The notes beneath the pieces were generated by a model. It was not told the origin of the DNA. It did no database searches and was given only the letters and a program-made list of their open reading frames with translations. A stretch of DNA of 64,000 nucleotides from Endomicrobiia bacterium. GTDB lineage: Bacteria > Elusimicrobiota > Endomicrobiia > DTEH01. Made by a program: the position numbers and the translations under genes. Positions 1 through 64,000 of the stretch are shown in pieces. Each line of letters opens with the position of its first letter. Within the stretch, counting starts at the first letter, position 1. Where the stretch lies: positions 31,984 to 95,983 of the forward strand of contig JBCNUU010000002.1 in NCBI GenBank assembly GCA_039630545.1, in the 5' to 3' direction.

Positions 1-507
1 TCCAAACTGGACCATGCCAAATTTTTTTTCATGTATAAATATTGGAATTCTTATTTCAGCTATATTAAGCTTTTCTTTTTTTTTATAAAAAGATAAAAGT
101 TCAAACTTTGTTTTTTCCAAAAAATTTTTATGTTTTTTCAAAGAAAAAAAATACAAAGATATTTTGTTCTTTTTTAAGTCTTTTTCTTCTAAAACTGAGG
201 GTTTGTAAGAAGAGTTTGGGTTAAGATAAAAATATATAATATTACCATTATTATCATATAAAGCAAAGTAATATATATCTTTATTTTTTTTAACCTCAGT
301 AATTAAGTTTCTTATAGCTAAAAGATCTATTGTAGGATACACCGAAGATTTAATTTCTTCTATTAAATATTCGGTTTTAGTTTTTAGATTTAACAAAAGG
401 TTATTTTTTATTATGTGATAAATTATAAAAGTGAGTATGGAAGAGAATAATATCAAAGAGGCACTTACAATACTTATTAACTTAGTAGAAAAAGTATTTA
501 ATCTCAT
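1..507 (-). CDS. Membrane sensor protein, probable histidine kinase (N-terminal part; runs off the window edge)
   Basis: Not in the ORF track. Manual translation from ATG (507-505) gives MRLNTFSTKLISIVSASLILFSSILTFIIYHIIK (TM helix), then an extracytoplasmic segment with IYYFALYDNNGNII typical of Cache/PDC-like sensors. Open to position 1 and divergent from an NtrC-family regulator. Confidence 0.6.
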   Translation of the reverse strand, partial: MRLNTFSTKLISIVSASLILFSSILTFIIYHIIKNNLLLNLKTKTEYLIEEIKSSVYPTIDLLAIRNLITEVKKNKDIYYFALYDNNGNIIYFYLNPNSSYKPSVLEEKDLKKNKISLYFFSLKKHKNFLEKTKFELLSFYKKKEKLNIAEIRIPIFIHEKKFGMVQFG

Positions 508-579
508 TTTTATTTTATAATAAATTTTACTAACAAAATCAACAATTAATTTTCAGGGGGATAATTATGTAATAATCTA

Positions 580-608
580 TTGATTAGGTTTTCAAAAAAT
601 AGTAAAAT
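580..608 (+). promoter_or_regulatory. Putative sigma70-type promoter, probably giving a leaderless mRNA
   Basis: TTGATT(580-585)-17 nt-TAAAAT(603-608), 6 nt before ATG 615; no SD. Confidence 0.45.
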
Positions 609-614
609 AAAATT

Positions 615-1976
615 ATGATAGTATTAATCATAGATGATGATATAAATTTATGTAATATACTATCCGAGATATTAGAAAAAACTGGCTATACAAGCATAAT
701 CTCTAATAATTTTGAAGATGCAGTAAATAAAATAAAAAAAGAAAATCCAGATGTAATTTTTCTTGATTTAAATCTACCTGATAAAAATGGATTAAATGCT
801 TTGAAAGAAATAAAAAATATTTGCGAAGAACTACCAGTAATAATAATAACTGGATACGCCACAGTAGAAAATGCAGTGGAAGCAATGAAAATGGGAGCTT
901 TTGATTATCTGGTAAAACCTCTGGATAAAGAAAAAATTACTCTCACTTTACAAAAAGCAATAAATATGAGAATGATTAAAAAAGAATTACATTTATTAAA
1001 GAATAAAATTGAAACACCATCAGAAGAGTTTTTGATAGGTAAAGATAAAAAAATTATGGAAGTATTATCTTTAGTAAAAAAAGTGGCACCCACTAATCTT
1101 ACTGTTTTACTTCAAGGAGAAAGTGGAGTAGGAAAAGGAGAAATAGCAAAACTAATACATAGAACAAGCAACAGAAAAGAAGGACCCTTTATAGTAGTAG
1201 ATTGTGGTTCTATCCCTGATACTTTAATAGAAAGCGAATTATTTGGTTATGAAAAAGGTGCTTTTACAGGAGCTGAAAAAAGAAAAGAAGGTATGTTTGA
1301 ACTAGCTAATAACGGTACCATATTTTTAGATGAAGTATCTAATTTACCCTATTCCGCACAAGCTAAATTATTGAGGTTTCTTCAAGACAAAGAAATACAA
1401 CCTTTAGGCAGTCAAAAACCAATAAAAGTAGATGTTAGAGTGATTGCTGCAAGTAATATCCCATTGGAAGAAAAGGTAAAAACTGGAAGTTTTAGAGAAG
1501 ATCTTTTTCATAGGTTAAACGAATTTATGATATACATTCCACCTTTAAGAGAAAGAGGTGAAGACGTATTTATATTAACAGATTATTTTATAAAACAGGC
1601 TAATAAAGAATTTAACAAAAATGTTAAATCAATTTCTTTTTCTGTTAAAGAATTATTTAAGATGTATAGCTGGCCAGGAAATATCCGAGAGTTGCGCAAT
1701 GTAATAAGAAGAGCAGTTTTACTGGCAGACGATGTTATATATCCAGAACATCTAGCACAGTCTATTCAACTTATATCTTTTAGTAAAGATAACAATAAAC
1801 ATACTTTTTGCAAAAAAGATGAAAATTCAATAAGAAATAAAAAGGATGATGAAATACAAAAAATAAAAGAAGCTTTAATTATAGCAAAATATAATAAAAA
1901 AAAAGCAGCAAAGTTATTAGGAATAACCAGACAGGCTCTTTATTATAAACTAAAAAAGTATAAAATTGACATATAA
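615..1976 (+). CDS. Sigma-54-dependent response regulator (NtrC/AtoC family; REC-AAA+-Fis HTH)
   Basis: Receiver (LIIDDD, FLDLNLPD, KP), Walker A GESGVGKG, GAFTGA, Walker B IFLDEV, WPGNIREL, C-terminal AAKLLGITRQALYYKL. Confidence 0.95.
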   Translation: MIVLIIDDDINLCNILSEILEKTGYTSIISNNFEDAVNKIKKENPDVIFLDLNLPDKNGLNALKEIKNICEELPVIIITGYATVENAVEAMKMGAFDYLVKPLDKEKITLTLQKAINMRMIKKELHLLKNKIETPSEEFLIGKDKKIMEVLSLVKKVAPTNLTVLLQGESGVGKGEIAKLIHRTSNRKEGPFIVVDCGSIPDTLIESELFGYEKGAFTGAEKRKEGMFELANNGTIFLDEVSNLPYSAQAKLLRFLQDKEIQPLGSQKPIKVDVRVIAASNIPLEEKVKTGSFREDLFHRLNEFMIYIPPLRERGEDVFILTDYFIKQANKEFNKNVKSISFSVKELFKMYSWPGNIRELRNVIRRAVLLADDVIYPEHLAQSIQLISFSKDNNKHTFCKKDENSIRNKKDDEIQKIKEALIIAKYNKKKAAKLLGITRQALYYKLKKYKIDI

Positions 1977-2450
1977 ATGCAAAAAAATACGAAATTAGTT
2001 TATGTGAACAAAAAAATTTTTCATAACTACGATGTAATAGATACTTATCAGGCAGGTATTGTACTTAAAGGAAGCGAAGTAAAATCTATAAGAGAAGGCA
2101 ATATAGACATAAGAGATGCTTACTGCGTTATAAAAAGAAATGAAGTATGGTTGATAAACTCAAAGATTGCACCTTACAGTAAATCCTCACATGTTAAGTT
2201 GCCGATAGATAGAGAAAGAAAATTATTGTTACATAAAGATGAAATAAAAAAAATAATTGGAAAAATTTCTCAAAAAGGATTGTCTTTACTCCCTACTAAA
2301 ATTTATTTTAATGAAAGAAATTATGTAAAGGTAGAAATAGCTCTCTGCAAATATAAAAAAATTTACGACAGAAGAGAAGAAATTAAAAGAAAAGAACTAA
2401 AACGTGAATTAGAAGCTTATAAAAAGCATAATTATCAACAATGGAAATAA
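1977..2450 (+). CDS. smpB: SsrA-binding protein SmpB
   Basis: NKKIFHNY, AGIVLKGSEVKSIR, RERKLLLHK motifs; 157 aa. Confidence 0.97.
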   Translation: MQKNTKLVYVNKKIFHNYDVIDTYQAGIVLKGSEVKSIREGNIDIRDAYCVIKRNEVWLINSKIAPYSKSSHVKLPIDRERKLLLHKDEIKKIIGKISQKGLSLLPTKIYFNERNYVKVEIALCKYKKIYDRREEIKRKELKRELEAYKKHNYQQWK

Positions 2451-3058
2451 GAAAAGATTCTATTCTTGAAATTTTTAAGAGATTAGGTGCATTACTTGAA
2501 GGTCATTTTTTACTTTCTTCAGGGCTTCACAGTGACAGATATATTCAATGTGCTTTAGTATTTCAATATCCAGACATAGCAGAAAAAATTGCAATATTAT
2601 TATTTGAAGAAATAAGAAATAATTTTAATAGGTGGGAAGAAATAAATCTTATTGTTTCTCCAGCATTAGGAGGAATAATTATAGGTCAAGAAATTGCTAG
2701 AGTACTTAAAACATTTACTGTTAAAAAAATCAGAGCTATTTTTACAGAAAGGGATAGCAATGGTAAAATGAGTTTAAGAAGAAATTTTGATATTAAGTCT
2801 GACGATAAGGTTTTAATAGTAGAAGATGTGTTAACTACTGGGAAATCCACTAACGAAGTAATTGAAGTAGTAAGGGAAAAAAATGCAGAGATACTAGCTT
2901 TAGCCAGTGTAGTCAATAGAGCTTCTGAGGATTTGAAATTAGGTTATCCATATTTTTATCTTGTAGGTATTAAAATAAATAATTATCAGCCACAAGAATG
3001 CCCTCTGTGTAAGAAAGGTATAGAGTTAGTAAAACCCGGCAGCAGAAAAATTTTTTAA
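2441..3058 (+). CDS. pyrE: Orotate phosphoribosyltransferase
   Basis: GHFLLSSGLHSDRYIQ and PRPP-binding VLIVEDVLTTGKS; C-terminal CPLC...KPGSR. Confidence 0.95.
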   Translation: MEIRKDSILEIFKRLGALLEGHFLLSSGLHSDRYIQCALVFQYPDIAEKIAILLFEEIRNNFNRWEEINLIVSPALGGIIIGQEIARVLKTFTVKKIRAIFTERDSNGKMSLRRNFDIKSDDKVLIVEDVLTTGKSTNEVIEVVREKNAEILALASVVNRASEDLKLGYPYFYLVGIKINNYQPQECPLCKKGIELVKPGSRKIF

Positions 3059-3091
3059 CTTTTCTTTTAATTTTGGACTTTTCTAAAATAT

Positions 3092-3973
3092 ATGAGGAAA
3101 TATAAATATATACAAGAAGATGTGCTCAAACAGATTAGTGCTCTAACCTTAGAGATAAAAGAAAAAACAAATGGTATTTTTTCTGGTAAACATACAAGCT
3201 GGCTTATAGGAAGGTCTTTAGATTTTTTACAGCATAGAGAATATTATGCAGGTGATGATATAAAACTTATAGATTGGAAAATATATGGTCGTAGAGATAA
3301 GTTTTTTATTAAACAATTCCACCAGGAAACTAATTTAGAAGTGAATTTTTTTATTGATTGTTCTTTATCAATGTGGTATCCTGAATACAGTTTAACAAAG
3401 TATGAATATGCAAGTTTTCTTTGTTCTTATCTTAGTTATATACTATTAAATCAAAACGATAAAGTAGGCATTATCAGATTTGATCATGAAATTAAAGATA
3501 TATTGTCTAGTTCATCTACAGAAGGATTTTATTATAAAATATTAGAATTTTTAGAAAATGAAATAAAAGGTTCACACTCTGATTTCAAAAATCTTGTTAA
3601 AAAAATTTTAAACCAATTTAAGAAAAAAAGTTTGATTATTTTAATTTCTGATTTAATCTCTGAAGATGAAACCATAACAGTCAAATTGCTAAAAAATGTG
3701 GCTTCTTATGGAATAAACTTAATGATATTACATACTGTTTGTTTAGAAGAAAAAGAATTAGATTTAAGTTATGAAAATGTTAAATTTAAAGATATAGAAA
3801 ATGAAGATATAGAAATAAAGACAAATATTGTAGAAATAAAAGATCTTTATAAAATGAAATTTTCCAATTTAATAAACTATTATAATAGGGAGCTAAATGG
3901 AGAAAACATAAAATATAAAACAATATATACTTTTTTGCCAGTTTTAGAAAATTTGAAATTTATTTTAGAATAA
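3092..3973 (+). CDS. DUF58 domain protein (vWA-like, MoxR-associated)
   Basis: GKHTS..GRSLDFLQHREYYAGDDIKLIDWK, MIDAS-like DCSLSM, ILISD. Confidence 0.9.
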   Translation: MRKYKYIQEDVLKQISALTLEIKEKTNGIFSGKHTSWLIGRSLDFLQHREYYAGDDIKLIDWKIYGRRDKFFIKQFHQETNLEVNFFIDCSLSMWYPEYSLTKYEYASFLCSYLSYILLNQNDKVGIIRFDHEIKDILSSSSTEGFYYKILEFLENEIKGSHSDFKNLVKKILNQFKKKSLIILISDLISEDETITVKLLKNVASYGINLMILHTVCLEEKELDLSYENVKFKDIENEDIEIKTNIVEIKDLYKMKFSNLINYYNRELNGENIKYKTIYTFLPVLENLKFILE

Positions 3974-3976
3974 ATT

Positions 3977-5989
3977 ATGATCTATTTTTATAATAAATTT
4001 ATCTTGTTTTTTTTACCGTTAAGCTTTTTGCCTTTAATACTTCATCTTATTTTTGAAAAAAGAACCAAAACGATTAGATTTACTTATATTAATTTAATCC
4101 GCAAAGTAATATCAGAATACTCACCTAAAAAGAAACTAATAGATATTTTAGTTATGATTTTAAGGTGCTTAATAATAATGTTTGTTATTTTATTTTTTGC
4201 TACACCTGTAATATATCATAATCCTCTTAAAGAAACATCATTGAATTTAATGTTAGCATTAGATACTTCTTTCTCAATGCAGCAAAAAGTAATAAACACT
4301 ACTAAGTTAAATTTATGTAAATTATATCTAATAGATTTAATAAAACATTTGCAGAGGTATCCTGTTAAATTAAAAATTGTAACCTTTAATGATTCGGTGA
4401 AAATTTTATACGATGGCAACTATGAACAAATAAGTTATCCAGAACTTATTAAAAAAATTTCAAATATTCCTGAAACTTATCATTTGACAAATCTGGGAGC
4501 TTTATTAGAATATGTGGAATCTTATAAAAATCCAATTGATAAAATAATTGTATTAACAGATTTAGCTGAACATATTTCAAATTTTGATGAATTTGTTGTT
4601 GATAAAAAACAAAAGATTGAAAATTATAAACCCGATATTTTATTCTGTTATCCTGAATACGATGAGGGAAATTTTTATATAAAAAATTTAGAATTATATT
4701 TAAATAAAGATGAAGATTTTTTAGAACTTAACTTTAATGTGTTTTCATCCATCCAATCAAAAAATAAAATAAATGTTAAACTTTTCAAAGATGAGCTTCT
4801 GGTTGATAATAAAAATGTTACTCTCTCGGAAAACAGTAAGTTTAATTATTTTTTACAAAAAGAAAACAATTTAAGAGGACACTTGAGTCTACCTGTTGAC
4901 TCTATAAACAACGATAACAATTTTTATTTTACATTTAATGCGAACAAAACCAAAACTAAAATTCTATGTTTTATAAACGAACCAATATACCTGAAAGGAA
5001 TACATAGTAAAAAATTTTACATAGAAAATTTATCTCATTCTGATTTTAATATAAAAATAATTGTTCCTGAAGAAAATATGGTTTTCATTGAAAATTTTTA
5101 TGATGGAATAATCTGCGTAGATATTAATAAAATAGAAGATATCTACAAATATTTAGAAGAAGACAAAATAAAAATATTTTTTATAAATGAAACAATAGAT
5201 GTGTTATCATATGAATCTTTTCTAAAAGGCATAGAATTTATAGAGCCACAAAAAAATAATTCCGGGTTTAGCTTAAATTTTTCTTCAGACATAAATGAAG
5301 AATTTAAAAGTTTCTTTGAACAATTTGATTATAAAAATATAAAAGTGTATAAAAAATACTTTATAAATGTGGTTGACAAAGAAAAATGGAAAGTTTTGTT
5401 TCAATTTTCTGATGGTTCTCCAGCCGTTATAACCGATCAAAAAACTTATCTATTTAGTTTTTCTATTTCTAAGGAAGATTCTAATTATGTTTATAAACCA
5501 CTTTTTTCAGGTTTTATAAATTATATTTTTAAAAAAATAAATTCTAAAATAAATTTAAAACCATATTATTACATTTCAGAACCTATCTTTTTAAATGATG
5601 AAATAAAAGATATAACTCCTTTAATTTCTTATTATAAATTTTCTTCAACCGAGTTTTATGAAAAAATATCTGACAATATAGTAAAATTTAATATTCCGGG
5701 AATTTATAAGCTTAATATTCAACAAAAAGAACCTGTTTATGTGGCTGTAAATATACCTCATAATGAGAGTTCTGTGACAATTATTGATAAAAATTACTTC
5801 AAAAAACAAATAAGTTCAAAAAGAATCTTTAATAATATAAGTTTTTTAGATATACTTAAAAGAAACTCAAAAGAGCAATTTTTAAAATGGTGTTTTGGCA
5901 GAGAATTTTCTAATGAAATTTTAATAATGATTGCAATAATATTAATCATAGAAACAATTTTGTCAAGATTAGGTAAAAGAGTTGTATAA
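3977..5989 (+). CDS. BatA N-terminal domain / vWA membrane protein
   Basis: N-terminal double TM with LPLILHL...LRCL...FATP, MIDAS DTSFSM, C-terminal TM with E...R. Confidence 0.8.
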   Translation: MIYFYNKFILFFLPLSFLPLILHLIFEKRTKTIRFTYINLIRKVISEYSPKKKLIDILVMILRCLIIMFVILFFATPVIYHNPLKETSLNLMLALDTSFSMQQKVINTTKLNLCKLYLIDLIKHLQRYPVKLKIVTFNDSVKILYDGNYEQISYPELIKKISNIPETYHLTNLGALLEYVESYKNPIDKIIVLTDLAEHISNFDEFVVDKKQKIENYKPDILFCYPEYDEGNFYIKNLELYLNKDEDFLELNFNVFSSIQSKNKINVKLFKDELLVDNKNVTLSENSKFNYFLQKENNLRGHLSLPVDSINNDNNFYFTFNANKTKTKILCFINEPIYLKGIHSKKFYIENLSHSDFNIKIIVPEENMVFIENFYDGIICVDINKIEDIYKYLEEDKIKIFFINETIDVLSYESFLKGIEFIEPQKNNSGFSLNFSSDINEEFKSFFEQFDYKNIKVYKKYFINVVDKEKWKVLFQFSDGSPAVITDQKTYLFSFSISKEDSNYVYKPLFSGFINYIFKKINSKINLKPYYYISEPIFLNDEIKDITPLISYYKFSSTEFYEKISDNIVKFNIPGIYKLNIQQKEPVYVAVNIPHNESSVTIIDKNYFKKQISSKRIFNNISFLDILKRNSKEQFLKWCFGREFSNEILIMIAIILIIETILSRLGKRVV

Positions 5990-6726
5990 TGAGAAGTATT
6001 TATCTTATTGTAACAATTATATTTTTTTTGTTTTTTTACATTTTTCCGGCTGATAAATTTATATTTGCCTATCTTAAATATCCTGGTAACTGGGATCCAT
6101 ATCCTAATATACATAATGATATTTTAGAAATTCTTGAGCTTACTACGAGCGTAAATGTGGAAAAACAAAGAATTGTGTTGGATCTTATGTCAGACAGGTT
6201 GAAATATGAGATTTCAAAAGTCCCTTTTGTTATATTAGTTGGCAATGATGAAGTAGTTATTCCTTTAAAGAACATAAAAGTTTTAAGAGACTATGCAGTA
6301 AGTGGGGGAACTATTTTTATAGAAGATGTTTCTGAGTTATATAACAGCAGATTTGATGAATCTATAAGAAAAATTTTAAAATTGATGTTTCCCGAATATA
6401 AGCTTAAAAAAACAGATAAAGATTATGTATTAATGAAATCTTTTTATTTAATCCGTAAAGTTACAGGAAGAATAGCAATGTATAATTATTTAGAATACAT
6501 TGAACATGAAAACCGCCCAATTATTATTTATTCAAGAAACAATATGATTTCATGTTGGGCACGAGATAGGTTAGGAAACTACATATATAACTGTATACCT
6601 GATGGAGAACAACAAAGGTTTAACTCTCAAAAGCTTTTTCTTAACATAATAATGTATTCTTTATGTGGCACATATAAAATGGATAAAGTTCATCAACCAT
6701 ATATTGAAGAAAGGCTAAAAAGGTGA
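5989..6726 (+). CDS. DUF4159 domain protein
   Basis: Signal peptide, GNWDPYP, LRDYAVSGGTIFIED, NIIMYSLCGTYKMDKVH; usual position in this cluster. Confidence 0.85.
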   Translation: MRSIYLIVTIIFFLFFYIFPADKFIFAYLKYPGNWDPYPNIHNDILEILELTTSVNVEKQRIVLDLMSDRLKYEISKVPFVILVGNDEVVIPLKNIKVLRDYAVSGGTIFIEDVSELYNSRFDESIRKILKLMFPEYKLKKTDKDYVLMKSFYLIRKVTGRIAMYNYLEYIEHENRPIIIYSRNNMISCWARDRLGNYIYNCIPDGEQQRFNSQKLFLNIIMYSLCGTYKMDKVHQPYIEERLKR

Positions 6727-8816
6727 TTGTTCTAAAAACTACTTTAGTAGCAATCATACTTTTTTTAATTTATGTTATTGTAGGTGTTTATACTGTAATT
6801 AAAGCGAATAAAAATTTAGTTAAATTTTTAAGATTAGTTTTGTTTCTGCTTATAACAATTATGTTATTTAATTTAGGATATAAAATTCCTCATAGAACTG
6901 AAAACATAAATGTGGTATTTATGGTAGATAATTCTTATAGTATGAGTATAAATAACCGTCTTCAAAAAATTAAAAATTTTCTTAAAAAATATGAAAAAAT
7001 AAAAAAACACGTTTTTAAAATATATACTTTTAATGATGAGTTATATGAGACTAAAAGCTTAGAAGAAATATCTATCTCTAACAGGACAACTTTAATCAAT
7101 TCTTGTATTGATAAACTTTTATCTGAAATTAACCAGCCTTCTTTGGTATTTTTATTTTCTGATGGAATAAACTCTACAAATGAACTTCCTTCTATAAAAA
7201 AAGAAAAAGCAAAAGTTATTCCTATTTTCATATATGACGAAAATTTCAAAGATAAATCAATCTTAGATATTAGATACAGCAAATTGGCTTTTAAAAATGT
7301 TGAATACGAATTAAAAGCGTATATATATAACTGGGGTTATAAAGATACCACTGAAATAAACCTAGTTGATTTAGAAACAAATGAGATTATTTTTAAAAAC
7401 AATTTTTATCTAAAAGAAGGGAAAAATGAAATCATTATAAAATTTTTACCTAAAAAAATAGGGTATAATAAATTAAAGTTAGAATTAAAACCCTCCATTG
7501 ATGAAGCCAATTATGAAAATAATTATGCCTTTTTAAATATAGAAGTTAAAAAGAACAAAATAAGAGTTTTATACCTATGTGGACAACCTTCAGCAGAGTA
7601 TTTTAATTTAAGAAGTTTACTTAAAAACGATCCTTACATTGATTTAGTTTCTTTTGTAATTTTAAGAAATCCAGACGACATCTCTATTGTTTCTGATATT
7701 GATTCTGCTTTAATTCCATTTCCTACATATGATATATTTATAAAAGAATTGAATAGTTTTGATTTAGTGATCTTTGAAAATTTTACTTATCATAGATTTG
7801 GAATTCCTTTAGAGTATTTGGAAAACTTAAAAAAATTTGTTATTTCAGGTGGTGGGTTTATTATGATTGGCGGTTTAAATTCTTTCTTTTTAGGAGGTTA
7901 TAAATTTACGCCCTTAGAAGAAATACTTCCTGTATATTTGTCTGAAAAAGAGCAATTTATATATGAAGAAATAAAACCTGATTATGTAAATCTTAATGAT
8001 AAATTAACCAAAATATTAGAAGATACCACTGAAAATGAACTTTTATGGAAAAATTTACCTTCTTTAGGAAATTATCAAACAATTTCAGCTAAAGAAGACG
8101 CTATTGTATTGTTAAAGTATAAAAATATACCCATCATGTGTTATGCTAAAAAAAATAAAGGCAGGGTTTTTGTTTCGGCTACAAATTCTACATGGAGATG
8201 GCGCATTGGAAATGTTTTGTCTGAAAGATTTAACTTTAAAGATCTATATGATAAATTCTGGAAAAAAGTCATATATTTTTGTGCTGGTACAGAAGATCTA
8301 AAAAACATAAGCATAATATCTGATGAAGTTTATAAAAAGAATGAAGAAGTAGAAATTAATATTTTGTTATCCAATATTTCCAATATAATTTCAATAGACT
8401 CATATTTAATTTTACCCGATTCTTCAAAAAAAATTTTAAAAATAAAAAAATTACAAAAAGATAGATATTCTATAAATTTTATACCAAATATAGTTGGGAA
8501 ATATAATATTACTGTAGTTGTGAAAACACCCACAAGTTTTTTAAAAGAAGAAAAAAGTATAGATATTGTTGAATCGAATTATAAAGAAATTTCCTATTTA
8601 AAGCCTGATATTGATTATATGCAAAAATTAGCAGATTTTTATAATTCTGAAGTAAAAAATTTAAATACTCTGGATATTTTTGAAATTATTTCAAATTTTA
8701 AAAAAGAATTTTCTAAATCATATGCTGAAACTATTTGGTTATATAAGCACGAATTTTTATTTTTTATCTTTATTGTGGTATTTATTCTTGAAATTTATAT
8801 TGCGAGATTTAAGTAA
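6723..8816 (+). CDS. vWA / Ig-like / glutamine-amidotransferase-like membrane protein
   Basis: GTG start overlapping the upstream stop; TMs, MIDAS DNSYSM, FSDG, DEANYENN, GGGFIMIGG, TWRW, C-terminal TM. Confidence 0.8.
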   Translation: MIVLKTTLVAIILFLIYVIVGVYTVIKANKNLVKFLRLVLFLLITIMLFNLGYKIPHRTENINVVFMVDNSYSMSINNRLQKIKNFLKKYEKIKKHVFKIYTFNDELYETKSLEEISISNRTTLINSCIDKLLSEINQPSLVFLFSDGINSTNELPSIKKEKAKVIPIFIYDENFKDKSILDIRYSKLAFKNVEYELKAYIYNWGYKDTTEINLVDLETNEIIFKNNFYLKEGKNEIIIKFLPKKIGYNKLKLELKPSIDEANYENNYAFLNIEVKKNKIRVLYLCGQPSAEYFNLRSLLKNDPYIDLVSFVILRNPDDISIVSDIDSALIPFPTYDIFIKELNSFDLVIFENFTYHRFGIPLEYLENLKKFVISGGGFIMIGGLNSFFLGGYKFTPLEEILPVYLSEKEQFIYEEIKPDYVNLNDKLTKILEDTTENELLWKNLPSLGNYQTISAKEDAIVLLKYKNIPIMCYAKKNKGRVFVSATNSTWRWRIGNVLSERFNFKDLYDKFWKKVIYFCAGTEDLKNISIISDEVYKKNEEVEINILLSNISNIISIDSYLILPDSSKKILKIKKLQKDRYSINFIPNIVGKYNITVVVKTPTSFLKEEKSIDIVESNYKEISYLKPDIDYMQKLADFYNSEVKNLNTLDIFEIISNFKKEFSKSYAETIWLYKHEFLFFIFIVVFILEIYIARFK

Positions 8817-10864
8817 TGAAATTTAAAGTATTGATATGGTTTATATTGATATCAGTATATTTAATACTTTTGTATAATGTCTCTCCTTATGTTAACAGTG
8901 GAGATAGTGGAGAACTTATTACCGTTGCTTGTACGTTGGGTGTAGCCCACAGTCCTGGCTATCCTTTATACTCCTTACTTGGTAAAATTTTTTGTTACCT
9001 TATTCCATATGGCAATTATGCTTATAGAATGAATGTAATGAATGTATTACTTTCTATTTTTACTTTGATTTCGTTTATTTCTTTTCTTTTCCGATTATAC
9101 AATGATAACTTCAGAATAATTTTTGGAATAGGTGTGTTTTTATCTTTTTTATTTTCAGAGTCATACTTTAGAAATACAGTTCAAGCAGAAGTTTTTATCT
9201 TAAATATTTTTTTAGCTAACTTGCTAATGATTTGGTCGTATAAGGAAATAAAAAAACCATCTCTTAAAAATTGGTACTTTTTATCCTTCTTAACGGGTTT
9301 ATCACTGGGAAATCATCATACTATAGTATTTTTTGTTCCTTCTTTGATTTTTATTTTTTTTATAAATAAAATCAACATAAAAAAGATACCTCTTTTATTT
9401 TTATTTTTTATTTTAGGCTTCAGTATTTATTCAGTTTTACCTTTAAGAGCTGCTAAGGAGCCTTACTTTAACTGGGGAAATCCTAGAAAATTAAAAAACT
9501 TATACAGAGTTATCACAAGAAAAGACTACGGAACTTTCCAGCTTACTGTGGAAAAACCTTTAAAGTATGATTTTAATAACCTTTCCTTTCAATGTTACAG
9601 ATTTTTTAAAAAAGTGAATAACGATTTAGGTATATTCTTAATTATTTTGATATTTTTAAGTTTTATTAAATTATATTTTTCATGTAAGATTTTATTTTTT
9701 TATTTGATTTCAGGATATTTACTTTCAGGCATTGGATTTCTAATTTTATCTAATCTGCCTTCATCTGAACTATACGATGGAATTCTTGAAAGGTTTTATA
9801 TACTTCCAAACTTTATAGGTATTTCAACCGTAATTTTTGCCGCTACCTATATAGATAAAAAATTTTTAAAAATTATGTTTCTTATGGTTTTATTTAGCAT
9901 AATTAAAAATTTAACAATAAATTTCCACAGATGTAATTATAGAAATTACTATCTTAACTACGATTACGGATTAAATATCATGAAAACTTTATTAAAAAAT
10001 AGTTTTTTATTAATGGATGGGGGTGACGATACTTTTTATACTTTAGGATACATGCAAGGAGTTGAAAAAAGAAGAACTGATGTAAAATTGCATGACAGAG
10101 GAGGTTTAGTCTTTAAAAGCATATATGGAGAGGATTTCAGAAGTTTAACAAAAGAAGAAAAAGAAAAAAGAAGAATAGAAATAGAAAAAATTTTGGTTAA
10201 AAAGTTTCCTGTATTTTATTCAACATTTAATAAAAACATCTTACCAGAAACAAAATTAAGATATGCTGGAGTAGTTTATGTGGTAGAGACAAATTTCTTA
10301 CCTTCTTATTATAAAAAGAGTTTTTTTAGAGAGATTTATTCCTATAGAACCATATATGACAAATATTATGACTATAGAAGTAAAGCTCTTGTTCCCATAT
10401 ATCTTTTTATGGAAGCAACAAATGAAGAAGATGTTTACAAAAAAGTTAAACTTTTAAAATTATGTTATTTTTTATGGAAAGAGGTTGATTGGTTAAAAAA
10501 CAACATAAAAATAGAACTTCATAATGAAGCTTATAAAATATTGAATGATGGAGATATAGCTTTAGCAAAAGATATATATGAATTTATTTTAAGAATTGAC
10601 CCAAATGATACAAACGCTTTGTTAAATTTAGGAGTAATATTTGAAAAACTTAACCAATTTGATCTGGCAAAAACTTATTATTATAAGGTTATAGAGATGA
10701 ATCCTTATAATCCAACCGCATATTATAATTTAGGAGTTATTTTCTGGAAAGAATCAAACTGGGATAAAGTAATTGAGTATTTTAATAAAGTTTTAAAAAT
10801 TCAACCAGATAATCAACAAATAAGAAATTATATTGAATATGCAATTAAAAAAAGAAAATCTTAA
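8816..10864 (+). CDS. DUF2723 / TMEM260-like GT-C glycosyltransferase with C-terminal TPRs (paralog 1)
   Basis: GDSGELITVACTLGVAHSPGYPLY, QAEVF, GNHH, NWGNP, GGDDT; about 10 TMs; TPRs. Confidence 0.88.
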   Translation: MKFKVLIWFILISVYLILLYNVSPYVNSGDSGELITVACTLGVAHSPGYPLYSLLGKIFCYLIPYGNYAYRMNVMNVLLSIFTLISFISFLFRLYNDNFRIIFGIGVFLSFLFSESYFRNTVQAEVFILNIFLANLLMIWSYKEIKKPSLKNWYFLSFLTGLSLGNHHTIVFFVPSLIFIFFINKINIKKIPLLFLFFILGFSIYSVLPLRAAKEPYFNWGNPRKLKNLYRVITRKDYGTFQLTVEKPLKYDFNNLSFQCYRFFKKVNNDLGIFLIILIFLSFIKLYFSCKILFFYLISGYLLSGIGFLILSNLPSSELYDGILERFYILPNFIGISTVIFAATYIDKKFLKIMFLMVLFSIIKNLTINFHRCNYRNYYLNYDYGLNIMKTLLKNSFLLMDGGDDTFYTLGYMQGVEKRRTDVKLHDRGGLVFKSIYGEDFRSLTKEEKEKRRIEIEKILVKKFPVFYSTFNKNILPETKLRYAGVVYVVETNFLPSYYKKSFFREIYSYRTIYDKYYDYRSKALVPIYLFMEATNEEDVYKKVKLLKLCYFLWKEVDWLKNNIKIELHNEAYKILNDGDIALAKDIYEFILRIDPNDTNALLNLGVIFEKLNQFDLAKTYYYKVIEMNPYNPTAYYNLGVIFWKESNWDKVIEYFNKVLKIQPDNQQIRNYIEYAIKKRKS

Positions 10865-12884
10865 TATAATATCATTAATCTTTTTAACTGGATTTTCTTT
10901 TATCTCTTCAATATATTTTCTACCTTCAACTATCACAGATGGTGATGTAGCTGAATTAGTAGGAGCGGCTTCGTCTTTAGGTATTGCACATGCTCCAGGA
11001 TATCCTTTATTTTGCATTCTCTATAAATGTTTGATTACACTTTTACCTTTTGGAGATTATGCTTATAAAGCTGCTGTTGTTTCTTTATTTATTTATATGT
11101 TTTCTGGTCTATTGATATTTAAGTTGACTTTCATAAAGAAAAATTTTTTGTTTGGTTTTTTTATTTTTACTTTTTATTTGTCTCAACCAATTTTGTTAAA
11201 ACAATCTACAATAGCAGAAGTATTTTCTCTTCATAATTTATTAGTAGTTTTAATTTTTTATTTCATATTCAGTGATGACATTTCATTACATAGAAAATTT
11301 TTAATTACAGGATTTATTTTAGGTTTAGGTTCTGGCTGTCAACATATAATCATTTTTATAATACCAGCTATAATTTTTTACTTTTTAAGTAAATCTCCAT
11401 CTAATATACTTACATTTAAAAACATATCTTTATTTTTGGTATTTTTTCTTTTAGGTTTTTCTATAAATCTTTATATTCCAATAAGATCTTCAGTAGAACC
11501 TCTATATGATTGGGAAGATCCACAAACCTTAGATAGATTTTTGTATTTATTTCTAAGAAAAAGATATGGAAGTTTTAGTTTAGCACAAGGTGGAAAGTTA
11601 CATTTTAGTCTTGAAAGTTTTTATCATGGTTTTATGTTATTTTTTTACATTTTTGGTGTGAAAAATTTAATTTTTTTAGTTTCTTCTATTTTAATTTTTT
11701 TATTAAAAATGAAAAAAATTGAACTAATAAATTCAATTACTGCTCTGATAGCATTTTTATTCTCTGGCCCTATATTTACATCTATTACCGGATTAAAAAG
11801 TATATCCGAATCAAATATTTATATATTAGAAAGGCTAATAGTTTCGTCTGTAATCTCCTTTGTGTTTCTTATAATTTTTACATTTTCTGTTTTTAAAGAC
11901 TCAAAAATACTTTTATACGGGCTAATGATTCTAAACTTACTTTTTTATTTCAGAAATTTAAATTCTATATCTTTAAGAAATAATTATTTTCTGTATGATT
12001 ATACAATGAACATCTTTAGAAACACACCTCCTGATAGTATACTTCTTTCAGATCGTGCAGACGAAACTGAGTTTGCTTTAGCATATTTTCATAGAATACA
12101 TAAAAAACGACAAGATATTGATTTTATAGATTGCAATGCTTCTGTAAGTAGAAGTATATATGGGAAAGAATATTATAAAATATGGGGGCCACCACGTTTA
12201 AAAATACGTTCGGAATTCGAAACAAAGCTGATAAAAAATTCAAGAAAAAAAGTTCTTTATAATACCCTGCTTCCTGCCCAGACTTCTACAAAAAAATATA
12301 AGTTCGCTTTGTTGCATACAACTTTTGAAACTAACTATGAAATACCTTTTGATATCTTTGTAATAAGAGAAAAAAGTGTATTAAATATTCGTGAGTTTTG
12401 GCTATACAACGCTTATTTGAGTTTACTTTTTAATTACTATTTTGAAAAAGCAATTAAAGATAAAAGACACTTTAAAAAATTTGAGATTTTATGTTACCAA
12501 TTATATTTTTTAAATAAAGAACCTAAATACTTAACTTATATTCCATATTTCTATATGTCAACTAATGAATTAAAAAAAGCAAAAAATAAGTATGTAGAAA
12601 TTCTTGATAATTATAAACTTTCTGCTGACATTCTCTCAGAAATACTTAGCAATTTAGGAGTAATATATGAACGTGAAAATAACTTTCAAAAAGCAGAGGA
12701 ATATTTTTTAAAAGCTTTAAGTGTAAATCCTAATTTTTACCAACCCTATTATAATTTAGGCAGTTTATACTGGAAAATGAAAAATTTTAAAAAAGCTTTA
12801 GAATTTTTTGAAAAATATTTACTACTTCAGCCGCAAAACAAAGAAGTAAAAAAATATGTTGAATATTTAAAATCAAAATTATGA
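10839..12884 (+). CDS. DUF2723 / TMEM260-like GT-C glycosyltransferase with TPRs (paralog 2)
   Basis: GDVAELVGAASSLGIAHAPGYPLF, AEVFSLH, DWEDP, ADET; TPRs. ATG 10839 preferred over TTG 10833. Confidence 0.85.
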   Translation: MQLKKENLNIISLIFLTGFSFISSIYFLPSTITDGDVAELVGAASSLGIAHAPGYPLFCILYKCLITLLPFGDYAYKAAVVSLFIYMFSGLLIFKLTFIKKNFLFGFFIFTFYLSQPILLKQSTIAEVFSLHNLLVVLIFYFIFSDDISLHRKFLITGFILGLGSGCQHIIIFIIPAIIFYFLSKSPSNILTFKNISLFLVFFLLGFSINLYIPIRSSVEPLYDWEDPQTLDRFLYLFLRKRYGSFSLAQGGKLHFSLESFYHGFMLFFYIFGVKNLIFLVSSILIFLLKMKKIELINSITALIAFLFSGPIFTSITGLKSISESNIYILERLIVSSVISFVFLIIFTFSVFKDSKILLYGLMILNLLFYFRNLNSISLRNNYFLYDYTMNIFRNTPPDSILLSDRADETEFALAYFHRIHKKRQDIDFIDCNASVSRSIYGKEYYKIWGPPRLKIRSEFETKLIKNSRKKVLYNTLLPAQTSTKKYKFALLHTTFETNYEIPFDIFVIREKSVLNIREFWLYNAYLSLLFNYYFEKAIKDKRHFKKFEILCYQLYFLNKEPKYLTYIPYFYMSTNELKKAKNKYVEILDNYKLSADILSEILSNLGVIYERENNFQKAEEYFLKALSVNPNFYQPYYNLGSLYWKMKNFKKALEFFEKYLLLQPQNKEVKKYVEYLKSKL

Positions 12885-15034
12885 TATATTTAGTTTTATT
12901 TTTAAACATATTTTTAATATATCTTTACTGCAGTTTTCCAACAATTGCAGCTTATCGTGACTCAGGAGAAATGGCAACAGTAAGTTACATCTTAGGAATA
13001 CCACATCCACCTGGTTATCCACTTTATACTATTTTAAGTTACTTGCTAAGTAGAATGTTAAAATTTGGGAATTTTGCTTATAGAGTTAATGTTCTATCTG
13101 GAATTTTTTCAGCTTTAACAGGAATAATTTTGTTTCATTTGTTTAATAAGTTTACGTTTTACATACTTCCTAAGAAAGAGAATGAAAAGTTTTTCTGGTT
13201 ATTTTTTAATTATATGACTATTTTATGTTTCAGCTTATCTTATCTCCAATGGTACTTATCAGTAGTTTCTGAAATGTATACTCTTAATACCTTATTTGCT
13301 ACTTTTATGATATTTTTGACTTTTTTATATTATACTATAAAAAACAATAAAGTTATTTACTTATTATTTTTTATATTTGGTTTGGGTATTACAAATAGAT
13401 TAGATTTAATACTATACTCTCCTTTGATATTATTTATATTGATTGATCATTCAAAGTTTAGAATTGATAAAAAAGTTTTAATGTTATTGACTTTATTTTT
13501 ATTAGGATTAAGTTGTTATATGTATCTACCTATAAGATCATCTAATGAACCACTAATAGATTGGAACAATCCTCAGAAACTTGATAGATTCTGGGCTTCC
13601 TTAACAAGGAAAACGCATGGTTCTACATTAGATCTTATATCATCTGGATATAAACCATTTGAAAATTTTAAAGATGGTATGATATTTTATTTTAGAAGAA
13701 CTTTAGAGAATTTAGGATTGATAGGAATTATTCCAGTAGTGTTAGGAATTAACTTAAAATCACATTTTGGAATATCTTTGTTTTTAAGTTGGTTTTTAAG
13801 CTCTGTCTATTTTATCTACAAGGCTAATATGCCTCCAAATCCTCATGCCTTAGCTATCCTTGAAGCTCATTTTTTGTTACCTAATTTGATAGTGTGGGTG
13901 TGGTTTATTTTAGGAATTACTTATGTTTATAAAAAAATCAAACTGAAATATTTTATCTTTGTTGCAGTATCTTTTATTTTAGTATTTAATATTTTTAAAA
14001 ATCATAAAAAATTAAACAAAAGAAATAACTTCTATGCTTATGATTACACTGTTAATATATTAAGAACTTTACCAAATAAAAGCATAGTAGTAGTTAAAGA
14101 AGATGTCCAGTTATTTTCTTTATGGTATAGTAAATTTGTAGAATCAAAAAGAAAAGATGTATATGTTATAGCTGCAGGACTTGCGGGTTCAAGTTGGTAT
14201 CAAGAAATGACTAAAAGGTTCTTTGAAGATGAGATTTTTTTACTTCCACTAACTACTTCTGATAACTGGAGCAATTTTATTGATAAAAATCTCAAACTTG
14301 GTTATAAAATTTTTGTGACCTATGATGTAGAACTTCCTGAAATTAAAAATTTTATTCTTAAACCATATGGTTTGGTATTGAGAGTCTTACCGTTTCAAGA
14401 AAATTTATTGGAAAATTTTTTCACTGATTTTTTCTTTGAATTCTTATACATATTTAGAGGAGATTACACATATAATTTAGAATTTGATTTTTTTTCTTCA
14501 GATTTAGTTGAAGATTACAGTAAATCTCTGCTTAATAGTGGACATTGGCTTACAAAATATAAACTATATAATTCTAAAAAAGTTGAAAATTTTTATAAAC
14601 ATTCTATTTTTATGAATTCTGTTTATCCTTACGGTTATTTTGAACTTGGATATCTTTATTATTTAAAAAATTTGCTTAAGGATTCTTACATATGGTATAA
14701 AATAGCGGCTAAAAAGTTTGAAGAATATATAGAATTAGCCTATAAATATAAAGCCTTTAAAGAAGTTATAGATGAAATAAAATCTAACACTGCTAATTGT
14801 TACTTACATTTAGGCGTTGTAGCAGAAAAACTCAATAATTTAGAAACCTCAATAGAATTTTACAATAGAGCCTTATATTTCAACCCCTATCTGGCAGATG
14901 CTTATTATAATTTAGCTGTGGTTTACTGGAAAAAACTAGATTGGCAAAAGGTTCGTTATTACTTACAGAAAACCTTAATTATTAATCCATATCATAGTCA
15001 GGCTAAATATTTCATTGATAAACTACCAAAATGA
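12881..15034 (+). CDS. DUF2723 / TMEM260-like GT-C glycosyltransferase with TPRs (paralog 3)
   Basis: RDSGEMATVSYILGIPHPPGYPLY, SEMYTLN, DWNNP; TPRs. Confidence 0.87.
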   Translation: MIYLVLFLNIFLIYLYCSFPTIAAYRDSGEMATVSYILGIPHPPGYPLYTILSYLLSRMLKFGNFAYRVNVLSGIFSALTGIILFHLFNKFTFYILPKKENEKFFWLFFNYMTILCFSLSYLQWYLSVVSEMYTLNTLFATFMIFLTFLYYTIKNNKVIYLLFFIFGLGITNRLDLILYSPLILFILIDHSKFRIDKKVLMLLTLFLLGLSCYMYLPIRSSNEPLIDWNNPQKLDRFWASLTRKTHGSTLDLISSGYKPFENFKDGMIFYFRRTLENLGLIGIIPVVLGINLKSHFGISLFLSWFLSSVYFIYKANMPPNPHALAILEAHFLLPNLIVWVWFILGITYVYKKIKLKYFIFVAVSFILVFNIFKNHKKLNKRNNFYAYDYTVNILRTLPNKSIVVVKEDVQLFSLWYSKFVESKRKDVYVIAAGLAGSSWYQEMTKRFFEDEIFLLPLTTSDNWSNFIDKNLKLGYKIFVTYDVELPEIKNFILKPYGLVLRVLPFQENLLENFFTDFFFEFLYIFRGDYTYNLEFDFFSSDLVEDYSKSLLNSGHWLTKYKLYNSKKVENFYKHSIFMNSVYPYGYFELGYLYYLKNLLKDSYIWYKIAAKKFEEYIELAYKYKAFKEVIDEIKSNTANCYLHLGVVAEKLNNLETSIEFYNRALYFNPYLADAYYNLAVVYWKKLDWQKVRYYLQKTLIINPYHSQAKYFIDKLPK

Positions 15035-15076
15035 AATAAAGATTTTGTATATAAAAATTGAAAAAGGAGGGATTTT

Positions 15077-16210
15077 ATGAAAAAAAAGTTGCTTATACTT
15101 ACAGCAAGCTATGGTACAGGACATATTACTGCTGCAAAATCTATTCAGCAGATGATTTCTTTAAAATATCCTGAAATTGAAACAAAAATAGTAGATGTTC
15201 TTTTATTGCATAAAAAAGATAAAAATCTAGATAAACAAACTTTTATACAAAAGCTTTATAATTTTTCCATGGAAAAACCTATTATTTTTGATGTATTCTT
15301 TTTTTTGACAAACAACAAACTCTGCACTTCAATACTTAACTTAATTATGTTGTTAAAAAATTATAATGCCACAAAAAATTTATTAGATGAGTTTAAACCA
15401 GATATAATAGTTTCAACACATCCTTACTGGAATTTTTTAATAAAAAAATACAAAAAAGAAGTTAAAAACATACCCTATATCTGTGTTATTACTGATTCAT
15501 ACATGATTCACAAAGCATGGATTGATAGATTTGTTGATTATTACTTTGTTATAGATGAAGACACAAAACATGTCCTTATAAATAACAATATAAAAAATAT
15601 TTATGTAACAGGTTTTCCTGTGAATTACAAATTATTTGAAAAGGTAGAAAAAGAAAAAATAATTAAAGAGTTAGAATTGGATTTAGATGTAAATAAAAAA
15701 ATTATTCTCATCACTATAGGATTAGGTGCTACCTCACGATTTATAGAAATTATTGAATACTTAAAAGATATAGAAAACAATTTTCAACTTATAATAATAA
15801 CTGGGAAATATAAAGATATTTATGATTATCTCACAACGAAAGTAAAATTTAAACCAAAAACTAAAATTATTGGGTGGACAGATAAAATGTATAATTTTTT
15901 AAAAATAAGTGATATTGTTATATGCAAAGCAGGAGGAGCAATTGTTTCAGAAGCTCTTTCATGCGGTGTTCCAGTTTTTATACCTTTATTTGTTCCTGCT
16001 CAAGAAAAAGGAAATGTTTATATTGTGAAAAAATATCAAATGGGTTTTTATGAAGAAGATATAGAAAAAGTCTATAAAATTCTTGATGACATAATTTTTG
16101 ACAGAATAAATCTTAAAATTTATAAAGAAAATATAAAGAAATTCATTAAAGATAATCCTGCTTTAATTATATCTAACTTAATTAACAGAATTTTGAACAA
16201 TTTAATATGA
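15077..16210 (+). CDS. MGDG-synthase / UgtP-like glycosyltransferase (GT28)
   Basis: ASYGTGH, PDIIVSTHP, VITD...HKAW, TGFPV, KAGG...SEA, PAQEKGN; strong SD AGGAGG. Confidence 0.88.
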   Translation: MKKKLLILTASYGTGHITAAKSIQQMISLKYPEIETKIVDVLLLHKKDKNLDKQTFIQKLYNFSMEKPIIFDVFFFLTNNKLCTSILNLIMLLKNYNATKNLLDEFKPDIIVSTHPYWNFLIKKYKKEVKNIPYICVITDSYMIHKAWIDRFVDYYFVIDEDTKHVLINNNIKNIYVTGFPVNYKLFEKVEKEKIIKELELDLDVNKKIILITIGLGATSRFIEIIEYLKDIENNFQLIIITGKYKDIYDYLTTKVKFKPKTKIIGWTDKMYNFLKISDIVICKAGGAIVSEALSCGVPVFIPLFVPAQEKGNVYIVKKYQMGFYEEDIEKVYKILDDIIFDRINLKIYKENIKKFIKDNPALIISNLINRILNNLI

Positions 16211-19200
16211 CCATAAGTAATTTTATTTTAAAATTCAAAATTTTTAGGATTTTATTCTTATTTTTGAGATATATAATAACTTCGATAAATGTAATAGTTG
16301 GATGTTTTATGTTAAATGTGTTAGTGGACAAAATATTTCCATTTCCTATTTTTATATTTCATATTTACTGGATAATAATCTGTCTAATTGTTGTTGTATT
16401 TTTTTTAAATTTTATAAAAAGAATTTATGAAACTTTAAAATATCCTTATAAATATCTTCAAGAAGAACTTATCAAAAATTCTCTTATTAAACATAAAGAT
16501 GAATTAATAAATGCTTACTTAATAGAAAATTTATTGTTTTCATCTAAAAATTTAAATTTTTCAAAAGAACTTTCTGAAAAATTTACAGAAAAAATTTTGG
16601 AGATTTTAAAAAAGATAAATTTTAGCAAAATTACAGGATTTGACAGAATAAAAAAAATTTTGCCTTTAAATATAGTTTTGTTATTAATAATTTTTATTTT
16701 ATATTTTTTACCGCCACAAGTAATAAAACCAACCATCCATAAATTTCTTTTTACTAGAAGACCTGACATTTTGGGAATATTTATTACTCCTAAAAATATA
16801 AAAGTCCCTTATGGAGAAAACTGTGTAATTAAAATTATTGTAGAAAAAGGTTATGAATTATACAAACCAGAATTATTTATTAAAGCAGGTTTATCTGAAA
16901 AATTTATAAAGGTGGATCTTTTGGATATTAATGAATATAAAACAGGTAAAATCTATAAATATGAAATTGACTCTGTAATTGATAAAATTTTTTATAAGGT
17001 AAAATTTCGTGGTATAACTTCTAAAGTTTATACAATAGAACCTATAGTATTACCTGAAATATCAGATATAAAAATTTTGATAATACCTCCTTCTTATACC
17101 AAATTAAAACCTTATCAACTTCAAAGTTTCAATGAAGATAAAATTTTATATAATAGTGAAGTAGAGTTTAAAGCCACACTAAACAAAGATATAGATATAG
17201 CTTATTTGAATATCTATAATAGAAAAATAAAACTTTTTCTTAAAGATAAAAGATATATTTCAGGTAATTTTAAAGCTATTAAAGATTGTGATTTATCTTT
17301 TGAAATTTTCGATATGGAAGGCCTAAATAACACTTTAAAATATCAGATCAAAGTATTTTATGATAAACATCCTGAAATTGAAATCATTTCACCTGAAAAA
17401 GAAATAGTTTGTGACAAAAATATACAAATACCTATAGTATATACAGCTAAAGATGATTTTGGTATCTTAAAAGTTAAACTTATATACAGAAATATCAAAA
17501 AAAATGACGAAAAAGTTTATGTAGTAAAAGAATATAAAGAAACTATCCAAGAAACAATAGATGAGTATATTTTTGACCTGAGCAAATTAAATTTAGATTT
17601 TGGTGATATAATAAATTATTATTTTGTAGTTTATGACAATGACGAAACGGCAGGATATAAAACTGCTTCTACTGAAGAATATAAAATAGAAATTTTTAGT
17701 TATGAACGTCAACATGAAACAATACAAAAGGAAATACAAAGTTTTATAGAAGAATCTATTATTATTCTTTCAAAAGAGATAGAACTAAAGGAAAAATTAT
17801 CTGAAATTACTACTTTTCAGTTTAATATGATAAATGAATTAACAAGGCAGCATGAAGCTTTATCTAAAAATTTTGACAATTTAAATAAAATTTTAGATTC
17901 AATTCTAGATAAAATGCTTTCGGATCCTTACACTTCTATAGATACTTATATGGAATTTAAAAATTTGCAACCGCAAATAACTGGACTGAAAGATATTAAC
18001 TCCAAACTCACAAATAGTTTAAAACAAAATGACCTTATCAACTCTTCTTATTTCCAGGATCAGATAATAAACACTTTAGAAAGGGCAACTATGTTATCAG
18101 AAAAAATTATGAAAAGGCAAAATATGCAAAATATTTCTAGTATGATTAAAGAAACTACTGATATTTCAAAAGATCTTCTGGATTATCTTAACAAAATCTC
18201 TAACATCTCAAAAGATGATATTATAAAACTTAATAATTTACTTAAAGAAATTGAAGACAAACTGAACAAAATTGCAAATATGTTTAAAAATATGTCTAAA
18301 AATTTACCTGAAGAGTTTATAAATCGTAGAGATGTCCAGAACATTGATTTCTATTCTCCTATGGATTTGTTAAGTCAACTTTATAATGCTGTTTCTAAAG
18401 GAGATATAAATTCAGCTATTAGAATAGCTGAAGCATTAATGAAACATCTAAATTCTCTATCAAAAACTTTAATGGAAGCAAGTTCTGATGTCTTATCATC
18501 ACAAGCTTATAGTGTGAAAGAAAAATTAAGCAATATAATAGAAGAATTAGATAAACTCATCTCTTCTCAACAGGAGATTTATGATGAAACTAAAATTATA
18601 GATGATTTCAGAATAAAAGAGATTTTAAAATTGCAGGAAAAATTATTAGAAGAAATAATGAATGAAATAAACAGAATAATAACAAAAATTAGAGATATTG
18701 AAAGTTTACCTCAGTTTATGAAGTTTATAAATAAACAGTTTTATAAAATAAATTCTGAACGGGTTATAGAAAACTTAAATAAAATTTTAATGGAAATAAA
18801 AAACAAAAAACTGCTACAAACTCCGGTATGGATAAATGAAGCAATAATATATTGGCAAAGAAATGTTGAAATTACAGAAAATATTGACAAATACGAATAT
18901 AACGAATTGATCCTTGTTACAAAAGAAATAAAAGATAAATTGGATAAATTAAACAATATCTTCAACTATCAACCTGAAATTGAATACCCAACTAAACTTA
19001 TAGAAAAAAACAATCAACTTTATGATAAACAAAATAAACTTATAGAAAAAACAGAACAATTTATAGAATCTATCAAATCCATTGGAAAAGAAAGCTTCAT
19101 TGTTTCAAACAATGATATCCTGCTAGCCTCACAAGCAAAAGCTGAGATGCAGAATTCTAAAAATAATTTATCAAAATTTTCATTTCCAGAAGCTTTACAA

Positions 19201-19500
19201 AGCCAAAATAATGCTACAAATTTATTGTTACAACTAAAGAATAATTTTTCTGAAAAATACACAATGTTTGAACAACTTTTTCAATCAATAGGTCAAGCAA
19301 TGTCATCAAAACTACAAATGAAATCTTCTTATAGTAGTGGACAGTTCGGAATTTTGACAGGAAGAGTAACGCTACCTTCTGCTAAAGAATACATTCCACC
19401 AAAAGAGCTAAGAGAGGATATTATAAAATCATTATCTGAAAAGTACCCAGAAGAACTTAAAAAAGTTATAGAAGAATACTATAGAAAAATATTAAAGTGA
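16207..19500 (+). CDS. DUF4175-family membrane protein with long helical C-terminal region
   Basis: Three N-terminal TMs, IIPPSYT, AKDDFGI, VYDND, coiled coil, C-terminal KYPEELKKVIEEYYRKI. Confidence 0.75.
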   Translation: MTISNFILKFKIFRILFLFLRYIITSINVIVGCFMLNVLVDKIFPFPIFIFHIYWIIICLIVVVFFLNFIKRIYETLKYPYKYLQEELIKNSLIKHKDELINAYLIENLLFSSKNLNFSKELSEKFTEKILEILKKINFSKITGFDRIKKILPLNIVLLLIIFILYFLPPQVIKPTIHKFLFTRRPDILGIFITPKNIKVPYGENCVIKIIVEKGYELYKPELFIKAGLSEKFIKVDLLDINEYKTGKIYKYEIDSVIDKIFYKVKFRGITSKVYTIEPIVLPEISDIKILIIPPSYTKLKPYQLQSFNEDKILYNSEVEFKATLNKDIDIAYLNIYNRKIKLFLKDKRYISGNFKAIKDCDLSFEIFDMEGLNNTLKYQIKVFYDKHPEIEIISPEKEIVCDKNIQIPIVYTAKDDFGILKVKLIYRNIKKNDEKVYVVKEYKETIQETIDEYIFDLSKLNLDFGDIINYYFVVYDNDETAGYKTASTEEYKIEIFSYERQHETIQKEIQSFIEESIIILSKEIELKEKLSEITTFQFNMINELTRQHEALSKNFDNLNKILDSILDKMLSDPYTSIDTYMEFKNLQPQITGLKDINSKLTNSLKQNDLINSSYFQDQIINTLERATMLSEKIMKRQNMQNISSMIKETTDISKDLLDYLNKISNISKDDIIKLNNLLKEIEDKLNKIANMFKNMSKNLPEEFINRRDVQNIDFYSPMDLLSQLYNAVSKGDINSAIRIAEALMKHLNSLSKTLMEASSDVLSSQAYSVKEKLSNIIEELDKLISSQQEIYDETKIIDDFRIKEILKLQEKLLEEIMNEINRIITKIRDIESLPQFMKFINKQFYKINSERVIENLNKILMEIKNKKLLQTPVWINEAIIYWQRNVEITENIDKYEYNELILVTKEIKDKLDKLNNIFNYQPEIEYPTKLIEKNNQLYDKQNKLIEKTEQFIESIKSIGKESFIVSNNDILLASQAKAEMQNSKNNLSKFSFPEALQSQNNATNLLLQLKNNFSEKYTMFEQLFQSIGQAMSSKLQMKSSYSSGQFGILTGRVTLPSAKEYIPPKELREDIIKSLSEKYPEELKKVIEEYYRKILK

Positions 19501-21080
19501 TGAGAGCTTTTAAGCTATTTATATTTTTAATTCTAAATCTTCAATTAGTATATTCTAAATCTACTGAAGAATTACTCTCTTTGCTTGAAGCAGGGGATTT
19601 TAAAAATGTTGAAAAGATTTTAGATGAAATTAAAGATGAAAATAAAAAAACATTTATGAATTCAATTTATTATCTTTATTCAGGTGATTATGAAAAAGCC
19701 TATGAATACATATCAAAAACATCTTCAGAAAGTATTTCTCAGAAGGATTTGTTTTTCTTTTATTATATTCCATATATTTACCAATTATTCAAAGAAGGAT
19801 ATAAAAAATATGAGACAGAAAATTTTATAATATATTTAAAAGGAAAAGATGAAATTCTTAAAGATTTAGTTCTGGAAAATTTTACAAAAATATTCAGTAC
19901 ATATAATGAAAAATTTAAATATTACCCTGAAGATAAAATAAGAATTGAAATATATTCTACAAAGGAGGAATTTTGTAATGCCTCAACATTACCTGAAGAA
20001 ATAGTTAAAAAAACAGGAGTTGTAGGAATTTGTAAGTTTAACAGAATAATGATTTTATCCCCAGAAAATTTGCCTTATGGATATAGATGGTTAGACACAT
20101 TAGCACATGAATATATTCATTTTTTGCTTAATAGAATCACCAAATTTAGATGCCCATTATATTTACATGAAGGAACTGCAAGATATTTTGATACTCTTTA
20201 TAGGTCTACTTATCCTTTATGTTTTAGTGTCGGCAATTTAAAAGAACTTTTAAAAGCAAAAAGAAATAATGAATTAATTCCATTCGAAAAATTCAAAGGG
20301 TCATTAGTTTATCTTGATACACAAAAACAGATAGAATTAGCCTTCGTAGAATTAGCTAGTTTCGTGGATTATTTAATAAACAATTATGGAGAAGAAAAGT
20401 TTATTGATGTAATAAATAAATATTCCAATTTTAATGATGAGAAAATGTTATATAGAAAGATTTTTAACAGAGAATACCAAGAAATAATATCAGACTGGCT
20501 TGAAAGTATTGAAAGAAAAAATGAGCTGATAGAGAAATATCCAGGTGCCATGATGGATGTAAAAATTTTAAGTTTAGAAAATGAAAAAGAATTATTAACT
20601 TTAGATATTTACCAGTATGTAGAACTTGGAGATAAATTTTTAGAAAAAAAACAGTATAAAGCAGCTTTATATCAATATAGAAAAGCTCAAAATCAACAAC
20701 CCTACAACCCATTTGTTATGACAAAGCTAGCCAAGGTGTTGTTGCTGTTAAAAGATTTTAAAAATGCAGAAGAAATTTTGAAAGAATGTATTAATGTTAA
20801 TCCTAACTTTGCCGGTGGATATGAATTAATTATACAACTGTATTATGAAACTTCAGATTATTTTAAAGCTTTAGAATACTACAGAGAGCTTTTGCAGATT
20901 AATCCATTTAATTATAAAATTAGAAAAATTATAGCAGAAATTTATTCTGATTTAGGAAAACTCAAAGAAGCTTTATATGAGTATAAGAATATTAGTCTGC
21001 TTACACCTCAAGATAAAAGTATTATTTCTATAATTGATAGAATAAATAGATATTTAGAAATCAAATACCAACCAAAATGA
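19497..21080 (+). CDS. Peptidase MA-family metallopeptidase with TPRs
   Basis: Signal peptide; TLAHEYIH plus downstream LHEGTA zinc motif; C-terminal TPRs. Start GTG 19497 or ATG 19500. Confidence 0.8.
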   Translation: MMRAFKLFIFLILNLQLVYSKSTEELLSLLEAGDFKNVEKILDEIKDENKKTFMNSIYYLYSGDYEKAYEYISKTSSESISQKDLFFFYYIPYIYQLFKEGYKKYETENFIIYLKGKDEILKDLVLENFTKIFSTYNEKFKYYPEDKIRIEIYSTKEEFCNASTLPEEIVKKTGVVGICKFNRIMILSPENLPYGYRWLDTLAHEYIHFLLNRITKFRCPLYLHEGTARYFDTLYRSTYPLCFSVGNLKELLKAKRNNELIPFEKFKGSLVYLDTQKQIELAFVELASFVDYLINNYGEEKFIDVINKYSNFNDEKMLYRKIFNREYQEIISDWLESIERKNELIEKYPGAMMDVKILSLENEKELLTLDIYQYVELGDKFLEKKQYKAALYQYRKAQNQQPYNPFVMTKLAKVLLLLKDFKNAEEILKECINVNPNFAGGYELIIQLYYETSDYFKALEYYRELLQINPFNYKIRKIIAEIYSDLGKLKEALYEYKNISLLTPQDKSIISIIDRINRYLEIKYQPK

Positions 21081-22174
21081 ATATATCTTCAGAAAGATTA
21101 TTTGAAAAATTAAAAGAAATAGATTGGTATGAAGATATAGAAAGAATAACAAAAGAATTAATCAAACATAACATGAATTTTTATTTTGTTGGTGGTACCC
21201 TTAGAGATGCTATTATTTCAATAATTTATAACACCAAATTTAATCCTGAAGACATAGATATAGTAGTAGAAACAGAAAATTATGAAGAATTAATCAAACT
21301 GATTTCCGGTATATCTTTTAATAAAAAAACTTTAATCGTGAAGTATCCTCAATTTTTAACTTTAAGTATCACTTTAATTTCTAAAGAAGATAATACAAAA
21401 AGGATAGATTTATCTTTACCAAGAAAAGAAGAATATGAAAAATGGGGTGCACTCCCTCAAGTAAAACATGGTAGTATAAAGGAAGATTTATTCCGCAGAG
21501 ATTTCTCTATTAATGCTGTTTCTTTAAGGTACGATGTTAATAATCAAAAATTTGAAATTTTGGATTTGTTTAATGGGATACAGGATATATTTAACCGAAA
21601 AATAAGGATTTTACATGAAAAAAGTTTTTTTGATGATCCTACACGAATAATTAGAGCCATAAGATTATCAGCAAAATTAAAGTTTAAATTTGAAAAACAT
21701 ACTTTAAGATTATTAAATGAAGCATTAAATAAAGATGTATTTAAACATATTTCACAGAATAGACTTATAAATGAATTTGTTCACATATTAAAAAAAGGGG
21801 GAAATCTAAAGGTAGTAGCATGTTTATTTAAAAGTTTAAAACTAATTAAAGTTTATGAACCAATAAAAGAGATAATAGAATGTTTTATGAAAAATTATGA
21901 TAAAATAGAACTAGCCAATGTACCCCTTACTTTTGAAGAAAGATATCTTATAAGATTGTTTTATCTACTTGAAAGCCTCTGTAAGGAAAAAGAGAATTTG
22001 GATAATAAAACTAGCAAGTTTAAAAAATATCTCATTCAGCTTAATATTCCTCGTAAAACAAGAGAAAAAATATATAAAGCATTACAAATATTTTCAGGAA
22101 AAACAAAAAAGATAGAACAAATAGAAAACTGGATGAAGTTATATATTATGTTATATAAGAAAAACAAATTTTAA
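21077..22174 (+). CDS. Class II tRNA nucleotidyltransferase (CCA- or A-adding)
   Basis: VGGTLRD...DIDIV, EDLFRRDFSINA, SFFDDPTRIIRAIR. Confidence 0.88.
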   Translation: MNISSERLFEKLKEIDWYEDIERITKELIKHNMNFYFVGGTLRDAIISIIYNTKFNPEDIDIVVETENYEELIKLISGISFNKKTLIVKYPQFLTLSITLISKEDNTKRIDLSLPRKEEYEKWGALPQVKHGSIKEDLFRRDFSINAVSLRYDVNNQKFEILDLFNGIQDIFNRKIRILHEKSFFDDPTRIIRAIRLSAKLKFKFEKHTLRLLNEALNKDVFKHISQNRLINEFVHILKKGGNLKVVACLFKSLKLIKVYEPIKEIIECFMKNYDKIELANVPLTFEERYLIRLFYLLESLCKEKENLDNKTSKFKKYLIQLNIPRKTREKIYKALQIFSGKTKKIEQIENWMKLYIMLYKKNKF

Positions 22175-22312
22175 AAAAACTGCTTTCTTCCTTTCCATTG
22201 TTAGGATCAAACCAGTGGTGATACAAAGTCAACAAAATGTAAAATTTATAATTATCTTATTTTAGACGGAAAAATAAAAAAATAATTAAAATGTAAATTT
22301 TTTGTTAAAAAG

Positions 22313-22341
22313 TTGACATTTTTTAAATTTATATATATAAT
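22313..22341 (+). promoter_or_regulatory. Consensus sigma70 promoter
   Basis: TTGACA(22313-22318)-17 nt-TATAAT(22336-22341), a perfect consensus, in an intergenic gap heading a tightly packed five-gene run. Confidence 0.8.
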
Positions 22342-22381
22342 AACTATAGAAAAGCAAAGCTACGGATATTTAAAAACAAAA

Positions 22382-22825
22382 ATGAAAAAACATTATATTT
22401 ATCGTTTTTTTTATTCTAAAAATATAATTTACATTTTTTTTACTTTAAATTTTTGTATATTAATGTTACTACACTTTTCTTATTCTGAAAGTTCTATTTT
22501 TGATAAAACAATTGTAAATTATACAACTTTTTTACACGAAGGACTTTTAGAAGAACCAAATATTGTTTTTACCAATTTCCCTAATCCCTTTAATAGGTAT
22601 ACTTATATCTACATAAAATTTCCTTATGTTAGCAGCTGTGTATTAAGTATCTATGATTTGTTAGGCAACAAAGTGAAAGAATTTATTTTAACAGAAAATT
22701 CTGAATATCTTATAAAATGGAATGCAACAAATAATAATTCACAAAAAATTTCAACAGGTGGATATATCTGTGTGCTGATGTATAAAAACAGAAAGCTAAT
22801 AAGAAAAATAGGATATACAAGATGA
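22382..22825 (+). CDS. Small exported protein, mostly a T9SS type-A CTD / FlgD-Ig-like domain
   Basis: Hydrophobic N-terminus; NFPNPFN...LSIYDLLGNKVK...WNATN...STGGYI...RKIGY. The track's TTG start at 22313 is the -35 box, so ATG 22382 is used. Confidence 0.72.
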   Translation: MKKHYIYRFFYSKNIIYIFFTLNFCILMLLHFSYSESSIFDKTIVNYTTFLHEGLLEEPNIVFTNFPNPFNRYTYIYIKFPYVSSCVLSIYDLLGNKVKEFILTENSEYLIKWNATNNNSQKISTGGYICVLMYKNRKLIRKIGYTR

Positions 22826-24396
22826 CGAAAATTATTAAAAGAATCATTTTAATATTATTAGGAGCGAATTTTCAATATATATATTCTACTTATACTGGAG
22901 GACAGCCTGGAGAATTTTTGAATTTTGGTGCTTCTGCAAAAGCAATGGCAATTAAAAGTTTCTTTTCTATTTCTAATGATGCTTCGGCTGGATATTACAA
23001 TCCCGCTGGTCTTGTTCAATGCGATAAAAAAGAAATCACTGCCTTGCATACAGAACTTTTTCCAAATACTCAAACTATTTACGATTACATAGGTTTCGTA
23101 TATCCAACAATAAAATATGGTGTGTTCTCTTTAAGTCTGGTGCAGTTGCTTTCTTTGAAATTCGAAAAAATTATAGTAGAATTTGATCCTTCTGGTTCAG
23201 GTGATATAATAAATATTCAACACCAAGGATATTTTGATGATAGACAAATAGGAGTGATATTAAGTTACGGAAAAGAAGTTGTAGAACATATAAATGTGGG
23301 AACATCTTTAAAATATATCACAAGAAAACTGGATATTCATTCAGACACAATGGTAAGTCTTGATGTTTCTGTCTTAGTAATTGGAATAAATTCAAAATTA
23401 CCTTTTTTAAACTTTGCAGCTGGTATTAAAAATCTAATCTCAGCATCAATGAATACAGAAGATAAACTCCCATTAATTTTCAAAATAGGTGGTTCTTATA
23501 GATTTTTAAGAGAAAAATTAATTGTGGGAGTGGATTTAGAAAAAAATGTTAACTCAGAATTCAAATGGATGGTTGGGATAGATTACTGGATATTAACTTT
23601 TTTAGCTTTAAGATTAGGTTTTGAAGGGTTAAGTTATTTAAAAGAAACCACAGCTGGTTTGGGGTTCAAATATCGTGACTACTCTGTAGATTACTCATTT
23701 GGTTACCATGAGTTAGGTTTTTCTCATAGAATCTCTGCTAATATGAAATGGGGAAAATCTGTAAAATTTGACAAGGAAGAAACGATAAAACGCTTTGTAA
23801 ATGAAGCTATAGCAAGATATACCACCGGTCAGTTCTTAGAGGCAACTAAAAGTTTACAATTAGCTTATCAGATAGATCCTAATAAAAAAGAAATTAAAAA
23901 AATGCTTGATAATTTACTTATGATTACAGCATACATTCAAAGAGCCACAGAAGATACAGAAGAACATCAGGGAATAAGAAAAGCTGTTCAAGCTTTAATG
24001 GAAGGTGATTTAACTACTACGGTGAATTCTTTAAGATATGCTTATTACAAAAATCCTGCAAATAAAACTCTTTTACAATTACTAAATCGTATGGAACAAC
24101 TAGCAGGTATGCCTTTAACAGAACCTTATAAAGAAGAAATTGCAGGCTGGACCATAATAGATAAAAAAATATATGAAGCAAGGGAAGATGTCTTAAATGG
24201 AAGATATACTGATGCAATAAGAAAGTGTCAAGAAATACTTAATTTAGAACCTAAAAATACAACTGCTATGGAGATTATGGGTTCAGCTTTCTTTATGATG
24301 AATGAAATTGAAAAAGCAAAAGCTATATGGAAAAAGGTATTAGAACTTGATCCTACAAATAAAGTAGTACAGCAATTTTTAGAAGAGTTAGAATAA
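22822..24396 (+). CDS. PorV/PorQ-family (UPF0164-like) outer-membrane barrel fused to C-terminal TPRs
   Basis: Signal peptide; FLNFGASAKAMA...NDASAGYYNPAGL; barrel ends VDYSF...HRISANMKWG; then about 210 aa of TPR helices. Confidence 0.82.
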   Translation: MTKIIKRIILILLGANFQYIYSTYTGGQPGEFLNFGASAKAMAIKSFFSISNDASAGYYNPAGLVQCDKKEITALHTELFPNTQTIYDYIGFVYPTIKYGVFSLSLVQLLSLKFEKIIVEFDPSGSGDIINIQHQGYFDDRQIGVILSYGKEVVEHINVGTSLKYITRKLDIHSDTMVSLDVSVLVIGINSKLPFLNFAAGIKNLISASMNTEDKLPLIFKIGGSYRFLREKLIVGVDLEKNVNSEFKWMVGIDYWILTFLALRLGFEGLSYLKETTAGLGFKYRDYSVDYSFGYHELGFSHRISANMKWGKSVKFDKEETIKRFVNEAIARYTTGQFLEATKSLQLAYQIDPNKKEIKKMLDNLLMITAYIQRATEDTEEHQGIRKAVQALMEGDLTTTVNSLRYAYYKNPANKTLLQLLNRMEQLAGMPLTEPYKEEIAGWTIIDKKIYEAREDVLNGRYTDAIRKCQEILNLEPKNTTAMEIMGSAFFMMNEIEKAKAIWKKVLELDPTNKVVQQFLEELE

Positions 24397-24408
24397 AGGG
24401 TATAAAAT

Positions 24409-26304
24409 ATGAAATTATTGAAAAAACTCTTTAAATTTTATATAAAATTTCATACAAAAATGGGCAAATTTAAATTTTCAATTCCTTTTCTACTCATCAT
24501 ACTTTCTTTTGATTTATTCAACCAAACAATAGCTACTTTGCCTTCTGAACAGCAGATTTCACCTATTATGCTAATTGAATATGAAACAAAACTGGAACAA
24601 CAAAAAACAGAATACGTACAAAAAAACATACTTGATAAAATTTTCGGTCCTAATAAATCCACAGTGATGATAGATATAACATTAGGTTTAAGAACCACTA
24701 CAACTAAACAACAAGCTTCTGAGAAAAAAATTGATGCAAAACGAAAACTTGGTGAAACAGAATATTTGTTACCTGGAATTCCTAAACCAGGATCTATTAC
24801 TGAGTCTGCTGTTCCAGCTGAAGCTAAGGGTGAAGCTTCTGGAACAGAAGTAGTAGGAGTTAAAACTGAAATAGTAATTGAAAGACAAAATGTAACTGTA
24901 ATATATGATGAAAAAATAAAAGATGAAAAGGTAGAAATAGCAAAAGAGTCAATTATTTCTACTCTTGGCATAAAAAGACCTCAAGATATAGTATTTAAAA
25001 AAGCAAAATTCAAAACAGATCTTTTAAATAAATTCTTAGAAAACATTGTTTTACCTAAGTATTTTATTCCTTTATTGATTACTCTGCTTCTGCTTGCATT
25101 TTTGTTTGGTCCGATAGCTAATTTTTTAAAAAATTATTTAAGAATGTTAAAAGAACGAGCACCTACTGAAATTTCAATAGACTCAAAACTTGCCCGTGAA
25201 GGAGAAACTCCTGAAGGAGAACTTACAGCAGAAAAAGCAACAAGTGGAATCGGTTTATCTGGAGGGCAGTTTGAATCACAGTTTACAGGAAAAGAAAAAG
25301 AAAAGGAAAAAGAGGAAGAAAAGTATATCCCATTTAGCTACATTAATGATGATAATATAAAAAGACTAACATATCTTATAGCAAAAGAAAAACCAGAAGA
25401 TATAGCAATTGTTCTGAGTTATTTAAAACCCGAATATGTTAAACAAATTATAGAAAGTTTTAAACCACACCTTCAGGCCAAAGTGGCTTTAGCTTTAGCT
25501 CAAGCTAGAGAAATTCCACAAGAAGAAGTTATAAGAATGGACAATTATGTAAAAGAAAGAATAGATTTTCTAGTTGGAGGCTTACATCATCTTATTGAAC
25601 TTCTACAGAAGGTAGACAAAACTACAAGAAACAATATCCTTGAATATTTAAAAAACGAAAAACCAGATATCTACAATAAAGTGAGACCTCAAATATTTTT
25701 GTTTGAAGATATTTACGAAATCCCAGATGTTACCTTGCAGGTTATCATAAGAGAACTAAAACCTGAAAATATAGCACGTGCTTTAAGAAATGCGCCACAA
25801 AACTTAATAGAGAAGTTTTTTAAAAATATGTCAGAAGGAGCACAGGCTTTGGTAAAAGAAGAAATGGAATATGGCAGACCTATGACTAAAGAACAGATTG
25901 AAGAAGAACAAAATAAAATATTAGAAGTTATAAGAAAATTAGAACAAGAAGGAAAAGTATATTTAAAAGAAAAAGAAAAAACTTTTTTAATTGATGCTTC
26001 AGAAGTAATGGTATTAACACCCAGAAAAATAGAAGACTCACCTGGATATGAGTATTATATTACAGCAACAGAATTATATCAACAAGGTAATTATGAAGAA
26101 GCCTTTAATTATTTCTCATATGCTACAGAATTAGATCCTCAATTATATGAAGCATATCAATATATGGGAAACATCCTATACGAGTCAGGCAGATACAATG
26201 AAGCACTTTCCTATTATAAAAAAGCCTTGGAATTAAATCCTCAAGATCAAGAACTTGCTAAATGGATAGAAGAGATAGAAAAAAATATATCTTTAACAAT
26301 TTAA
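24409..26304 (+). CDS. Membrane protein with FliF-C-like ring motif, TM, FliG middle and C-terminal domains, and TPRs
   Basis: FliG-like motifs PFSYI, EKPEDIAIVLSYL, GG linker, IFLFEDI, LQVIIRE, FFKNMS..., QNKILEVIRKLEQEGKV; N-terminal split ring-motif-like segment; TM YFIPLLITLLLLAFLFGP. Confidence 0.8.
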   Translation: MKLLKKLFKFYIKFHTKMGKFKFSIPFLLIILSFDLFNQTIATLPSEQQISPIMLIEYETKLEQQKTEYVQKNILDKIFGPNKSTVMIDITLGLRTTTTKQQASEKKIDAKRKLGETEYLLPGIPKPGSITESAVPAEAKGEASGTEVVGVKTEIVIERQNVTVIYDEKIKDEKVEIAKESIISTLGIKRPQDIVFKKAKFKTDLLNKFLENIVLPKYFIPLLITLLLLAFLFGPIANFLKNYLRMLKERAPTEISIDSKLAREGETPEGELTAEKATSGIGLSGGQFESQFTGKEKEKEKEEEKYIPFSYINDDNIKRLTYLIAKEKPEDIAIVLSYLKPEYVKQIIESFKPHLQAKVALALAQAREIPQEEVIRMDNYVKERIDFLVGGLHHLIELLQKVDKTTRNNILEYLKNEKPDIYNKVRPQIFLFEDIYEIPDVTLQVIIRELKPENIARALRNAPQNLIEKFFKNMSEGAQALVKEEMEYGRPMTKEQIEEEQNKILEVIRKLEQEGKVYLKEKEKTFLIDASEVMVLTPRKIEDSPGYEYYITATELYQQGNYEEAFNYFSYATELDPQLYEAYQYMGNILYESGRYNEALSYYKKALELNPQDQELAKWIEEIEKNISLTI

Positions 26305-26322
26305 TTCTAGGAGGAGATTTAG

Positions 26323-29300
26323 ATGAGTATATTTGACAAAATTAAAATTAAATTTTCTCAACAAGATGTCCGAAAGAATGAAATCAGTAATAACACTGAT
26401 TTAGCTAAATCTTCCTGCGTTTCTGCTACTTCACAAAAAGAATCACAAGAAGATTTATCTATGCTTAAAGAAAATCTATTAGCGGAATTCCATTATTTAG
26501 AACAAAAAATACAACAAGAAAGGGAAGAATTGCTTTCAAGGTTAAATTCAAAGGAAGAAGAACTTGTTTCTTTAGAAATGAAATTATCTTCATTAGAATA
26601 TAAAATAAATTTTAATAAAATAGATTTTGGGAAAGAGATTGAAAAAATTAAAAATCAAATTAGTGCTGAATTAGAAAAACTTAATGAAGAATATAATATT
26701 GAAATAACTAAATGGCAAAAAAAATTAGAAAACAAATCCAATGAGATTGAGCAGCTAAGAAACAAAATCATATTAGAAGAAACACAAAATAAAATGCTTA
26801 CAGAACAAAAAAAGCAAGAATGCAAACAAGAAATTGAATTTCTTAATAACAGGGTAGAAAATTTGAAAAAACAATTAGAAGAAGAAAAAGAAAAATTTTT
26901 AAAAAGGATAAACGAAAAAGATGAAGAAATATTGAAATTGAAATCGCTGATAGAGTTAAAAGAAAAACAACTAAAAATAGAAGAAGAAAAATATTTATTG
27001 TTAGCTAAAGATCTTAATGAAAAAAGAATTACTCAAATCTCTGAAATGCAGAGAAAATTTGATGAAAAAATTGAAAATTATAAAAAACTTTATAAAGCAA
27101 AAGAAGAAGAATATTTCACGATAAAAAACATTCTAGAGCAGAAATATCAAGAATGGCAGCAACAACAGGAAGAAATTGTAAGTAATCTACAAAATAAAAA
27201 ACGATTATATGAAGAAAAAATAAATGAATTATCTCAAGAAGTAGAAAAAATAAAAAAAGAATATGAAACAATAATTTTACAAAAAGAAGAGGAAATTAAA
27301 AAATTAAAAGTAGAGATAATGTTAAAAGAAACACAACAAAATGCACTAATAGAGCAAAAAAAGAAAAGTCTAATAGATGAAGAACAAAAGATTCATCAAC
27401 AGATTTGTGAACTAGAACAAAAGTTTATAAAAGAATATGAAAATTACAACAAACTAATTAAAGATAAAGATCAGGAAATAATACAACTGCAAATTTTATA
27501 TCAACAAAGAACTTCGCAGCTAAAAGAAGAATGGGACAAAAAAATAAAGAAACTTCAACAGGAAAAAGAAAACTTAGAAAAAGAAATAATAGATTTAACA
27601 AATTTACTAGATACTACAAAAAATAAGTTTTTTAAAATAATTGAGGATAAAAAAGATTACATCAGAACACTTAAAAAACAATATTATGAAAAAACAGAAA
27701 TTTTCAAAAAACAATTTGAAGAATTAATAGAAAAAGCACTCAAAGAAAAACAACATCTTGAAGAGGAATATAAAATAAAAGAAAAAGAATTTACAACCAG
27801 AAAAAATGAATTAGAAGCAATTTTAAAGAAAAAAGAAGAAGAGATACTTTATCTTAATTCTAAAATTGAAGCTGAAATTGAAAATCATCAAAAGAAATTG
27901 CTCTTACTTCAAAAGCAATTTGAATATGAAAACAGACCACTTTATATTCGAATTTCTAAACTAAAAGAAGAAATAAAAAACAAAGAGGCTAAGTTAAAAG
28001 CATTCATTGAGAAAAAGGATAAAGAAATAGAACAAATTGTAAAAGATTATGAGAATTTTAAAAATGAAGCTGAAAAAAGACATTTAGAAAAAATAAATGA
28101 GATAGAAAATCGCAAAAAACAATATGAAACAAAGATATTCAATTTACAAAATACATTATTAGAATACGAAACTCAATTTAAAGAAAAAATAGCTCAGTTA
28201 GAAGAAAAACTTCAACAAGCCACTAAAGAATTATCTAATATAGAAGAAAATTTTGAAAAAGAAAAACAAAAAATCATTGAAGCTAATAAAGAAGAAATTA
28301 AAAAAATAGAAACAGAAATAGCAAGTTTGCAAAGCAAAATAAATGATTTATCAGAGTATCAAACTAAAATTGAGCAAGAAAAAAATACAGAGTTAAATGA
28401 ATGGAAAAACAAATTAGAAAGTTTAAAACAACTAAAAGGAAAAGAATTAGAAGATCTTCAAAAAAATGCAGAAAAAGAGTATTTAAAATATGAACAGGAG
28501 TTAAAAAATATAGAAGAAAAGATTTCTTATAAGAAAAAAGAATACGATAAAATTTTATATGAAAAACAAAAGAATTTAGAAACTTTAATAAGCAATTTAG
28601 AACAAAAAAAATTAACTTATGAACAACAGTTATTGGATTTAAAGAAGCATTGGGAAAACAATCTGACACCTTTAATAAATAAGAAAAAAGAATTACAAAA
28701 TGAGGTTATTTTATTAGAGACAAATAGTAAAAATTTAATAGAGAATTATATAAAAGAAATAAATGACTTAAAATTAGCATATGAAGAACAACAGAAAACT
28801 TACCAAATTCAAGAGAATCAAAAAAAAGAAGAAATTAAAAAAATAAAACAAGAGCTTTTTGAAAAAATTAAAAATAAGCAGCAAGAAATAGAAGAAATCA
28901 CACAATTCTATACTCAAAAATTATCAGAACTCGAAAACAACAAAAACAATATAATATTCCAGAATAAAAAAATTTTGGAAAATTTAGAATTAGAAAAGGA
29001 AAAAGTAAATAATGAATTTGAAAATAAAAAAAGAGAACTACAAAAAGAAATAGAAAATTTAGAAAATAAAATAGTAGAAATAAATCATACTATCAAAATT
29101 CAAACGGATGAAAAAGAAAAAGAAAAAGAATCTTTAATTATACAACTGAAAGAATTACAAAAAGAAAAAGAAGCAAAACTTTTTAAACTGCAGAAAACTT
29201 CAGAACTCATATCAGATCGCTTAGAAAGGAGAATCAAATTTTATACTGAAACATTAAATTCTTTAAGAAATGAATATGAGAAGTTAATTTCTCAAAAACA

Positions 29301-31134
29301 ACAAGAATTAGAATTTGTTTTATCAGAATGGAAAGATAAAGAATCAACAATTATAAACGAAATAAATGAACTGGTAGAAAAGAAAACCAAAGAAATAGAA
29401 AATTTACAAATTCAAAAAGAACAATTATTAGAAAAAATTTCTAAAATAGAAAAAGAAGGAAAAGAAACTATAGAAAACATTCAAAATGAAATTTCAAAAC
29501 TTAAATCTGAGATATCTTCTAAAAAAGAGTTATTTGAACAAGAATGGAGCTTAAAACAACAAGAATTTGAAGAATTAAAATCATCTTTTTATTCTGAAAT
29601 TTCAAATCTTAAATCAAAAATTAACTTAGAAGCAGATGAATATAAACTTAAACTGACAGAAAAAAATCAAGCTATATCTACCTTAAAACAAGAATACGAA
29701 GGAAAATATAACCAACTTTTAAATGAATATAACAATAAAAAGAAAGAATTTGCTGTAAAAATTGAAAAATTAACTTCTCAAATAAATTCGTTAGAAGAAG
29801 AACTCTCATTAAAACAACAAGAATATAATAGATTAAAAAGAGATAAAGAAGAAGAACTCAAGGAGTTAATATCTAAATTTTCAGATTTAGAACTAACAAT
29901 TAAATTAGAAGAAGAAAAAAGGACAAAACAATTAGCCGAACAGAAAGAAAAATTTGAAAAAGAAATAGAATATTATAAATCTCAGCTCGAAAAACAAAGG
30001 AAAGAATATTTGGAAAAACTTAACCTCCTCTTTGTTGAAGAACAAAGAATAACACAACAATATAATGAATTGGAAAAACAACTTTCTCAACAACTCTTAG
30101 AAGAAGAAAAAAATTATGAAATAAAGAAAGAAAATTTACAAAAAGAAATTAAATTACTTCAAGATAAAATAAAAAATATAGAGTCTGAAAATGAAAGTTT
30201 AATAAAAGAATTGCAAAAAGAAATAGACAATATTAAAACAAAAATTGCTTTAAAAGAAATAGAAATAGCATCTGCAAAAAATAAATTAAATTTTGAACTT
30301 AAAAAATTTGTTTCAGATTATGAACAAAAAAAAGATAAAATAATAAAAGAATTCAACAAGGAAAATATGGAAATTTTACAAAGAATTAAAAACAAAGAAG
30401 ATGAAATAAATACATTACAAACAAGATGTTCTTTAAGAAATCAAGCAATATTAGAAGAAAAAAGAAGAAGAGAAGAATTTATGGAAAGAGAAATCAAAAA
30501 AATAATGGATGAATTAAAAGAAATCGAAACAAATTATAAATCAAAAGAAAACTATTACAAAAATCGTATTCAACATTATAAAGAAAATATTGAACTTTTG
30601 AAACAACAACTTCAAATTTTGCTACAAAACTGGGAAGACGAAAAAAATAAAATGTTGTCAAAGAAAGAATCACATAAAAAACTATTAAATGAAGAGATAA
30701 ATATGTTAAAACAAAAATTAAATGAGTATAAATATATCATTAATGCTTTAGTTGAAAAAATAGAGTCAAAACTAAAATTAGAAAATGAACTTTTAGAAAT
30801 AAAAGATTCAGAACTTATAAAAGAAAAAGAAATTACACAATATGTGATGGAAAAGATCTTCTCAACCGTACCAGGAAAAAAATTTAAAGATAAAATTGAT
30901 AAAACTCAGCTATATAAAGCAATAGATCTATACAATGCACAACAATATGATATAGCATTGAAAGAATTTTTGAAGTTGCTAGCAGATGATGAAAATAACG
31001 AAATTGTCAATCAATACATTAGTTTATGTTATTATAATCTAAATGATATCCAAAATGCAAAAAAATATGCTTTAAAAGTGTTAGAAATTAACCCAGAAAA
31101 TAATGCAGTTAAAAATTGGCTTAAAGAAATATAA
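26323..31134 (+). CDS. Giant coiled-coil protein (1603 aa) with 61-residue repeats and C-terminal TPR
   Basis: K/E/Q/L-rich, almost no Pro or Gly; no Walker motifs; SD GGAGGAG; C-terminal TPR. Confidence 0.85.
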   Translation: MSIFDKIKIKFSQQDVRKNEISNNTDLAKSSCVSATSQKESQEDLSMLKENLLAEFHYLEQKIQQEREELLSRLNSKEEELVSLEMKLSSLEYKINFNKIDFGKEIEKIKNQISAELEKLNEEYNIEITKWQKKLENKSNEIEQLRNKIILEETQNKMLTEQKKQECKQEIEFLNNRVENLKKQLEEEKEKFLKRINEKDEEILKLKSLIELKEKQLKIEEEKYLLLAKDLNEKRITQISEMQRKFDEKIENYKKLYKAKEEEYFTIKNILEQKYQEWQQQQEEIVSNLQNKKRLYEEKINELSQEVEKIKKEYETIILQKEEEIKKLKVEIMLKETQQNALIEQKKKSLIDEEQKIHQQICELEQKFIKEYENYNKLIKDKDQEIIQLQILYQQRTSQLKEEWDKKIKKLQQEKENLEKEIIDLTNLLDTTKNKFFKIIEDKKDYIRTLKKQYYEKTEIFKKQFEELIEKALKEKQHLEEEYKIKEKEFTTRKNELEAILKKKEEEILYLNSKIEAEIENHQKKLLLLQKQFEYENRPLYIRISKLKEEIKNKEAKLKAFIEKKDKEIEQIVKDYENFKNEAEKRHLEKINEIENRKKQYETKIFNLQNTLLEYETQFKEKIAQLEEKLQQATKELSNIEENFEKEKQKIIEANKEEIKKIETEIASLQSKINDLSEYQTKIEQEKNTELNEWKNKLESLKQLKGKELEDLQKNAEKEYLKYEQELKNIEEKISYKKKEYDKILYEKQKNLETLISNLEQKKLTYEQQLLDLKKHWENNLTPLINKKKELQNEVILLETNSKNLIENYIKEINDLKLAYEEQQKTYQIQENQKKEEIKKIKQELFEKIKNKQQEIEEITQFYTQKLSELENNKNNIIFQNKKILENLELEKEKVNNEFENKKRELQKEIENLENKIVEINHTIKIQTDEKEKEKESLIIQLKELQKEKEAKLFKLQKTSELISDRLERRIKFYTETLNSLRNEYEKLISQKQQELEFVLSEWKDKESTIINEINELVEKKTKEIENLQIQKEQLLEKISKIEKEGKETIENIQNEISKLKSEISSKKELFEQEWSLKQQEFEELKSSFYSEISNLKSKINLEADEYKLKLTEKNQAISTLKQEYEGKYNQLLNEYNNKKKEFAVKIEKLTSQINSLEEELSLKQQEYNRLKRDKEEELKELISKFSDLELTIKLEEEKRTKQLAEQKEKFEKEIEYYKSQLEKQRKEYLEKLNLLFVEEQRITQQYNELEKQLSQQLLEEEKNYEIKKENLQKEIKLLQDKIKNIESENESLIKELQKEIDNIKTKIALKEIEIASAKNKLNFELKKFVSDYEQKKDKIIKEFNKENMEILQRIKNKEDEINTLQTRCSLRNQAILEEKRRREEFMEREIKKIMDELKEIETNYKSKENYYKNRIQHYKENIELLKQQLQILLQNWEDEKNKMLSKKESHKKLLNEEINMLKQKLNEYKYIINALVEKIESKLKLENELLEIKDSELIKEKEITQYVMEKIFSTVPGKKFKDKIDKTQLYKAIDLYNAQQYDIALKEFLKLLADDENNEIVNQYISLCYYNLNDIQNAKKYALKVLEINPENNAVKNWLKEI
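26551..30591 (+). repeat. Degenerate in-frame tandem repeat, 61 aa (183 bp), about 23 units
   Basis: KxxE(I/L)-type anchor at residues 77, 138, 199, 260, 321, 382, 443, 504, 565, then in the same register at 687, 748, 992, 1114, 1175 and 1358. Confidence 0.8.
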
Positions 31135-31153
31135 AAGGGGGTAATAAAAAGAA

Positions 31154-33586
31154 ATGGATGAAATAAATAAACCACAAATACCCAAACCACCTCTTCCTTC
31201 TAATAAACCATCGGGGCCTAAACTGCCTGTTGGGAACGATAAACAAGTTAATTTACCATTTAAAAAAACAACTCAACCGCAAATTAGTACTCCTTCTAGG
31301 AGTATATCGAGTAGTTCTTCAACTACTCCACCACAATTTTCTTCATCTATAGAACAAAGATTATGGGAAGCAGAACAAGCAAAAAGACAAATGGAAATTC
31401 AACTGCAAGAATTGCAAAGAATGTTACTTGAAGAACGGGAAAAACTTATAATGCAAACAATGAAAACAAAAGAAGAAGAAGCACTCGCTGCAAAAGTTGA
31501 AGAGAGTATAAAAGACATACAGGAAAGATTAAGAAGAGAAAAAAGAGAACAAGAACTGAAAGAAGAAAAAGAAAAACTCTTAAAACAGATAAAAGAACTT
31601 GAAGAACGACTGGCAAAAGAAAGAGAAACGTGGATAGAAACTTTAAAGACCCAGATGTCTCAAAGAGATCTCCAAGACCAGCAAATTGAACAGCAGTTTA
31701 TTGCTAAAATAAGAGATATAGAAGCACGTTGGCAGGAAGAAAAAACTAAATTTCAGTTAATTCTTAAAAATAAAGATGAAGAAATAAATAGAATTAAAAA
31801 TGAATATAAAGTTTTGGAAGAAAAACTTAAAGCAGATTTTGAAAAACAAATTGCAGAATATAAATTCCAGTATAAGAATTTTGAGAATGAAATAAAACAT
31901 TTAAAAGAGGAAATCACTGAAAAAGAAAAAGAGATTCTTGCATTGAAATCTACAATTGCCACAATGCAATCTGAGTCAAACATATCTAAGGATAAGTTTA
32001 ATTATGAAATTAAAAAGAGAGAAGAACAAATTATCAAATTACAAAATTTAATTGAAAATTTAAAAGCAGAATTACGAATCATCAAACAGGAAAGAGAACA
32101 AAAAGAAAAAGACTTTTTTTTATTAAAAACACAAATAGGAATACTGCAGGCACGTCATAAAATAGAAATTGATAAAATTATTCAACAAAAAGAAAATGAA
32201 ATAAAAGAACTTAAAAAATCGTTCGAAAAATTGCAAAATGAATTGCAAGCTAAAGTGCTTATATTCAATGAATTAGATGAAAATAACAAAAAATTAAACG
32301 AAGAAATAAAACAAAAGGATATTATGATCTCTAAGAAAGAACAAGAAATCTATAACCTTTCTCAAGAGAAAGAGTTATTACTTCACCAATTAGAAGAAGA
32401 AAGACAAAAATTAGAAAGTTTAAATAAAGAATATAATACTGTCGTATCACACTTTAAAGAAATGTGTGCTATTAAAGAAACCGAGATAGAAAAATTAACT
32501 AATGAATTAAATAAATATGTCAATATGTACCACGAAATTAAATCTGAATTTTTAAAATATAAACAAAATTTCTATAATGAAGTAGAAAAAAATGTAAATT
32601 TAAAAATTGAAGAATACAAAAAGTATATTTCACAAATCGAAGATACAAATAAACATTTATTCTTAGAGATAGAGGAAAAAGAAAAAATAATAAATGAGAA
32701 TATCTCTAAATATCAAGATATGAAACACAAATATGAAGAATTAGTATGTAAATACGAAAACGAAATAAAAAATATTGAAAATGTAAAACAAAATTATGAA
32801 AACAAAATAAAAGAGTTACATACAGCTAACAGTTTATTAGTAACTGAAAAAGAAGAATTACAATCTCAGATAACACATCTGAAAGATAAATTGTTTAATT
32901 TGGAGAAAATAAATGAATTATATATAGAGTTAAAGAAAAATTACGAAGAATCTCTACAAAAAATAAAATCTCTTGAAGAAGAAAAAAACAAGCTAAAAGA
33001 ATCACAAAAAGAGATAGAAAATTTAAATTTATTAATAACTGAACTAAAAAAAGAAAAGGAACTTTTGGAAACAAAATTTAAAGAATTGGAATTACAAACT
33101 AAAAATTATATTGCTCAACAGCAACAATTATATGAAAAGGAAAAGTATAATTTTGAACAACAAATAAATGAGTTAAACAAACAAAACAAAGAAAAAGAAA
33201 AAATTATCACAGAATTAAATTCTAAATTACTTCAATACGAAGGCGATAAAAAACGATTAGAAAAAGAATATGACTTAAAAATACAAGAAATAATAAAACA
33301 GCATGAAGAAACTATAGATAAAATAGATTTTACCTGGAAAGAAATTCATAATAAACTTTTAAAAGAATATAAAGTATTAGAAGATACAATTTCTCAAAAA
33401 GATGAAGAAATAGCAAAATTAAAATCGCGTCTGGAAACATTAATTTTAGCACAAAATATAAAAAACAATAATATAAAATACGAAGATCCAAAAATTCTTG
33501 AAGAAAAACAGATAAGTCAAAAACAAAAAAGAAAAATATTTTCAAAAATATGGTCATGGTTGTATAAACCTATTTTAAAAATATAG
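31154..33586 (+). CDS. Coiled-coil protein (810 aa) with Pro/Ser-rich N-terminus and amphipathic C-terminal helix
   Basis: KPQIPKPPLPSNKPSGPKLP N-terminus, about 700 aa of coiled coil, ends RKIFSKIWSWLYKPILKI. Confidence 0.82.
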   Translation: MDEINKPQIPKPPLPSNKPSGPKLPVGNDKQVNLPFKKTTQPQISTPSRSISSSSSTTPPQFSSSIEQRLWEAEQAKRQMEIQLQELQRMLLEEREKLIMQTMKTKEEEALAAKVEESIKDIQERLRREKREQELKEEKEKLLKQIKELEERLAKERETWIETLKTQMSQRDLQDQQIEQQFIAKIRDIEARWQEEKTKFQLILKNKDEEINRIKNEYKVLEEKLKADFEKQIAEYKFQYKNFENEIKHLKEEITEKEKEILALKSTIATMQSESNISKDKFNYEIKKREEQIIKLQNLIENLKAELRIIKQEREQKEKDFFLLKTQIGILQARHKIEIDKIIQQKENEIKELKKSFEKLQNELQAKVLIFNELDENNKKLNEEIKQKDIMISKKEQEIYNLSQEKELLLHQLEEERQKLESLNKEYNTVVSHFKEMCAIKETEIEKLTNELNKYVNMYHEIKSEFLKYKQNFYNEVEKNVNLKIEEYKKYISQIEDTNKHLFLEIEEKEKIINENISKYQDMKHKYEELVCKYENEIKNIENVKQNYENKIKELHTANSLLVTEKEELQSQITHLKDKLFNLEKINELYIELKKNYEESLQKIKSLEEEKNKLKESQKEIENLNLLITELKKEKELLETKFKELELQTKNYIAQQQQLYEKEKYNFEQQINELNKQNKEKEKIITELNSKLLQYEGDKKRLEKEYDLKIQEIIKQHEETIDKIDFTWKEIHNKLLKEYKVLEDTISQKDEEIAKLKSRLETLILAQNIKNNNIKYEDPKILEEKQISQKQKRKIFSKIWSWLYKPILKI

Positions 33587-33592
33587 TTATAG

Positions 33593-33621
33593 TTGAAATA
33601 AACAATAAAATTTATTAAACT
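33593..33621 (+). promoter_or_regulatory. Putative sigma70 promoter for the M16/OppA/M6/PorV-like run
   Basis: TTGAAA(33593-33598)-17 nt-TAAACT(33616-33621) in a 56-bp intergenic gap. Confidence 0.5.
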
Positions 33622-33642
33622 TACCATTAATAAATTGGTTTT

Positions 33643-34953
33643 ATGAATTTTTATGTATTATCTTTTTTATTTCTCTTTTTAAATTTTATTTATTCTCAAA
33701 ATATGAACACACATTTAATTTTTGACCCATTACAAGATAGAAAATTAAAACTAGATAATGGTTTAACTGTTTTACTTAAAAGATATTCTACTTTGCCATT
33801 AGTTTCTATTCAAGTGTGGGTAAAAGTGGGTTCTATTTATGAATCAGAAGAAATAAATGGTATATCTCATTTTCTTGAACATATGGTATTTAAAGAGACT
33901 TCAAAATATACTTCAACTGTCATTAGTAAAAAAATAGAATATTACGGAGGTATTATAAACGCTGGTACTTCTAAAGAGTATACAGTCTATTACATAGACA
34001 TCCCAAAGGAAGGAATAAAAGATGCTATAGATGTCCTTTCTCAGTTAGTTTTTTATGCTACTTTTCCAGATGAAGAAATACAAAAAGAAAAAAATGTAAT
34101 AATAGAAGAAATAAAAAGATTAGAAGACCAACCTATGAATGTATTATATGAAAACTTTAATGCTTTATTATTTACCAAAACACCTTATAAATGGAGAATA
34201 ATAGGAAGAAAAGAAAATATTCAATCTTTTACAAAAAATCAAGTTAAAGAATTTTATCAAAACTTTTATCATCCCCAGAATATGGTTTTAAGTATATGTG
34301 GAGACATAAATTATGAAGAGATTGAAAAACTAATTAGAGAAAGTTTTGGGAAAATAAATGGTTTCTCTTATACAAAAAGCATAAAATCAGACTTAAAAGA
34401 AGATCCTAAATCAGACATTATAGAAATTAAAAAACATAAAGTTCAACATCTTTATTTCCTGTGTGGATTTTTAGGTCCTAATATTAATGAATTCGAACAA
34501 TATGCTGGAGATATAACTTCCGTAATTTTAGGAGAAGGAGTTTCTTCGCGTCTATATAAAATTCTGAGAGAAGAAAAGAAACTTGTATATGAAATACACA
34601 GTGGATTTTACACGCAGATGGGACCTTCTGTTTTCTATATATTAGGGATTTGTGAACCTCAAAATTTTGAAGAAGCTATAAGAGCAATTAAAAATGTTAT
34701 ATCAAATCTAAAAACAGAAGGACCAACAGAAGAAGAACTAATAAAAGCTAAAAATATTTTGTTAACCAGATGGTATCTAAATAATGAAAATGTCCACTCA
34801 ATAGCATCTACTCTAGCCTGGTGGGAGATGTTTCTTTCTTTAGATGCTGCCAATTCTTATATTGAAAACATAAACAATGTATCAAAAGAAGATGTAAAAA
34901 ATTTTCTTGAAAAATATGGTGGTTATTTAGTGACCACTGGTTTACAACCATAA
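33643..34953 (+). CDS. M16B zinc peptidase, catalytic subunit
   Basis: GISHFLEHMVFK (HxxEH), NAGTS, SSRLYKILREEKKLVY; signal-peptide-like N-terminus. Confidence 0.92.
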   Translation: MNFYVLSFLFLFLNFIYSQNMNTHLIFDPLQDRKLKLDNGLTVLLKRYSTLPLVSIQVWVKVGSIYESEEINGISHFLEHMVFKETSKYTSTVISKKIEYYGGIINAGTSKEYTVYYIDIPKEGIKDAIDVLSQLVFYATFPDEEIQKEKNVIIEEIKRLEDQPMNVLYENFNALLFTKTPYKWRIIGRKENIQSFTKNQVKEFYQNFYHPQNMVLSICGDINYEEIEKLIRESFGKINGFSYTKSIKSDLKEDPKSDIIEIKKHKVQHLYFLCGFLGPNINEFEQYAGDITSVILGEGVSSRLYKILREEKKLVYEIHSGFYTQMGPSVFYILGICEPQNFEEAIRAIKNVISNLKTEGPTEEELIKAKNILLTRWYLNNENVHSIASTLAWWEMFLSLDAANSYIENINNVSKEDVKNFLEKYGGYLVTTGLQP

Positions 34954-34963
34954 TAATTTTTAA

Positions 34964-36277
34964 ATGAAAAATCTGTTTATCTGCTTTGGATTATGGAGTT
35001 TTTTTATGATAAATTTAATTTATACCCAATCATTTAATATAGTAAAACAAATTTTATCAAACGGAATTGTTCTAATACATAATTATAACAAACAACCAGT
35101 AATATCAACTTTTATATTTTTAAAAACAGGGACTATTTATGAACCTTATAATTTAAGTGGGATTTCAGAACTACTACATGCCACAATCACTAAGGGAACA
35201 AAAACACGAACTTCCTATCGGATTGCAGAGGAAATAGAATCTCTTGGTGGAAGTATTTCTGCTGAAAGTGGCGATGATTTTTCAACTTTATCTTTGACCA
35301 TACTTAATCAAAATTTTGAAAAAGGAGTGGAAATTCTTTCAGATATTTTTTTTAATCCTTTATTTCCTGAAGAAGAAATTGAAAAAGAAAAAATTAATAT
35401 CATTGCAGAAATAATGTCTAGAAAAGATAGCATCTTTAATGTAGCTATTGATGAATTACTCATTAGTATGTATGGAAAAAAACATCCTTATGGCCGAGAT
35501 CCTTATAAAGAAATAAAGTATATAAAGAAATTGAAACGAAAAGATATATTAGAATGGTGGAAAAAATTCTATGGAATAGATCTTAATAAAAAAAACATAG
35601 TAATTGTTGTAAGTGGTGATATCAAATTTGAAAAAGTCAAAGAAGTAATAGAAAAGAACTTTTTAAATATTAAAAAAATAACTTTACCTCCACTTCAACA
35701 CACTGGATTGAAACCTTCATATAGACATATTAAAAAGAAAACTCATTTTAAACAGGCATATCTTATGTATGGATATTATGCACCTTCTCTTAGAAAAGAT
35801 GATATAAAAAAGTATATAAGTTTAAAACTTATAAATTTTTATCTTGGTGGAGGGATGAGTGGAAAACTCTTTGAAGTTTTAAGAGAAAAAAATTCTTTAT
35901 GTTATGAAACTAATAGTTTCTACCCTGGGAAGTTTTTGGAGTCTCATTTTGTAATTTATTTAGGTTTAGACAAAACAAAAATGGATGTAGCTAAAAAAGA
36001 GTTAAATAATATAATACAACACCTTAAAAATCATGGTATAAATGAAGAAGAATTAAAAGAATGTAAAAACAAATTAAAAGGAAGAATTTTATTAGATCAC
36101 CAAACAAATTCTAAACAAGCCTGGTATTTAGGATTCTGGGAGATAATGGATTTAGGTTATGAGTTTGACAGAGAATATATAGAAGAGATAGAAAAAATAA
36201 CCTTAGATGAAATAAATACTTTCTTAAAAGACATACTAAACAATAAAAATACTATCGTGGAACTCATTCCCAAATGA
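34964..36277 (+). CDS. M16B peptidase, non-catalytic partner subunit
   Basis: HxxEH replaced by ELLHA; retains LGGGMSGKLFEVLREKNSLCY (R/Y motif). Confidence 0.88.
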   Translation: MKNLFICFGLWSFFMINLIYTQSFNIVKQILSNGIVLIHNYNKQPVISTFIFLKTGTIYEPYNLSGISELLHATITKGTKTRTSYRIAEEIESLGGSISAESGDDFSTLSLTILNQNFEKGVEILSDIFFNPLFPEEEIEKEKINIIAEIMSRKDSIFNVAIDELLISMYGKKHPYGRDPYKEIKYIKKLKRKDILEWWKKFYGIDLNKKNIVIVVSGDIKFEKVKEVIEKNFLNIKKITLPPLQHTGLKPSYRHIKKKTHFKQAYLMYGYYAPSLRKDDIKKYISLKLINFYLGGGMSGKLFEVLREKNSLCYETNSFYPGKFLESHFVIYLGLDKTKMDVAKKELNNIIQHLKNHGINEEELKECKNKLKGRILLDHQTNSKQAWYLGFWEIMDLGYEFDREYIEEIEKITLDEINTFLKDILNNKNTIVELIPK

Positions 36278-37881
36278 TTAATAATATAATTTTTTGTTAC
36301 CTTTTGTTGTCTTTTTGCACAATTTCAGCCTTAGGACAGGATTATGGAGATATTTATATTGAAGCATCTTTAGGAGACGCATCTTATCTAAATCCTATTC
36401 TTGCTACAGACTCAGCTTCTGGTGCTATAAATTCTTTAGTTTATAATGGTTTAGTTAAATATGATAAAAATTTAAATCTTACAGGAGACCTTGCTTCAGA
36501 GTGGGAAATAAAAAACAATGGAAAAGAAATAATTTTCTTTTTAAGAAAAAATGTATTATGGCATGATGGTAAAGAGTTTACAGCAGAAGATGTAAAGTTT
36601 ACTTATGAAAAATTAGTTGATCCTTCAATAAAAACTCCATATTCTTCAGATTTTGAACTTATAGAAAAGTGTGAAATAATAGATAAACACATAATAAAAT
36701 TTGTGTATAAAAAGCCCTTTGTGCCTGCATTAGAATCCTGGAGTATAGGAATAATTCCTAAACATATATTTCATACGGACAAATATGACTTCCATAAAAA
36801 TCCCGCAAATAGAAAACCTGTGGGTACAGGACCTTATAAGTTCTACAAGTGGATTACAGATGAAAAAATAGAACTTATTGCTAATGAAAACTATTTTGAA
36901 GGTAAACCTTTTATTTCAAGATATGTATTCAGAATTATCCCTGACCAAAGTGTACAATTTTTAGAGCTTCTTAATGAAAGTATTGATTCTATGGGACTTA
37001 ATCCTGACCAATTTTATGCTTATGAAGAGTTTTTTAGGTCGTATAATAAATTCAGTTATCCTTCGTTTTCTTATACATATTTAGGTTTTAATCTTACACA
37101 TCCATTATTTTCAGATAAAAAAGTAAGACAGGCTATTGCACACGCGATAAATAAACAGGAAATAATATCAGGAGTTTTACTTGGCAAAGGAAAACCTGCT
37201 ACAGGTCCTTTCCCTCCACAATCCTGGGCTTATAATGAAAATGTTGTAGATTTCGAATATAATCCTAAAAAGAGTAAAGAGCTTTTGAAAGAAGCAGGTT
37301 GGTATTTTGACGAAAATGAAAAAATTTTGAAAAAGATAATAAATAAAGGAAAAAAAGAAACAATAAATTTTAAATTCACTCTTATTACAAATCAGGGTAA
37401 CAAATCAAGACAACTCATAGCAGAAATAATCCAAAAACAACTTAAAGATATCGGCATAGATGTTGAAATTTTAATTTTAGAGTGGTCTATATTTATCAAT
37501 AACTATATTTTACCAAGAAAATTTGAAGCAGTAATATTGGGCTGGTCTCTCTCAAGAGATCCAGATCAATTTGCAATCTGGCATTCAAGTCAAAAAAAAC
37601 CAGGTCAGTACAATTTCGTTTCTTATACTAACTATGAGGTTGATAGATTGTTAGAAGCAGGCAGAATAGAATTTGATTTTGAAAAAAGAAAAAAAATATA
37701 TCAAAAAATACACAAAATAATTCATGAAGATGTTCCATATATTTTTTTATACTATCCTGAAGCTATGCCTGTTGTTCATAAAAGAATAAAGAATGTTGAA
37801 GTTACAAAAGCTGGTATCGGCTGGAATTTTATAAGATGGTTTGTCCCCAAGGAACAACAGAAATATGTAATTCAGTATTAA
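36274..37881 (+). CDS. ABC transporter peptide-binding protein (family 5, AppA/OppA-like)
   Basis: LNPILATD, GDLASEW, WHDGKEFTAEDVKFT, PVGTGPYKF, DKKVRQAIAHAIN. Confidence 0.92.
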   Translation: MINNIIFCYLLLSFCTISALGQDYGDIYIEASLGDASYLNPILATDSASGAINSLVYNGLVKYDKNLNLTGDLASEWEIKNNGKEIIFFLRKNVLWHDGKEFTAEDVKFTYEKLVDPSIKTPYSSDFELIEKCEIIDKHIIKFVYKKPFVPALESWSIGIIPKHIFHTDKYDFHKNPANRKPVGTGPYKFYKWITDEKIELIANENYFEGKPFISRYVFRIIPDQSVQFLELLNESIDSMGLNPDQFYAYEEFFRSYNKFSYPSFSYTYLGFNLTHPLFSDKKVRQAIAHAINKQEIISGVLLGKGKPATGPFPPQSWAYNENVVDFEYNPKKSKELLKEAGWYFDENEKILKKIINKGKKETINFKFTLITNQGNKSRQLIAEIIQKQLKDIGIDVEILILEWSIFINNYILPRKFEAVILGWSLSRDPDQFAIWHSSQKKPGQYNFVSYTNYEVDRLLEAGRIEFDFEKRKKIYQKIHKIIHEDVPYIFLYYPEAMPVVHKRIKNVEVTKAGIGWNFIRWFVPKEQQKYVIQY

Positions 37882-37884
37882 TTT

Positions 37885-39708
37885 ATGAAAAATTTTATTA
37901 TTTTAGCTTTTGTAGTTACTACATTTGCTTTAAAAATACATCCCACAGTTATCCATCTCTCCGGAAAAAGAATTAAAAATCAACCAAAAAGTAAAGTAAA
38001 AATTTATAATAAACTTTCATCTTATGAATTTAACCAGTCAATTTTCAAAGTAGAACCATTAAATACTACAGGGAAGAAAAAAATTGCAGTAATAGTTGTA
38101 GACTTTCCTGATAAAAGTTTTTCTTATGGCTGGCATGAACAAGCAAATGAAACATTTTCTCAATTTGTGAATTACTATTTAGAGGTTTCCTACAATAAAT
38201 TTCAGCTTGATTATACATTTTTTTATGATGGTGGTACTACCAAAACATTAACGGGGCAGGAACATCCATATAGACTGTCAAATAATATGGAATATTATGG
38301 ACAAGATACAGAAGAAAGTTTATCTCAACTAATAAAAGATGCGATTTTAGCTGCTGGGACAGAAGTAAATAAATTAAACTATGATTATGTAATGGTATTA
38401 CATGCAGGTTACGGCAACGAATCTACCAACAACTCAGAAGATATCTGGTCTGTATATATTGACTGGGAGATCCCAATAAATGGTTTCACAGATGGTACTA
38501 TAGTTCCTGAAAAAGAGTATGGAGCTTCTCCTGTAGGTGTAGTATGTCATGAGTTTGCTCATCAACTGGGTCTTCCTGATCTTTATTACGACCAGGAAAG
38601 CATTGTGGGTTGCTGGTGTTTGATGGATAATGGTGTATGGTTAGGAAATCCCCAAGGTTCAAAACCATCGCATTTATGTTGTTGGGCAAAGTATTTTTTA
38701 GGCTGGATTGATGTAAAAGTTGTTTCCTCAACTTTAAAAAATGTTTATTTAGAAAATATAGAAACTTCTTCTACTGCCATAAAAGTAAAAATACTGACAG
38801 CAAATAATCCAGATAAAGAATATTTTTTGTTAGAATATAGAACAAAAACAGGCTTTAACGAAGGACTTCCTGGAAGTGGACTTTTGATATGGAGAATAGA
38901 TGATGAGATAGCCACATCACCTGTAAGATTAAAAAATAATGACATTAATTCAGGAACACCTCATTTAGGTGTAGACTTAATAGCTGCCGATAGAAGTGTT
39001 TATGGGAAAAATAAAAACGACGCGGGAGACCCTTTTCCAGGAAGCAGTAATGCAGCTAACTTTATACCTCAGTATTATAATATAGTTGCCTACAACGGTC
39101 AGCCTATAAATGTTAACATAACAGAAATTACTCCTCTTATTAACTTTGTTAAGTTTAACATAGTATCAGTGTCCGGCTTATTAGTAAAGGCAACAACTTT
39201 GGATGGGACTCTTTTAAGTAATGTAAAAGTCAATGTTTACAATAATTGGTATTCTACTTTCAGTTTTACATCAAATGGTTTTTGTATGATAGAACTTTCA
39301 ACTGGGATCTGGAATTTACATTGTAACCTGGAGAATTATCTGGAATATAAAGACAACTTTGTAGTATATGAAGATAGATTAACTTTAAAAGATATTTTTT
39401 TAAGATATGATCCAAGATTAGTATTAAACAAAAATGAGTTTGTTGTTGGAAACAATTATGCTGACATTAATAAATTTTCTAAAATTTCTTTCAGGTATAA
39501 AATCAATTCGCCTTCAGAAGTAAAAATTATGATATTTGATTTATATGGTAATTTGATAAAAATGATCCAAAAATATCATTCTTTGGAAGGATGTTATGAA
39601 GAATTAATAGATGTAAACGAAGAAAAACAACTATCTTCAGGATTGTATTTTGTGTGTTTTAAATCAAATGATACAACTATTATAGAGAAATTCATAATTC
39701 AAAAATGA
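37885..39708 (+). CDS. M6-family (immune inhibitor A-like) metalloprotease with T9SS-CTD-like C-terminus
   Basis: VDFPD, HAG, HEFAHQLGLPDLY, WCLMDNG, EYFLLEYR, GLLIWRID; C-terminus IFDLYGNLIK...LSSGLYFV...EKFIIQK. Confidence 0.88.
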   Translation: MKNFIILAFVVTTFALKIHPTVIHLSGKRIKNQPKSKVKIYNKLSSYEFNQSIFKVEPLNTTGKKKIAVIVVDFPDKSFSYGWHEQANETFSQFVNYYLEVSYNKFQLDYTFFYDGGTTKTLTGQEHPYRLSNNMEYYGQDTEESLSQLIKDAILAAGTEVNKLNYDYVMVLHAGYGNESTNNSEDIWSVYIDWEIPINGFTDGTIVPEKEYGASPVGVVCHEFAHQLGLPDLYYDQESIVGCWCLMDNGVWLGNPQGSKPSHLCCWAKYFLGWIDVKVVSSTLKNVYLENIETSSTAIKVKILTANNPDKEYFLLEYRTKTGFNEGLPGSGLLIWRIDDEIATSPVRLKNNDINSGTPHLGVDLIAADRSVYGKNKNDAGDPFPGSSNAANFIPQYYNIVAYNGQPINVNITEITPLINFVKFNIVSVSGLLVKATTLDGTLLSNVKVNVYNNWYSTFSFTSNGFCMIELSTGIWNLHCNLENYLEYKDNFVVYEDRLTLKDIFLRYDPRLVLNKNEFVVGNNYADINKFSKISFRYKINSPSEVKIMIFDLYGNLIKMIQKYHSLEGCYEELIDVNEEKQLSSGLYFVCFKSNDTTIIEKFIIQK

Positions 39709-40598
39709 ATAGAATCAACAAATTACTTTTTATAACTTTATTATTGATTTATTTTAACAGAATATATCCTGACACCAGCACAATAAATATACCTACCTGT
39801 AAAACAATTGGGTTAGCAAATGAAGTTTCTACTGTAGATAATAGTGGGTTTAGTATAATAACTAATCCCTCATTATTAAGTGACTTAAAAAATTTCTATA
39901 GTTTTGAATATGCTAAAATCTTCTACTATAGCAAAACTACTTATGATCTTTTGAGTATAGCTTCAAACACTTTCAACAAAATTGGGATAGGATTAGTTTT
40001 TGGAAGATTTTCTTCTGGTGAAATACAAATAAGAAATATAGATGGCATTTTAACAGGAGAATCATTTGAATATATGTATAGTATGTTCTCTTTAGGAGTT
40101 GGTGTAAAACTAATAGATGATATTTATCAAACTTTCCAGGCAGGTTTTAGCGGTTATACTTTTTTAGAAAAGATATATTCAGATAAAATATATTTTGGGT
40201 TTAATAACGGTGTAGCTTATGATTTAAAATTTAAAAATAAATTCCTGAAGTTATTAAGAATAGGCATTGTGATAAAAAAGTTAAGCATAAGCAAAAATTT
40301 TGTTTATAATATAGGCTTGGGATTAAAACTTCCAGAAAGCATGTTAATGGTAGGATATGAGGACATATTTCCTGAAGGAGCAACAAAATACAGAATTTCT
40401 TCTTCCTTTAATGTTTATACTTCAAAAGATTTTAAGAAGGTTCTTAAATTAAATTTAGGTTATGTGTTTAATTCAGATGTTTATAATATAAGCAGTGGAA
40501 TAGAACTTGAAGTTTATAACTTTTTAATATCATATTCATACAGCACTCATAAATATTTAAGTTCTATTTCTGCTATTCAGATAAGTTTTTTATACTAA
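39705..40598 (+). CDS. Divergent PorV/PorQ-like outer-membrane beta-barrel protein
   Basis: Signal peptide; KTIGLANEVSTVDNSGFSIITNPSLL resembles the PorV N-terminal motif; alternating beta strands; aromatic C-terminus QISFLY. Confidence 0.6.
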   Translation: MNRINKLLFITLLLIYFNRIYPDTSTINIPTCKTIGLANEVSTVDNSGFSIITNPSLLSDLKNFYSFEYAKIFYYSKTTYDLLSIASNTFNKIGIGLVFGRFSSGEIQIRNIDGILTGESFEYMYSMFSLGVGVKLIDDIYQTFQAGFSGYTFLEKIYSDKIYFGFNNGVAYDLKFKNKFLKLLRIGIVIKKLSISKNFVYNIGLGLKLPESMLMVGYEDIFPEGATKYRISSSFNVYTSKDFKKVLKLNLGYVFNSDVYNISSGIELEVYNFLISYSYSTHKYLSSISAIQISFLY

Positions 40599-40602
40599 AA
40601 TT

Positions 40603-41682
40603 TTATCTAATTTTTATATATAAAAAAATTCCTATTAATAGAAACAAAAAATTAGCACTCCAGACAAAAATATAGTGTAAAACTCCAATTTCACATAAAG
40701 ATTTCAAAATTGATAGAATTACCCAGTAAATCACCAAAATTATCATCGTATATAAAAAACTTATAAGATTGCTATATTTCGCCTTAGAAATTTGTCCCAG
40801 AGGAATAGCAAAAAGTATAACAATAAAATTTAAAAAAGATATAACATATCTAAACTGAACTTCTGTTAAAAATCTTGCAGGAGAGTCACCTTTATATTTT
40901 ACAAATTCAATTATTTTTTTTAGTTCTTTTATGCTTTTTTGGTCTAATTGCATATTGTGATAATCATGCTGGAAATCTTCAATATTTATAGACAAAAAAT
41001 ATTTATAAGAAGAAATTTTTGTTTGAGAAATGTATTTATTTTTAAAATATTTATAAATTATGCAATTTCTTAACTCTACTATGCCATTTTTCTTTATACC
41101 ATAAGGAGAGAACATAAAGTATTCTAAAAAATTGTCTTTAAATTTTTCAACTAACCAATTTTTTATAGTTTTGTTTTTTACATCGTATTCACCTATATAT
41201 ATATAAACATTATTACTGCTATCATGGTAAAATAAATTTTTAAGCACATGTTCAATTTTAGGAATTTTTTTAATTTTAGTATCAAAAAATATCTGAGCTT
41301 TACTGAAAAGTCTTGTAGCCAGATTTTCATAGGTGTAAAAAGAAATAATACTAAAAATTATACCTATAATTGCTAAAAACATAAAGAAATTTCTTGTATT
41401 AACACCTAAAGTTTTAATAGAAATAAGTTCCTGCGTATACTGTAAATGGGTAATTAAAAGTAAAGTTGTCAACATAAGTGTAATAGGTAATGTTTGGACA
41501 AACCACAAAGGTATATGCAAAAACAAATAATAAGAAATATAAAAATAAGATGTTTTATGTGTAATAAAATCTGGCAGCCTCCAAAAAAATTCAGACAAAG
41601 CAAAAATCAAAATTAAAAATAAACTTACAGGAATAAATATTCTAAAAAATTCTAATATAATATATTTTCTTAACACTTTCAT
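40603..41682 (-). CDS. lptG: LPS export ABC permease, LptF/LptG family (LptG-like)
   Basis: 3 TMs + periplasmic domain + 3 TMs; TLPITLML, ELISIKTLGV, WSANFLF. Confidence 0.8.
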   Translation of the reverse strand: MKVLRKYIILEFFRIFIPVSLFLILIFALSEFFWRLPDFITHKTSYFYISYYLFLHIPLWFVQTLPITLMLTTLLLITHLQYTQELISIKTLGVNTRNFFMFLAIIGIIFSIISFYTYENLATRLFSKAQIFFDTKIKKIPKIEHVLKNLFYHDSSNNVYIYIGEYDVKNKTIKNWLVEKFKDNFLEYFMFSPYGIKKNGIVELRNCIIYKYFKNKYISQTKISSYKYFLSINIEDFQHDYHNMQLDQKSIKELKKIIEFVKYKGDSPARFLTEVQFRYVISFLNFIVILFAIPLGQISKAKYSNLISFLYTMIILVIYWVILSILKSLCEIGVLHYIFVWSANFLFLLIGIFLYIKIR

Positions 41683-42785
41683 ATTTTTACTTTCTGAATT
41701 ATAGATATTACACCACAGATTAAAAGTATAACAAAATTAGGAAGATTCATTATTAAACCAATTATTTCAAACGATAAAGGTAAGGTTTCTACTCTTTCTA
41801 TTATAGTTAAACTTGTAGAAAGAATAAAGTAGTATATCAAAATTATTAATAAAGAAGCCACGAAACTTAATGATTTTGCATTTTTTTGGATTATAGAACC
41901 TATCAAAACACCAATAAACAAAAAAAATATAACACTAAAAGATAAAGTATATCTTAAAAAATACTCCGATAAAACTAATTTTTTATATTTTGATAAATTA
42001 GAGTTGTTAAATTCTTCAATAAGTTCTTTGTTATTCATTTCTCTAAAAGTTTTATTATATGGAACAAATTTATTAAATTCTGATTTATAAACAGGAAATT
42101 TATAATGTTTAAAGGATAAAGTTAAAATTTCATTATGTAATTGAAAATTCAAAATATTCATTTTACCTTCCAATAAATAAAGAATAACATTTCCTTGAGG
42201 GTCTGTGCGAATATTAGCTTCTTTTGCATAAATAGTTTGCAATATATTCCCGTCTATTAAATTGTGAATATAAATACCATAAGCGTTGTTTTTGTAAACT
42301 TTTTTTGTAAAAATTTTTTTATTTTCTAAATTTACAACCCCATTGTCCTGGAAATTAATAAATGGTTTAGAAATTATTTGTTTGAAATATATAAATTTGA
42401 AATTTTTATAACTTTCAGGGACTATATATGCATTGAAATACATAAGAATCACTGCAATGATTATAGAGATCAAAAATAAATTTTTGGTGTAATAGGTTTT
42501 ATCTAACCCCATAGTATGTAAGGTTAAAAGTTCTCTGTGTTCATTCAATAAAGATAAACACATGATTGTGGATAATAAAAAAGTTATAGGAACAGTCAAA
42601 GATACTACTGATGGCATAAGGTGGAAAAATAGATTTAAAATTATAGACAAATCAGGGCGATGTAAAAATAAAGTATTAAGTATCTGGTAAAGATAATTTA
42701 AAAAAATCAAAAAAGCAATAATAAACAAATAAGTTAAAAAAGTAGAAAAGAAACTTAAAGTTATATATTTATTTATTGTCTTCAT
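41679..42785 (-). CDS. lptF: LPS export ABC permease, LptF/LptG family (LptF-like)
   Basis: LMPSVVSLTVP, RELLTLHTMGL, NAYIVP, NLPN; first of a tandem LptF/G pair. Confidence 0.8.
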   Translation of the reverse strand: MKTINKYITLSFFSTFLTYLFIIAFLIFLNYLYQILNTLFLHRPDLSIILNLFFHLMPSVVSLTVPITFLLSTIMCLSLLNEHRELLTLHTMGLDKTYYTKNLFLISIIIAVILMYFNAYIVPESYKNFKFIYFKQIISKPFINFQDNGVVNLENKKIFTKKVYKNNAYGIYIHNLIDGNILQTIYAKEANIRTDPQGNVILYLLEGKMNILNFQLHNEILTLSFKHYKFPVYKSEFNKFVPYNKTFREMNNKELIEEFNNSNLSKYKKLVLSEYFLRYTLSFSVIFFLFIGVLIGSIIQKNAKSLSFVASLLIILIYYFILSTSLTIIERVETLPLSFEIIGLIMNLPNFVILLICGVISIIQKVKI

Positions 42786-42862
42786 TGTTGGTTATTTTTG
42801 AAAAATATACAAAAATTACATAAAAAATTGTATAAATATTTAAATTTTTAATTTTAAAATCT

Positions 42863-45800
42863 ATGATCTATAGAAAAATTTTATTTACTCTGGGATTGCT
42901 ATTAATCTGCAACACTACTTATTTAATCTTTGCACAACTAAATATAGAAATAAGCAGTGAAACTGAACCAGGCAATAATATTTTTAAATTTGACCAGAAA
43001 AGATGGAATATTGTAAGGGACGCCATAGAAAAAGGAATAAATCTTTATGAAGAAACAAAATCAACTGTTTCTGCCACAAGACCTCCAGTTGTAACACCTA
43101 CTACTATAGAATTTATGGAAGGAACTCAACTTTCTATTGCAGGAAGGAAACTTATAGGAATGGAAATAAAAAATATAAATTATCCTTACAGACCAGAATA
43201 CAGCAGAACAGATGTAAATATGAAACAAGAACTTCAGGTAAGTGTAAAAGGAAAAGTTGGTAAAAATGTAGATGTCAACATAGATATTGATGACACCCAA
43301 CCGGATAAAAGAGACATTTCTATTATATACAGAGGTGAAGGCGTAGATGTCACTCCCGGAACTGTAGGATATAAAGCAAAACCAGGAGCATTTATTCAAG
43401 AAATAGCTTTTGGAGATATTCAGTTAAGCATCCCTAATACTGAATTTGTTGGTTATTCCAGACAGGTATTTGGAATTAAAGCTACCGGTCAATATAAAAA
43501 TGCTAAATTATATTTGATTGCATCACAATCGAAAGGTAATTTTGAAACTAAAAGATTTACAGGAAAATTAGAATTTGAAAGAAAAATTTTATTTGATACT
43601 TCATATATCCGCAGAAAATACTATAAAGTTGCTTTCAGTAACCATAAAATAAAAAAAGATTCTTTAAAAATATTTATAGACACACTGGATCCACAAAGAG
43701 ATCCTGCCACTTTAGTTACTCTTACTGCAGAAGCTTTTGGTATATCTACTTTTACTTATACAGGTAAGTTTGAACAATTGGCACCTGGGAGAGATTTTAT
43801 TGTGGATTACGCTAAAGGAATTGTGACTTTTACACTTCCTTTTAGAAACATACAACCAAACTGGATTATTGCTGTAGATTATATAGATGAAAATACAAAC
43901 CTAACTTTAAGAGAACTTGCTGGTACAACAAATTACATTTTGATTAAGGACAAAGAAGAAATAATTACTACAGAATTATTAAACAGATATTCAATAGGAA
44001 AAACCAACATAGTAAGAGATGATGGTACAGGAAATTTTTTGTTGAAAATAACTGATAAAAGTCAACGCATTTTAGATCCTCTTTTAGACAAAATTCAACC
44101 TGGAGAAAAACCAGTTCCTGTTTACAAAATTGGAAACACAGGAGATATAATAGTAGATTTTGAAAATGGTGAGTTTTATTTCATATCAGAAAAACCTTTT
44201 GCTGATGATTGTTATGATAAAAACCCTATAAGCAGATATGACATTTTGTTAGAGTATAGATACAGAATAAAAACTTATTTTTTGAAACCTTTTATGGTTC
44301 CATATTCAGAGAAAATAACAATAGATGGTCGTCTTCTACAACGAAATATTGACTACTGGATAGATTATGATTCTGGATTTATCACATTTTTAAAAGAGGA
44401 AATAATTACAGAAACCAGTATAATAGAAGCAAGCTATGAATATAGTATGTTAGGTCTTCAGGGTGGAGAAACTCTTGCAGGTGGAAGAATAGAACTTCCT
44501 CTACATAGTAAATTTTTTATAGGAGGCAGCTGGATAGGTAATTTACCATCTAAAGGCACAAATGTTCCTGATACTAGAAATACTCCAAGTTCTTTACAAT
44601 TATGGGAAACAGATGCAAGATTAGTTAATATAAAATTACCATTTGTGCCATTTACTGTTAATACTATTTCTGGAGAATATGCAGAAAATGAAAAAAATCC
44701 TAACATATGGGATAAAGCAGTGGTTGAAAATATGGAAGGTATTACTTTAGAAGATAGCGTTTCTCTATATAGACATATGTGGTATTATGCAGGCTGTAGT
44801 GATATTTATATTCCAGGAAAATATGACGAAAAATTAGACAAATTAGTAGGAGGAGAACTTTCCTGGGAAAATGAAGAACTACCAACCAGAGAAATAAATC
44901 CTAATAGAGAAACTACACTGGAAAAACAACAAGTTTTAAAAATAAATTATAATCTATATGCTTCTTCAGAAGTTGCTTTAGGTTATACATTTTCAAAAAC
45001 AGGTTTAGATTTTACAAAAAAAATGTATATTGAAATAGAATATTTCAGTGAGCCAACAGGAGCAGAATTGTATTTAGATCTTGGACATTTTAATGAAGAT
45101 ATTGACAATGACGGAATTTTAGACACAGAAGATATAAATCTTAACGGAAGGTTAGATTTAAATGAAGATACAGGCTTTGAATATAACAGAAAAAATGAAA
45201 AATTTTTTATTGGAGATAAAAATGGGAAGTTAGACACAGAAGATTTTGATGGTGACGGGGTTTTGCAAACTGCTGATAAAATTGCAGGTAGTTTTAAAAT
45301 ATCTGATCTTAATTTTTCAGGCTGGAAATCAACTATTGTGGTGGTAGAAATAAATAACAAAGCTTTATGGAGTTCTGTGAAAAATTTAAAATTAAGAATA
45401 AAAGGAAACAATAAATCTGGTGTTTTAAAAATTGCAAAAATTTCTGTAGTTGGCAATAAATTCGAAGTTTTAACACCAAAAAATACAAAAATTTTTGCCG
45501 TGAATAACGAAAATGACCCTTCTTATAAAAAACTTACAGAACTTGAAGAATATTCTTCAATTTATGGTAGTATGTACCAACAGACAAGAATAGAACAATC
45601 TTTAGCTATAGAATATCAATTTGACAATTTATATTCTTCTTCTGTAATAAATGTATTATATTCATACAAACAGGATTACTCAAACCATCACAATTTTAAT
45701 TTTTTTATATTTAATAAAACGAATAATACACTTATTTTAAAACTCCGCCTATATACAGATCCCAGCAATTATTTAGAATATTCAACAACTACAGCTATTC

Positions 45801-48064
45801 TGGCAGTAACTGACTGGATTAAATTTACTATTGAACAGGTAGATATTAACAAAGACAGCATTCCTGACGAATGGATAATTCCTTTAAACAGTCCAACCGG
45901 AGGAATTTGTAAAAAAATTGGCAATCCAACTCTTCAAGCAATAACAAAATTAGAAATAATTTTAGAAAATCCTTTAACAATATCTCAAAGAGGAGTTATA
46001 TATATAAATGATATCTACCTCTCGGATAGCTGGAAAATAAAAGGGATAGCTAGAAAACTGGACTTAAATTTCAGTATTTCTGACTGGATAAATTTTGGAT
46101 CCACCTATAGATCAGTAGATAGAAAGTTTGAAACATTTACTTCAGCTGTAACTAACCAAGATAACTCTTCTGTTTCCAGTTTCTTTAATTTTTCAAAATT
46201 TAAATTCTTGCCGATAAATTTTCAGGGAAGACAAACCTACACTATAACCCCTTCTGCCTTAAAAGCAGGAGAATTAATTTCAAAATATGAAGAAGGTAAA
46301 AGAATATCTACAGAAGGAAGCTTAAATATCAATATGCTATTTTCTAAACTTCCTTCAATAAATTTTAATTATTCAAAATCAATTACTTCTGCTACTATTT
46401 TATCAAGGACAGATTTAAAAGACAACCTTCGTATAACATTTAACTACAAAAATCCTTTAAGTAGATACTTACCCGTAGAAAATCTTTCTTTAACATATGG
46501 CGAAGAAAAACTTTTGTTATATCCTTGGGAAATAAATTACTCTACTTCATTTCCATTCCTGGACAATACAAAATTTTCTAATTTAAGCTTACCTTTTAAT
46601 TTCTGGAATAAACTCAAATTAAACTTAAATGTGGGTACCAAGAATACATTTTCTGAACTAAGAAGGTTTAACTATGATATAAATAGAGACATAACTATTC
46701 CTTCGTTATACAACGATGTTAACATTGTTGATTATTATAGCAAACTTACATTTTTCACTTTATACAATTTCCAAAAAACATATCAGATGTATTATACTAC
46801 TTATTCAATAGTGATAAGTTCATATGAAAAAAGGAACGAAAACAATTTTGCTTTAGAGTCAACAATTAACATAGTTCCTTTTTTAACTCCTGTTTTAGGA
46901 TACAAGATTGATGTAATTGAAGATTACAATTTCCCAATTTCAGATAAAAAAGATATAACAAGAAACTCAAACGGTAACTTTAATATTAGTTTTTCTCCAA
47001 GAGATGTTGTCAAACTGAAATATTTCAACACACTAAGATTAAACTATAATTTCTCTTTAACCGGAGCAGATAAATACGAGAAAATTCCAAAAAGTATTTA
47101 TACACTAAGTATTTATGATTTCAAGAATTTAGATCTTTTGTGGTATAAATTTGAAATAGCTACATATACAATTCTAAGAACAAGAATGTTAGAAAGAAAA
47201 GAACAGAAACTCAATACTTCATGGAAAATATTTGAAGGTTTTAATTTTAAACGACCTATTTCATTTCTTACCAAAACCGATATGAATCTTTCTTATTCTG
47301 ATGCTTTAGAAGAAAAGGAAGAAACGCAGACAAAAACAATTACTTACACCAAAGTCTGGCCTGATATGACTTATACCTTTTATGGGTTTGAAGAGATTTT
47401 AGATTATTTTTTTAAAAAAAGAAAAGTATTAAAAGATACAAAATTAGATATAACCTACACATATAGAACTACAGAAATAGAAAAAATTAGTTTAGAACAA
47501 AACATCAGACATAGAGAAATGATAAGTTTTATTTTGTTTGAAAATTACAATATATTGTCAAGTTATGAAAAAATATATACAGACAGTTATAATTTTTTGT
47601 TAAAATTAAAAACTCTATATTCTTTTACAGATATTATTAGCTTACAAGTAGGTCTGCCATTTTTTGGTCAAAGACTTACCCCAAGATATGAATATAAAAA
47701 AGAGTACTCAAAAGATGCAAGGGGACTTCCTACAAAAGATATTACAACTAACAGCTTCAGTGTATCTTACTATGCTGATTTAGTTCCTCAACAAGGTGGA
47801 ATTATACTTTTAGGAAAAAAAATACCCTTACAGAATAGGTTGAGGATAAACTCAACATTAAATTTTGTTCATAAAGAAAGTCCTATAGACATATCCAGAA
47901 ACAACACTGATAATTTAGGGTTTACTATAAGAGGTGATTATGATATATCAAAATATATTAATATAACTTTAGGTTTAGGCACAGATGTAAACATTAATCG
48001 TGTAGTAAAGACAGAAACAAATTATAGTTTAAGCATCCACGGTCAGGTAATCATAAGATTTTAA
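42863..48064 (+). CDS. SprA/Sov-like giant outer-membrane protein (T9SS translocon homolog)
   Basis: Signal peptide; QELQVSVKGKVG..VDVNID, IQEIAFGDIQLS....F.GYSRQVFGIK...IASQSKG, SEKITIDG..LQRNIDYWIDYDSGFITF, LYLDLGHFNED, LDTEDFDGDG; C-terminal Phe. Confidence 0.75.
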   Translation: MIYRKILFTLGLLLICNTTYLIFAQLNIEISSETEPGNNIFKFDQKRWNIVRDAIEKGINLYEETKSTVSATRPPVVTPTTIEFMEGTQLSIAGRKLIGMEIKNINYPYRPEYSRTDVNMKQELQVSVKGKVGKNVDVNIDIDDTQPDKRDISIIYRGEGVDVTPGTVGYKAKPGAFIQEIAFGDIQLSIPNTEFVGYSRQVFGIKATGQYKNAKLYLIASQSKGNFETKRFTGKLEFERKILFDTSYIRRKYYKVAFSNHKIKKDSLKIFIDTLDPQRDPATLVTLTAEAFGISTFTYTGKFEQLAPGRDFIVDYAKGIVTFTLPFRNIQPNWIIAVDYIDENTNLTLRELAGTTNYILIKDKEEIITTELLNRYSIGKTNIVRDDGTGNFLLKITDKSQRILDPLLDKIQPGEKPVPVYKIGNTGDIIVDFENGEFYFISEKPFADDCYDKNPISRYDILLEYRYRIKTYFLKPFMVPYSEKITIDGRLLQRNIDYWIDYDSGFITFLKEEIITETSIIEASYEYSMLGLQGGETLAGGRIELPLHSKFFIGGSWIGNLPSKGTNVPDTRNTPSSLQLWETDARLVNIKLPFVPFTVNTISGEYAENEKNPNIWDKAVVENMEGITLEDSVSLYRHMWYYAGCSDIYIPGKYDEKLDKLVGGELSWENEELPTREINPNRETTLEKQQVLKINYNLYASSEVALGYTFSKTGLDFTKKMYIEIEYFSEPTGAELYLDLGHFNEDIDNDGILDTEDINLNGRLDLNEDTGFEYNRKNEKFFIGDKNGKLDTEDFDGDGVLQTADKIAGSFKISDLNFSGWKSTIVVVEINNKALWSSVKNLKLRIKGNNKSGVLKIAKISVVGNKFEVLTPKNTKIFAVNNENDPSYKKLTELEEYSSIYGSMYQQTRIEQSLAIEYQFDNLYSSSVINVLYSYKQDYSNHHNFNFFIFNKTNNTLILKLRLYTDPSNYLEYSTTTAILAVTDWIKFTIEQVDINKDSIPDEWIIPLNSPTGGICKKIGNPTLQAITKLEIILENPLTISQRGVIYINDIYLSDSWKIKGIARKLDLNFSISDWINFGSTYRSVDRKFETFTSAVTNQDNSSVSSFFNFSKFKFLPINFQGRQTYTITPSALKAGELISKYEEGKRISTEGSLNINMLFSKLPSINFNYSKSITSATILSRTDLKDNLRITFNYKNPLSRYLPVENLSLTYGEEKLLLYPWEINYSTSFPFLDNTKFSNLSLPFNFWNKLKLNLNVGTKNTFSELRRFNYDINRDITIPSLYNDVNIVDYYSKLTFFTLYNFQKTYQMYYTTYSIVISSYEKRNENNFALESTINIVPFLTPVLGYKIDVIEDYNFPISDKKDITRNSNGNFNISFSPRDVVKLKYFNTLRLNYNFSLTGADKYEKIPKSIYTLSIYDFKNLDLLWYKFEIATYTILRTRMLERKEQKLNTSWKIFEGFNFKRPISFLTKTDMNLSYSDALEEKEETQTKTITYTKVWPDMTYTFYGFEEILDYFFKKRKVLKDTKLDITYTYRTTEIEKISLEQNIRHREMISFILFENYNILSSYEKIYTDSYNFLLKLKTLYSFTDIISLQVGLPFFGQRLTPRYEYKKEYSKDARGLPTKDITTNSFSVSYYADLVPQQGGIILLGKKIPLQNRLRINSTLNFVHKESPIDISRNNTDNLGFTIRGDYDISKYINITLGLGTDVNINRVVKTETNYSLSIHGQVIIRF

Positions 48065-48088
48065 TAGTTAATAGAAGGAGGTTATACT

Positions 48089-48757
48089 ATGAAATTATTT
48101 ATTGATTCTGCTGATATAGAAGAAATAAAAAGAATAAATCAACTGGGAATTTTAAGTGGAATAACTACTAACCCGACACTTTTAGCTAAAACATTAGGTA
48201 ATAAAAAACCAGAAAATGTTTTTGAAGAGACAAAAAAAATTCTAAAAGAAATATGTGAGATAACAAATGTTCCGGTGTTAGCAGAACCAGTTAGTACTGA
48301 ATGTGAAAAAATAGTCAAAGAAAGTTTAGAACTCGCAGAGATTTCTCCTCAAATTGTTGCGAAAATACCAATAACTGAAGAGGGATTGAAAGCAGCAAAA
48401 ATTTTAAAACAAAAAGATATTAAAATAGCTTTTACATTGATATTTTCTTTAAAACAGGCAATAATTGCAGCTATGGCTAAAGCCGACTATATATGTCCTT
48501 TTGTGGGAAGATTAGATGATATAGGGGAAAAAGGAATTGAACTAGTTGAGCAAATTGTAAAAGTATACAAAAATTATAATTGGAATACTGAAATAATAGT
48601 TGCTTCTGTAAGAAATGTAGAACACATAACATATTCAGCTTTATACGGAGCTGACGCTGTAACAGTTCCCTATAGAATTATAACCGAACTTATTCATCAT
48701 ATGCTTACTCAAAAAGGAATTGAAAAGTTTTTAGAAGATTGGAAAAAAATTTCCTAG
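48089..48757 (+). CDS. Small-family transaldolase (TalC/FSA family)
   Basis: FIDSAD, GITTNPT, Schiff-base KIP, PFVGRLDD, ASVR, KFLEDW. Confidence 0.93.
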   Translation: MKLFIDSADIEEIKRINQLGILSGITTNPTLLAKTLGNKKPENVFEETKKILKEICEITNVPVLAEPVSTECEKIVKESLELAEISPQIVAKIPITEEGLKAAKILKQKDIKIAFTLIFSLKQAIIAAMAKADYICPFVGRLDDIGEKGIELVEQIVKVYKNYNWNTEIIVASVRNVEHITYSALYGADAVTVPYRIITELIHHMLTQKGIEKFLEDWKKIS

Positions 48758-48772
48758 AAATTCTATAAGAAA

Positions 48773-48860
48773 CGGAGGGAGAGGGATTCGAACCCCCGGT
48801 ACCGCAAAGCGGTACACTGGTTTTCAAGACCAGCCCCATAAACCACTCGGGCATCCCTCC
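48773..48860 (-). tRNA. tRNA-Ser (anticodon UGA); CCA not encoded
   Basis: Reverse complement GGAGGGATGCCCGAGTGGTTTATGGGG-CTGGT-CTTGAAA-ACCAG-TGTACCGCTTTGCGGTAC(long variable arm)-CGGGGGTTCGAATCCCTC-TCCCTCC-G. Confidence 0.96.
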
Positions 48861-49012
48861 TTTTTTATAAAAATTTTTTATTAAAATTTAGTTTCAAATT
48901 CAACATTTAAATAACTGCTTTGAAAAATTAAATTTTAGTTGAAAAAATAAAATAATTTTTATATAAAATTCTAAATTATAAAATTTACATAGTTTTTCTA
49001 AAAATTTTTAAA

Positions 49013-50284
49013 ATGTTTTCTAAAAAAGTTCGTGGTGTAAGAGATATATTACCAGACGAAGCAAAAAAAATAGACTACATAGAAGAAATTTGTCAAACTT
49101 CAGCAAAGAAGTTTGGATTTAAAAAAGTAATTCTTCCTATAATTGAAAACTTACAACTATTCTATCATACTTTAGGACAAACCTCAGATATTGTAGAAAA
49201 ACAAATGTTTATAATACAAAGTAGATCTTCCAAAGAAACAGATACTTTGACCTTAAGACCGGAAGGAACCGCTGGTATGGTTCGTTTTTTTGTAGAAAAC
49301 AATATAAAAAATAAATATCCTTTAAAACGCTTTTTTTATTCAGGTCCTATGTTTAGATATGAAAGACCACAAAAAGGCAGATATAGAGAATTTTATCAAT
49401 TTGGATTTGAAATTTTTGATGAAGCTCCTGTTAGTAGTGATGTAATTCTAATAAGTTTAATAAATGAAATTTTAAAAAAATTATCTATAGAATATGTACT
49501 TGAAATAAACAGCATAGGATGTATAAATTGTAGGCCGAAGCTTTTAGAAAATATAAAAAAAGAACTAAAAAAAATAGAAAATATTCTGTGTGATGTTTGT
49601 AAAATAAAATTAGAAAAAAATCCCTTAAGAATTCTTGATTGTAAAATGGATATTTCAAAAATAGAGGAGACAGATGTTTTAAAAAATATAAACTTTATAG
49701 AAAATATATGTAATGAGTGTAAGGAAAATTTTGAAGATACAATTAAATTATTTGATTATTTATCAATCAACTATAAAATAAACACTTTTATAGTTCGTGG
49801 TTTAGACTATTATAATGGCTTAGTATTTGAATACAAATCTTTTAATTTAAATGCAGCTCAAAACACAATATGTGCTGGAGGAAGATACGATTTTTTGGTA
49901 AAACAATTTGATACACAAATAAACTATGCATGTGGAGCAGCTTTGGGGATAGATAGAGTTGCAGAGCTTTTATCAGAAAATTTCAAAGATTTCGAATCTA
50001 AAACAAAAATAGGCATTGCCATAGTTGACGACAAATACATTCCAAAAAGTTTTGAGATATTAAATATGATTTCAAAAAACTTAAAAGATTTCAGCATCTT
50101 GGGACCTTTTATAAAAAGGAGTTTAAAGTCACAGCTTAGATTATTTAATAGCGAAGGCTGCAGATATGTAATAATTATAGGTGATGAAATAAAAGAAAAC
50201 AAAGTAATAATTAAAGATTTTACAAAAAATTTTCAAAAAATTTTAAAACTTGAAGAGTTACCAAATAGCATTTATGAAATCTAA
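49013..50284 (+). CDS. hisS: Histidine--tRNA ligase
   Basis: RGVRDILP, LRPEGTAG, FRYERPQKGRYREFYQ, VRGLDYY, AGGRYD, GIDR. Confidence 0.97.
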   Translation: MFSKKVRGVRDILPDEAKKIDYIEEICQTSAKKFGFKKVILPIIENLQLFYHTLGQTSDIVEKQMFIIQSRSSKETDTLTLRPEGTAGMVRFFVENNIKNKYPLKRFFYSGPMFRYERPQKGRYREFYQFGFEIFDEAPVSSDVILISLINEILKKLSIEYVLEINSIGCINCRPKLLENIKKELKKIENILCDVCKIKLEKNPLRILDCKMDISKIEETDVLKNINFIENICNECKENFEDTIKLFDYLSINYKINTFIVRGLDYYNGLVFEYKSFNLNAAQNTICAGGRYDFLVKQFDTQINYACGAALGIDRVAELLSENFKDFESKTKIGIAIVDDKYIPKSFEILNMISKNLKDFSILGPFIKRSLKSQLRLFNSEGCRYVIIIGDEIKENKVIIKDFTKNFQKILKLEELPNSIYEI

Positions 50285-53078
50285 TTTTAAAATCTTTTGG
50301 TTTTTGATAGTATTTGTCATAGGAATTAATTTAACATATTCTGACATAGAAATTGGTATTTCTTATTTTTTAAACGGTAATTATGAACTATCAGAATTGA
50401 TGTTTAAAAGAAACAATTTTTATGAAAAGGGCATTAATTTGTATTCTGATTTCTATTTAGGGTATCTATTATATTTAAACGACAAAATTAACTTATCAAA
50501 AGAAATTTTCAAAAGATATATTGATAATACTTCAATAGATAACAACTTAAGACTTTATTCGAATCTAATATACGCTGAATGTTGTGTATTATTAAATGAA
50601 TATGAGGAAGCATTAACTGTTTATGATAAGATTTTAGAAAAATCTTCCATTTCGAATCTAGAAAGTGATCTATTAATGTATAGTTTATATGGTAAGATTT
50701 ATTCTTTATACAAACTAAAAAAATATAACAATACTTTGATCACAATTTCTTTGTTTAAATCTTACGTAAGTAAGAAAAAAATTATAAAAATTGACCCTCA
50801 GATAGAACAGCAAATAGAATATATTTTGGCTGATTGTTGGTATCAAAAAGGAAATTATAATAAAGCAAAAGATATTTTTCAAAATTTTGTCACAAAATAC
50901 AAAAATTCACCATTAGCGGCATATAGTAATTTTAAATTGTTTTTAATATATGATAACCAACAAAATTATAAAGAAGCAGAAAATATTCTTAAATCGTTAG
51001 AAAACACTACTTCATCTTTAGAATTGCAGGATATAATAAAATATAATTTAGCAAGAATATTGTTAAAACAAAAGAAATTTAACAGTGCTATTAAAATTTA
51101 TCAACAGATGCTCTCAAACATTCAGAATACACAATTTAAATATCACATTGAATTAGAACTTGCTTATTGTTTTTATCAACTTAAAAACTATCAAAAAACG
51201 ATAGAAATTTTAAATAAAATAGATACTAAAAAAGAGGAAATTAATATAAATAAGGATTATTTGCTTGGATTGGCTTACTTTTGCAATAAAAACTATGAAG
51301 CAGCTATCCAAACTTTTAACAAATTTTTAAAATTATATCCAGCTACCACTAAATGGTATGATGACGTAATTTATTGGTTAGGTGTCAGTTATTACAGAGA
51401 TAAACAATTTAACAAAGCTATTCAAACTTTTTCTTTTTTTAAAAATAAAAAAAGCTCAACTTATTATCTTGCAGCATATCTTTATACTGCTAAAAGCTAT
51501 AAGGAACTTAAAGAGTATGAATTAGCTAAACTGATTCTTAATTCTTTGCTAGAACAAAAAAACAAACTAAACGAATCTTCGGTTGGTATATTGCTATACG
51601 AATTGGCAGAAAACTATAAGCTTTCATATGAGTTCCAAATAGCTCTTCAGTATTATAAAAAAATTATAGAAAAAAATATAAAAGATGAATACCTTTTGAA
51701 TTCAGCAAAAATTTCTATGGCAGAAATTTATAATCATTTAAACAAATATGATGAGGCAGAAAGATTACTTTCAGAAGTCCTTGATTTGGATAAACTACCT
51801 GAAGAGTTAGTCTTAAAAGCAAAAATTTTATACATGGAGTCAAAATATAATTTAAATAACTTAAAAGAAGTAGAAACTGTTGCTGATGAAATAGTAAATT
51901 ATTATATCAATAAATTATCAAATGATGAATTAAAATACATAACTAATTTATTTACAAAAATTTATTTCCATACAAAAAATTTTAAAAAACTTATAGAAAT
52001 ATTAGAAAAAATATCTCTAAAAATGAACAATTCCGAAGAAAAATTGTTATTGGATCTTAAAATCATAAGAATAGCAAACTTGACAAAAGATTATAATAAA
52101 CTTTACAATAAAGTTACAAGAATACAGAAAGAAAATAAAAAAGTTGATGTATTATGTATCACTGATTTTTACTTGTCAAAATATTATCTGGAGTTAAATA
52201 ACATAAAAGAGCTTATGTATGAACTTTTAAAGTTTAATAATTATCCTTCAAGTGCTTATAAATATTTTACTTATGAAGAATTTTACGAGTTATTGTCTAT
52301 ATGTAAAAAAAACTCTCCAGAAACTACAATGTATCTTTGTGAAAATATTCTTCCTTATTTAAATTTCGAAAATTATCAAAAGGTTGAACTTATAAAAAAT
52401 ATTATAGAAAGCTTTATAGGCGAAAAAGAATATCAAAAAGCAGTCAAACTTTTATCCTTGATCAAAAAAATCTCACAAGATCCTTATAATTTAGCTTATT
52501 CTGAATTTGTGATAGGCAAAATATACGAATCTACAGGTAAAACTGAACTAGCTAAAAGTATATATGAAGGCATTATAGAAAAATATCCTGAATCACCATT
52601 TCTTCCTCAAATTTATATTTCTTTGATAAAATATTATAAAAACAAGAATGAAAATGAAAAAGCCCAGTTTTATGAAGAACAACTTACAGTAAAGTATCCT
52701 AACGAAGAAGAAACTCATAAATATTTATTTGAAAAAGCAAAAGTCTTAATGAGCAACTCTGAATATCTTGATGCTATAGAAATTTTTAAAAAATTAGTTA
52801 ATTCAAAAAGCTTTGCAGATATTTCGCAAAAACTTTTAGCTGATTGTTATTTCAATTTAGGAAAATATAAAGAAGCTTCTGTAGAATATCTAAGGTTGAT
52901 TTATCTTCATCCAGACAAAATTGAACTTTGTTCAGAAGCACAATATATGGTGGGAGTCTGTGCAGAAAAACTGAATTTATATAATGAAGCTAAAAAAGCT
53001 TATATAAGCTCCAAAGAAAAATACCCAGGCACTTTATGGGCACAAGAAGCTGAATTGAAATTAAAAAAATTCAAATAA
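50274..53078 (+). CDS. Large exported TPR-repeat protein
   Basis: ATG 50274 gives a signal peptide (MKSNFKIFWFLIVFVIGINLTYS); many CpoB/BamD-like TPRs (FLKLYP, IIEKYPESP, KYPGT). Confidence 0.85.
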   Translation: MKSNFKIFWFLIVFVIGINLTYSDIEIGISYFLNGNYELSELMFKRNNFYEKGINLYSDFYLGYLLYLNDKINLSKEIFKRYIDNTSIDNNLRLYSNLIYAECCVLLNEYEEALTVYDKILEKSSISNLESDLLMYSLYGKIYSLYKLKKYNNTLITISLFKSYVSKKKIIKIDPQIEQQIEYILADCWYQKGNYNKAKDIFQNFVTKYKNSPLAAYSNFKLFLIYDNQQNYKEAENILKSLENTTSSLELQDIIKYNLARILLKQKKFNSAIKIYQQMLSNIQNTQFKYHIELELAYCFYQLKNYQKTIEILNKIDTKKEEININKDYLLGLAYFCNKNYEAAIQTFNKFLKLYPATTKWYDDVIYWLGVSYYRDKQFNKAIQTFSFFKNKKSSTYYLAAYLYTAKSYKELKEYELAKLILNSLLEQKNKLNESSVGILLYELAENYKLSYEFQIALQYYKKIIEKNIKDEYLLNSAKISMAEIYNHLNKYDEAERLLSEVLDLDKLPEELVLKAKILYMESKYNLNNLKEVETVADEIVNYYINKLSNDELKYITNLFTKIYFHTKNFKKLIEILEKISLKMNNSEEKLLLDLKIIRIANLTKDYNKLYNKVTRIQKENKKVDVLCITDFYLSKYYLELNNIKELMYELLKFNNYPSSAYKYFTYEEFYELLSICKKNSPETTMYLCENILPYLNFENYQKVELIKNIIESFIGEKEYQKAVKLLSLIKKISQDPYNLAYSEFVIGKIYESTGKTELAKSIYEGIIEKYPESPFLPQIYISLIKYYKNKNENEKAQFYEEQLTVKYPNEEETHKYLFEKAKVLMSNSEYLDAIEIFKKLVNSKSFADISQKLLADCYFNLGKYKEASVEYLRLIYLHPDKIELCSEAQYMVGVCAEKLNLYNEAKKAYISSKEKYPGTLWAQEAELKLKKFK

Positions 53079-53089
53079 AGCAGTCATGA

Positions 53090-54547
53090 ATGGAGTTTTC
53101 AATAGTGAAAATTTTGGCGTTTTTATTTATATTTTTTTTCCAACTAAAATCACAACAAATAGGTACTACGACATTTACTATTGATGACATTATGATTCAA
53201 CAAGAAGAAAATTTGCAATTTCGTTTTGAGTATACCCCTAAAGAAATTGATATCCCTACTATAGAATATGAAGATATCGAACCTTATTATCAACAATTTT
53301 TTTCCTCTGATATTAACAAACTTAAGCTAAATTATCAGATATTGTCTTTACAAAGTTTAAATAAAAGAAACATAAAGATTCTTGCTGGAGAAAAAAATTA
53401 TTTTGTTTTAGCTAATATAAAAAATTTACAAAGGGAATTTGATATTAAATATGAAAAAATAAATACTGGAATAGATAAAAGTTATATAGATTTTAATTAT
53501 AATTTGAGTTACTACAAAACTTTTGATACTTTGACTTTAAAAAATAACTTCTTATATTTTGTTAAATTTCTAACAAATGTTAATAACCAGATAAATTATG
53601 AGCTGGAAATAAGCAAAGTTATTGGTAAAAACATGATACTTTCATTTTCACCATTATTCCAGTACAACTATTTTGTAAAAGAGAATCTAAGCATTTTATT
53701 CAACAAAAATGAATTAAATTTAGATCTTATTTTTACTAATAAAACCATGACAAATTTAAAAATTATCAATTTTAATGACAGTGCTATTACGATATCTTCA
53801 TTAAATTTTATCTTTAAAAATTTTATCATAGAAAATTCTTATTTAAATTTTTCTTTTGGCCATAATGAAAAAACGAAAAAATTTCTTTATGGAAGTGAAT
53901 TTTACAAAAGTTTTTCTAACTTAGAAATTTCTTTTAGTTTTAAAAAAGATGTTTATTATGAATTCATAAAAGAATATTTTATTAAATTTCCAGAACTACA
54001 CTATATAAAAGAAGAAATAATTAAATTTCCAGAAATCGAAAACTTAGAAACGAATTTAGGATATAATTATAAAGGACTAAAAATAAATTTTTTATTTAGA
54101 AACACATTTTATAATTATTATCCATCTTATAATTTTTCAAACAATTTCATTTATACATATTTTATAAAAGATCAAAAAATTGATTATATAATGTTCAAAA
54201 TTTTTTTTCCATTTAAAAAATCCAAATTTAATCTCGAAACAGAACATATAATTTCATCTACAAAATCCATATTTTTACCATCCACTGTCACTAAATTTAC
54301 TTTTGAAACATCGCTAAAAAATACTTATTTTTTACAAACTTTTTTATATAATGGAGAAATGCAAATTAATAATTATGAAAAATTAGAAAAGAGAATTATT
54401 TCTAATACAGAATTGCAGTTTTTTATCTCAAAAGATTTTTCAATAGACACAAAACTTGTTATACCTGTTGCTGGCAAAAATTATCTTATTCCAAATACTT
54501 ATTATCCAGCTTATTTCTTGACAGGTATAAATTTAAAATTCAAATAA
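53090..54547 (+). CDS. Putative outer-membrane beta-barrel protein
   Basis: Signal peptide, aromatic/Asn-rich alternating strands, C-terminal YFLTGINLKF(K). Confidence 0.55.
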   Translation: MEFSIVKILAFLFIFFFQLKSQQIGTTTFTIDDIMIQQEENLQFRFEYTPKEIDIPTIEYEDIEPYYQQFFSSDINKLKLNYQILSLQSLNKRNIKILAGEKNYFVLANIKNLQREFDIKYEKINTGIDKSYIDFNYNLSYYKTFDTLTLKNNFLYFVKFLTNVNNQINYELEISKVIGKNMILSFSPLFQYNYFVKENLSILFNKNELNLDLIFTNKTMTNLKIINFNDSAITISSLNFIFKNFIIENSYLNFSFGHNEKTKKFLYGSEFYKSFSNLEISFSFKKDVYYEFIKEYFIKFPELHYIKEEIIKFPEIENLETNLGYNYKGLKINFLFRNTFYNYYPSYNFSNNFIYTYFIKDQKIDYIMFKIFFPFKKSKFNLETEHIISSTKSIFLPSTVTKFTFETSLKNTYFLQTFLYNGEMQINNYEKLEKRIISNTELQFFISKDFSIDTKLVIPVAGKNYLIPNTYYPAYFLTGINLKFK

Positions 54548-54560
54548 AAGGAGATTTAAA

Positions 54561-55166
54561 ATGTTAGAATATTTTTTAAAAGGTGGTATTTTAATGTATC
54601 CTATTTTGTTATGTTCGATAATATCATTTACTATTATTATTGAAAGGTTGGCATTTTTTTCAACAAACAAAATCAACCCAAATATCCTCCATAAAGTCTT
54701 AGAACTGATCGCACATAAAGAATATGAAAAAGCAAAAAAATTACTACAAAATACTGCTGAAATTATAAAATTAATTTTTTTAAAATCCATAGAAGAAATA
54801 AATTCACCTAATTTTACTGAAATCCTTGAAGATACAGCTGAACAGCAAATCTCGCGAATTGAAAGATTTTTACCACTTCTTGCTGCTGTAGCTTCAATTT
54901 CTACACTTCTTGGCTTTACAGGAACTGTAGTTGGAATGATTAAAGCATTTGAGTCAATTGCCCAAGCAGGATACGCCTCACCTCAAGTAGTAGCCAGAGG
55001 CATTGCAGAAGCTCTAATTACCACTGCAGCTGGACTTATTGTTGCAATTCCTACAATAGCTTTTTATCATTATTTTAATTATCGGGTAAACAGATACTTA
55101 ACTCAACTTGAACATTATCTTAAAGAACTTGTAAATCTAAAAAAAATATCTGAAAAGGAGAACTAA
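54561..55166 (+). CDS. MotA/TolQ/ExbB proton-channel family protein
   Basis: GGILMYPI...IIER, STLLGFTGTVVGMI, GIAEALITTAAGLIVAIP. Confidence 0.93.
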   Translation: MLEYFLKGGILMYPILLCSIISFTIIIERLAFFSTNKINPNILHKVLELIAHKEYEKAKKLLQNTAEIIKLIFLKSIEEINSPNFTEILEDTAEQQISRIERFLPLLAAVASISTLLGFTGTVVGMIKAFESIAQAGYASPQVVARGIAEALITTAAGLIVAIPTIAFYHYFNYRVNRYLTQLEHYLKELVNLKKISEKEN

Positions 55167-55520
55167 ATGAATAACCTTCAATTTTTAATTTTAGGAGTAC
55201 TAACAGGTATTTTAGGTGGTCTTCTGGGTATAGGAGGAGGGACAATAATTATTCCGTATTTGGTGTATATTTCTTCCTTTTCACAACATCAGGCACAAGG
55301 AGTTTCTTTAGTATTATACTCATTACCTGTAGGTTTATCAGCTGCTTTAAAATATTACAAAGAAGGGAATTTAAATCTAAAAGTTGGTTTAATAGTTTCT
55401 TTAGGTTTTTTAATTGGAGGATATTTAGGTGCAACAATAGCACATAAAATTCCAGAATTACTACTTAGAAAGATTTTTGGAGTATACCTTTTAATTGTGG
55501 CTTTTAGAATGCTTTTTTAA
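55167..55520 (+). CDS. Half-size TauE/SafE (TSUP) family membrane protein
   Basis: GLLGIGGGTIIIP, QHQAQGVSL, GGYLGA, LRKIFG. Confidence 0.85.
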   Translation: MNNLQFLILGVLTGILGGLLGIGGGTIIIPYLVYISSFSQHQAQGVSLVLYSLPVGLSAALKYYKEGNLNLKVGLIVSLGFLIGGYLGATIAHKIPELLLRKIFGVYLLIVAFRMLF

Positions 55521-55544
55521 TTTCAAAAACCACAGCAAAATCGT

Positions 55545-56810
55545 ATGGAAATTATAGCAGACCTACATATTCATTCAAGATATTCTCGTGCTACTTCAAA
55601 AGATATGAATTTATCAGAAATTACCAGATGGGCAAAACTTAAAGGAATTTCTGTTATAGGGACCGGAGATTTTACTCATCCAGGATGGTTATCTGAACTT
55701 AAGAATAATCTTATCCAGGTTTCTGACAGTACATATCAATACAATGGAGTTTATTTTTTGCTTACTGGAGAAATAAGCAATATATTTAACAGAAACGGTA
55801 AGAATTATCGAATTCATAATATAATATTCATGCCAGACTTTGAATCAGTAGAAAAACTTAATAGAATTTTACAAAATTATGGTGACCTAGTAGTTGATGG
55901 AAGGCCGGTTTTATCTCTTGACTGTATTTCAGTTGTAGAAATTGTATATTCTATTACAGAAAATGCATTGATAGTACCTGCTCATGCCTGGACACCACAT
56001 TTTTCTATTTTTGGTTCTTTAAGTGGATTTGATTCAATTGAGGAATGTTTTGGCAAATATGCAAATTATATCAAGAGTATTGAAACTGGATTGTCATCTG
56101 ATCCAAAGATGAACTGGAGACTTTCAAAGTTAGACAAAATAACTTTACTTTCTAATTCAGACGCTCATTCGCCGCAGAATTTAGGAAGAGAAGCTAATGT
56201 ATTTAATTTTGATATGGAAAAAATTAGTGATTTGTATAAGGAAATAATTTCTACTATTAAAAATAAAGATAAAAATAAATTTCTTTATACCATAGAATTC
56301 TATCCAGAGGAAGGCAAATACCACTATGATGGCCATAGGATATGTGGAGTTTGCTGGTCTCCAGAAGAAACAAAAAAACATAATGGAATATGTCCTGTTT
56401 GTAATAAAAAAGTTACTGTTGGAGTTTTAAATCGTGTAGATCAATTAGCTGACAGAGCTAAAGGAATTTTTACAGATGAGTTTATACCATATAAAAATCT
56501 GATACCTCTTATGGAAATTATCGCAGATGCTCTAGGTTCAGGAAAAAATACTCAGAAAACTTTAAATGAATATTATTATATTACCACTCAGGTGGGCACT
56601 GAGTTTGATGTGCTACTTAAAATGTCACAACATGAACTTCAATCCAAAATTAATCCTAAAATAGCAGAAGGTATCATAAAGGTAAGAGAAGGTGAAGTCG
56701 ATATTTTTCCTGGTTACGATGGAGAATACGGAAAAATAAATATAAGATGGAATAAAGATATTAAATCACAGAAAACAAGTTCTTTTGATAAACAATTAGA
56801 ATTATTTTAA
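55545..56810 (+). CDS. Endonuclease Q-family (PHP domain) protein
   Basis: ADLHIHSRYSRATS, GTGDFTHP, PAHAWTP, ETGLSSD, SNSDAHS, GKYHYDGHRIC, CPVC, PGYDGEYG. Confidence 0.9.
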   Translation: MEIIADLHIHSRYSRATSKDMNLSEITRWAKLKGISVIGTGDFTHPGWLSELKNNLIQVSDSTYQYNGVYFLLTGEISNIFNRNGKNYRIHNIIFMPDFESVEKLNRILQNYGDLVVDGRPVLSLDCISVVEIVYSITENALIVPAHAWTPHFSIFGSLSGFDSIEECFGKYANYIKSIETGLSSDPKMNWRLSKLDKITLLSNSDAHSPQNLGREANVFNFDMEKISDLYKEIISTIKNKDKNKFLYTIEFYPEEGKYHYDGHRICGVCWSPEETKKHNGICPVCNKKVTVGVLNRVDQLADRAKGIFTDEFIPYKNLIPLMEIIADALGSGKNTQKTLNEYYYITTQVGTEFDVLLKMSQHELQSKINPKIAEGIIKVREGEVDIFPGYDGEYGKINIRWNKDIKSQKTSSFDKQLELF

Positions 56811-56827
56811 ATTTATCAGGAGGTTTT

Positions 56828-57043
56828 ATGCAAACATTTTTAATAATTCTTTTAATTCTAGCAACTTTGGTTTTAGTTTTATATGAATTTTACGGAATAT
56901 ATAGAGCAAGAAAATTGGGTTTAACTAAAAATAAATCAAGAATGATAACTCACGGAATAATGGCTATATTGCTTTTGATATTGTTAGGAATAGTTATAAA
57001 CTTTGTAATTCAATATTTTAGAATTACAAAAATTTTGTTTTAA
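56828..57043 (+). CDS. Small two-TM hypothetical protein
   Basis: SD AGGAGG; two hydrophobic helices; fills the gap between neighbours. Confidence 0.65.
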   Translation: MQTFLIILLILATLVLVLYEFYGIYRARKLGLTKNKSRMITHGIMAILLLILLGIVINFVIQYFRITKILF

Positions 57044-57048
57044 GTTAT

Positions 57049-57456
57049 ATGCCAAAATCAAAAGGTTTTACAGTTTTAGAACTATGTTTGATAATTGTAA
57101 TAATTAGTATCATTACTTTTTTAATAATTAATATATATCAGAATATAATTGATAAGATGACATTTTCCATGGCAAAAAATAACTTAGCAGTTTTACAAAG
57201 ACAAATATGGATGTATTATACATTAGAAGGAAAATATCCAGATACACTTTTTGAACTTATACATAAAGGATATCTAAAGGAAATTCCTTTATTAAATATT
57301 AAATACCATCCACCAACAAGAAATGTAGTGGTAAGTGATCAACCTTATGATAACACCACAGATTTAGGTGTGTGGTATTATGAGTATAAATCTGGTATAA
57401 TAAAAATAGCTTGTACGCATAAAGACCTTGAAGGCGTAGAAATTTACAAATGGTAA
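57049..57456 (+). CDS. Type IV pilin / T2SS pseudopilin-like protein
   Basis: Class III signal KSKG|FTVLEL, hydrophobic helix, YYTLEGKYPDTL..L...GYLKEIP. Confidence 0.8.
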   Translation: MPKSKGFTVLELCLIIVIISIITFLIINIYQNIIDKMTFSMAKNNLAVLQRQIWMYYTLEGKYPDTLFELIHKGYLKEIPLLNIKYHPPTRNVVVSDQPYDNTTDLGVWYYEYKSGIIKIACTHKDLEGVEIYKW

Positions 57457-57484
57457 ATTTAATTTTTTAAGGAGATAAAAAACT

Positions 57485-58003
57485 ATGATAAAAGTAAAAA
57501 TTGGAGATCTTCTTTTTGATGAAATTTCACAGATGGGTATAATATTGTTAGAAGAAGATATTGAAACTCCTCAACAAGAAAATTTTACAATTTCTGATAT
57601 AAAAGTTTTACCAATATGGATAGGCATGTTTGAAGCACAGGCTATAATGTTTAAACTTCAAAATATGTTTTTTCCGAGGCCTCTTACTCATGACTTATTA
57701 AAAAATTGTATAGAAGGACTTTATGGGAAAGTAGAGTATGTTTTGATTACCAGTATAAAAGACAATACATTTTATGCTGAAATTCACATCAAAGTAGATC
57801 AAAAAGAAGTAGTAATTGACAGTCGTCCTTCAGATGCTATAGCTTTAGCTATAAGGTGTGATTGTCCTATTTATGTAAATGAAGAAGTCATGAATTTAGC
57901 ATCTGTCAGAAAAGAAGACTTTCTTAAAGAACAAAAAGATAAAATTTTAAAACAGATTTTAGAAATCACACAGTTAGATGAAGAAAATAAGTCAAAACAT
58001 TAA
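57485..58003 (+). CDS. Bifunctional nuclease family protein (DUF151)
   Basis: LPIWIGMFEAQAI, PRPLTHDLL, DSRPSDAIALA. Confidence 0.93.
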   Translation: MIKVKIGDLLFDEISQMGIILLEEDIETPQQENFTISDIKVLPIWIGMFEAQAIMFKLQNMFFPRPLTHDLLKNCIEGLYGKVEYVLITSIKDNTFYAEIHIKVDQKEVVIDSRPSDAIALAIRCDCPIYVNEEVMNLASVRKEDFLKEQKDKILKQILEITQLDEENKSKH

Positions 58004-58006
58004 AAT

Positions 58007-58945
58007 ATGAAAAATTTCCATATTCAATGGCACATTACAGAAATATGTAATTTGAATTGTCTACATTGCTATAAAGAACCTTACAGAAAAGAATTATCCT
58101 TATTACAATTAAAAACAGTGCTTAACAATCTCGTAGATTTTTTAAAAGAAAGAAACTTAACACTTAATCTTACAATTACAGGTGGCGAACCGTTTTTAAA
58201 ACCGCAATTATATGAACTTTTATCTTATATAGATGGAATCCCTCTAATAAAAAAAATAAATTTTATCACAAATGGTACTGTAATTCCTGAAAAAAAACTT
58301 CAGAATCTTTCTAAACTTGGAATGCTTTACTTATCAATAGAAAGTTTAAATTCATCAGTAAATGACAAAATAAGAGGAAAGGGAATTTTATCTAAAGTTC
58401 TCCATAATCTAGAATATTTTGTTAAAAATTACAGAGTGGGTATCATGACTACTTTAATGAGAAGTAACTTTTCAGATTTGAAAAAAAACCTTTCTTTTTT
58501 TGTTGAAAATCTATTCAAAATGGGAATAAGAGAAATCATATTTGAAAGGTTTATACCAGCAGGTAAATCCAAAAATTTAAAAACAGAAATGTTGAGTCAG
58601 CAAGAAGTGTTTGATTTTTATGCTGAAATATCAAAGTATCTAAAGGTAAGTATTGAAGAACTTAAAAAATATCCTGCAATAAAACTTGTAAATAACTTTT
58701 TAAATCATTATGATATCACAAAAATTTCAATTTACGGTGCTTATTGTATTTTTGCTAAAAATGGATTTGCTATTTTATGCGATGGAACAGTATATCCCTG
58801 CAGAAGGTATACAGTTGAGGCTGGTAATTTTTTAACACATAAAAATATTATTTCGTTTAAGAATTTAATTAAATCATCTAAAAAATCCTTATCTACTGTC
58901 AGCGACTCTATATATTTTAACTGTTATGCTGCAAATTTAATTTAA
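58007..58945 (+). CDS. Radical SAM protein with truncated SPASM/twitch-like C-terminus
   Basis: CNLNCLHC, TGGEP, TNGT, C...GFAILCDGTVYPC. Confidence 0.85.
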   Translation: MKNFHIQWHITEICNLNCLHCYKEPYRKELSLLQLKTVLNNLVDFLKERNLTLNLTITGGEPFLKPQLYELLSYIDGIPLIKKINFITNGTVIPEKKLQNLSKLGMLYLSIESLNSSVNDKIRGKGILSKVLHNLEYFVKNYRVGIMTTLMRSNFSDLKKNLSFFVENLFKMGIREIIFERFIPAGKSKNLKTEMLSQQEVFDFYAEISKYLKVSIEELKKYPAIKLVNNFLNHYDITKISIYGAYCIFAKNGFAILCDGTVYPCRRYTVEAGNFLTHKNIISFKNLIKSSKKSLSTVSDSIYFNCYAANLI

Positions 58946-58997
58946 CTTTTTGTAATTACAAATAAAATATAAAACTATAGAAAGGAGAGTGTGTAAT

Positions 58998-60224
58998 ATG
59001 ACAATAGAACTGATAAAAACTTTATCAATAAAAAACGAAAATAAAATCATATTTTTAGTAATAGACGGTTTAGGTGGTGCTCCTCATCCGCATAACAATT
59101 TTTTAACTGAGTTAGAAGTTGCAAATCATCCAAATTTAGATGAGGTAGCTAAGGAGTCACTTTGTGGATTAGCTATTCCTGTAGAATATGGGATCACACC
59201 AGGTAGCGGTCCTGGACATCTTGCCTTATTTGGGTATGATCCTGTAAAATATCTGATTGGACGAGGAATCCTTGAAGTGTTAGGTTTAGGAATGAAAATT
59301 ACTCCGCAAGATTTAGCTTTTAGAGGAAACTTTGCAACTATAGACCAAAATGGAGTGGTTGTTGATAGACGAGCCGGAAGAATCTCAACAGAAGAAACCC
59401 AAAGGCTAATTGAAAAAATACAAAAAAATATCACAAAAATAGAAGATGTTGAAGTTATTCTTAAAGCTGGTAAAGAGCACAGATTTGCTGGGATCCTAAG
59501 ACATTCTAACTTATCAGAAGATGTTACAGAAAATGATCCTCATAAAGAAGGAAACAAACCTCACAAAATTCAACCTTTGAATTCTTCTGAATACTCAAAA
59601 TTCACAGCAGAAATTATAGAAAAGTTGATCTCAAAAATTACTGAAATTTTAAAAGACGAACCAAAAGCTAACTATGTACTTTTGCGAGGTTTTTCTAAAT
59701 ATCCCTCTATACCGACTATGCAAGAAATTTACAAACTTACTCCTGTGGCAGTGGCTGTTTATCCTATGTATAAAGGATTAGCACAGATAGTTGGTATGGA
59801 AATAATAGATGGTTGTCAAACGATTGAAGATGAAATAAGAAAACTAAAAGAATTATATAATAAACCATATGACTTTTATTATATTCACATAAAAGATACA
59901 GACAAACTTGGAGAAGATGGCAACTTTGAAGGTAAAGTTAAAAAAATAGAAGAAATAGATAAACTAATACCAGAAATTTTATCACTTAATCCTGACCTTT
60001 TAGTAATTACTGCTGACCATTCTACTCCAGCAATAGCTAAAGGCCATTCCTGGCATCCTGTACCTGTGGCTATATGGTCAAAAAAGATTCCAACTCCTAA
60101 AAATAATGTGAAGAAATTTACAGAACAAGAATTTAGCAGAGGGATGCTGGGAACTATTTATATGAATAAAATTTTACTTTTGGCTCTGGCATATACAGGC
60201 AAACTTGATAAATACGGAGCTTAA
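58998..60224 (+). CDS. apgM: 2,3-bisphosphoglycerate-independent phosphoglycerate mutase (ApgM type)
   Basis: IDGLGG, TPGSGPGHLALFGYDP, DRRAGRI, HIKDTD..GEDG, TADHSTP, HSWHPVP; SD AAGGAG favours ATG 58998. Confidence 0.93.
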   Translation: MTIELIKTLSIKNENKIIFLVIDGLGGAPHPHNNFLTELEVANHPNLDEVAKESLCGLAIPVEYGITPGSGPGHLALFGYDPVKYLIGRGILEVLGLGMKITPQDLAFRGNFATIDQNGVVVDRRAGRISTEETQRLIEKIQKNITKIEDVEVILKAGKEHRFAGILRHSNLSEDVTENDPHKEGNKPHKIQPLNSSEYSKFTAEIIEKLISKITEILKDEPKANYVLLRGFSKYPSIPTMQEIYKLTPVAVAVYPMYKGLAQIVGMEIIDGCQTIEDEIRKLKELYNKPYDFYYIHIKDTDKLGEDGNFEGKVKKIEEIDKLIPEILSLNPDLLVITADHSTPAIAKGHSWHPVPVAIWSKKIPTPKNNVKKFTEQEFSRGMLGTIYMNKILLLALAYTGKLDKYGA

Positions 60225-60240
60225 AAATCATACAAGACAA

Positions 60241-60846
60241 ATGAGAGGGACAATCTTAAACTTCAGCCCTCACAAAAAAGGCAGTAGTGATTTTATTTCT
60301 ACTTATTTATTTGAAAATTTCAAAAAGTATATTGAGATAGAAAAAATAAATATTAATGAGTTTAAAATAACCCCATGTGGTAACTGTGTAGATTATTGTT
60401 TTAAACATGGAAAATGCAAAATCAAAGATGATATGCCATACATCTGTTCGCATTTTGAAAAAGATGATTTTTTAATAATAGTCACACCTGTGTATTTCTA
60501 CCATATCCCCGGATATGCTAAGATAATGATTGACAGAACTCAACCTTATTGGGTTAAAAAATATGTTTTAAAAGAAACTTTTTTCAAAGAAAGACCTGGA
60601 TTTCTTATATGTATTGGCGCTACAAAAGGAGAAAAATTATTTTGCGGTATAAACTTGACAATCAAATATTTTTTTGATATTTTTAATTTTAAATTTAATA
60701 AAAATTTAAATTTTTATCTCAAAAAAATTGAAAAAAAAGAAGAAATAATTAAAGAAAACTTAGAAAATTATTTTTCTAAATTAGCAGATGAGCTAAATGT
60801 GGTATATGAAAGCAAGAGAAAAAGTTATAAAAAAAAGAAGTCCTAG
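60241..60846 (+). CDS. Flavodoxin-like / iron-sulfur flavoprotein family
   Basis: SPHKKGSS, PCGNCVDYCFKHGKCKIKDDM, TPVYF, KIMIDR; ATG 60241 avoids overlap with apgM. Confidence 0.82.
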   Translation: MRGTILNFSPHKKGSSDFISTYLFENFKKYIEIEKININEFKITPCGNCVDYCFKHGKCKIKDDMPYICSHFEKDDFLIIVTPVYFYHIPGYAKIMIDRTQPYWVKKYVLKETFFKERPGFLICIGATKGEKLFCGINLTIKYFFDIFNFKFNKNLNFYLKKIEKKEEIIKENLENYFSKLADELNVVYESKRKSYKKKKS

Positions 60847-61117
60847 ATATGAAATTACAATAGACTACCCCAAAAACAACGAAGTAATTACCTACAAAAA
60901 CCATTATGCCATTAGAATATGTACTCCTAATGAAGGAATGGTAGAAATTTCAATAGATGGTTCTGAATACCAAAAATGTCGTTACAGTGTAGGGTATTGG
61001 TGGTATGATTGGAATAACATTCCGGAAGGTACACACACTTTAGAGGCTAGGTTAATAAATGTTAAAAACAATAGAGTTCTAAAAAAATCCCAAAAAGTAA
61101 AATGTGTAGTCAAATAA
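60806..61117 (+). CDS. Hypothetical small Ig-like beta-sandwich protein
   Basis: ITIDYPKNNE, VEISIDG, WWYDW..IPEGTHTLEAR resembles bacterial Ig-like folds; start 60797 or 60806. Confidence 0.6.
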   Translation: MKAREKVIKKRSPRYEITIDYPKNNEVITYKNHYAIRICTPNEGMVEISIDGSEYQKCRYSVGYWWYDWNNIPEGTHTLEARLINVKNNRVLKKSQKVKCVVK

Positions 61118-61155
61118 TCATTAACAAATAATTATGTGGAAAGGAGATCCAAAAT

Positions 61156-63225
61156 ATGATAGAAGTAGTTAAAAATTTATCAGGTGTAATAATCTCTATA
61201 GTCTCGGGAGTAATAGGTCTTCTTTTCGTATGGTATTTAGCCATAAAAGTATTAAAAGCAGATCCAGGTAACGAACAAATGCAAACCATTTCTAACCTTG
61301 TAAGAAAAGGAGCAGTTGCTTTTCTTACAAGAGAGTATAAAACTATATTTTATTTTTTATTTATATTGTTCTTTATAATATTTTTTGGAATCGCTAAAAA
61401 AACAGCTTTTGCTTTTTTAGCTGGTGCAATATGTTCAATGCTAGCTGGAGTGATTGGGATGAACATATCCACACTCTCCTCTTCAAGGACAGCAAAAAAA
61501 TGTGAAATATCTTTTAATGAGGCTTTAGGGATTGCTTTTCCAGGAGGTGCTGTTATGGGACTTTCTGTAGTGAGCTTGGGGCTTTTAGGTTTGGGTCTAG
61601 TTTATCTTATATTCATAATATACTTACTAAAAACAGGAACTTCATTAGAGGCGGCTTTATATGAAGCAACTTCTATGATTGTGGGATTTTCTATGGGTGC
61701 AAGTTCTATTGCACTTTTTGCAAGAGTAGGAGGTGGAATTTATACAAAAGCAGCAGATGTAGGTGCGGATTTAGTTGGAAAAGTAGAAAAAGGAATACCA
61801 GAGGATGATCCCAGAAATCCTGCTGTCATTGCAGATAATGTTGGAGATATGGTGGGAGACTGTGCAGGTATGGGTGCAGATCTATATGAGTCTTATATAG
61901 GAGCTATAGTATCTGGATTAGTAATTTCTGTATTTAACTTAAACAATATTAACTCCGCGATGTTGTGCTTGTTTTTAGCAGTTTTGGGAATATTTTCATC
62001 AATAATAGGTGTATTTTTTGTAAGAACCAAAACCGAAGAAGATCCACAGAAAGTTTTAAATAAAGGATTAATTGCAGCAGTTATTATTTTTGTAATTTCT
62101 TCATTTTTACTTATTGTAGCATGGTATAAAGATATAAATGCTTTCTGGAGTGTTTTAAGTGGACTTATAGCTGGAATGGTTGTTGGATTTGTAGCACAAT
62201 ATTACACTTCAAGCAAAGTGGTAGTTTCTTTAGCACAACAAGCAAAGACAGGGCCAGCAACAGTAATAATAGAGGGGACTGCAGTTGGAATGATTTCAAC
62301 TGTAGTTCCTCTGGTTGTAATAGCAATAGCAACTATTATTTCATATAAATTACAAGGAGTTTTTGGAATTGCATTGGCTGCTATAGGAATGCTTGCTTTA
62401 ACAGGAACAACCGTAGCGATAGACGCTTACGGACCTATAGCAGATAACGCTGCAGGTATAGCTGAAATGGCACATATGGGAGAAGAAGTAAGAAGACGAG
62501 CAGAAAGACTTGATGCTGTAGGAAATACCACTGCTGCTGTTGGTAAAGGTTTTGCTATAGGTTCAGCAGCTTTAACAGCGCTAGCTTTGTTTTCAGCATA
62601 TGCTGAAACAGTAGGTTTAGGAAATTCTGGATTAAATATACTTGATGCTAAAGTTATAGCAGGAATGTTTGTAGGTTGTATAATGCCTTTCTTTTTAATT
62701 TCTAAAACTCTTCAAGCTGTAGGACGTGCTGCATATTCTATAGTAGAAGAAGTAAGAAGACAATTTAAAGAAATCCCTGGACTTTTAGAAGGCAAGGCTT
62801 TACCTGACTCCGCCAAATGTGTAGATATCACAACACAAGCAGCACTTAAAAAAATGATACTTCCTGGAATTTCATCTGTGATAATTCCTGCCTTGGTGGG
62901 AATAATCTTGGGCAAAGAAGCATTAGGAGGTTTTTTAGCTGGTTCTCTTGTAACAGGAGTTCCTTTAGCAATATATCTAGCAAATTCCGGTGGTGCATGG
63001 GACAATGCAAAAAAATATATAGAAGAAGGACATCTTGGTGGAAAAGGTTCGGAATCTCACAAGGCATCGGTTGTAGGGGATACGGTTGGAGATCCTTTTA
63101 AGGATACTTCAGGACCTTCTCTAAATATACTTTTAAAGCTTATGTCGGTAGTAGCTTTAGTTTTTGGGGCTTTATTCATAAGAATAAATGAATATCTAAC
63201 AGCTTTAATTCCTTTTTTAAAATAA
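61156..63225 (+). CDS. hppA: Membrane-integral pyrophosphatase, K+-dependent, probably Na+-translocating
   Basis: GGGIYTKAADVGADLVGKVE, EDDPRNP, GNTTAA (Ala = K+-dependent), GADLYESY, GDTVGDPFKDTSGP. Confidence 0.95.
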   Translation: MIEVVKNLSGVIISIVSGVIGLLFVWYLAIKVLKADPGNEQMQTISNLVRKGAVAFLTREYKTIFYFLFILFFIIFFGIAKKTAFAFLAGAICSMLAGVIGMNISTLSSSRTAKKCEISFNEALGIAFPGGAVMGLSVVSLGLLGLGLVYLIFIIYLLKTGTSLEAALYEATSMIVGFSMGASSIALFARVGGGIYTKAADVGADLVGKVEKGIPEDDPRNPAVIADNVGDMVGDCAGMGADLYESYIGAIVSGLVISVFNLNNINSAMLCLFLAVLGIFSSIIGVFFVRTKTEEDPQKVLNKGLIAAVIIFVISSFLLIVAWYKDINAFWSVLSGLIAGMVVGFVAQYYTSSKVVVSLAQQAKTGPATVIIEGTAVGMISTVVPLVVIAIATIISYKLQGVFGIALAAIGMLALTGTTVAIDAYGPIADNAAGIAEMAHMGEEVRRRAERLDAVGNTTAAVGKGFAIGSAALTALALFSAYAETVGLGNSGLNILDAKVIAGMFVGCIMPFFLISKTLQAVGRAAYSIVEEVRRQFKEIPGLLEGKALPDSAKCVDITTQAALKKMILPGISSVIIPALVGIILGKEALGGFLAGSLVTGVPLAIYLANSGGAWDNAKKYIEEGHLGGKGSESHKASVVGDTVGDPFKDTSGPSLNILLKLMSVVALVFGALFIRINEYLTALIPFLK

Positions 63226-63231
63226 GTTGAG

Positions 63232-63675
63232 ATGAAACTTTTAGAATGTAAATTAAGTTTTATTGATGGAGCAACAAAAAGTTGTGGTTCTTTAGAAAAT
63301 ATATTAGATGTTATATTCAGAGAAAAGAAAAAAAATCACATTCCAGCATTTTTAGAAATTTCTGGAGTAGATGAGACAGGAAGTGTATATAAAACTAGGC
63401 TAAATTTTGTAGAATTTGCTTCACAAAGAAATGTATTTGATACAAAACTGCTTTCAAAATATACTCAACAAAAATTACTAGGTGAAATTTTAGTTGAAGA
63501 AAAAATAATTACTAAAGAACAACTTCAAGAAGTAATAGAGATACAAAGTAAATACAAAGAGAAACTTGGAGAAATACTTATAAAATTCGGCTACTGTAAA
63601 CCAGAAGAAATTTTATATGCATTAGCAAAACAACTTGGCATAAACTTAAAAAAAGAAGATATAAAAATCAAATAA
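63232..63675 (+). CDS. Small protein with C-terminal MshEN-like domain
   Basis: Tandem [24 protein letters not shown] and [24 protein letters not shown]. Confidence 0.75.
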
Positions 63676-63688
63676 AAGGAGGTTAAAC

Positions 63689-64000
63689 ATGAGCAAACCA
63701 AAATTTGAGAGGACGAAGCCTCATGTGAATGTAGGTACTATAGGTCACATAGATCATGGTAAGACTATGTTGACATCAGCTATTACGCATGTATTAGCGA
63801 AGGCAGGTAAAAGCAAGGCTATGGATTATGCGGAGATAGCGAAGGGTGGTGTTGTTAGGGACAAAGAGAAGATAGTTACGGTTTCTATTGCGCATGTGGA
63901 GTATGAGACGGAAAACAGGCACTATGCGCACATAGATTGTCCTGGTCATGCTGATTATATAAAGAACATGATAACAGGAGCTGCTCAGATGGATGGAGCT
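63689..64000 (+). CDS. tuf: Elongation factor Tu (5' part; truncated by the window end)
   Basis: Not in the ORF track. [35 protein letters not shown]...[36 protein letters not shown]. Confidence 0.97.

Follow-up and report, generated by a model that had tools for sequence, protein, structure and literature searches.

Closest described systems

In outline, the T9SS comprises the GldLM motor, the GldKN ring, SprA, PorV and CTD cargo such as SprB. The Agl-Glt machinery of Myxococcus xanthus consists of a MotAB/TolQR-type motor, an envelope-spanning complex, outer-membrane barrels and the long cytoplasmic coiled coil AglZ; to our knowledge it holds no FliG or FliF domains. Going by that general description, the locus analysed here resembles Agl-Glt in outline (motor, envelope complex, outer-membrane barrels, cytoplasmic coiled coil). 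The T9SS and Bacteroidota gliding machinery are also the subject of PMC8986121 and 10.1101/2024.09.23.614571. Covalent FliF-FliG fusions made in the laboratory (PDB 8z4d and 8z4g) assemble rings, according to the parts of PMC6079021 available to us. Flagellar components are also on record from Elusimicrobiota themselves: motAB, flbD and fliG occur in non-flagellate members, where their role was called unclear and a part for motAB in twitching enigmatic (10.1101/2022.07.08.499144, in the portions available to us). Beyond that remark, the portions of the literature open to us held nothing on the system set out below.

We analysed a stretch of 64,000 nt (hereafter the window) from an uncultured Endomicrobiia bacterium (GCA_039630545.1, contig JBCNUU010000002.1, positions 31,984-95,983, forward strand; genome completeness 95.5%). 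A preliminary description had singled out five co-oriented genes (g1 to g5) behind a perfect promoter, predicted to encode an exported CTD-like protein, a PorV-like outer-membrane barrel with a TPR extension, an inner-membrane protein with FliF and FliG parts and two cytoplasmic coiled coils. It had interpreted them as a well-delimited, non-flagellar, rotor-derived apparatus coupled to T9SS-like export. The observation (five-gene set, domain types and promoter) was borne out. As to the interpretation, a conserved, non-flagellar and rotor-derived unit was upheld, but not its tight delimitation, its T9SS coupling or the presence of a whole FliF. The remark that no described system has this combination holds for the combination, of which we found no description in print, but its flagellar parts had already drawn comment in the portions of 10.1101/2022.07.08.499144 available to us. 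We hold it somewhat probable that g1-g5 specify rotor-side and envelope components of a machine that derives from the flagellum but is itself non-flagellar, is driven by MotA/MotB and is widespread in Elusimicrobiota. If flagellar pieces do make up a motor connected to an outer-membrane carrier of surface proteins, this would add a so far undescribed type to the known bacterial machines.

Exported and outer-membrane proteins

All five genes lie on the + strand (22313/22382-22825, 22822-24396, 24409-26304, 26323-31134 and 31154-33586), and the ORF coordinates reproduce the previously listed gaps of -4, 12, 18 and 19 bp. The first ORF opens with a TTG (22313) that coincides with the -35 box of the promoter, and g1 likely starts at the ATG at 22382. 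As had been described, no flagellar gene was seen within the 64-kb window apart from the domains of g3.

The first gene, g1 (22382..22825, +), encodes an exported protein of 147 aa with a signal peptide, a T9SS-type CTD (residues 66-143) and little else. Its CTD exceeds the cut-off of TIGR04183 (25.6 bits, cut-off 23), a match by which g1 carries the sorting signal of T9SS cargo, and scores slightly below that of Pfam Por_Secre_tail (25.6 bits, cut-off 27). Small CTD orthologues immediately precede g2 in 11 of 12 relatives' loci, the exception (L024) being contig-limited, and an ORF-based listing of architectures places them there in further relatives as well; in L016 a CTD protein of 1232 aa occupies this position.

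The product of g2 (22822..24396, +) joins an outer-membrane barrel of the PorV family (residues 31-308) to a C-terminal TPR-like domain of about 210 residues, presumably periplasmic, in which TPR_2 matches residues 486-513. It was recognised by the PorV/PorQ family model NF033709 (95.7 bits, cut-off 90), and a profile built from 23 g2 orthologues matched PorV 6h3i_F (E 4.9e-10). Unlike the PorV of the T9SS, g2 falls far short of the PorV equivalog model NF033710 (18.5 vs 250 bits), as it does of the PorQ equivalog (25.5 vs 220).

A natural FliF-FliG fusion

Downstream, g3 (24409..26304, +) encodes a membrane fusion protein in which an N-terminal TM segment, a FliF RBM3-like periplasmic domain, a second TM segment, FliG_M and FliG_C, and a C-terminal TPR follow one another. 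The FliG part (residues 319-518; 25363..25962, +), which includes the torque-helix region (KFFKNMSEGAQALVKEEMEY), matched FliG_C with 102 bits (E 2.4e-29), FliG_M with 41.8 bits (E 1.3e-10) and the FliG_MC structures 3ajc and 1lkv of Thermotoga maritima with E 7.5e-39 and 2.4e-38, respectively, in line with the inner-membrane protein with FliG domains described before. A FliG_N match (21.6 bits) lay under the cut-off of 25 and overlapped FliG_M. Of the two acidic residues paired in the torque helix, E484 shows no variation in 25 orthologues and E485 none in 13; in the alignment, g3 carries a glycine where the T. maritima torque helix has an arginine. The EHPQ motif of FliG_M, which we take to be the FliM-binding motif, reads EKPE in g3. 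A role for torque-helix charges has been reported in E. coli (PMC12505986, as excerpted).

The FliF part had no Pfam match and no PDB sequence match, a search with g3 residues 1-299 returning nothing up to E 10, and its assignment comes from modelling. Residues 45-216 (24541..25056, +) were predicted to form a ring-building motif of the order alpha-beta-[insert]-beta-alpha-beta (pLDDT 80), for which the best VIA structure match was the FliF MS/S-ring 8z5v_A (Z 12.8, rmsd 7.6, 132 aligned residues), followed among FliF structures by 6scn_A (Z 11.8) and 8z4d_1 (Z 11.2). PrgK, SpoIIIAG and EscJ scored below these (Z 8-9). The entry 8z4d_1 ranked among the top matches for both halves of g3. The insert (102-147) was modelled with low confidence and bears a nearly invariant LPGxPxP motif, in which P122 is invariant and L121, G123, P125 and P127 are each at least 90% conserved. 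The models hold one RBM3-like domain only, RBM1/2 being absent; the "FliF" named earlier is thus right as to a FliF-like ring motif, but the protein has a single RBM3 with a collar-like insert and is not a whole FliF. Together, the T. maritima FliG match and the FliF ring matches up to Z 12.8 agree with the rotor-derived origin proposed for the locus. A C-terminal TPR pair (26047..26301, +; TPR_2 E 1e-14, model pLDDT ~90) is cytoplasmic by topology.

With the flagellar motor core (FliF MS-ring, FliG, MotA5B2 stator and FlbD/SwrD), g3 thus shares FliG_M/C, whose torque helix bears the acidic pair, and the RBM3-like domain of FliF; it differs in lacking RBM1/2 and FliG_N, in the covalent fusion of its FliF and FliG parts, and in the TPR tail, coiled-coil partners and PorV-type barrel added here. 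The laboratory FliF-FliG fusions are full-length and engineered, whereas g3 occurs naturally, in shortened form and in a genome free of flagella.

Coiled-coil proteins and conserved gene order

The two remaining genes encode the coiled-coil giants that had been predicted to be cytoplasmic. The 1603-aa product of g4 (26323..31134, +) lacks a signal peptide, and the domain search returned for it only a C-terminal TPR (TPR_2 at 1565-1593). Orthologues of 1558-2103 aa are confined to the clade without motAB in the operon, with a conserved N-terminus (MxIFDKIK) and TPR end. In the 810-aa product of g5 (31154..33586, +), the N-terminus is rich in proline and is followed by a conserved block, a long coiled coil and, at the C-terminus, a peptide that is itself conserved (IWSWLYKPILKI). 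The motif of this peptide recurs in 16 of the 22 proteins inspected, and no Pfam family matched g5. Its conserved block (~residues 150-240) reads ERETW...RWQEEK in g5, with ERETW...ERRW as the conserved core form, and can be aligned across 63 ORFs from the loci of relatives, a count that includes duplicates from the same genomes. An ESM Atlas look-up with g5 residues 60-340 gave generic coiled-coil neighbours only and was set aside.

Gene order around the fusion was widely retained. In 61 of 62 other fusion-bearing genomes, and in 51 of 52 public loci whose flanks were long enough, the gene immediately before the fusion is PorV-TPR. The full g1-g5 order is shared by four families of the class, and the question of synteny in relatives raised by the preliminary description is thereby answered positively. 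Carriers of the operon include free-living Elusimicrobiota from bog soil, groundwater and hot springs; among the genomes sampled, the large families f4 and f20 are almost wholly without it. The window holds the same arrangement of PorV-TPR, FliF(RBM3)-FliG(MC)-TPR fusion and ERETW-block coiled coil. Further out in Elusimicrobiota, a core of giant CTD protein, PorV-TPR, FliF-FliG fusion and ERETW coiled coil continues into flbD-motA-motB. Where 7 kb or more of downstream sequence was available (42 loci), the g5 block was found in 39, FlbD in 26, MotA in 27 and MotB in 26, and a g4-type end in nine, never alongside MotA. These final tallies were made by tblastn, an ORF-based listing having overlooked the fusion in eight high-G+C loci out of 64.

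Full-length comparison showed the giant proteins upstream of the operon to be one family, to which contig C34 of the organism's own genome contributes an orthologue of at least 4279 aa. Full-length comparisons were used instead of a tally with the last 260 residues of this giant, which was unspecific because the CTD part also matches small g1-type proteins. We take the form bearing flbD-motA-motB and the giant CTD protein to be the ancestral one. The window holds a variant whose operon has lost the stator genes and has gained another giant coiled coil as well as a CTD protein without cargo. Contrary to what had been claimed, the unit is therefore not well delimited: its ancestral form begins with the giant CTD protein and runs on into flbD-motA-motB, parts that are scattered over other contigs in this genome.

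Stators and flagellar inventory

Contigs C34 and C2 each carry a MotAB set, both of them outside the window. The MotA on C34 is 54-57% identical to operon-linked MotAs, as against 30-35% for that on C2, and the C34 set is orthologous to the relatives' operon-linked stators. This MotA is a flagellar-type stator subunit, matching Clostridium sporogenes MotA (6ysf/8ucs) with E 4e-63 and PomA, with which an RK...EE stretch aligns, with E 9e-52; its MotB has plug and OmpA domains. FlbD is encoded on contig C12, ~96 kb past the window, so that stator, FlbD and giant protein are all unlinked from the operon in this lineage. MotA, MotB with its plug and OmpA domains, FlbD, and the flbD-motA-motB order of relatives are further features shared with the flagellar motor core. 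Co-occurrence of the fusion with the A-type stator is imperfect. Among fusion-bearing relatives whose operon is without motAB, the A-type stator was present in 11 of 14 (not found in G005, G009 and G021), and it also occurs in four genomes in which the fusion was not found (G002, G008, G016 and G019).

These stators bear on whether the complex turns at all. The locus might instead encode a static envelope tether or polar organiser, a FliF/FliG ring hub joining the outer-membrane barrel to the coiled coils without rotation. Giant coiled coils and three TPR ends do suggest scaffolding, motAB has left the operon in the organism's own clade, and a glycine aligns with the torque-helix arginine. Yet flbD-motA-motB sits within the operon in 26-27 of the 42 loci, the A-type stator persists in most of the relatives that lack it there (11/14), and the torque helix has kept its two paired acidic residues. 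On this evidence we regard a purely static role as improbable.

Of the flagellum proper, the organism's genome gave no match to FlhA (PF00771), FliMN_C (PF01052) or flagellin (PF00669), in searches whose positive controls matched in four flagellate genomes each, and none to YscJ_FliF; a complete flagellar set in which g3 would simply be the only FliF/FliG, the refutation envisaged by the preliminary description, was not found. FlhA is likewise absent from 77 of 80 fusion-bearing genomes of the phylum, in keeping with the non-flagellar character assigned to the locus. That most of the phylum is non-flagellate, with FlhA in 6 of 251 genomes, could also point to a decaying remnant of a lost flagellum with no present function. 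This we find very hard to credit: reading frames of the fusion are intact in 62 other genomes at 30-85% identity, with many invariant residues; the history is one of acquired fusions and partners, not of parts dropping out one at a time; and in flagellate members the fusions coexist with canonical FliGs, from 12 of which they split in a tree with support of 100/100.

Relation to the T9SS

In the co-occurrence test proposed earlier, MotAB is present and FlhA, FliMN and flagellin are unmatched. In the organism's genome SprA_N reached E 0.004 at best, below the cut-off; PorU matched CTD-like tails only (best 61.8 bits vs 420), with no full PorU; and GldM_1st had no match, an absence weakly shown because no T9SS organism in the control set scored above the cut-off. 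Since these searches, for SprA, PorU and GldM, found no canonical T9SS core, the suggested coupling to T9SS-like export is unsupported. A 1733-aa ORF (42863-48064) was considered as an SprA-like translocon and rejected (SprA_N E 0.004 only, no PDB match), and as a relative of the giants, having no BLAST similarity to them or to other ORFs in the loci.

The locus nevertheless shares with the T9SS and Bacteroidota gliding a PorV-family barrel, CTD proteins including a giant one, and an ion-driven inner-membrane motor of 5:2 type, and the path from motor through periplasmic link to outer-membrane adhesin carrier would be alike in outline. The motor differs, GldLM there and, as proposed, MotAB acting on FliG here, and SprA at cut-off, a GldM match and a full PorU are wanting. 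One could therefore suppose a secretion energiser, a MotAB/FliG ring powering CTD export or outer-membrane insertion in place of GldLM/PorLM, with g2 as a PorV-like shuttle. The CTD and PorV-family parts in the operon, the giant CTD protein encoded beside it in relatives, and a genome without a GldM match or full PorU all favour such a role, although the GldM absence carries little weight for the reason given. However, the genome's two FliG fusions contrast with some 14 barrels of the PorV family and 16 or more CTD-like tails, and general CTD export therefore cannot depend on such a dedicated partner. An ExbB-ExbD-ExbD set that adjoins four PorV-like barrels on contig C6 is the more obvious general energiser, and we consider export powered by this ring unlikely.

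Proposed mechanism and significance

In the MotA/MotB-driven machine that we favour, the RBM3-like periplasmic domain of g3 would form a ring in the inner membrane with a FliG_M/C ring beneath it, as fold and homology suggest. Flagellar-type stators and FlbD may act on its torque helix, to judge from synteny in relatives and the conserved charged residues. Gene pairing hints that the TPR domain of g2 could reach the periplasmic collar of the rotor and that g2 carries CTD proteins, its cargo being the small g1 here and, in relatives, the giant protein encoded next door. A cytoplasmic scaffold or tether of g4 and g5 would replace the missing FliM/FliN C-ring, and the C-terminal peptide of g5 is a speculative candidate ligand for the cytoplasmic TPR of g3. 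The output would most likely be to move, present or tension a giant surface protein, in surface motility or regulated adhesion. We infer rotation, ring assembly and contact between barrel and rotor; a complex prediction for the g2 TPR domain (312-524) and the g3 periplasmic domain (45-216), run with alignments, scored 0.26 against a mark of 0.32, which counts neither for nor against such a contact. Points against the favoured machine are the glycine and the EKPE in the FliG part, the single RBM with its insert of low model confidence, the imperfect co-occurrence with the A-type stator, the unlinked position of stator, FlbD and giant protein, and coiled coils without informative relatives.

More boldly, Elusimicrobiota may own a third kind of bacterial surface engine, a possible but doubtful extension: a MotAB-FlbD-FliF-FliG core without export apparatus, rod, hook or filament would drive a PorV-like carrier and a giant CTD adhesin (gliding or adhesin conveyance), with the giant coiled coils as cytoplasmic track or anchor. 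Such an engine would show, in a living organism, a flagellar motor operating without a flagellum.

If the favoured reading is true, the torque core of the flagellum works, and has long been retained, without any flagellum, which bears on what "half a motor" is good for and on how free-living non-flagellate Elusimicrobiota, magnetotactic ones included, might move. It would also supply a new link between an inner-membrane motor and outer-membrane cargo, and structural studies of how torque is made would gain a minimal rotor from nature, with one RBM and FliG_MC in a single chain.

Regulation of the operon

Of 14 tested loci from relatives, 13 have a c-di-GMP-I riboswitch ahead of the operon; it lies between promoter and first gene in a member of the same genus (L021), in the sister genus and in most other relatives. 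Upstream of g1 (21900-22500) none was found at E up to 1, nor any at gathering score in the whole window; neither a riboswitch in front of the operon nor flbD-motA-motB in it was found within the window. Control by c-di-GMP would accordingly apply in most relatives, with expression here possibly constitutive from the consensus promoter.

The promoter-like element reported at 33593 is present (TTGAAA-17-TAAACT), but matches at 9 of 12 positions only, and the same promoter and terminator scan found no terminator-like site. Promoter-like sites overall were not enriched (78 observed vs 74.3 ± 8.9 in shuffles). The sigma-70-type promoter heading g1-g5, TTGACA-17-TATAAT (22313..22341, +), is perfect as described, with a 12/12 consensus match that is the sole one in 21000-35000, and its -35 box upstream of g1 does not vary among six members of the genus.

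A five-gene operon behind a consensus promoter

Within the AT-rich window (about 25% G+C), five open reading frames, g1 to g5, occupy positions 22313-33586 of the forward strand with gaps of -4, 12, 18 and 19 bp, behind a TTGACA-17-TATAAT promoter (22313-22341, forward strand). The site is a perfect 12/12 match and the only one in 14 kb, while promoter-like sites as a class were no commoner than in shuffled sequence (78 observed, 74.3 ± 8.9 in shuffles). ORF calls and site scan agree with the preliminary description on this layout; the promoter-like element it placed at 33593 matches at only 9/12 positions. The formal TTG start of the first ORF coincides with the -35 hexamer, which shows no variation across six members of the genus; the ATG at 22382 is therefore the most likely start of g1. 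The leader is approximately 34 nt long.

The first product, g1 (147 aa), consists of a signal peptide and a T9SS-type C-terminal sorting domain (CTD; TIGR04183, 25.6 bits against a cut-off of 23), the Pfam version of which scored slightly below its cut-off. It is followed by g2 (524 aa), a PorV/PorQ-family barrel (NF033709, 95.7 against 90) with a TPR-like helical extension of about 210 residues; a profile built from 23 g2 orthologues matched the PorV chain in the SprA complex structure (6h3i_F, E = 4.9e-10). Neither g4 (1603 aa), with a terminal TPR as its sole known domain, nor g5 (810 aa), with no known domains, has a signal peptide. The g5 family is characterized by a proline-rich N-terminus, a block of about 55 residues (ERETW..TLK.Q...R....E..F..R..E.ERRW.EEK), and a C-terminal peptide, W/F-x-x-L-x-x-P-[VI]-[VIL], found in 16 of the 22 proteins printed.

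A FliF-like domain joined to FliG in a non-flagellar genome

The central protein, g3 (631 aa), carries FliG_M and FliG_C domains (match to Thermotoga maritima FliG_MC, E = 7.5e-39) and ends in two TPRs; neither Pfam nor PDB gave a sequence match for its N-terminal third. Modelled separately (residues 45-216, 74 sequences, pLDDT 80), this region adopts an alpha-beta-[insert]-beta-alpha-beta fold, and its top structural matches among 48,161 chains were FliF MS/S-rings (8z5v_A, Z = 12.8; 6scn_A, Z = 11.8; 8z4d_1, Z = 11.2; about 132 residues aligned in each, at an rmsd of about 7), followed by other ring-building-motif proteins, PrgK, SpoIIIAG and EscJ (Z = 8-9). With the full-length model (pLDDT 67), FliG was the first match and FliF entries came lower in the list. 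Two predicted membrane helices flank the 45-216 domain, which would give a FliF-like topology with cytoplasmic FliG_MC and TPRs. The insert (residues 102-147) was poorly modelled and contains a near-invariant LPGxPxP motif. The acidic pair E484/E485 is conserved, and the position of the T. maritima torque-helix arginine is a glycine in g3.

We assessed whether these rotor-like domains accompany a flagellum. In the window's own genome (1.6 Mb, 95.5% complete), FlhA, YscJ_FliF, FliMN_C and flagellin were all without a match in searches whose controls were each positive in four flagellate genomes. In a phylum-wide sample of 251 genomes, the fusion family was present in 80 (E ≤ 1e-20) and FlhA in only six; since just three genomes have both, 77 of the 80 carriers lack FlhA, and the proposal of a non-flagellar unit is borne out. 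Flagellate members encode canonical FliGs (335-356 aa) alongside fusions. In a FliG_MC tree, 12 canonical FliGs, two of them from flagellate Elusimicrobiota, separated from the fusions with a support of 100/100 (the length filter removed canonical rows L113 and L115, and a 316-aa library fragment falls on the side of the fusions with a long branch), and the g3 type formed a clade (96/82).

A paralogous fusion type, type B, is shorter (about 470-600 aa) than the g3 type (type A) and has no TPR; it often has a PorV-TPR gene before it and its own motA-motB after it, and the window's genome encodes one on contig C2. One flagellate member, G081, encodes all three systems: a canonical FliG, a type-A fusion with motAB after it, and a type-B fusion (loci L039, on its contig C5, L112, L118 and L121).

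Gene order in relatives and a larger ancestral-type locus

The g1-g5 order, whose synteny the preliminary description proposed to test, is retained in four families of the class. Among the 62 other genomes of the phylum sample with the long TPR-ended fusion, hand comparison placed a g2 orthologue directly upstream on the same strand in 61; the exception is G081, where the PorV-TPR gene lies on a different contig from the type-A fusion. PorV-TPR also preceded the fusion in 51 of 52 public loci with enough flank. The 64 public loci came from a scan with a single peptide pattern and do not prove that the family occurs in this phylum only; full-length ones were titled Elusimicrobia, Elusimicrobiota or Endomicrobia, apart from a few "bacterium" and a single "Ignavibacteria" entry.

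The operon belongs to a larger assembly of genes, and is not the well-delimited unit initially described. In more distant families the order is a giant protein (794-2508 aa, with a CTD-like end), a c-di-GMP-I riboswitch, PorV-TPR, the fusion, one to three coiled-coil proteins, FlbD, MotA and MotB. Among the 42 loci whose downstream sequence extends for at least 7 kb, the conserved g5 block occurs in 39, FlbD in 26, MotA in 27 and MotB in 26; a g4-type TPR end is present in nine, never with MotA.

Ahead of the operon, riboswitches of the c-di-GMP-I class, frequently in tandem, occur in 7/7 distant and 6/7 nearer loci, the latter including a congeneric species (L021) and the sister genus (L019). 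None was detected in the window or in genus members L020, L022, L023 and L025, meaning that one of six species in the genus has kept it and that it was undetected in five. Comparison of the leaders (window 22175-22381, L021:2866-3183) suggests that the aptamer may be decaying progressively behind a conserved promoter.

Stator, FlbD and giant protein elsewhere in the genome

Counterparts of the missing components are encoded outside the window. On contig C34, MotA and MotB are 54-57% and 41-45% identical, respectively, to operon-linked stators of distant relatives; MotA on C2 is only 30-35% identical to operon-linked MotAs, and 49% to a type-B-linked one. The C34 MotA belongs to the flagellar type of stator subunit (Clostridium sporogenes MotA, E = 4e-63; PomA, E = 9e-52), and MotB has plug and OmpA domains. 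This MotA retains an RK...EE stretch that aligns with PomA, in which these are the rotor-contact charges. For E. coli, PMC12505986 describes the corresponding charges as a rotor contact. FlbD is found at C12:192291-192518. The giant proteins form a single family, orthologues of which are the operon's immediate upstream neighbours in other Elusimicrobiota; the own-genome member (C34:121053-133890; at least 4279 aa in an open frame of 6718 aa) has a CTD-like C-terminus and otherwise gave just a weak GEVED match.

Among 41 relatives, A-type (C34-like) MotA was present in 11 of 14 g3-type carriers (missing in G005, G009 and G021), and four genomes (G002, G008, G016 and G019) have it with no detected fusion. 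One family of relatives (20 genomes) has neither.

Published work touches on parts of this set. A preprint on magnetotactic Elusimicrobiota reports motAB, flbD and fliG homologues in non-flagellate free-living members, considers the function of motAB unclear and its contribution to twitching enigmatic, and regards flbD as a transcriptional activator (10.1101/2022.07.08.499144); PMC12199754 notes rotor proteins in genomes with no filament genes and raises the question of whether rotor components serve another function. No description of the operon or of a natural FliF-FliG fusion was found in a literature search that stopped short of subscription journals and bioRxiv supplements.

Sorting domains and a proposed mechanism

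Coupling to T9SS-like export, as first proposed, found no backing in the core components: about 14 hits to the PorV family and at least 16 CTD-like tails occur in the genome, but SprA fell below cut-off, GldM was unmatched, and PorU matched through CTD-like tails only. Pairs of CTD and PorV-like proteins are a general theme of this genome. One lies in the window, where the gene at 37885-39708 encodes an M6-type peptidase bearing a T9SS-type CTD and overlaps by 4 bp the next ORF (297 aa; pair ending at 40598), which has a weak PorV-family match (E = 3.5e-4), the same CTD-then-barrel arrangement as in g1-g2. Only two pairs are tied to FliG fusions, which speaks for a device dedicated to a single cargo and against a general secretion engine.

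In such a device, g3 would form a ring in the inner membrane, turned by MotAB via FliG_C, and its periplasmic collar would make a putative contact with the TPR extension of g2, the outer-membrane barrel that may hold CTD proteins. The coiled coils g4 and g5 might stand in for the absent C-ring as a scaffold or tether.

Other genes of the genome and window

On contig C6 (4977-19594), an ExbB-like and two ExbD-like genes (ExbD named from N-termini judged by eye) neighbour four barrels of the PorV family and several exported proteins whose ends are CTD-like; this set may be the general energiser of CTD-protein handling in the genome. A 1733-aa ORF in the window (42863-48064) has no Pfam family or PDB relative, its sole signal being a weak SprA_N match (E = 0.004); considered as a relative of the operon-adjacent giant proteins, it proved unrelated. 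The region 53090-55520 encodes a 485-aa ORF of no known family, an ExbB/TolQ-type gene (54561-55166), and a 117-aa ORF that covers only the first half of TauE/SafE and is possibly truncated or mis-called. Positions 3092-15034 hold a Bat/aerotolerance-like set (DUF58, BatA-VWA, DUF4159, GATase1-like), followed by three tandem paralogues of a TMEM260-like O-mannosyltransferase fused to TPRs.

Follow-up and report, generated by a model that had tools for sequence, protein, structure and literature searches.

A coiled-coil rod with a continuous 61-residue repeat and lengths that change by 244 residues, encoded beside a FliF-FliG fusion in Elusimicrobiota

Long coiled coils usually drift in register and in length. 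The rod protein gene CC1 of an Endomicrobiia bacterium (GCA_039630545.1) belongs to a family whose 61-residue register is maintained for 1400 residues in several classes of one phylum. CC1 is a 1603-aa open reading frame (26323..31134) in a 64,000-nt window, which is the whole stretch of DNA that was analysed (contig JBCNUU010000002.1, 31,984-95,983 of the forward strand). Coordinates are those of the window, and all features given lie on its + strand. In the open-access literature, neither CC1 nor any coiled-coil repeat of 61 residues was found described; subscription papers, including surveys of the hendecad families, lay outside the scope of this search.

An earlier note on this DNA had claimed an exact 61-residue period. 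The period is real: CC1 contains an array of 23 in-register units (residues 77-1479, 26551..30759), and z was 7-11 against a null that keeps the hydrophobic beat. All of the 20 motifs listed at residues 77+61n stand where they were placed, and the degeneracy described for the units at 626, 870 and 1236 was confirmed. The period and the start of the array were given correctly, while its end lies slightly past the 30591 given before. The autocorrelation peak expected at 61 was also found, as the best four of 260 lags were 61, 183, 244 and 122. The identity at lag 61 was 0.189, compared with an average of 0.117 in 60 shuffles (z 8.5; BLOSUM z 14.5). In the stricter null, residues could change places only with others at a similar helical angle, which keeps the 3.588 hydrophobic beat. 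The mean identity at lags 61, 122, 183 and 244 was 0.197, compared with 0.158-0.163 under this null (z 7.1-8.4; BLOSUM z 9.8-11.4), and none of the 300 shuffles reached the observed value. The excess was also seen in 6/6 orthologs tested. The same phase was found in all of the 12 sliding windows along CC1. The DNA identity between units is low, as had been noted (0.455-0.469 at unit lags 1-8 versus 0.398 when codons were shuffled), and the unit identity across orthologs is merely 17-36%.

The core of each unit follows (11+7)+(11+7)+(11+7+7), that is, three hendecads and four heptads, with core columns 5, 8, 12, 19, 23, 26, 30, 37, 41, 44, 48, 55, 59 and 62. The hydrophobic Fourier peak was at 3.588 = 61/17 (power 148; next 14). 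Both results support the 17 turns per unit proposed earlier. At 0.1485 nm per residue, arithmetic gives a unit length of 9.1 nm and a rod length of about 208 nm, in agreement with the suggested 9-nm repeat and rod of roughly 200 nm. Calling the coil nearly unwound was an overstatement, since at 3.63 residues per turn it still turns by about -70 degrees per unit, which is by arithmetic about one third as much as in a heptad coil. The core of CC1 has Ile/Leu at a and Leu at d, with charged residues in core layers, a composition that fits a two-chain coil. Ala accounts for at most 7% in the core columns, and K/E occupy columns 15/16, 33/34 and 51/52. The charge of CC1 has no strong Fourier period. 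In a pooled test of charge staggers no attractive stagger dominated: of the hundreds tried, the best values reached about 3.5 sd and lay elsewhere than at 244. The earlier proposal of lattice or filament packing or a ruler is thus unsupported in the form of a myosin-like electrostatic lattice. When units 8-12 were predicted as a two-copy complex, the score was 0.00 and the controls gave no fold, and the prediction was given no weight. The monomer model of this piece consists of two long helices and, at 150-157, a turn of low confidence, which may be read as a modelling stand-in for the partner chain, and the modelled helix passes through both prolines of the piece.

No Pfam or NCBIfam family matched CC1 except at the C-terminal TPR domain (30907..31131; Pfam TPR_2 at residues 1565-1593, E 4e-5, under cut-off). 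This domain was found in most orthologs and was unrecognisable in three (L040, L042 and L115). At the other end, a Phe/Lys motif (residues 1-11, 26323..26355) recurs in ortholog N-termini and is a candidate amphipathic membrane anchor; its hydrophobic moment is modest, just 0.34, and the anchoring role is putative. No signal peptide is visible at the N-terminus. The leader after the motif differs freely in length among orthologs (7-125 residues). Word-index homolog searches with CC1 returned 3 and 13 proteins, the second set being mostly unrelated coils, and the ESM Atlas search returned TPR clusters alone, below 0.9. An N-terminal profile searched against PDB sequences gave weak matches to lamin coils (E 3e-4 to 4e-3), which were attributed to generic coiled-coil likeness. 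Eukaryote-like matches with repeats of 63, 74, 147 and 155 residues were dropped because these periods are unrelated.

To compare lengths, 47 distinct full-length orthologs were collected, 45 of which could be anchored at both ends. The span between the anchors was exactly 1159 residues in 29/45, longer by 244 in seven and by 488 in one, shorter by 4 in seven and longer by 1 in one. No span of +61, +122 or +183 was observed among these 45. The proposed check, whether ortholog lengths differ by multiples of 61, was therefore passed in a narrower form, as the whole-unit differences among full-length orthologs were all multiples of 244. This result suggested that the functional period is 36 nm rather than 9 nm. 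A 1724-codon open frame (G257) was considered as a +122 counter-example and rejected, since its unit count is 23 and its leader is long. The forms with 27 and 31 units are spread over at least three separate parts of the CC1-block tree, built with FastTree, and over four parts of the FliF-FliG tree, which indicates at least 4-5 independent length changes.

The +244 and +488 insertions map to the central zone of the rod (units 8-15, 27832..29295), which consists of two copies of a 244-residue super-repeat of four unit types, A-B-C-D. The residual profile correlation over units 7-16 peaked at lag 4 (0.149 versus -0.03 to 0.05). With type profiles built solely from 23-unit forms, 86/112 central units of the long forms had the expected type, compared with about 28 by chance. 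Every fourth central unit is marked by a conserved proline. Pro539 (unit 8, column 36; 27937..27939) is the first of these landmarks, and its position is Pro in 19/20 23-unit and 8/8 27-unit orthologs. Pro783 (unit 12, column 36; 28669..28671) follows 244 residues later and is conserved in 15/20 23-unit orthologs; the 27-unit orthologs have Pro at units 12 and 16, in 6/8 each. One ortholog (L247) contains a recent tandem duplication of four units with 37-57% identity at lag 4. The estimated breakpoints spread over units 9-14. Protein identity at lag 4 was slightly raised (0.179 versus 0.151-0.171), and DNA identity was not clearly so (0.469 versus 0.455-0.463), which leaves recombination without an evident reason to prefer four units.

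CC1 is part of a conserved module, in the order PorV/PorQ-like barrel-TPR, FliF-FliG-TPR rotor fusion, CC1 and CC2. At its head is a perfect 12/12 sigma-70 consensus (22313..22341), a candidate promoter. It is the single 12/12 match among 84 sigma-70-like sites whose total count is at chance level; near-consensus sites stand upstream in 8/20 related loci. The site is not evidence of function. The open frame at 22313..22825 encodes a small protein whose domain resembles the T9SS C-terminal sorting domain, and its true start is probably downstream of the promoter-like site. The barrel gene (22822..24396; NF033709 95.7 bits, cut-off 90) encodes a PorV/PorQ-family barrel fused to TPRs. The rotor gene (24409..26304) joins a FliF-RBM3-like ring domain, a TM segment, the FliG middle and C-terminal domains (FliG_M, FliG_C) and TPR. 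The best PDB sequence matches of its periplasmic part are FliF and SpoIIIAG, and the model of this part resembles FliF MS-ring chains (E 9e-8 to 1e-3). CC2, the second coiled coil (31154..33586), has a Pro-rich N-terminus and a Trp/Lys amphipathic C-terminus with a hydrophobic moment of up to 0.66. It has a few 61-type units near its N-terminus and no long period. BLASTP between CC1 and CC2 was not significant (E 0.18), and with the 61-profile two segments of CC2 scored 32 and 23 bits; paralogy of the two coils is a lead from these sequence scores.

Among 46 distinct loci, the gene directly upstream of CC1 was FliF-FliG in 38 and PorV-TPR in seven, with a contig edge in one; directly downstream stood CC2 in 35, an edge in nine and the second piece of a split gene in two. 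These counts are inflated because most loci were retrieved via the FliF-FliG anchor. In one family (f26, the seven PorV-TPR loci) CC1 comes straight after PorV-TPR and FliF-FliG is located elsewhere, which makes the barrel and CC2 the tightest links of CC1. MotA/MotB adjoin a FliF-FliG paralog in the present genome, and in another (G262) MotA adjoins the FliF-FliG ortholog itself.

A strong CC1 match was found in 23/251 genomes, all of which also hold a FliF-FliG ortholog. In a 95% complete genome of the same family (G008), both flanking gene blocks are kept mid-contig, and CC1, CC2 and FliF-FliG were not found. A second genome (G002) was left out as a loss, since its flanking genes are also absent. 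A match of seven MreB subunits to 244 residues, which follows from the subunit spacing of MreB, was considered and rejected: the 34.9-residue harmonic has about 10 times the median hydrophobicity power, as expected by chance by our estimate (366 frequencies x 6 features). The genome G008, in which no copy of the module was found, also has MreB. None of five genomes including this one yielded FlhA or flagellin, with positive search controls; GYF_2 (PF14237), sought as the domain of the AglZ partner GltJ, was found in 0/5 as well, but in 0/14 controls either. According to a preprint (10.1101/2022.07.08.499144), free-living Elusimicrobiota have motAB and fliG without flagella, and the role of these genes is unclear.

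Taken together, we tentatively prefer, at a rough probability of 45%, the reading that CC1 is a two-chain strut in the cytoplasm, anchored to the membrane and with a functional period of 36 nm, which follows a nebulin-like logic in a Scy/AglZ-like build and is a member of neither group. CC1 would be a parallel coiled-coil rod of about 208 nm, or 245 or 281 nm in some relatives. Its Phe/Lys helix would hold it at the inner membrane, and its TPR domain would grip a partner. It may thus serve as a measured strut or track for the envelope machine encoded alongside, composed of the FliF-FliG rotor ring with MotA/MotB stators, the PorV/PorQ-like barrel with its cargo, and CC2. Each 61-residue unit would fix the core and a surface KExEI..LK stripe, one per 9 nm, and the four types, A with a proline kink, would make up the 36-nm super-repeat. 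If this super-repeat must keep step with a periodic partner, only whole super-repeats could be gained or lost. The dimer, the cytoplasmic location, the membrane anchor, the physical link to the motor, the ruler role and the identity of the partner are all putative.

Several observations count against a measured strut. The register is not absolute, as shown by the -4 spans, confined to one clade of seven proteins, and by the +1 span (L102). The phase drifts in 1170-aa relatives, and short relatives of 583-604 aa keep about 8 units, which inspection places probably at 16-23, so that the number lost is not a multiple of four. Supports are low in the mixed 23/27 clade of the CC1 tree, the duplicated block of L247 is without prolines, and another ortholog (L051) has them at 2/4 expected places. 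FliF-FliG occurs in 79/251 genomes versus 23-26 for CC1, so the motor does not need the rod.

The same length steps could come from self-assembly. CC1, alone or with CC2, would then be an intermediate-filament-like polymer that is its own periodic partner, and lateral packing of dimers at a 244-residue stagger would give filaments with 36-nm striations that determine cell shape or reinforce the envelope without touching the rotor directly. A stagger of one super-repeat explains the steps equally well, both coils have a candidate membrane-binding end, CC1 remains with CC2 even where FliF-FliG has moved away, and filaments or striated arrays are reported for long bacterial coiled coils such as FilP, Scy and AglZ (PMC6599971, PMC2680258, PMC3718342). 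However, no attractive charge stagger was dominant, the best values were not at 244, charge has no strong period, and CC1 is co-absent with the motor module in G008 and occurs only in rotor-fusion genomes. We consider self-assembly doubtful.

Another possibility, which we judge unlikely, is that 244 is a mutational legacy, in which an ancient four-unit block was duplicated and is reused by slippage in an ordinary spacer, so that the number has no functional meaning. The slightly raised protein identity at lag 4 fits this, the events are few (4-5), and the long forms of one clade may share a single origin. But the DNA identity shows no clear excess, the breakpoints are scattered, and the L247 duplication is recent and separate. 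Moreover, a span held at 1159 residues in 29/45 orthologs despite such low unit identity requires purifying selection on length. Selection could also act on twist: if four units make about one supercoil turn, steps of 244 would keep the azimuth of the anchor and the TPR domain, as in a torque-bearing shaft. Four units turn by -282 degrees at 3.63 residues per turn and by -348 at 3.64, the L247 block holds the 244 length without prolines, and the neighbouring gene encodes a rotor protein. The sum however changes strongly with the helix period, from -80 degrees at 3.60 to -414 degrees at 3.65 residues per turn, and a symmetric dimer is restored by a half turn, which would allow steps of about 122-150 residues that were never seen. 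One clade tolerates a slip of -4, and proline kinks and the 200-nm length would argue against torsional rigidity. A twist constraint is therefore quite improbable in our view.

The length changes in four-unit, 36-nm quanta marked by proline make a sharp testable prediction, and they suggest that CC1 serves as a molecular ruler or strut in a previously undescribed module for motor and secretion functions that has no flagellum and is encoded next to it. CC1 would offer a structural handle on the role of MotAB/FliG in flagellum-less Elusimicrobiota, the question raised in the preprint (10.1101/2022.07.08.499144). A fuller proposal, which we regard as rather unlikely, is that CC1 and CC2 form a cytoplasmic track, a nebulin-like ruler whose proline-jointed 36-nm super-repeat sets spacing or reach and couples a flagellum-free FliF-FliG/MotAB rotary motor to a PorV/PorQ-type surface carrier. 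If true, it would describe a new motility or secretion machine of free-living Elusimicrobiota, with dimensions tuned across species by 36-nm steps.

Among known systems, SMC/Rad50-like ATPases have a split ABC-ATPase head and a hinge, and no SMC model matches CC1. The neighbours of CC1 are homologs or fold matches of flagellar FliF, FliG and MotA/MotB and of T9SS PorV/PorQ; in contrast to the flagellar core, FliF and FliG are fused and TPR-tailed here, and FlhA and flagellin were not found. Like Scy and FilP, CC1 is a very long (>1000 aa) bacterial coil with a regular non-heptad repeat that mixes in hendecads. The earlier note was right about the hendecad-rich 51-residue Scy repeat, given as 14 turns in the account of PMC3718342, whereas the period of CC1 is 61/17 (3.588), left-handed. 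Its hendecad layers carry Lys/Glu instead of the Ala-rich core reported for Scy/FilP in PMC9858780, and neither Pfam nor NCBIfam matched an N-terminal DivIVA-like domain. The C-terminal TPR, the proline-marked four-unit super-repeat, the phylum and the gene context also set CC1 apart. With intermediate-filament-like proteins of the crescentin or FilP type it shares a head, a long rod, a tail (the TPR) and the lack of a catalytic domain. The non-helical rod linkers of these proteins are absent, as the register is continuous over 23 units and single prolines cause no phase shift. AglZ, as outlined in PMC11135422 and PMC2680258, is likewise a long filament-forming cytoplasmic coil tied to an ion-driven envelope motor; the proline-rich stretch before its coil is found here on CC2 and not on CC1. 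CC1 differs in having no receiver domain match and in that the motor parts are FliF-FliG and MotA/MotB, not Agl-Glt. Nebulin differs more in kind, since its modules bind actin and CC1 is a bacterial coiled-coil rod, so the comparison concerns how the two work and claims no homology. By the outline in PMC7754682, nebulin has super-repeats of about 38.5 nm, and independent duplications have changed the number of whole super-repeats from species to species. CC1 likewise groups simple repeats into super-repeats of distinct unit types between conserved ends and, apart from the -4, +1 and short forms, its length shifts by whole super-repeats in independent events.

CC1, a 1603-aa rod protein encoded at 26323-31134 on the + strand, houses the repeat stretch. 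When CC1 was set out in 61-residue rows starting at residue 77, each of the 20 motifs named in the earlier note was found at its place, and the three units named degenerate were indeed degenerate. Autocorrelation placed lags 61, 183, 244 and 122 on top among 260 lags, with a lag-61 identity of 0.189 versus 0.117 for 60 shuffles. Since any coiled coil with a 3.59-residue beat is expected to peak near such lags, a stricter null was employed, in which residues were permuted only among positions sharing a similar helical angle. The excess survived (0.197 versus 0.158-0.163, z 7.1-8.4, 0/300 shuffles), and the same excess was observed in 6/6 orthologs tested. The repeat phase was unchanged across 12/12 windows along the rod, and the 23 units (residues 77-1479) each scored 14-44 bits with a family profile to which they had themselves contributed. 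DNA identity between units was 0.455-0.469 (0.398 for shuffled codons), as low as had been described. These results confirmed that the 61-residue periodicity of CC1 is real.

Across 465 units from 20 orthologs, Lys predominates at column 1 of the unit, and columns 5, 8, 12, 19, 23, 26, 30, 37, 41, 44, 48, 55 and 59 are hydrophobic. The unit reads as hendecad-heptad, hendecad-heptad, hendecad-heptad-heptad (18+18+25 = 61, 17 turns), and Fourier analysis gave a peak at 3.588, both in line with the earlier composition. The coil had also been thought nearly unwound; however, the computed rotation of about -70 degrees per unit at 3.63 residues per turn makes it weakly left-handed instead. Ile or Leu at a together with Leu at d is the rule for parallel dimers, and this pattern in CC1 suggests a parallel dimer. 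At the N-terminus, a short Phe/Lys motif common to orthologs is followed by a leader whose length varies freely, and CC1 ends in a TPR. No family model and no solved structure accounted for the rod. Elsewhere, an 895-aa protein encoded away from the CC1 gene module (L252:6289-8973, G047:C127) has an N-terminal hydrophobic TM-like segment and about ten 61-type units, the last ones resembling units 21/22; it belongs to the repeat family and is probably anchored in a membrane. Two giant unrelated proteins, P0036 and P0041 (6436 and 3763 aa), show strong 63-residue coiled-coil repeats.

Orthologs were collected through the upstream gene and through a profile of the first 462 residues of the rod. 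Register-cut pieces aligned gap-free (19 sequences at 18-61% identity; 31 at 12-32%), but equal-length cutting favours such alignment, so an anchor test was counted as the real evidence. After removal of an unrelated repeat protein and 10 near-duplicates, the proteins of 1500-2200 aa numbered 47; anchors in units 2 and 21, located by leave-one-out profiles, were both found in 45. The distance between them was exactly 1159 residues (19 x 61) in 29/45, -4 in seven (one clade) and +1 in one. Ortholog lengths did change by whole units, as predicted, but only by +244 (n=7) or +488 (n=1) and never by +61, +122 or +183 among the 45. A firm second anchor was lacking in L054, a split gene that measures +244 from unit 5 to unit 17, and, by leave-one-out, in L086, which gave 1159 with a profile that included L086. 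Outside the count were contig-edge fragments, L193/L266 with a gene interrupted by an N run, five short forms (583-604 aa) that seemingly retained units 16-23, and two 1170-aa forms whose phase drifts. Because short and phase-drifting relatives exist, the length rule applies to full-length proteins and does not extend to all relatives.

The 244-residue step corresponds to a super-repeat of four units, A-B-C-D. Nearly all prolines stand in column 36 (60 cases) or column 56 (24). Column-36 Pro occurs in unit 8 (19/20) and unit 12 (15/20) of 23-unit forms, in units 8, 12 and 16 of 27-unit forms (8/8, 6/8 and 6/8), and in units 8 and 20 only of the 31-unit form; column-56 Pro marks unit 14 in 24/29 orthologs and is absent from CC1 of the window. 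After the common 61-profile was subtracted, central units correlated best at lag 4 (0.149 versus -0.03 to 0.05). With profiles from 23-unit forms only, 86/112 central units of long forms fell in the expected slot. Insertion points were estimated within units 9-14, and L247 holds a recent tandem copy (lag-4 identity 37-57%). Long forms stand in four places of the upstream-gene tree (five changes by parsimony), and the CC1 tree requires at least four changes; support within one of its clades, a mixed one, is weak. Assuming uniform step sizes modulo four, the probability that four to five steps are all multiples of four by chance is 0.004-0.001. The computed lengths are 36.2 nm for the super-repeat and 208, 245 and 281 nm for the rod classes. 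The 9-nm repeat proposed earlier therefore stands in part, sharpened to a hierarchical 9-nm/36-nm design.

A perfect sigma-70 consensus (22313-22341) stands at the head of a series of genes with little space between them. The module order is a T9SS-sorting-domain-like protein, a PorV/PorQ-family barrel with TPRs, a FliF-FliG-TPR fusion, CC1 and a second coiled coil, CC2, which is Pro-rich at its N-terminus and closes with a Trp/Lys amphipathic stretch. The fusion contains FliG middle/C domains and TPR after a periplasmic part predicted to fold like the FliF RBM3 ring domain. Among 46 distinct loci, the majority of them fetched via the fusion and the counts hence biased, the fusion directly precedes CC1 in 38; 7 have the barrel there and 1 a contig edge. 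On the other side, CC2 follows CC1 in 35, 9 loci end at an edge and 2 show a piece of a split gene. In the window's own genome MotA and two OmpA/MotB-type genes adjoin a fusion paralog; in G262, a genome on a single contig, about 1 kb separates the fusion ortholog from MotA. Neither FlhA nor flagellin was detected in any of 5 genomes including the window's own, with 4/14 controls positive.

A four-gene cassette (L049:10524-14231, G000:C2) comprises a TPR-less second FliF-FliG fusion, MotA and two OmpA/MotB-type genes. In family f30 an additional charged low-complexity gene lies between the fusion and the 1170-aa rod (L064:8980-10719, L065:6659-7900). In many relatives (L250:1-5358, L257:2-11644 and others) a giant protein ending in a common basic C-terminal motif replaces the small sorting-domain protein before the barrel. 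Family f24 encodes ~650-730-aa proteins a few kb from the module (L069:3594-5624, L075:3688-5700, L077:243-2189, L081:14111-16054); their starting motif, which we take to be GYF_2-like, had no match in a Pfam search (controls likewise 0/14). The window also holds three tandem TMEM260-like O-mannosyltransferase-TPR genes (8816-15034), an M6-type peptidase whose C-terminal domain is sorting-like, with a second, weak PorV/PorQ-like gene behind it (37885-40598), and a 1733-aa ORF (42863-48064) without a Pfam match. CC2 orthologs differ in period: exactly 91 residues in L062:9844-13083 (lags 91 and 182, z 14), and 39/99/138, 28 or 11/29/40 in others (L037:11103-14375, L033:5433-8129, L084, L087-L089); CC2 rods probably grow by lineage-specific repeats. 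Coiled coils of ~610-816 aa adjoin polA (L044:8557-10368, L047:9430-11274 and, in the own genome, L253:6728-9175); two have an 89-residue period (L047: 89/178/267) and lie near the MotA/MotB/FliF-FliG paralog cassette.

Across 251 genomes of the phylum, the fusion was present in 79, and in 23/23 with a CC1 match below 1e-30, a count free of the fusion-fetching bias. Two large families, probably gut-associated lineages, were near-devoid of it (1/85 and 0/70) and had no CC1. G008, of the family to which the window's own genome belongs and 95% complete, yielded no CC1, CC2 or fusion, with both flanking blocks kept mid-contig and one MotA-like gene retained.

The most likely reading, at a probability of roughly 0.45, is that CC1 would be a cytoplasmic strut or track of two chains, anchored to the membrane and part of the barrel-rotor-CC2 module; its 36-nm super-repeat would have to keep step with a periodic partner. 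The period, the super-repeat, the length classes and the gene context were established from sequence, and the oligomer state, location, binding and function of CC1 are inferred from them. A direct link to the rotor is counted against by family f26, in which CC1 immediately follows the barrel and the fusion lies elsewhere (5/5 genomes checked), and by the occurrence of CC2 without CC1 in most fusion-bearing genomes. The earlier note had offered lattice or filament packing, or a ruler. Charge analysis showed no lattice signal. A filament that CC1 would form by itself, staggered by 244 residues, is a less likely rival. Less likely again, the 244 step may be a relic of mutation, the trace of an old duplication of four units; DNA identity between units is not clearly raised at lag 4, which favours selection over recombination bias. 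A supercoil-phase constraint on the step appears less probable still; the twist sum depends too strongly on the assumed helix period to discriminate.

In role CC1 would resemble AglZ (parts of PMC11135422 and PMC2680258). According to a preprint (10.1101/2022.07.08.499144), free-living Elusimicrobiota carry motAB and fliG but no flagella, the role being left open there. Open-access literature searches found no description of a 61-residue coiled-coil repeat or of the CC1 protein; sections of PMC6599971 and PMC9369452 give background on striation and period. In build CC1 is like Scy, whose repeat is 51 residues in 14 turns (excerpts of PMC3718342), but its hendecad d/e layers are Lys/Glu, whereas those of Scy and FilP are typically Ala (portions of PMC9858780). 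Those features tested that define Scy/FilP, AglZ and SMC proteins are missing from CC1, which is therefore best classed as a variant among long non-heptad bacterial coiled coils. Its logic, length change by whole super-repeats, resembles that of nebulin, whose length differs by entire super-repeats via independent duplications (part of PMC7754682).
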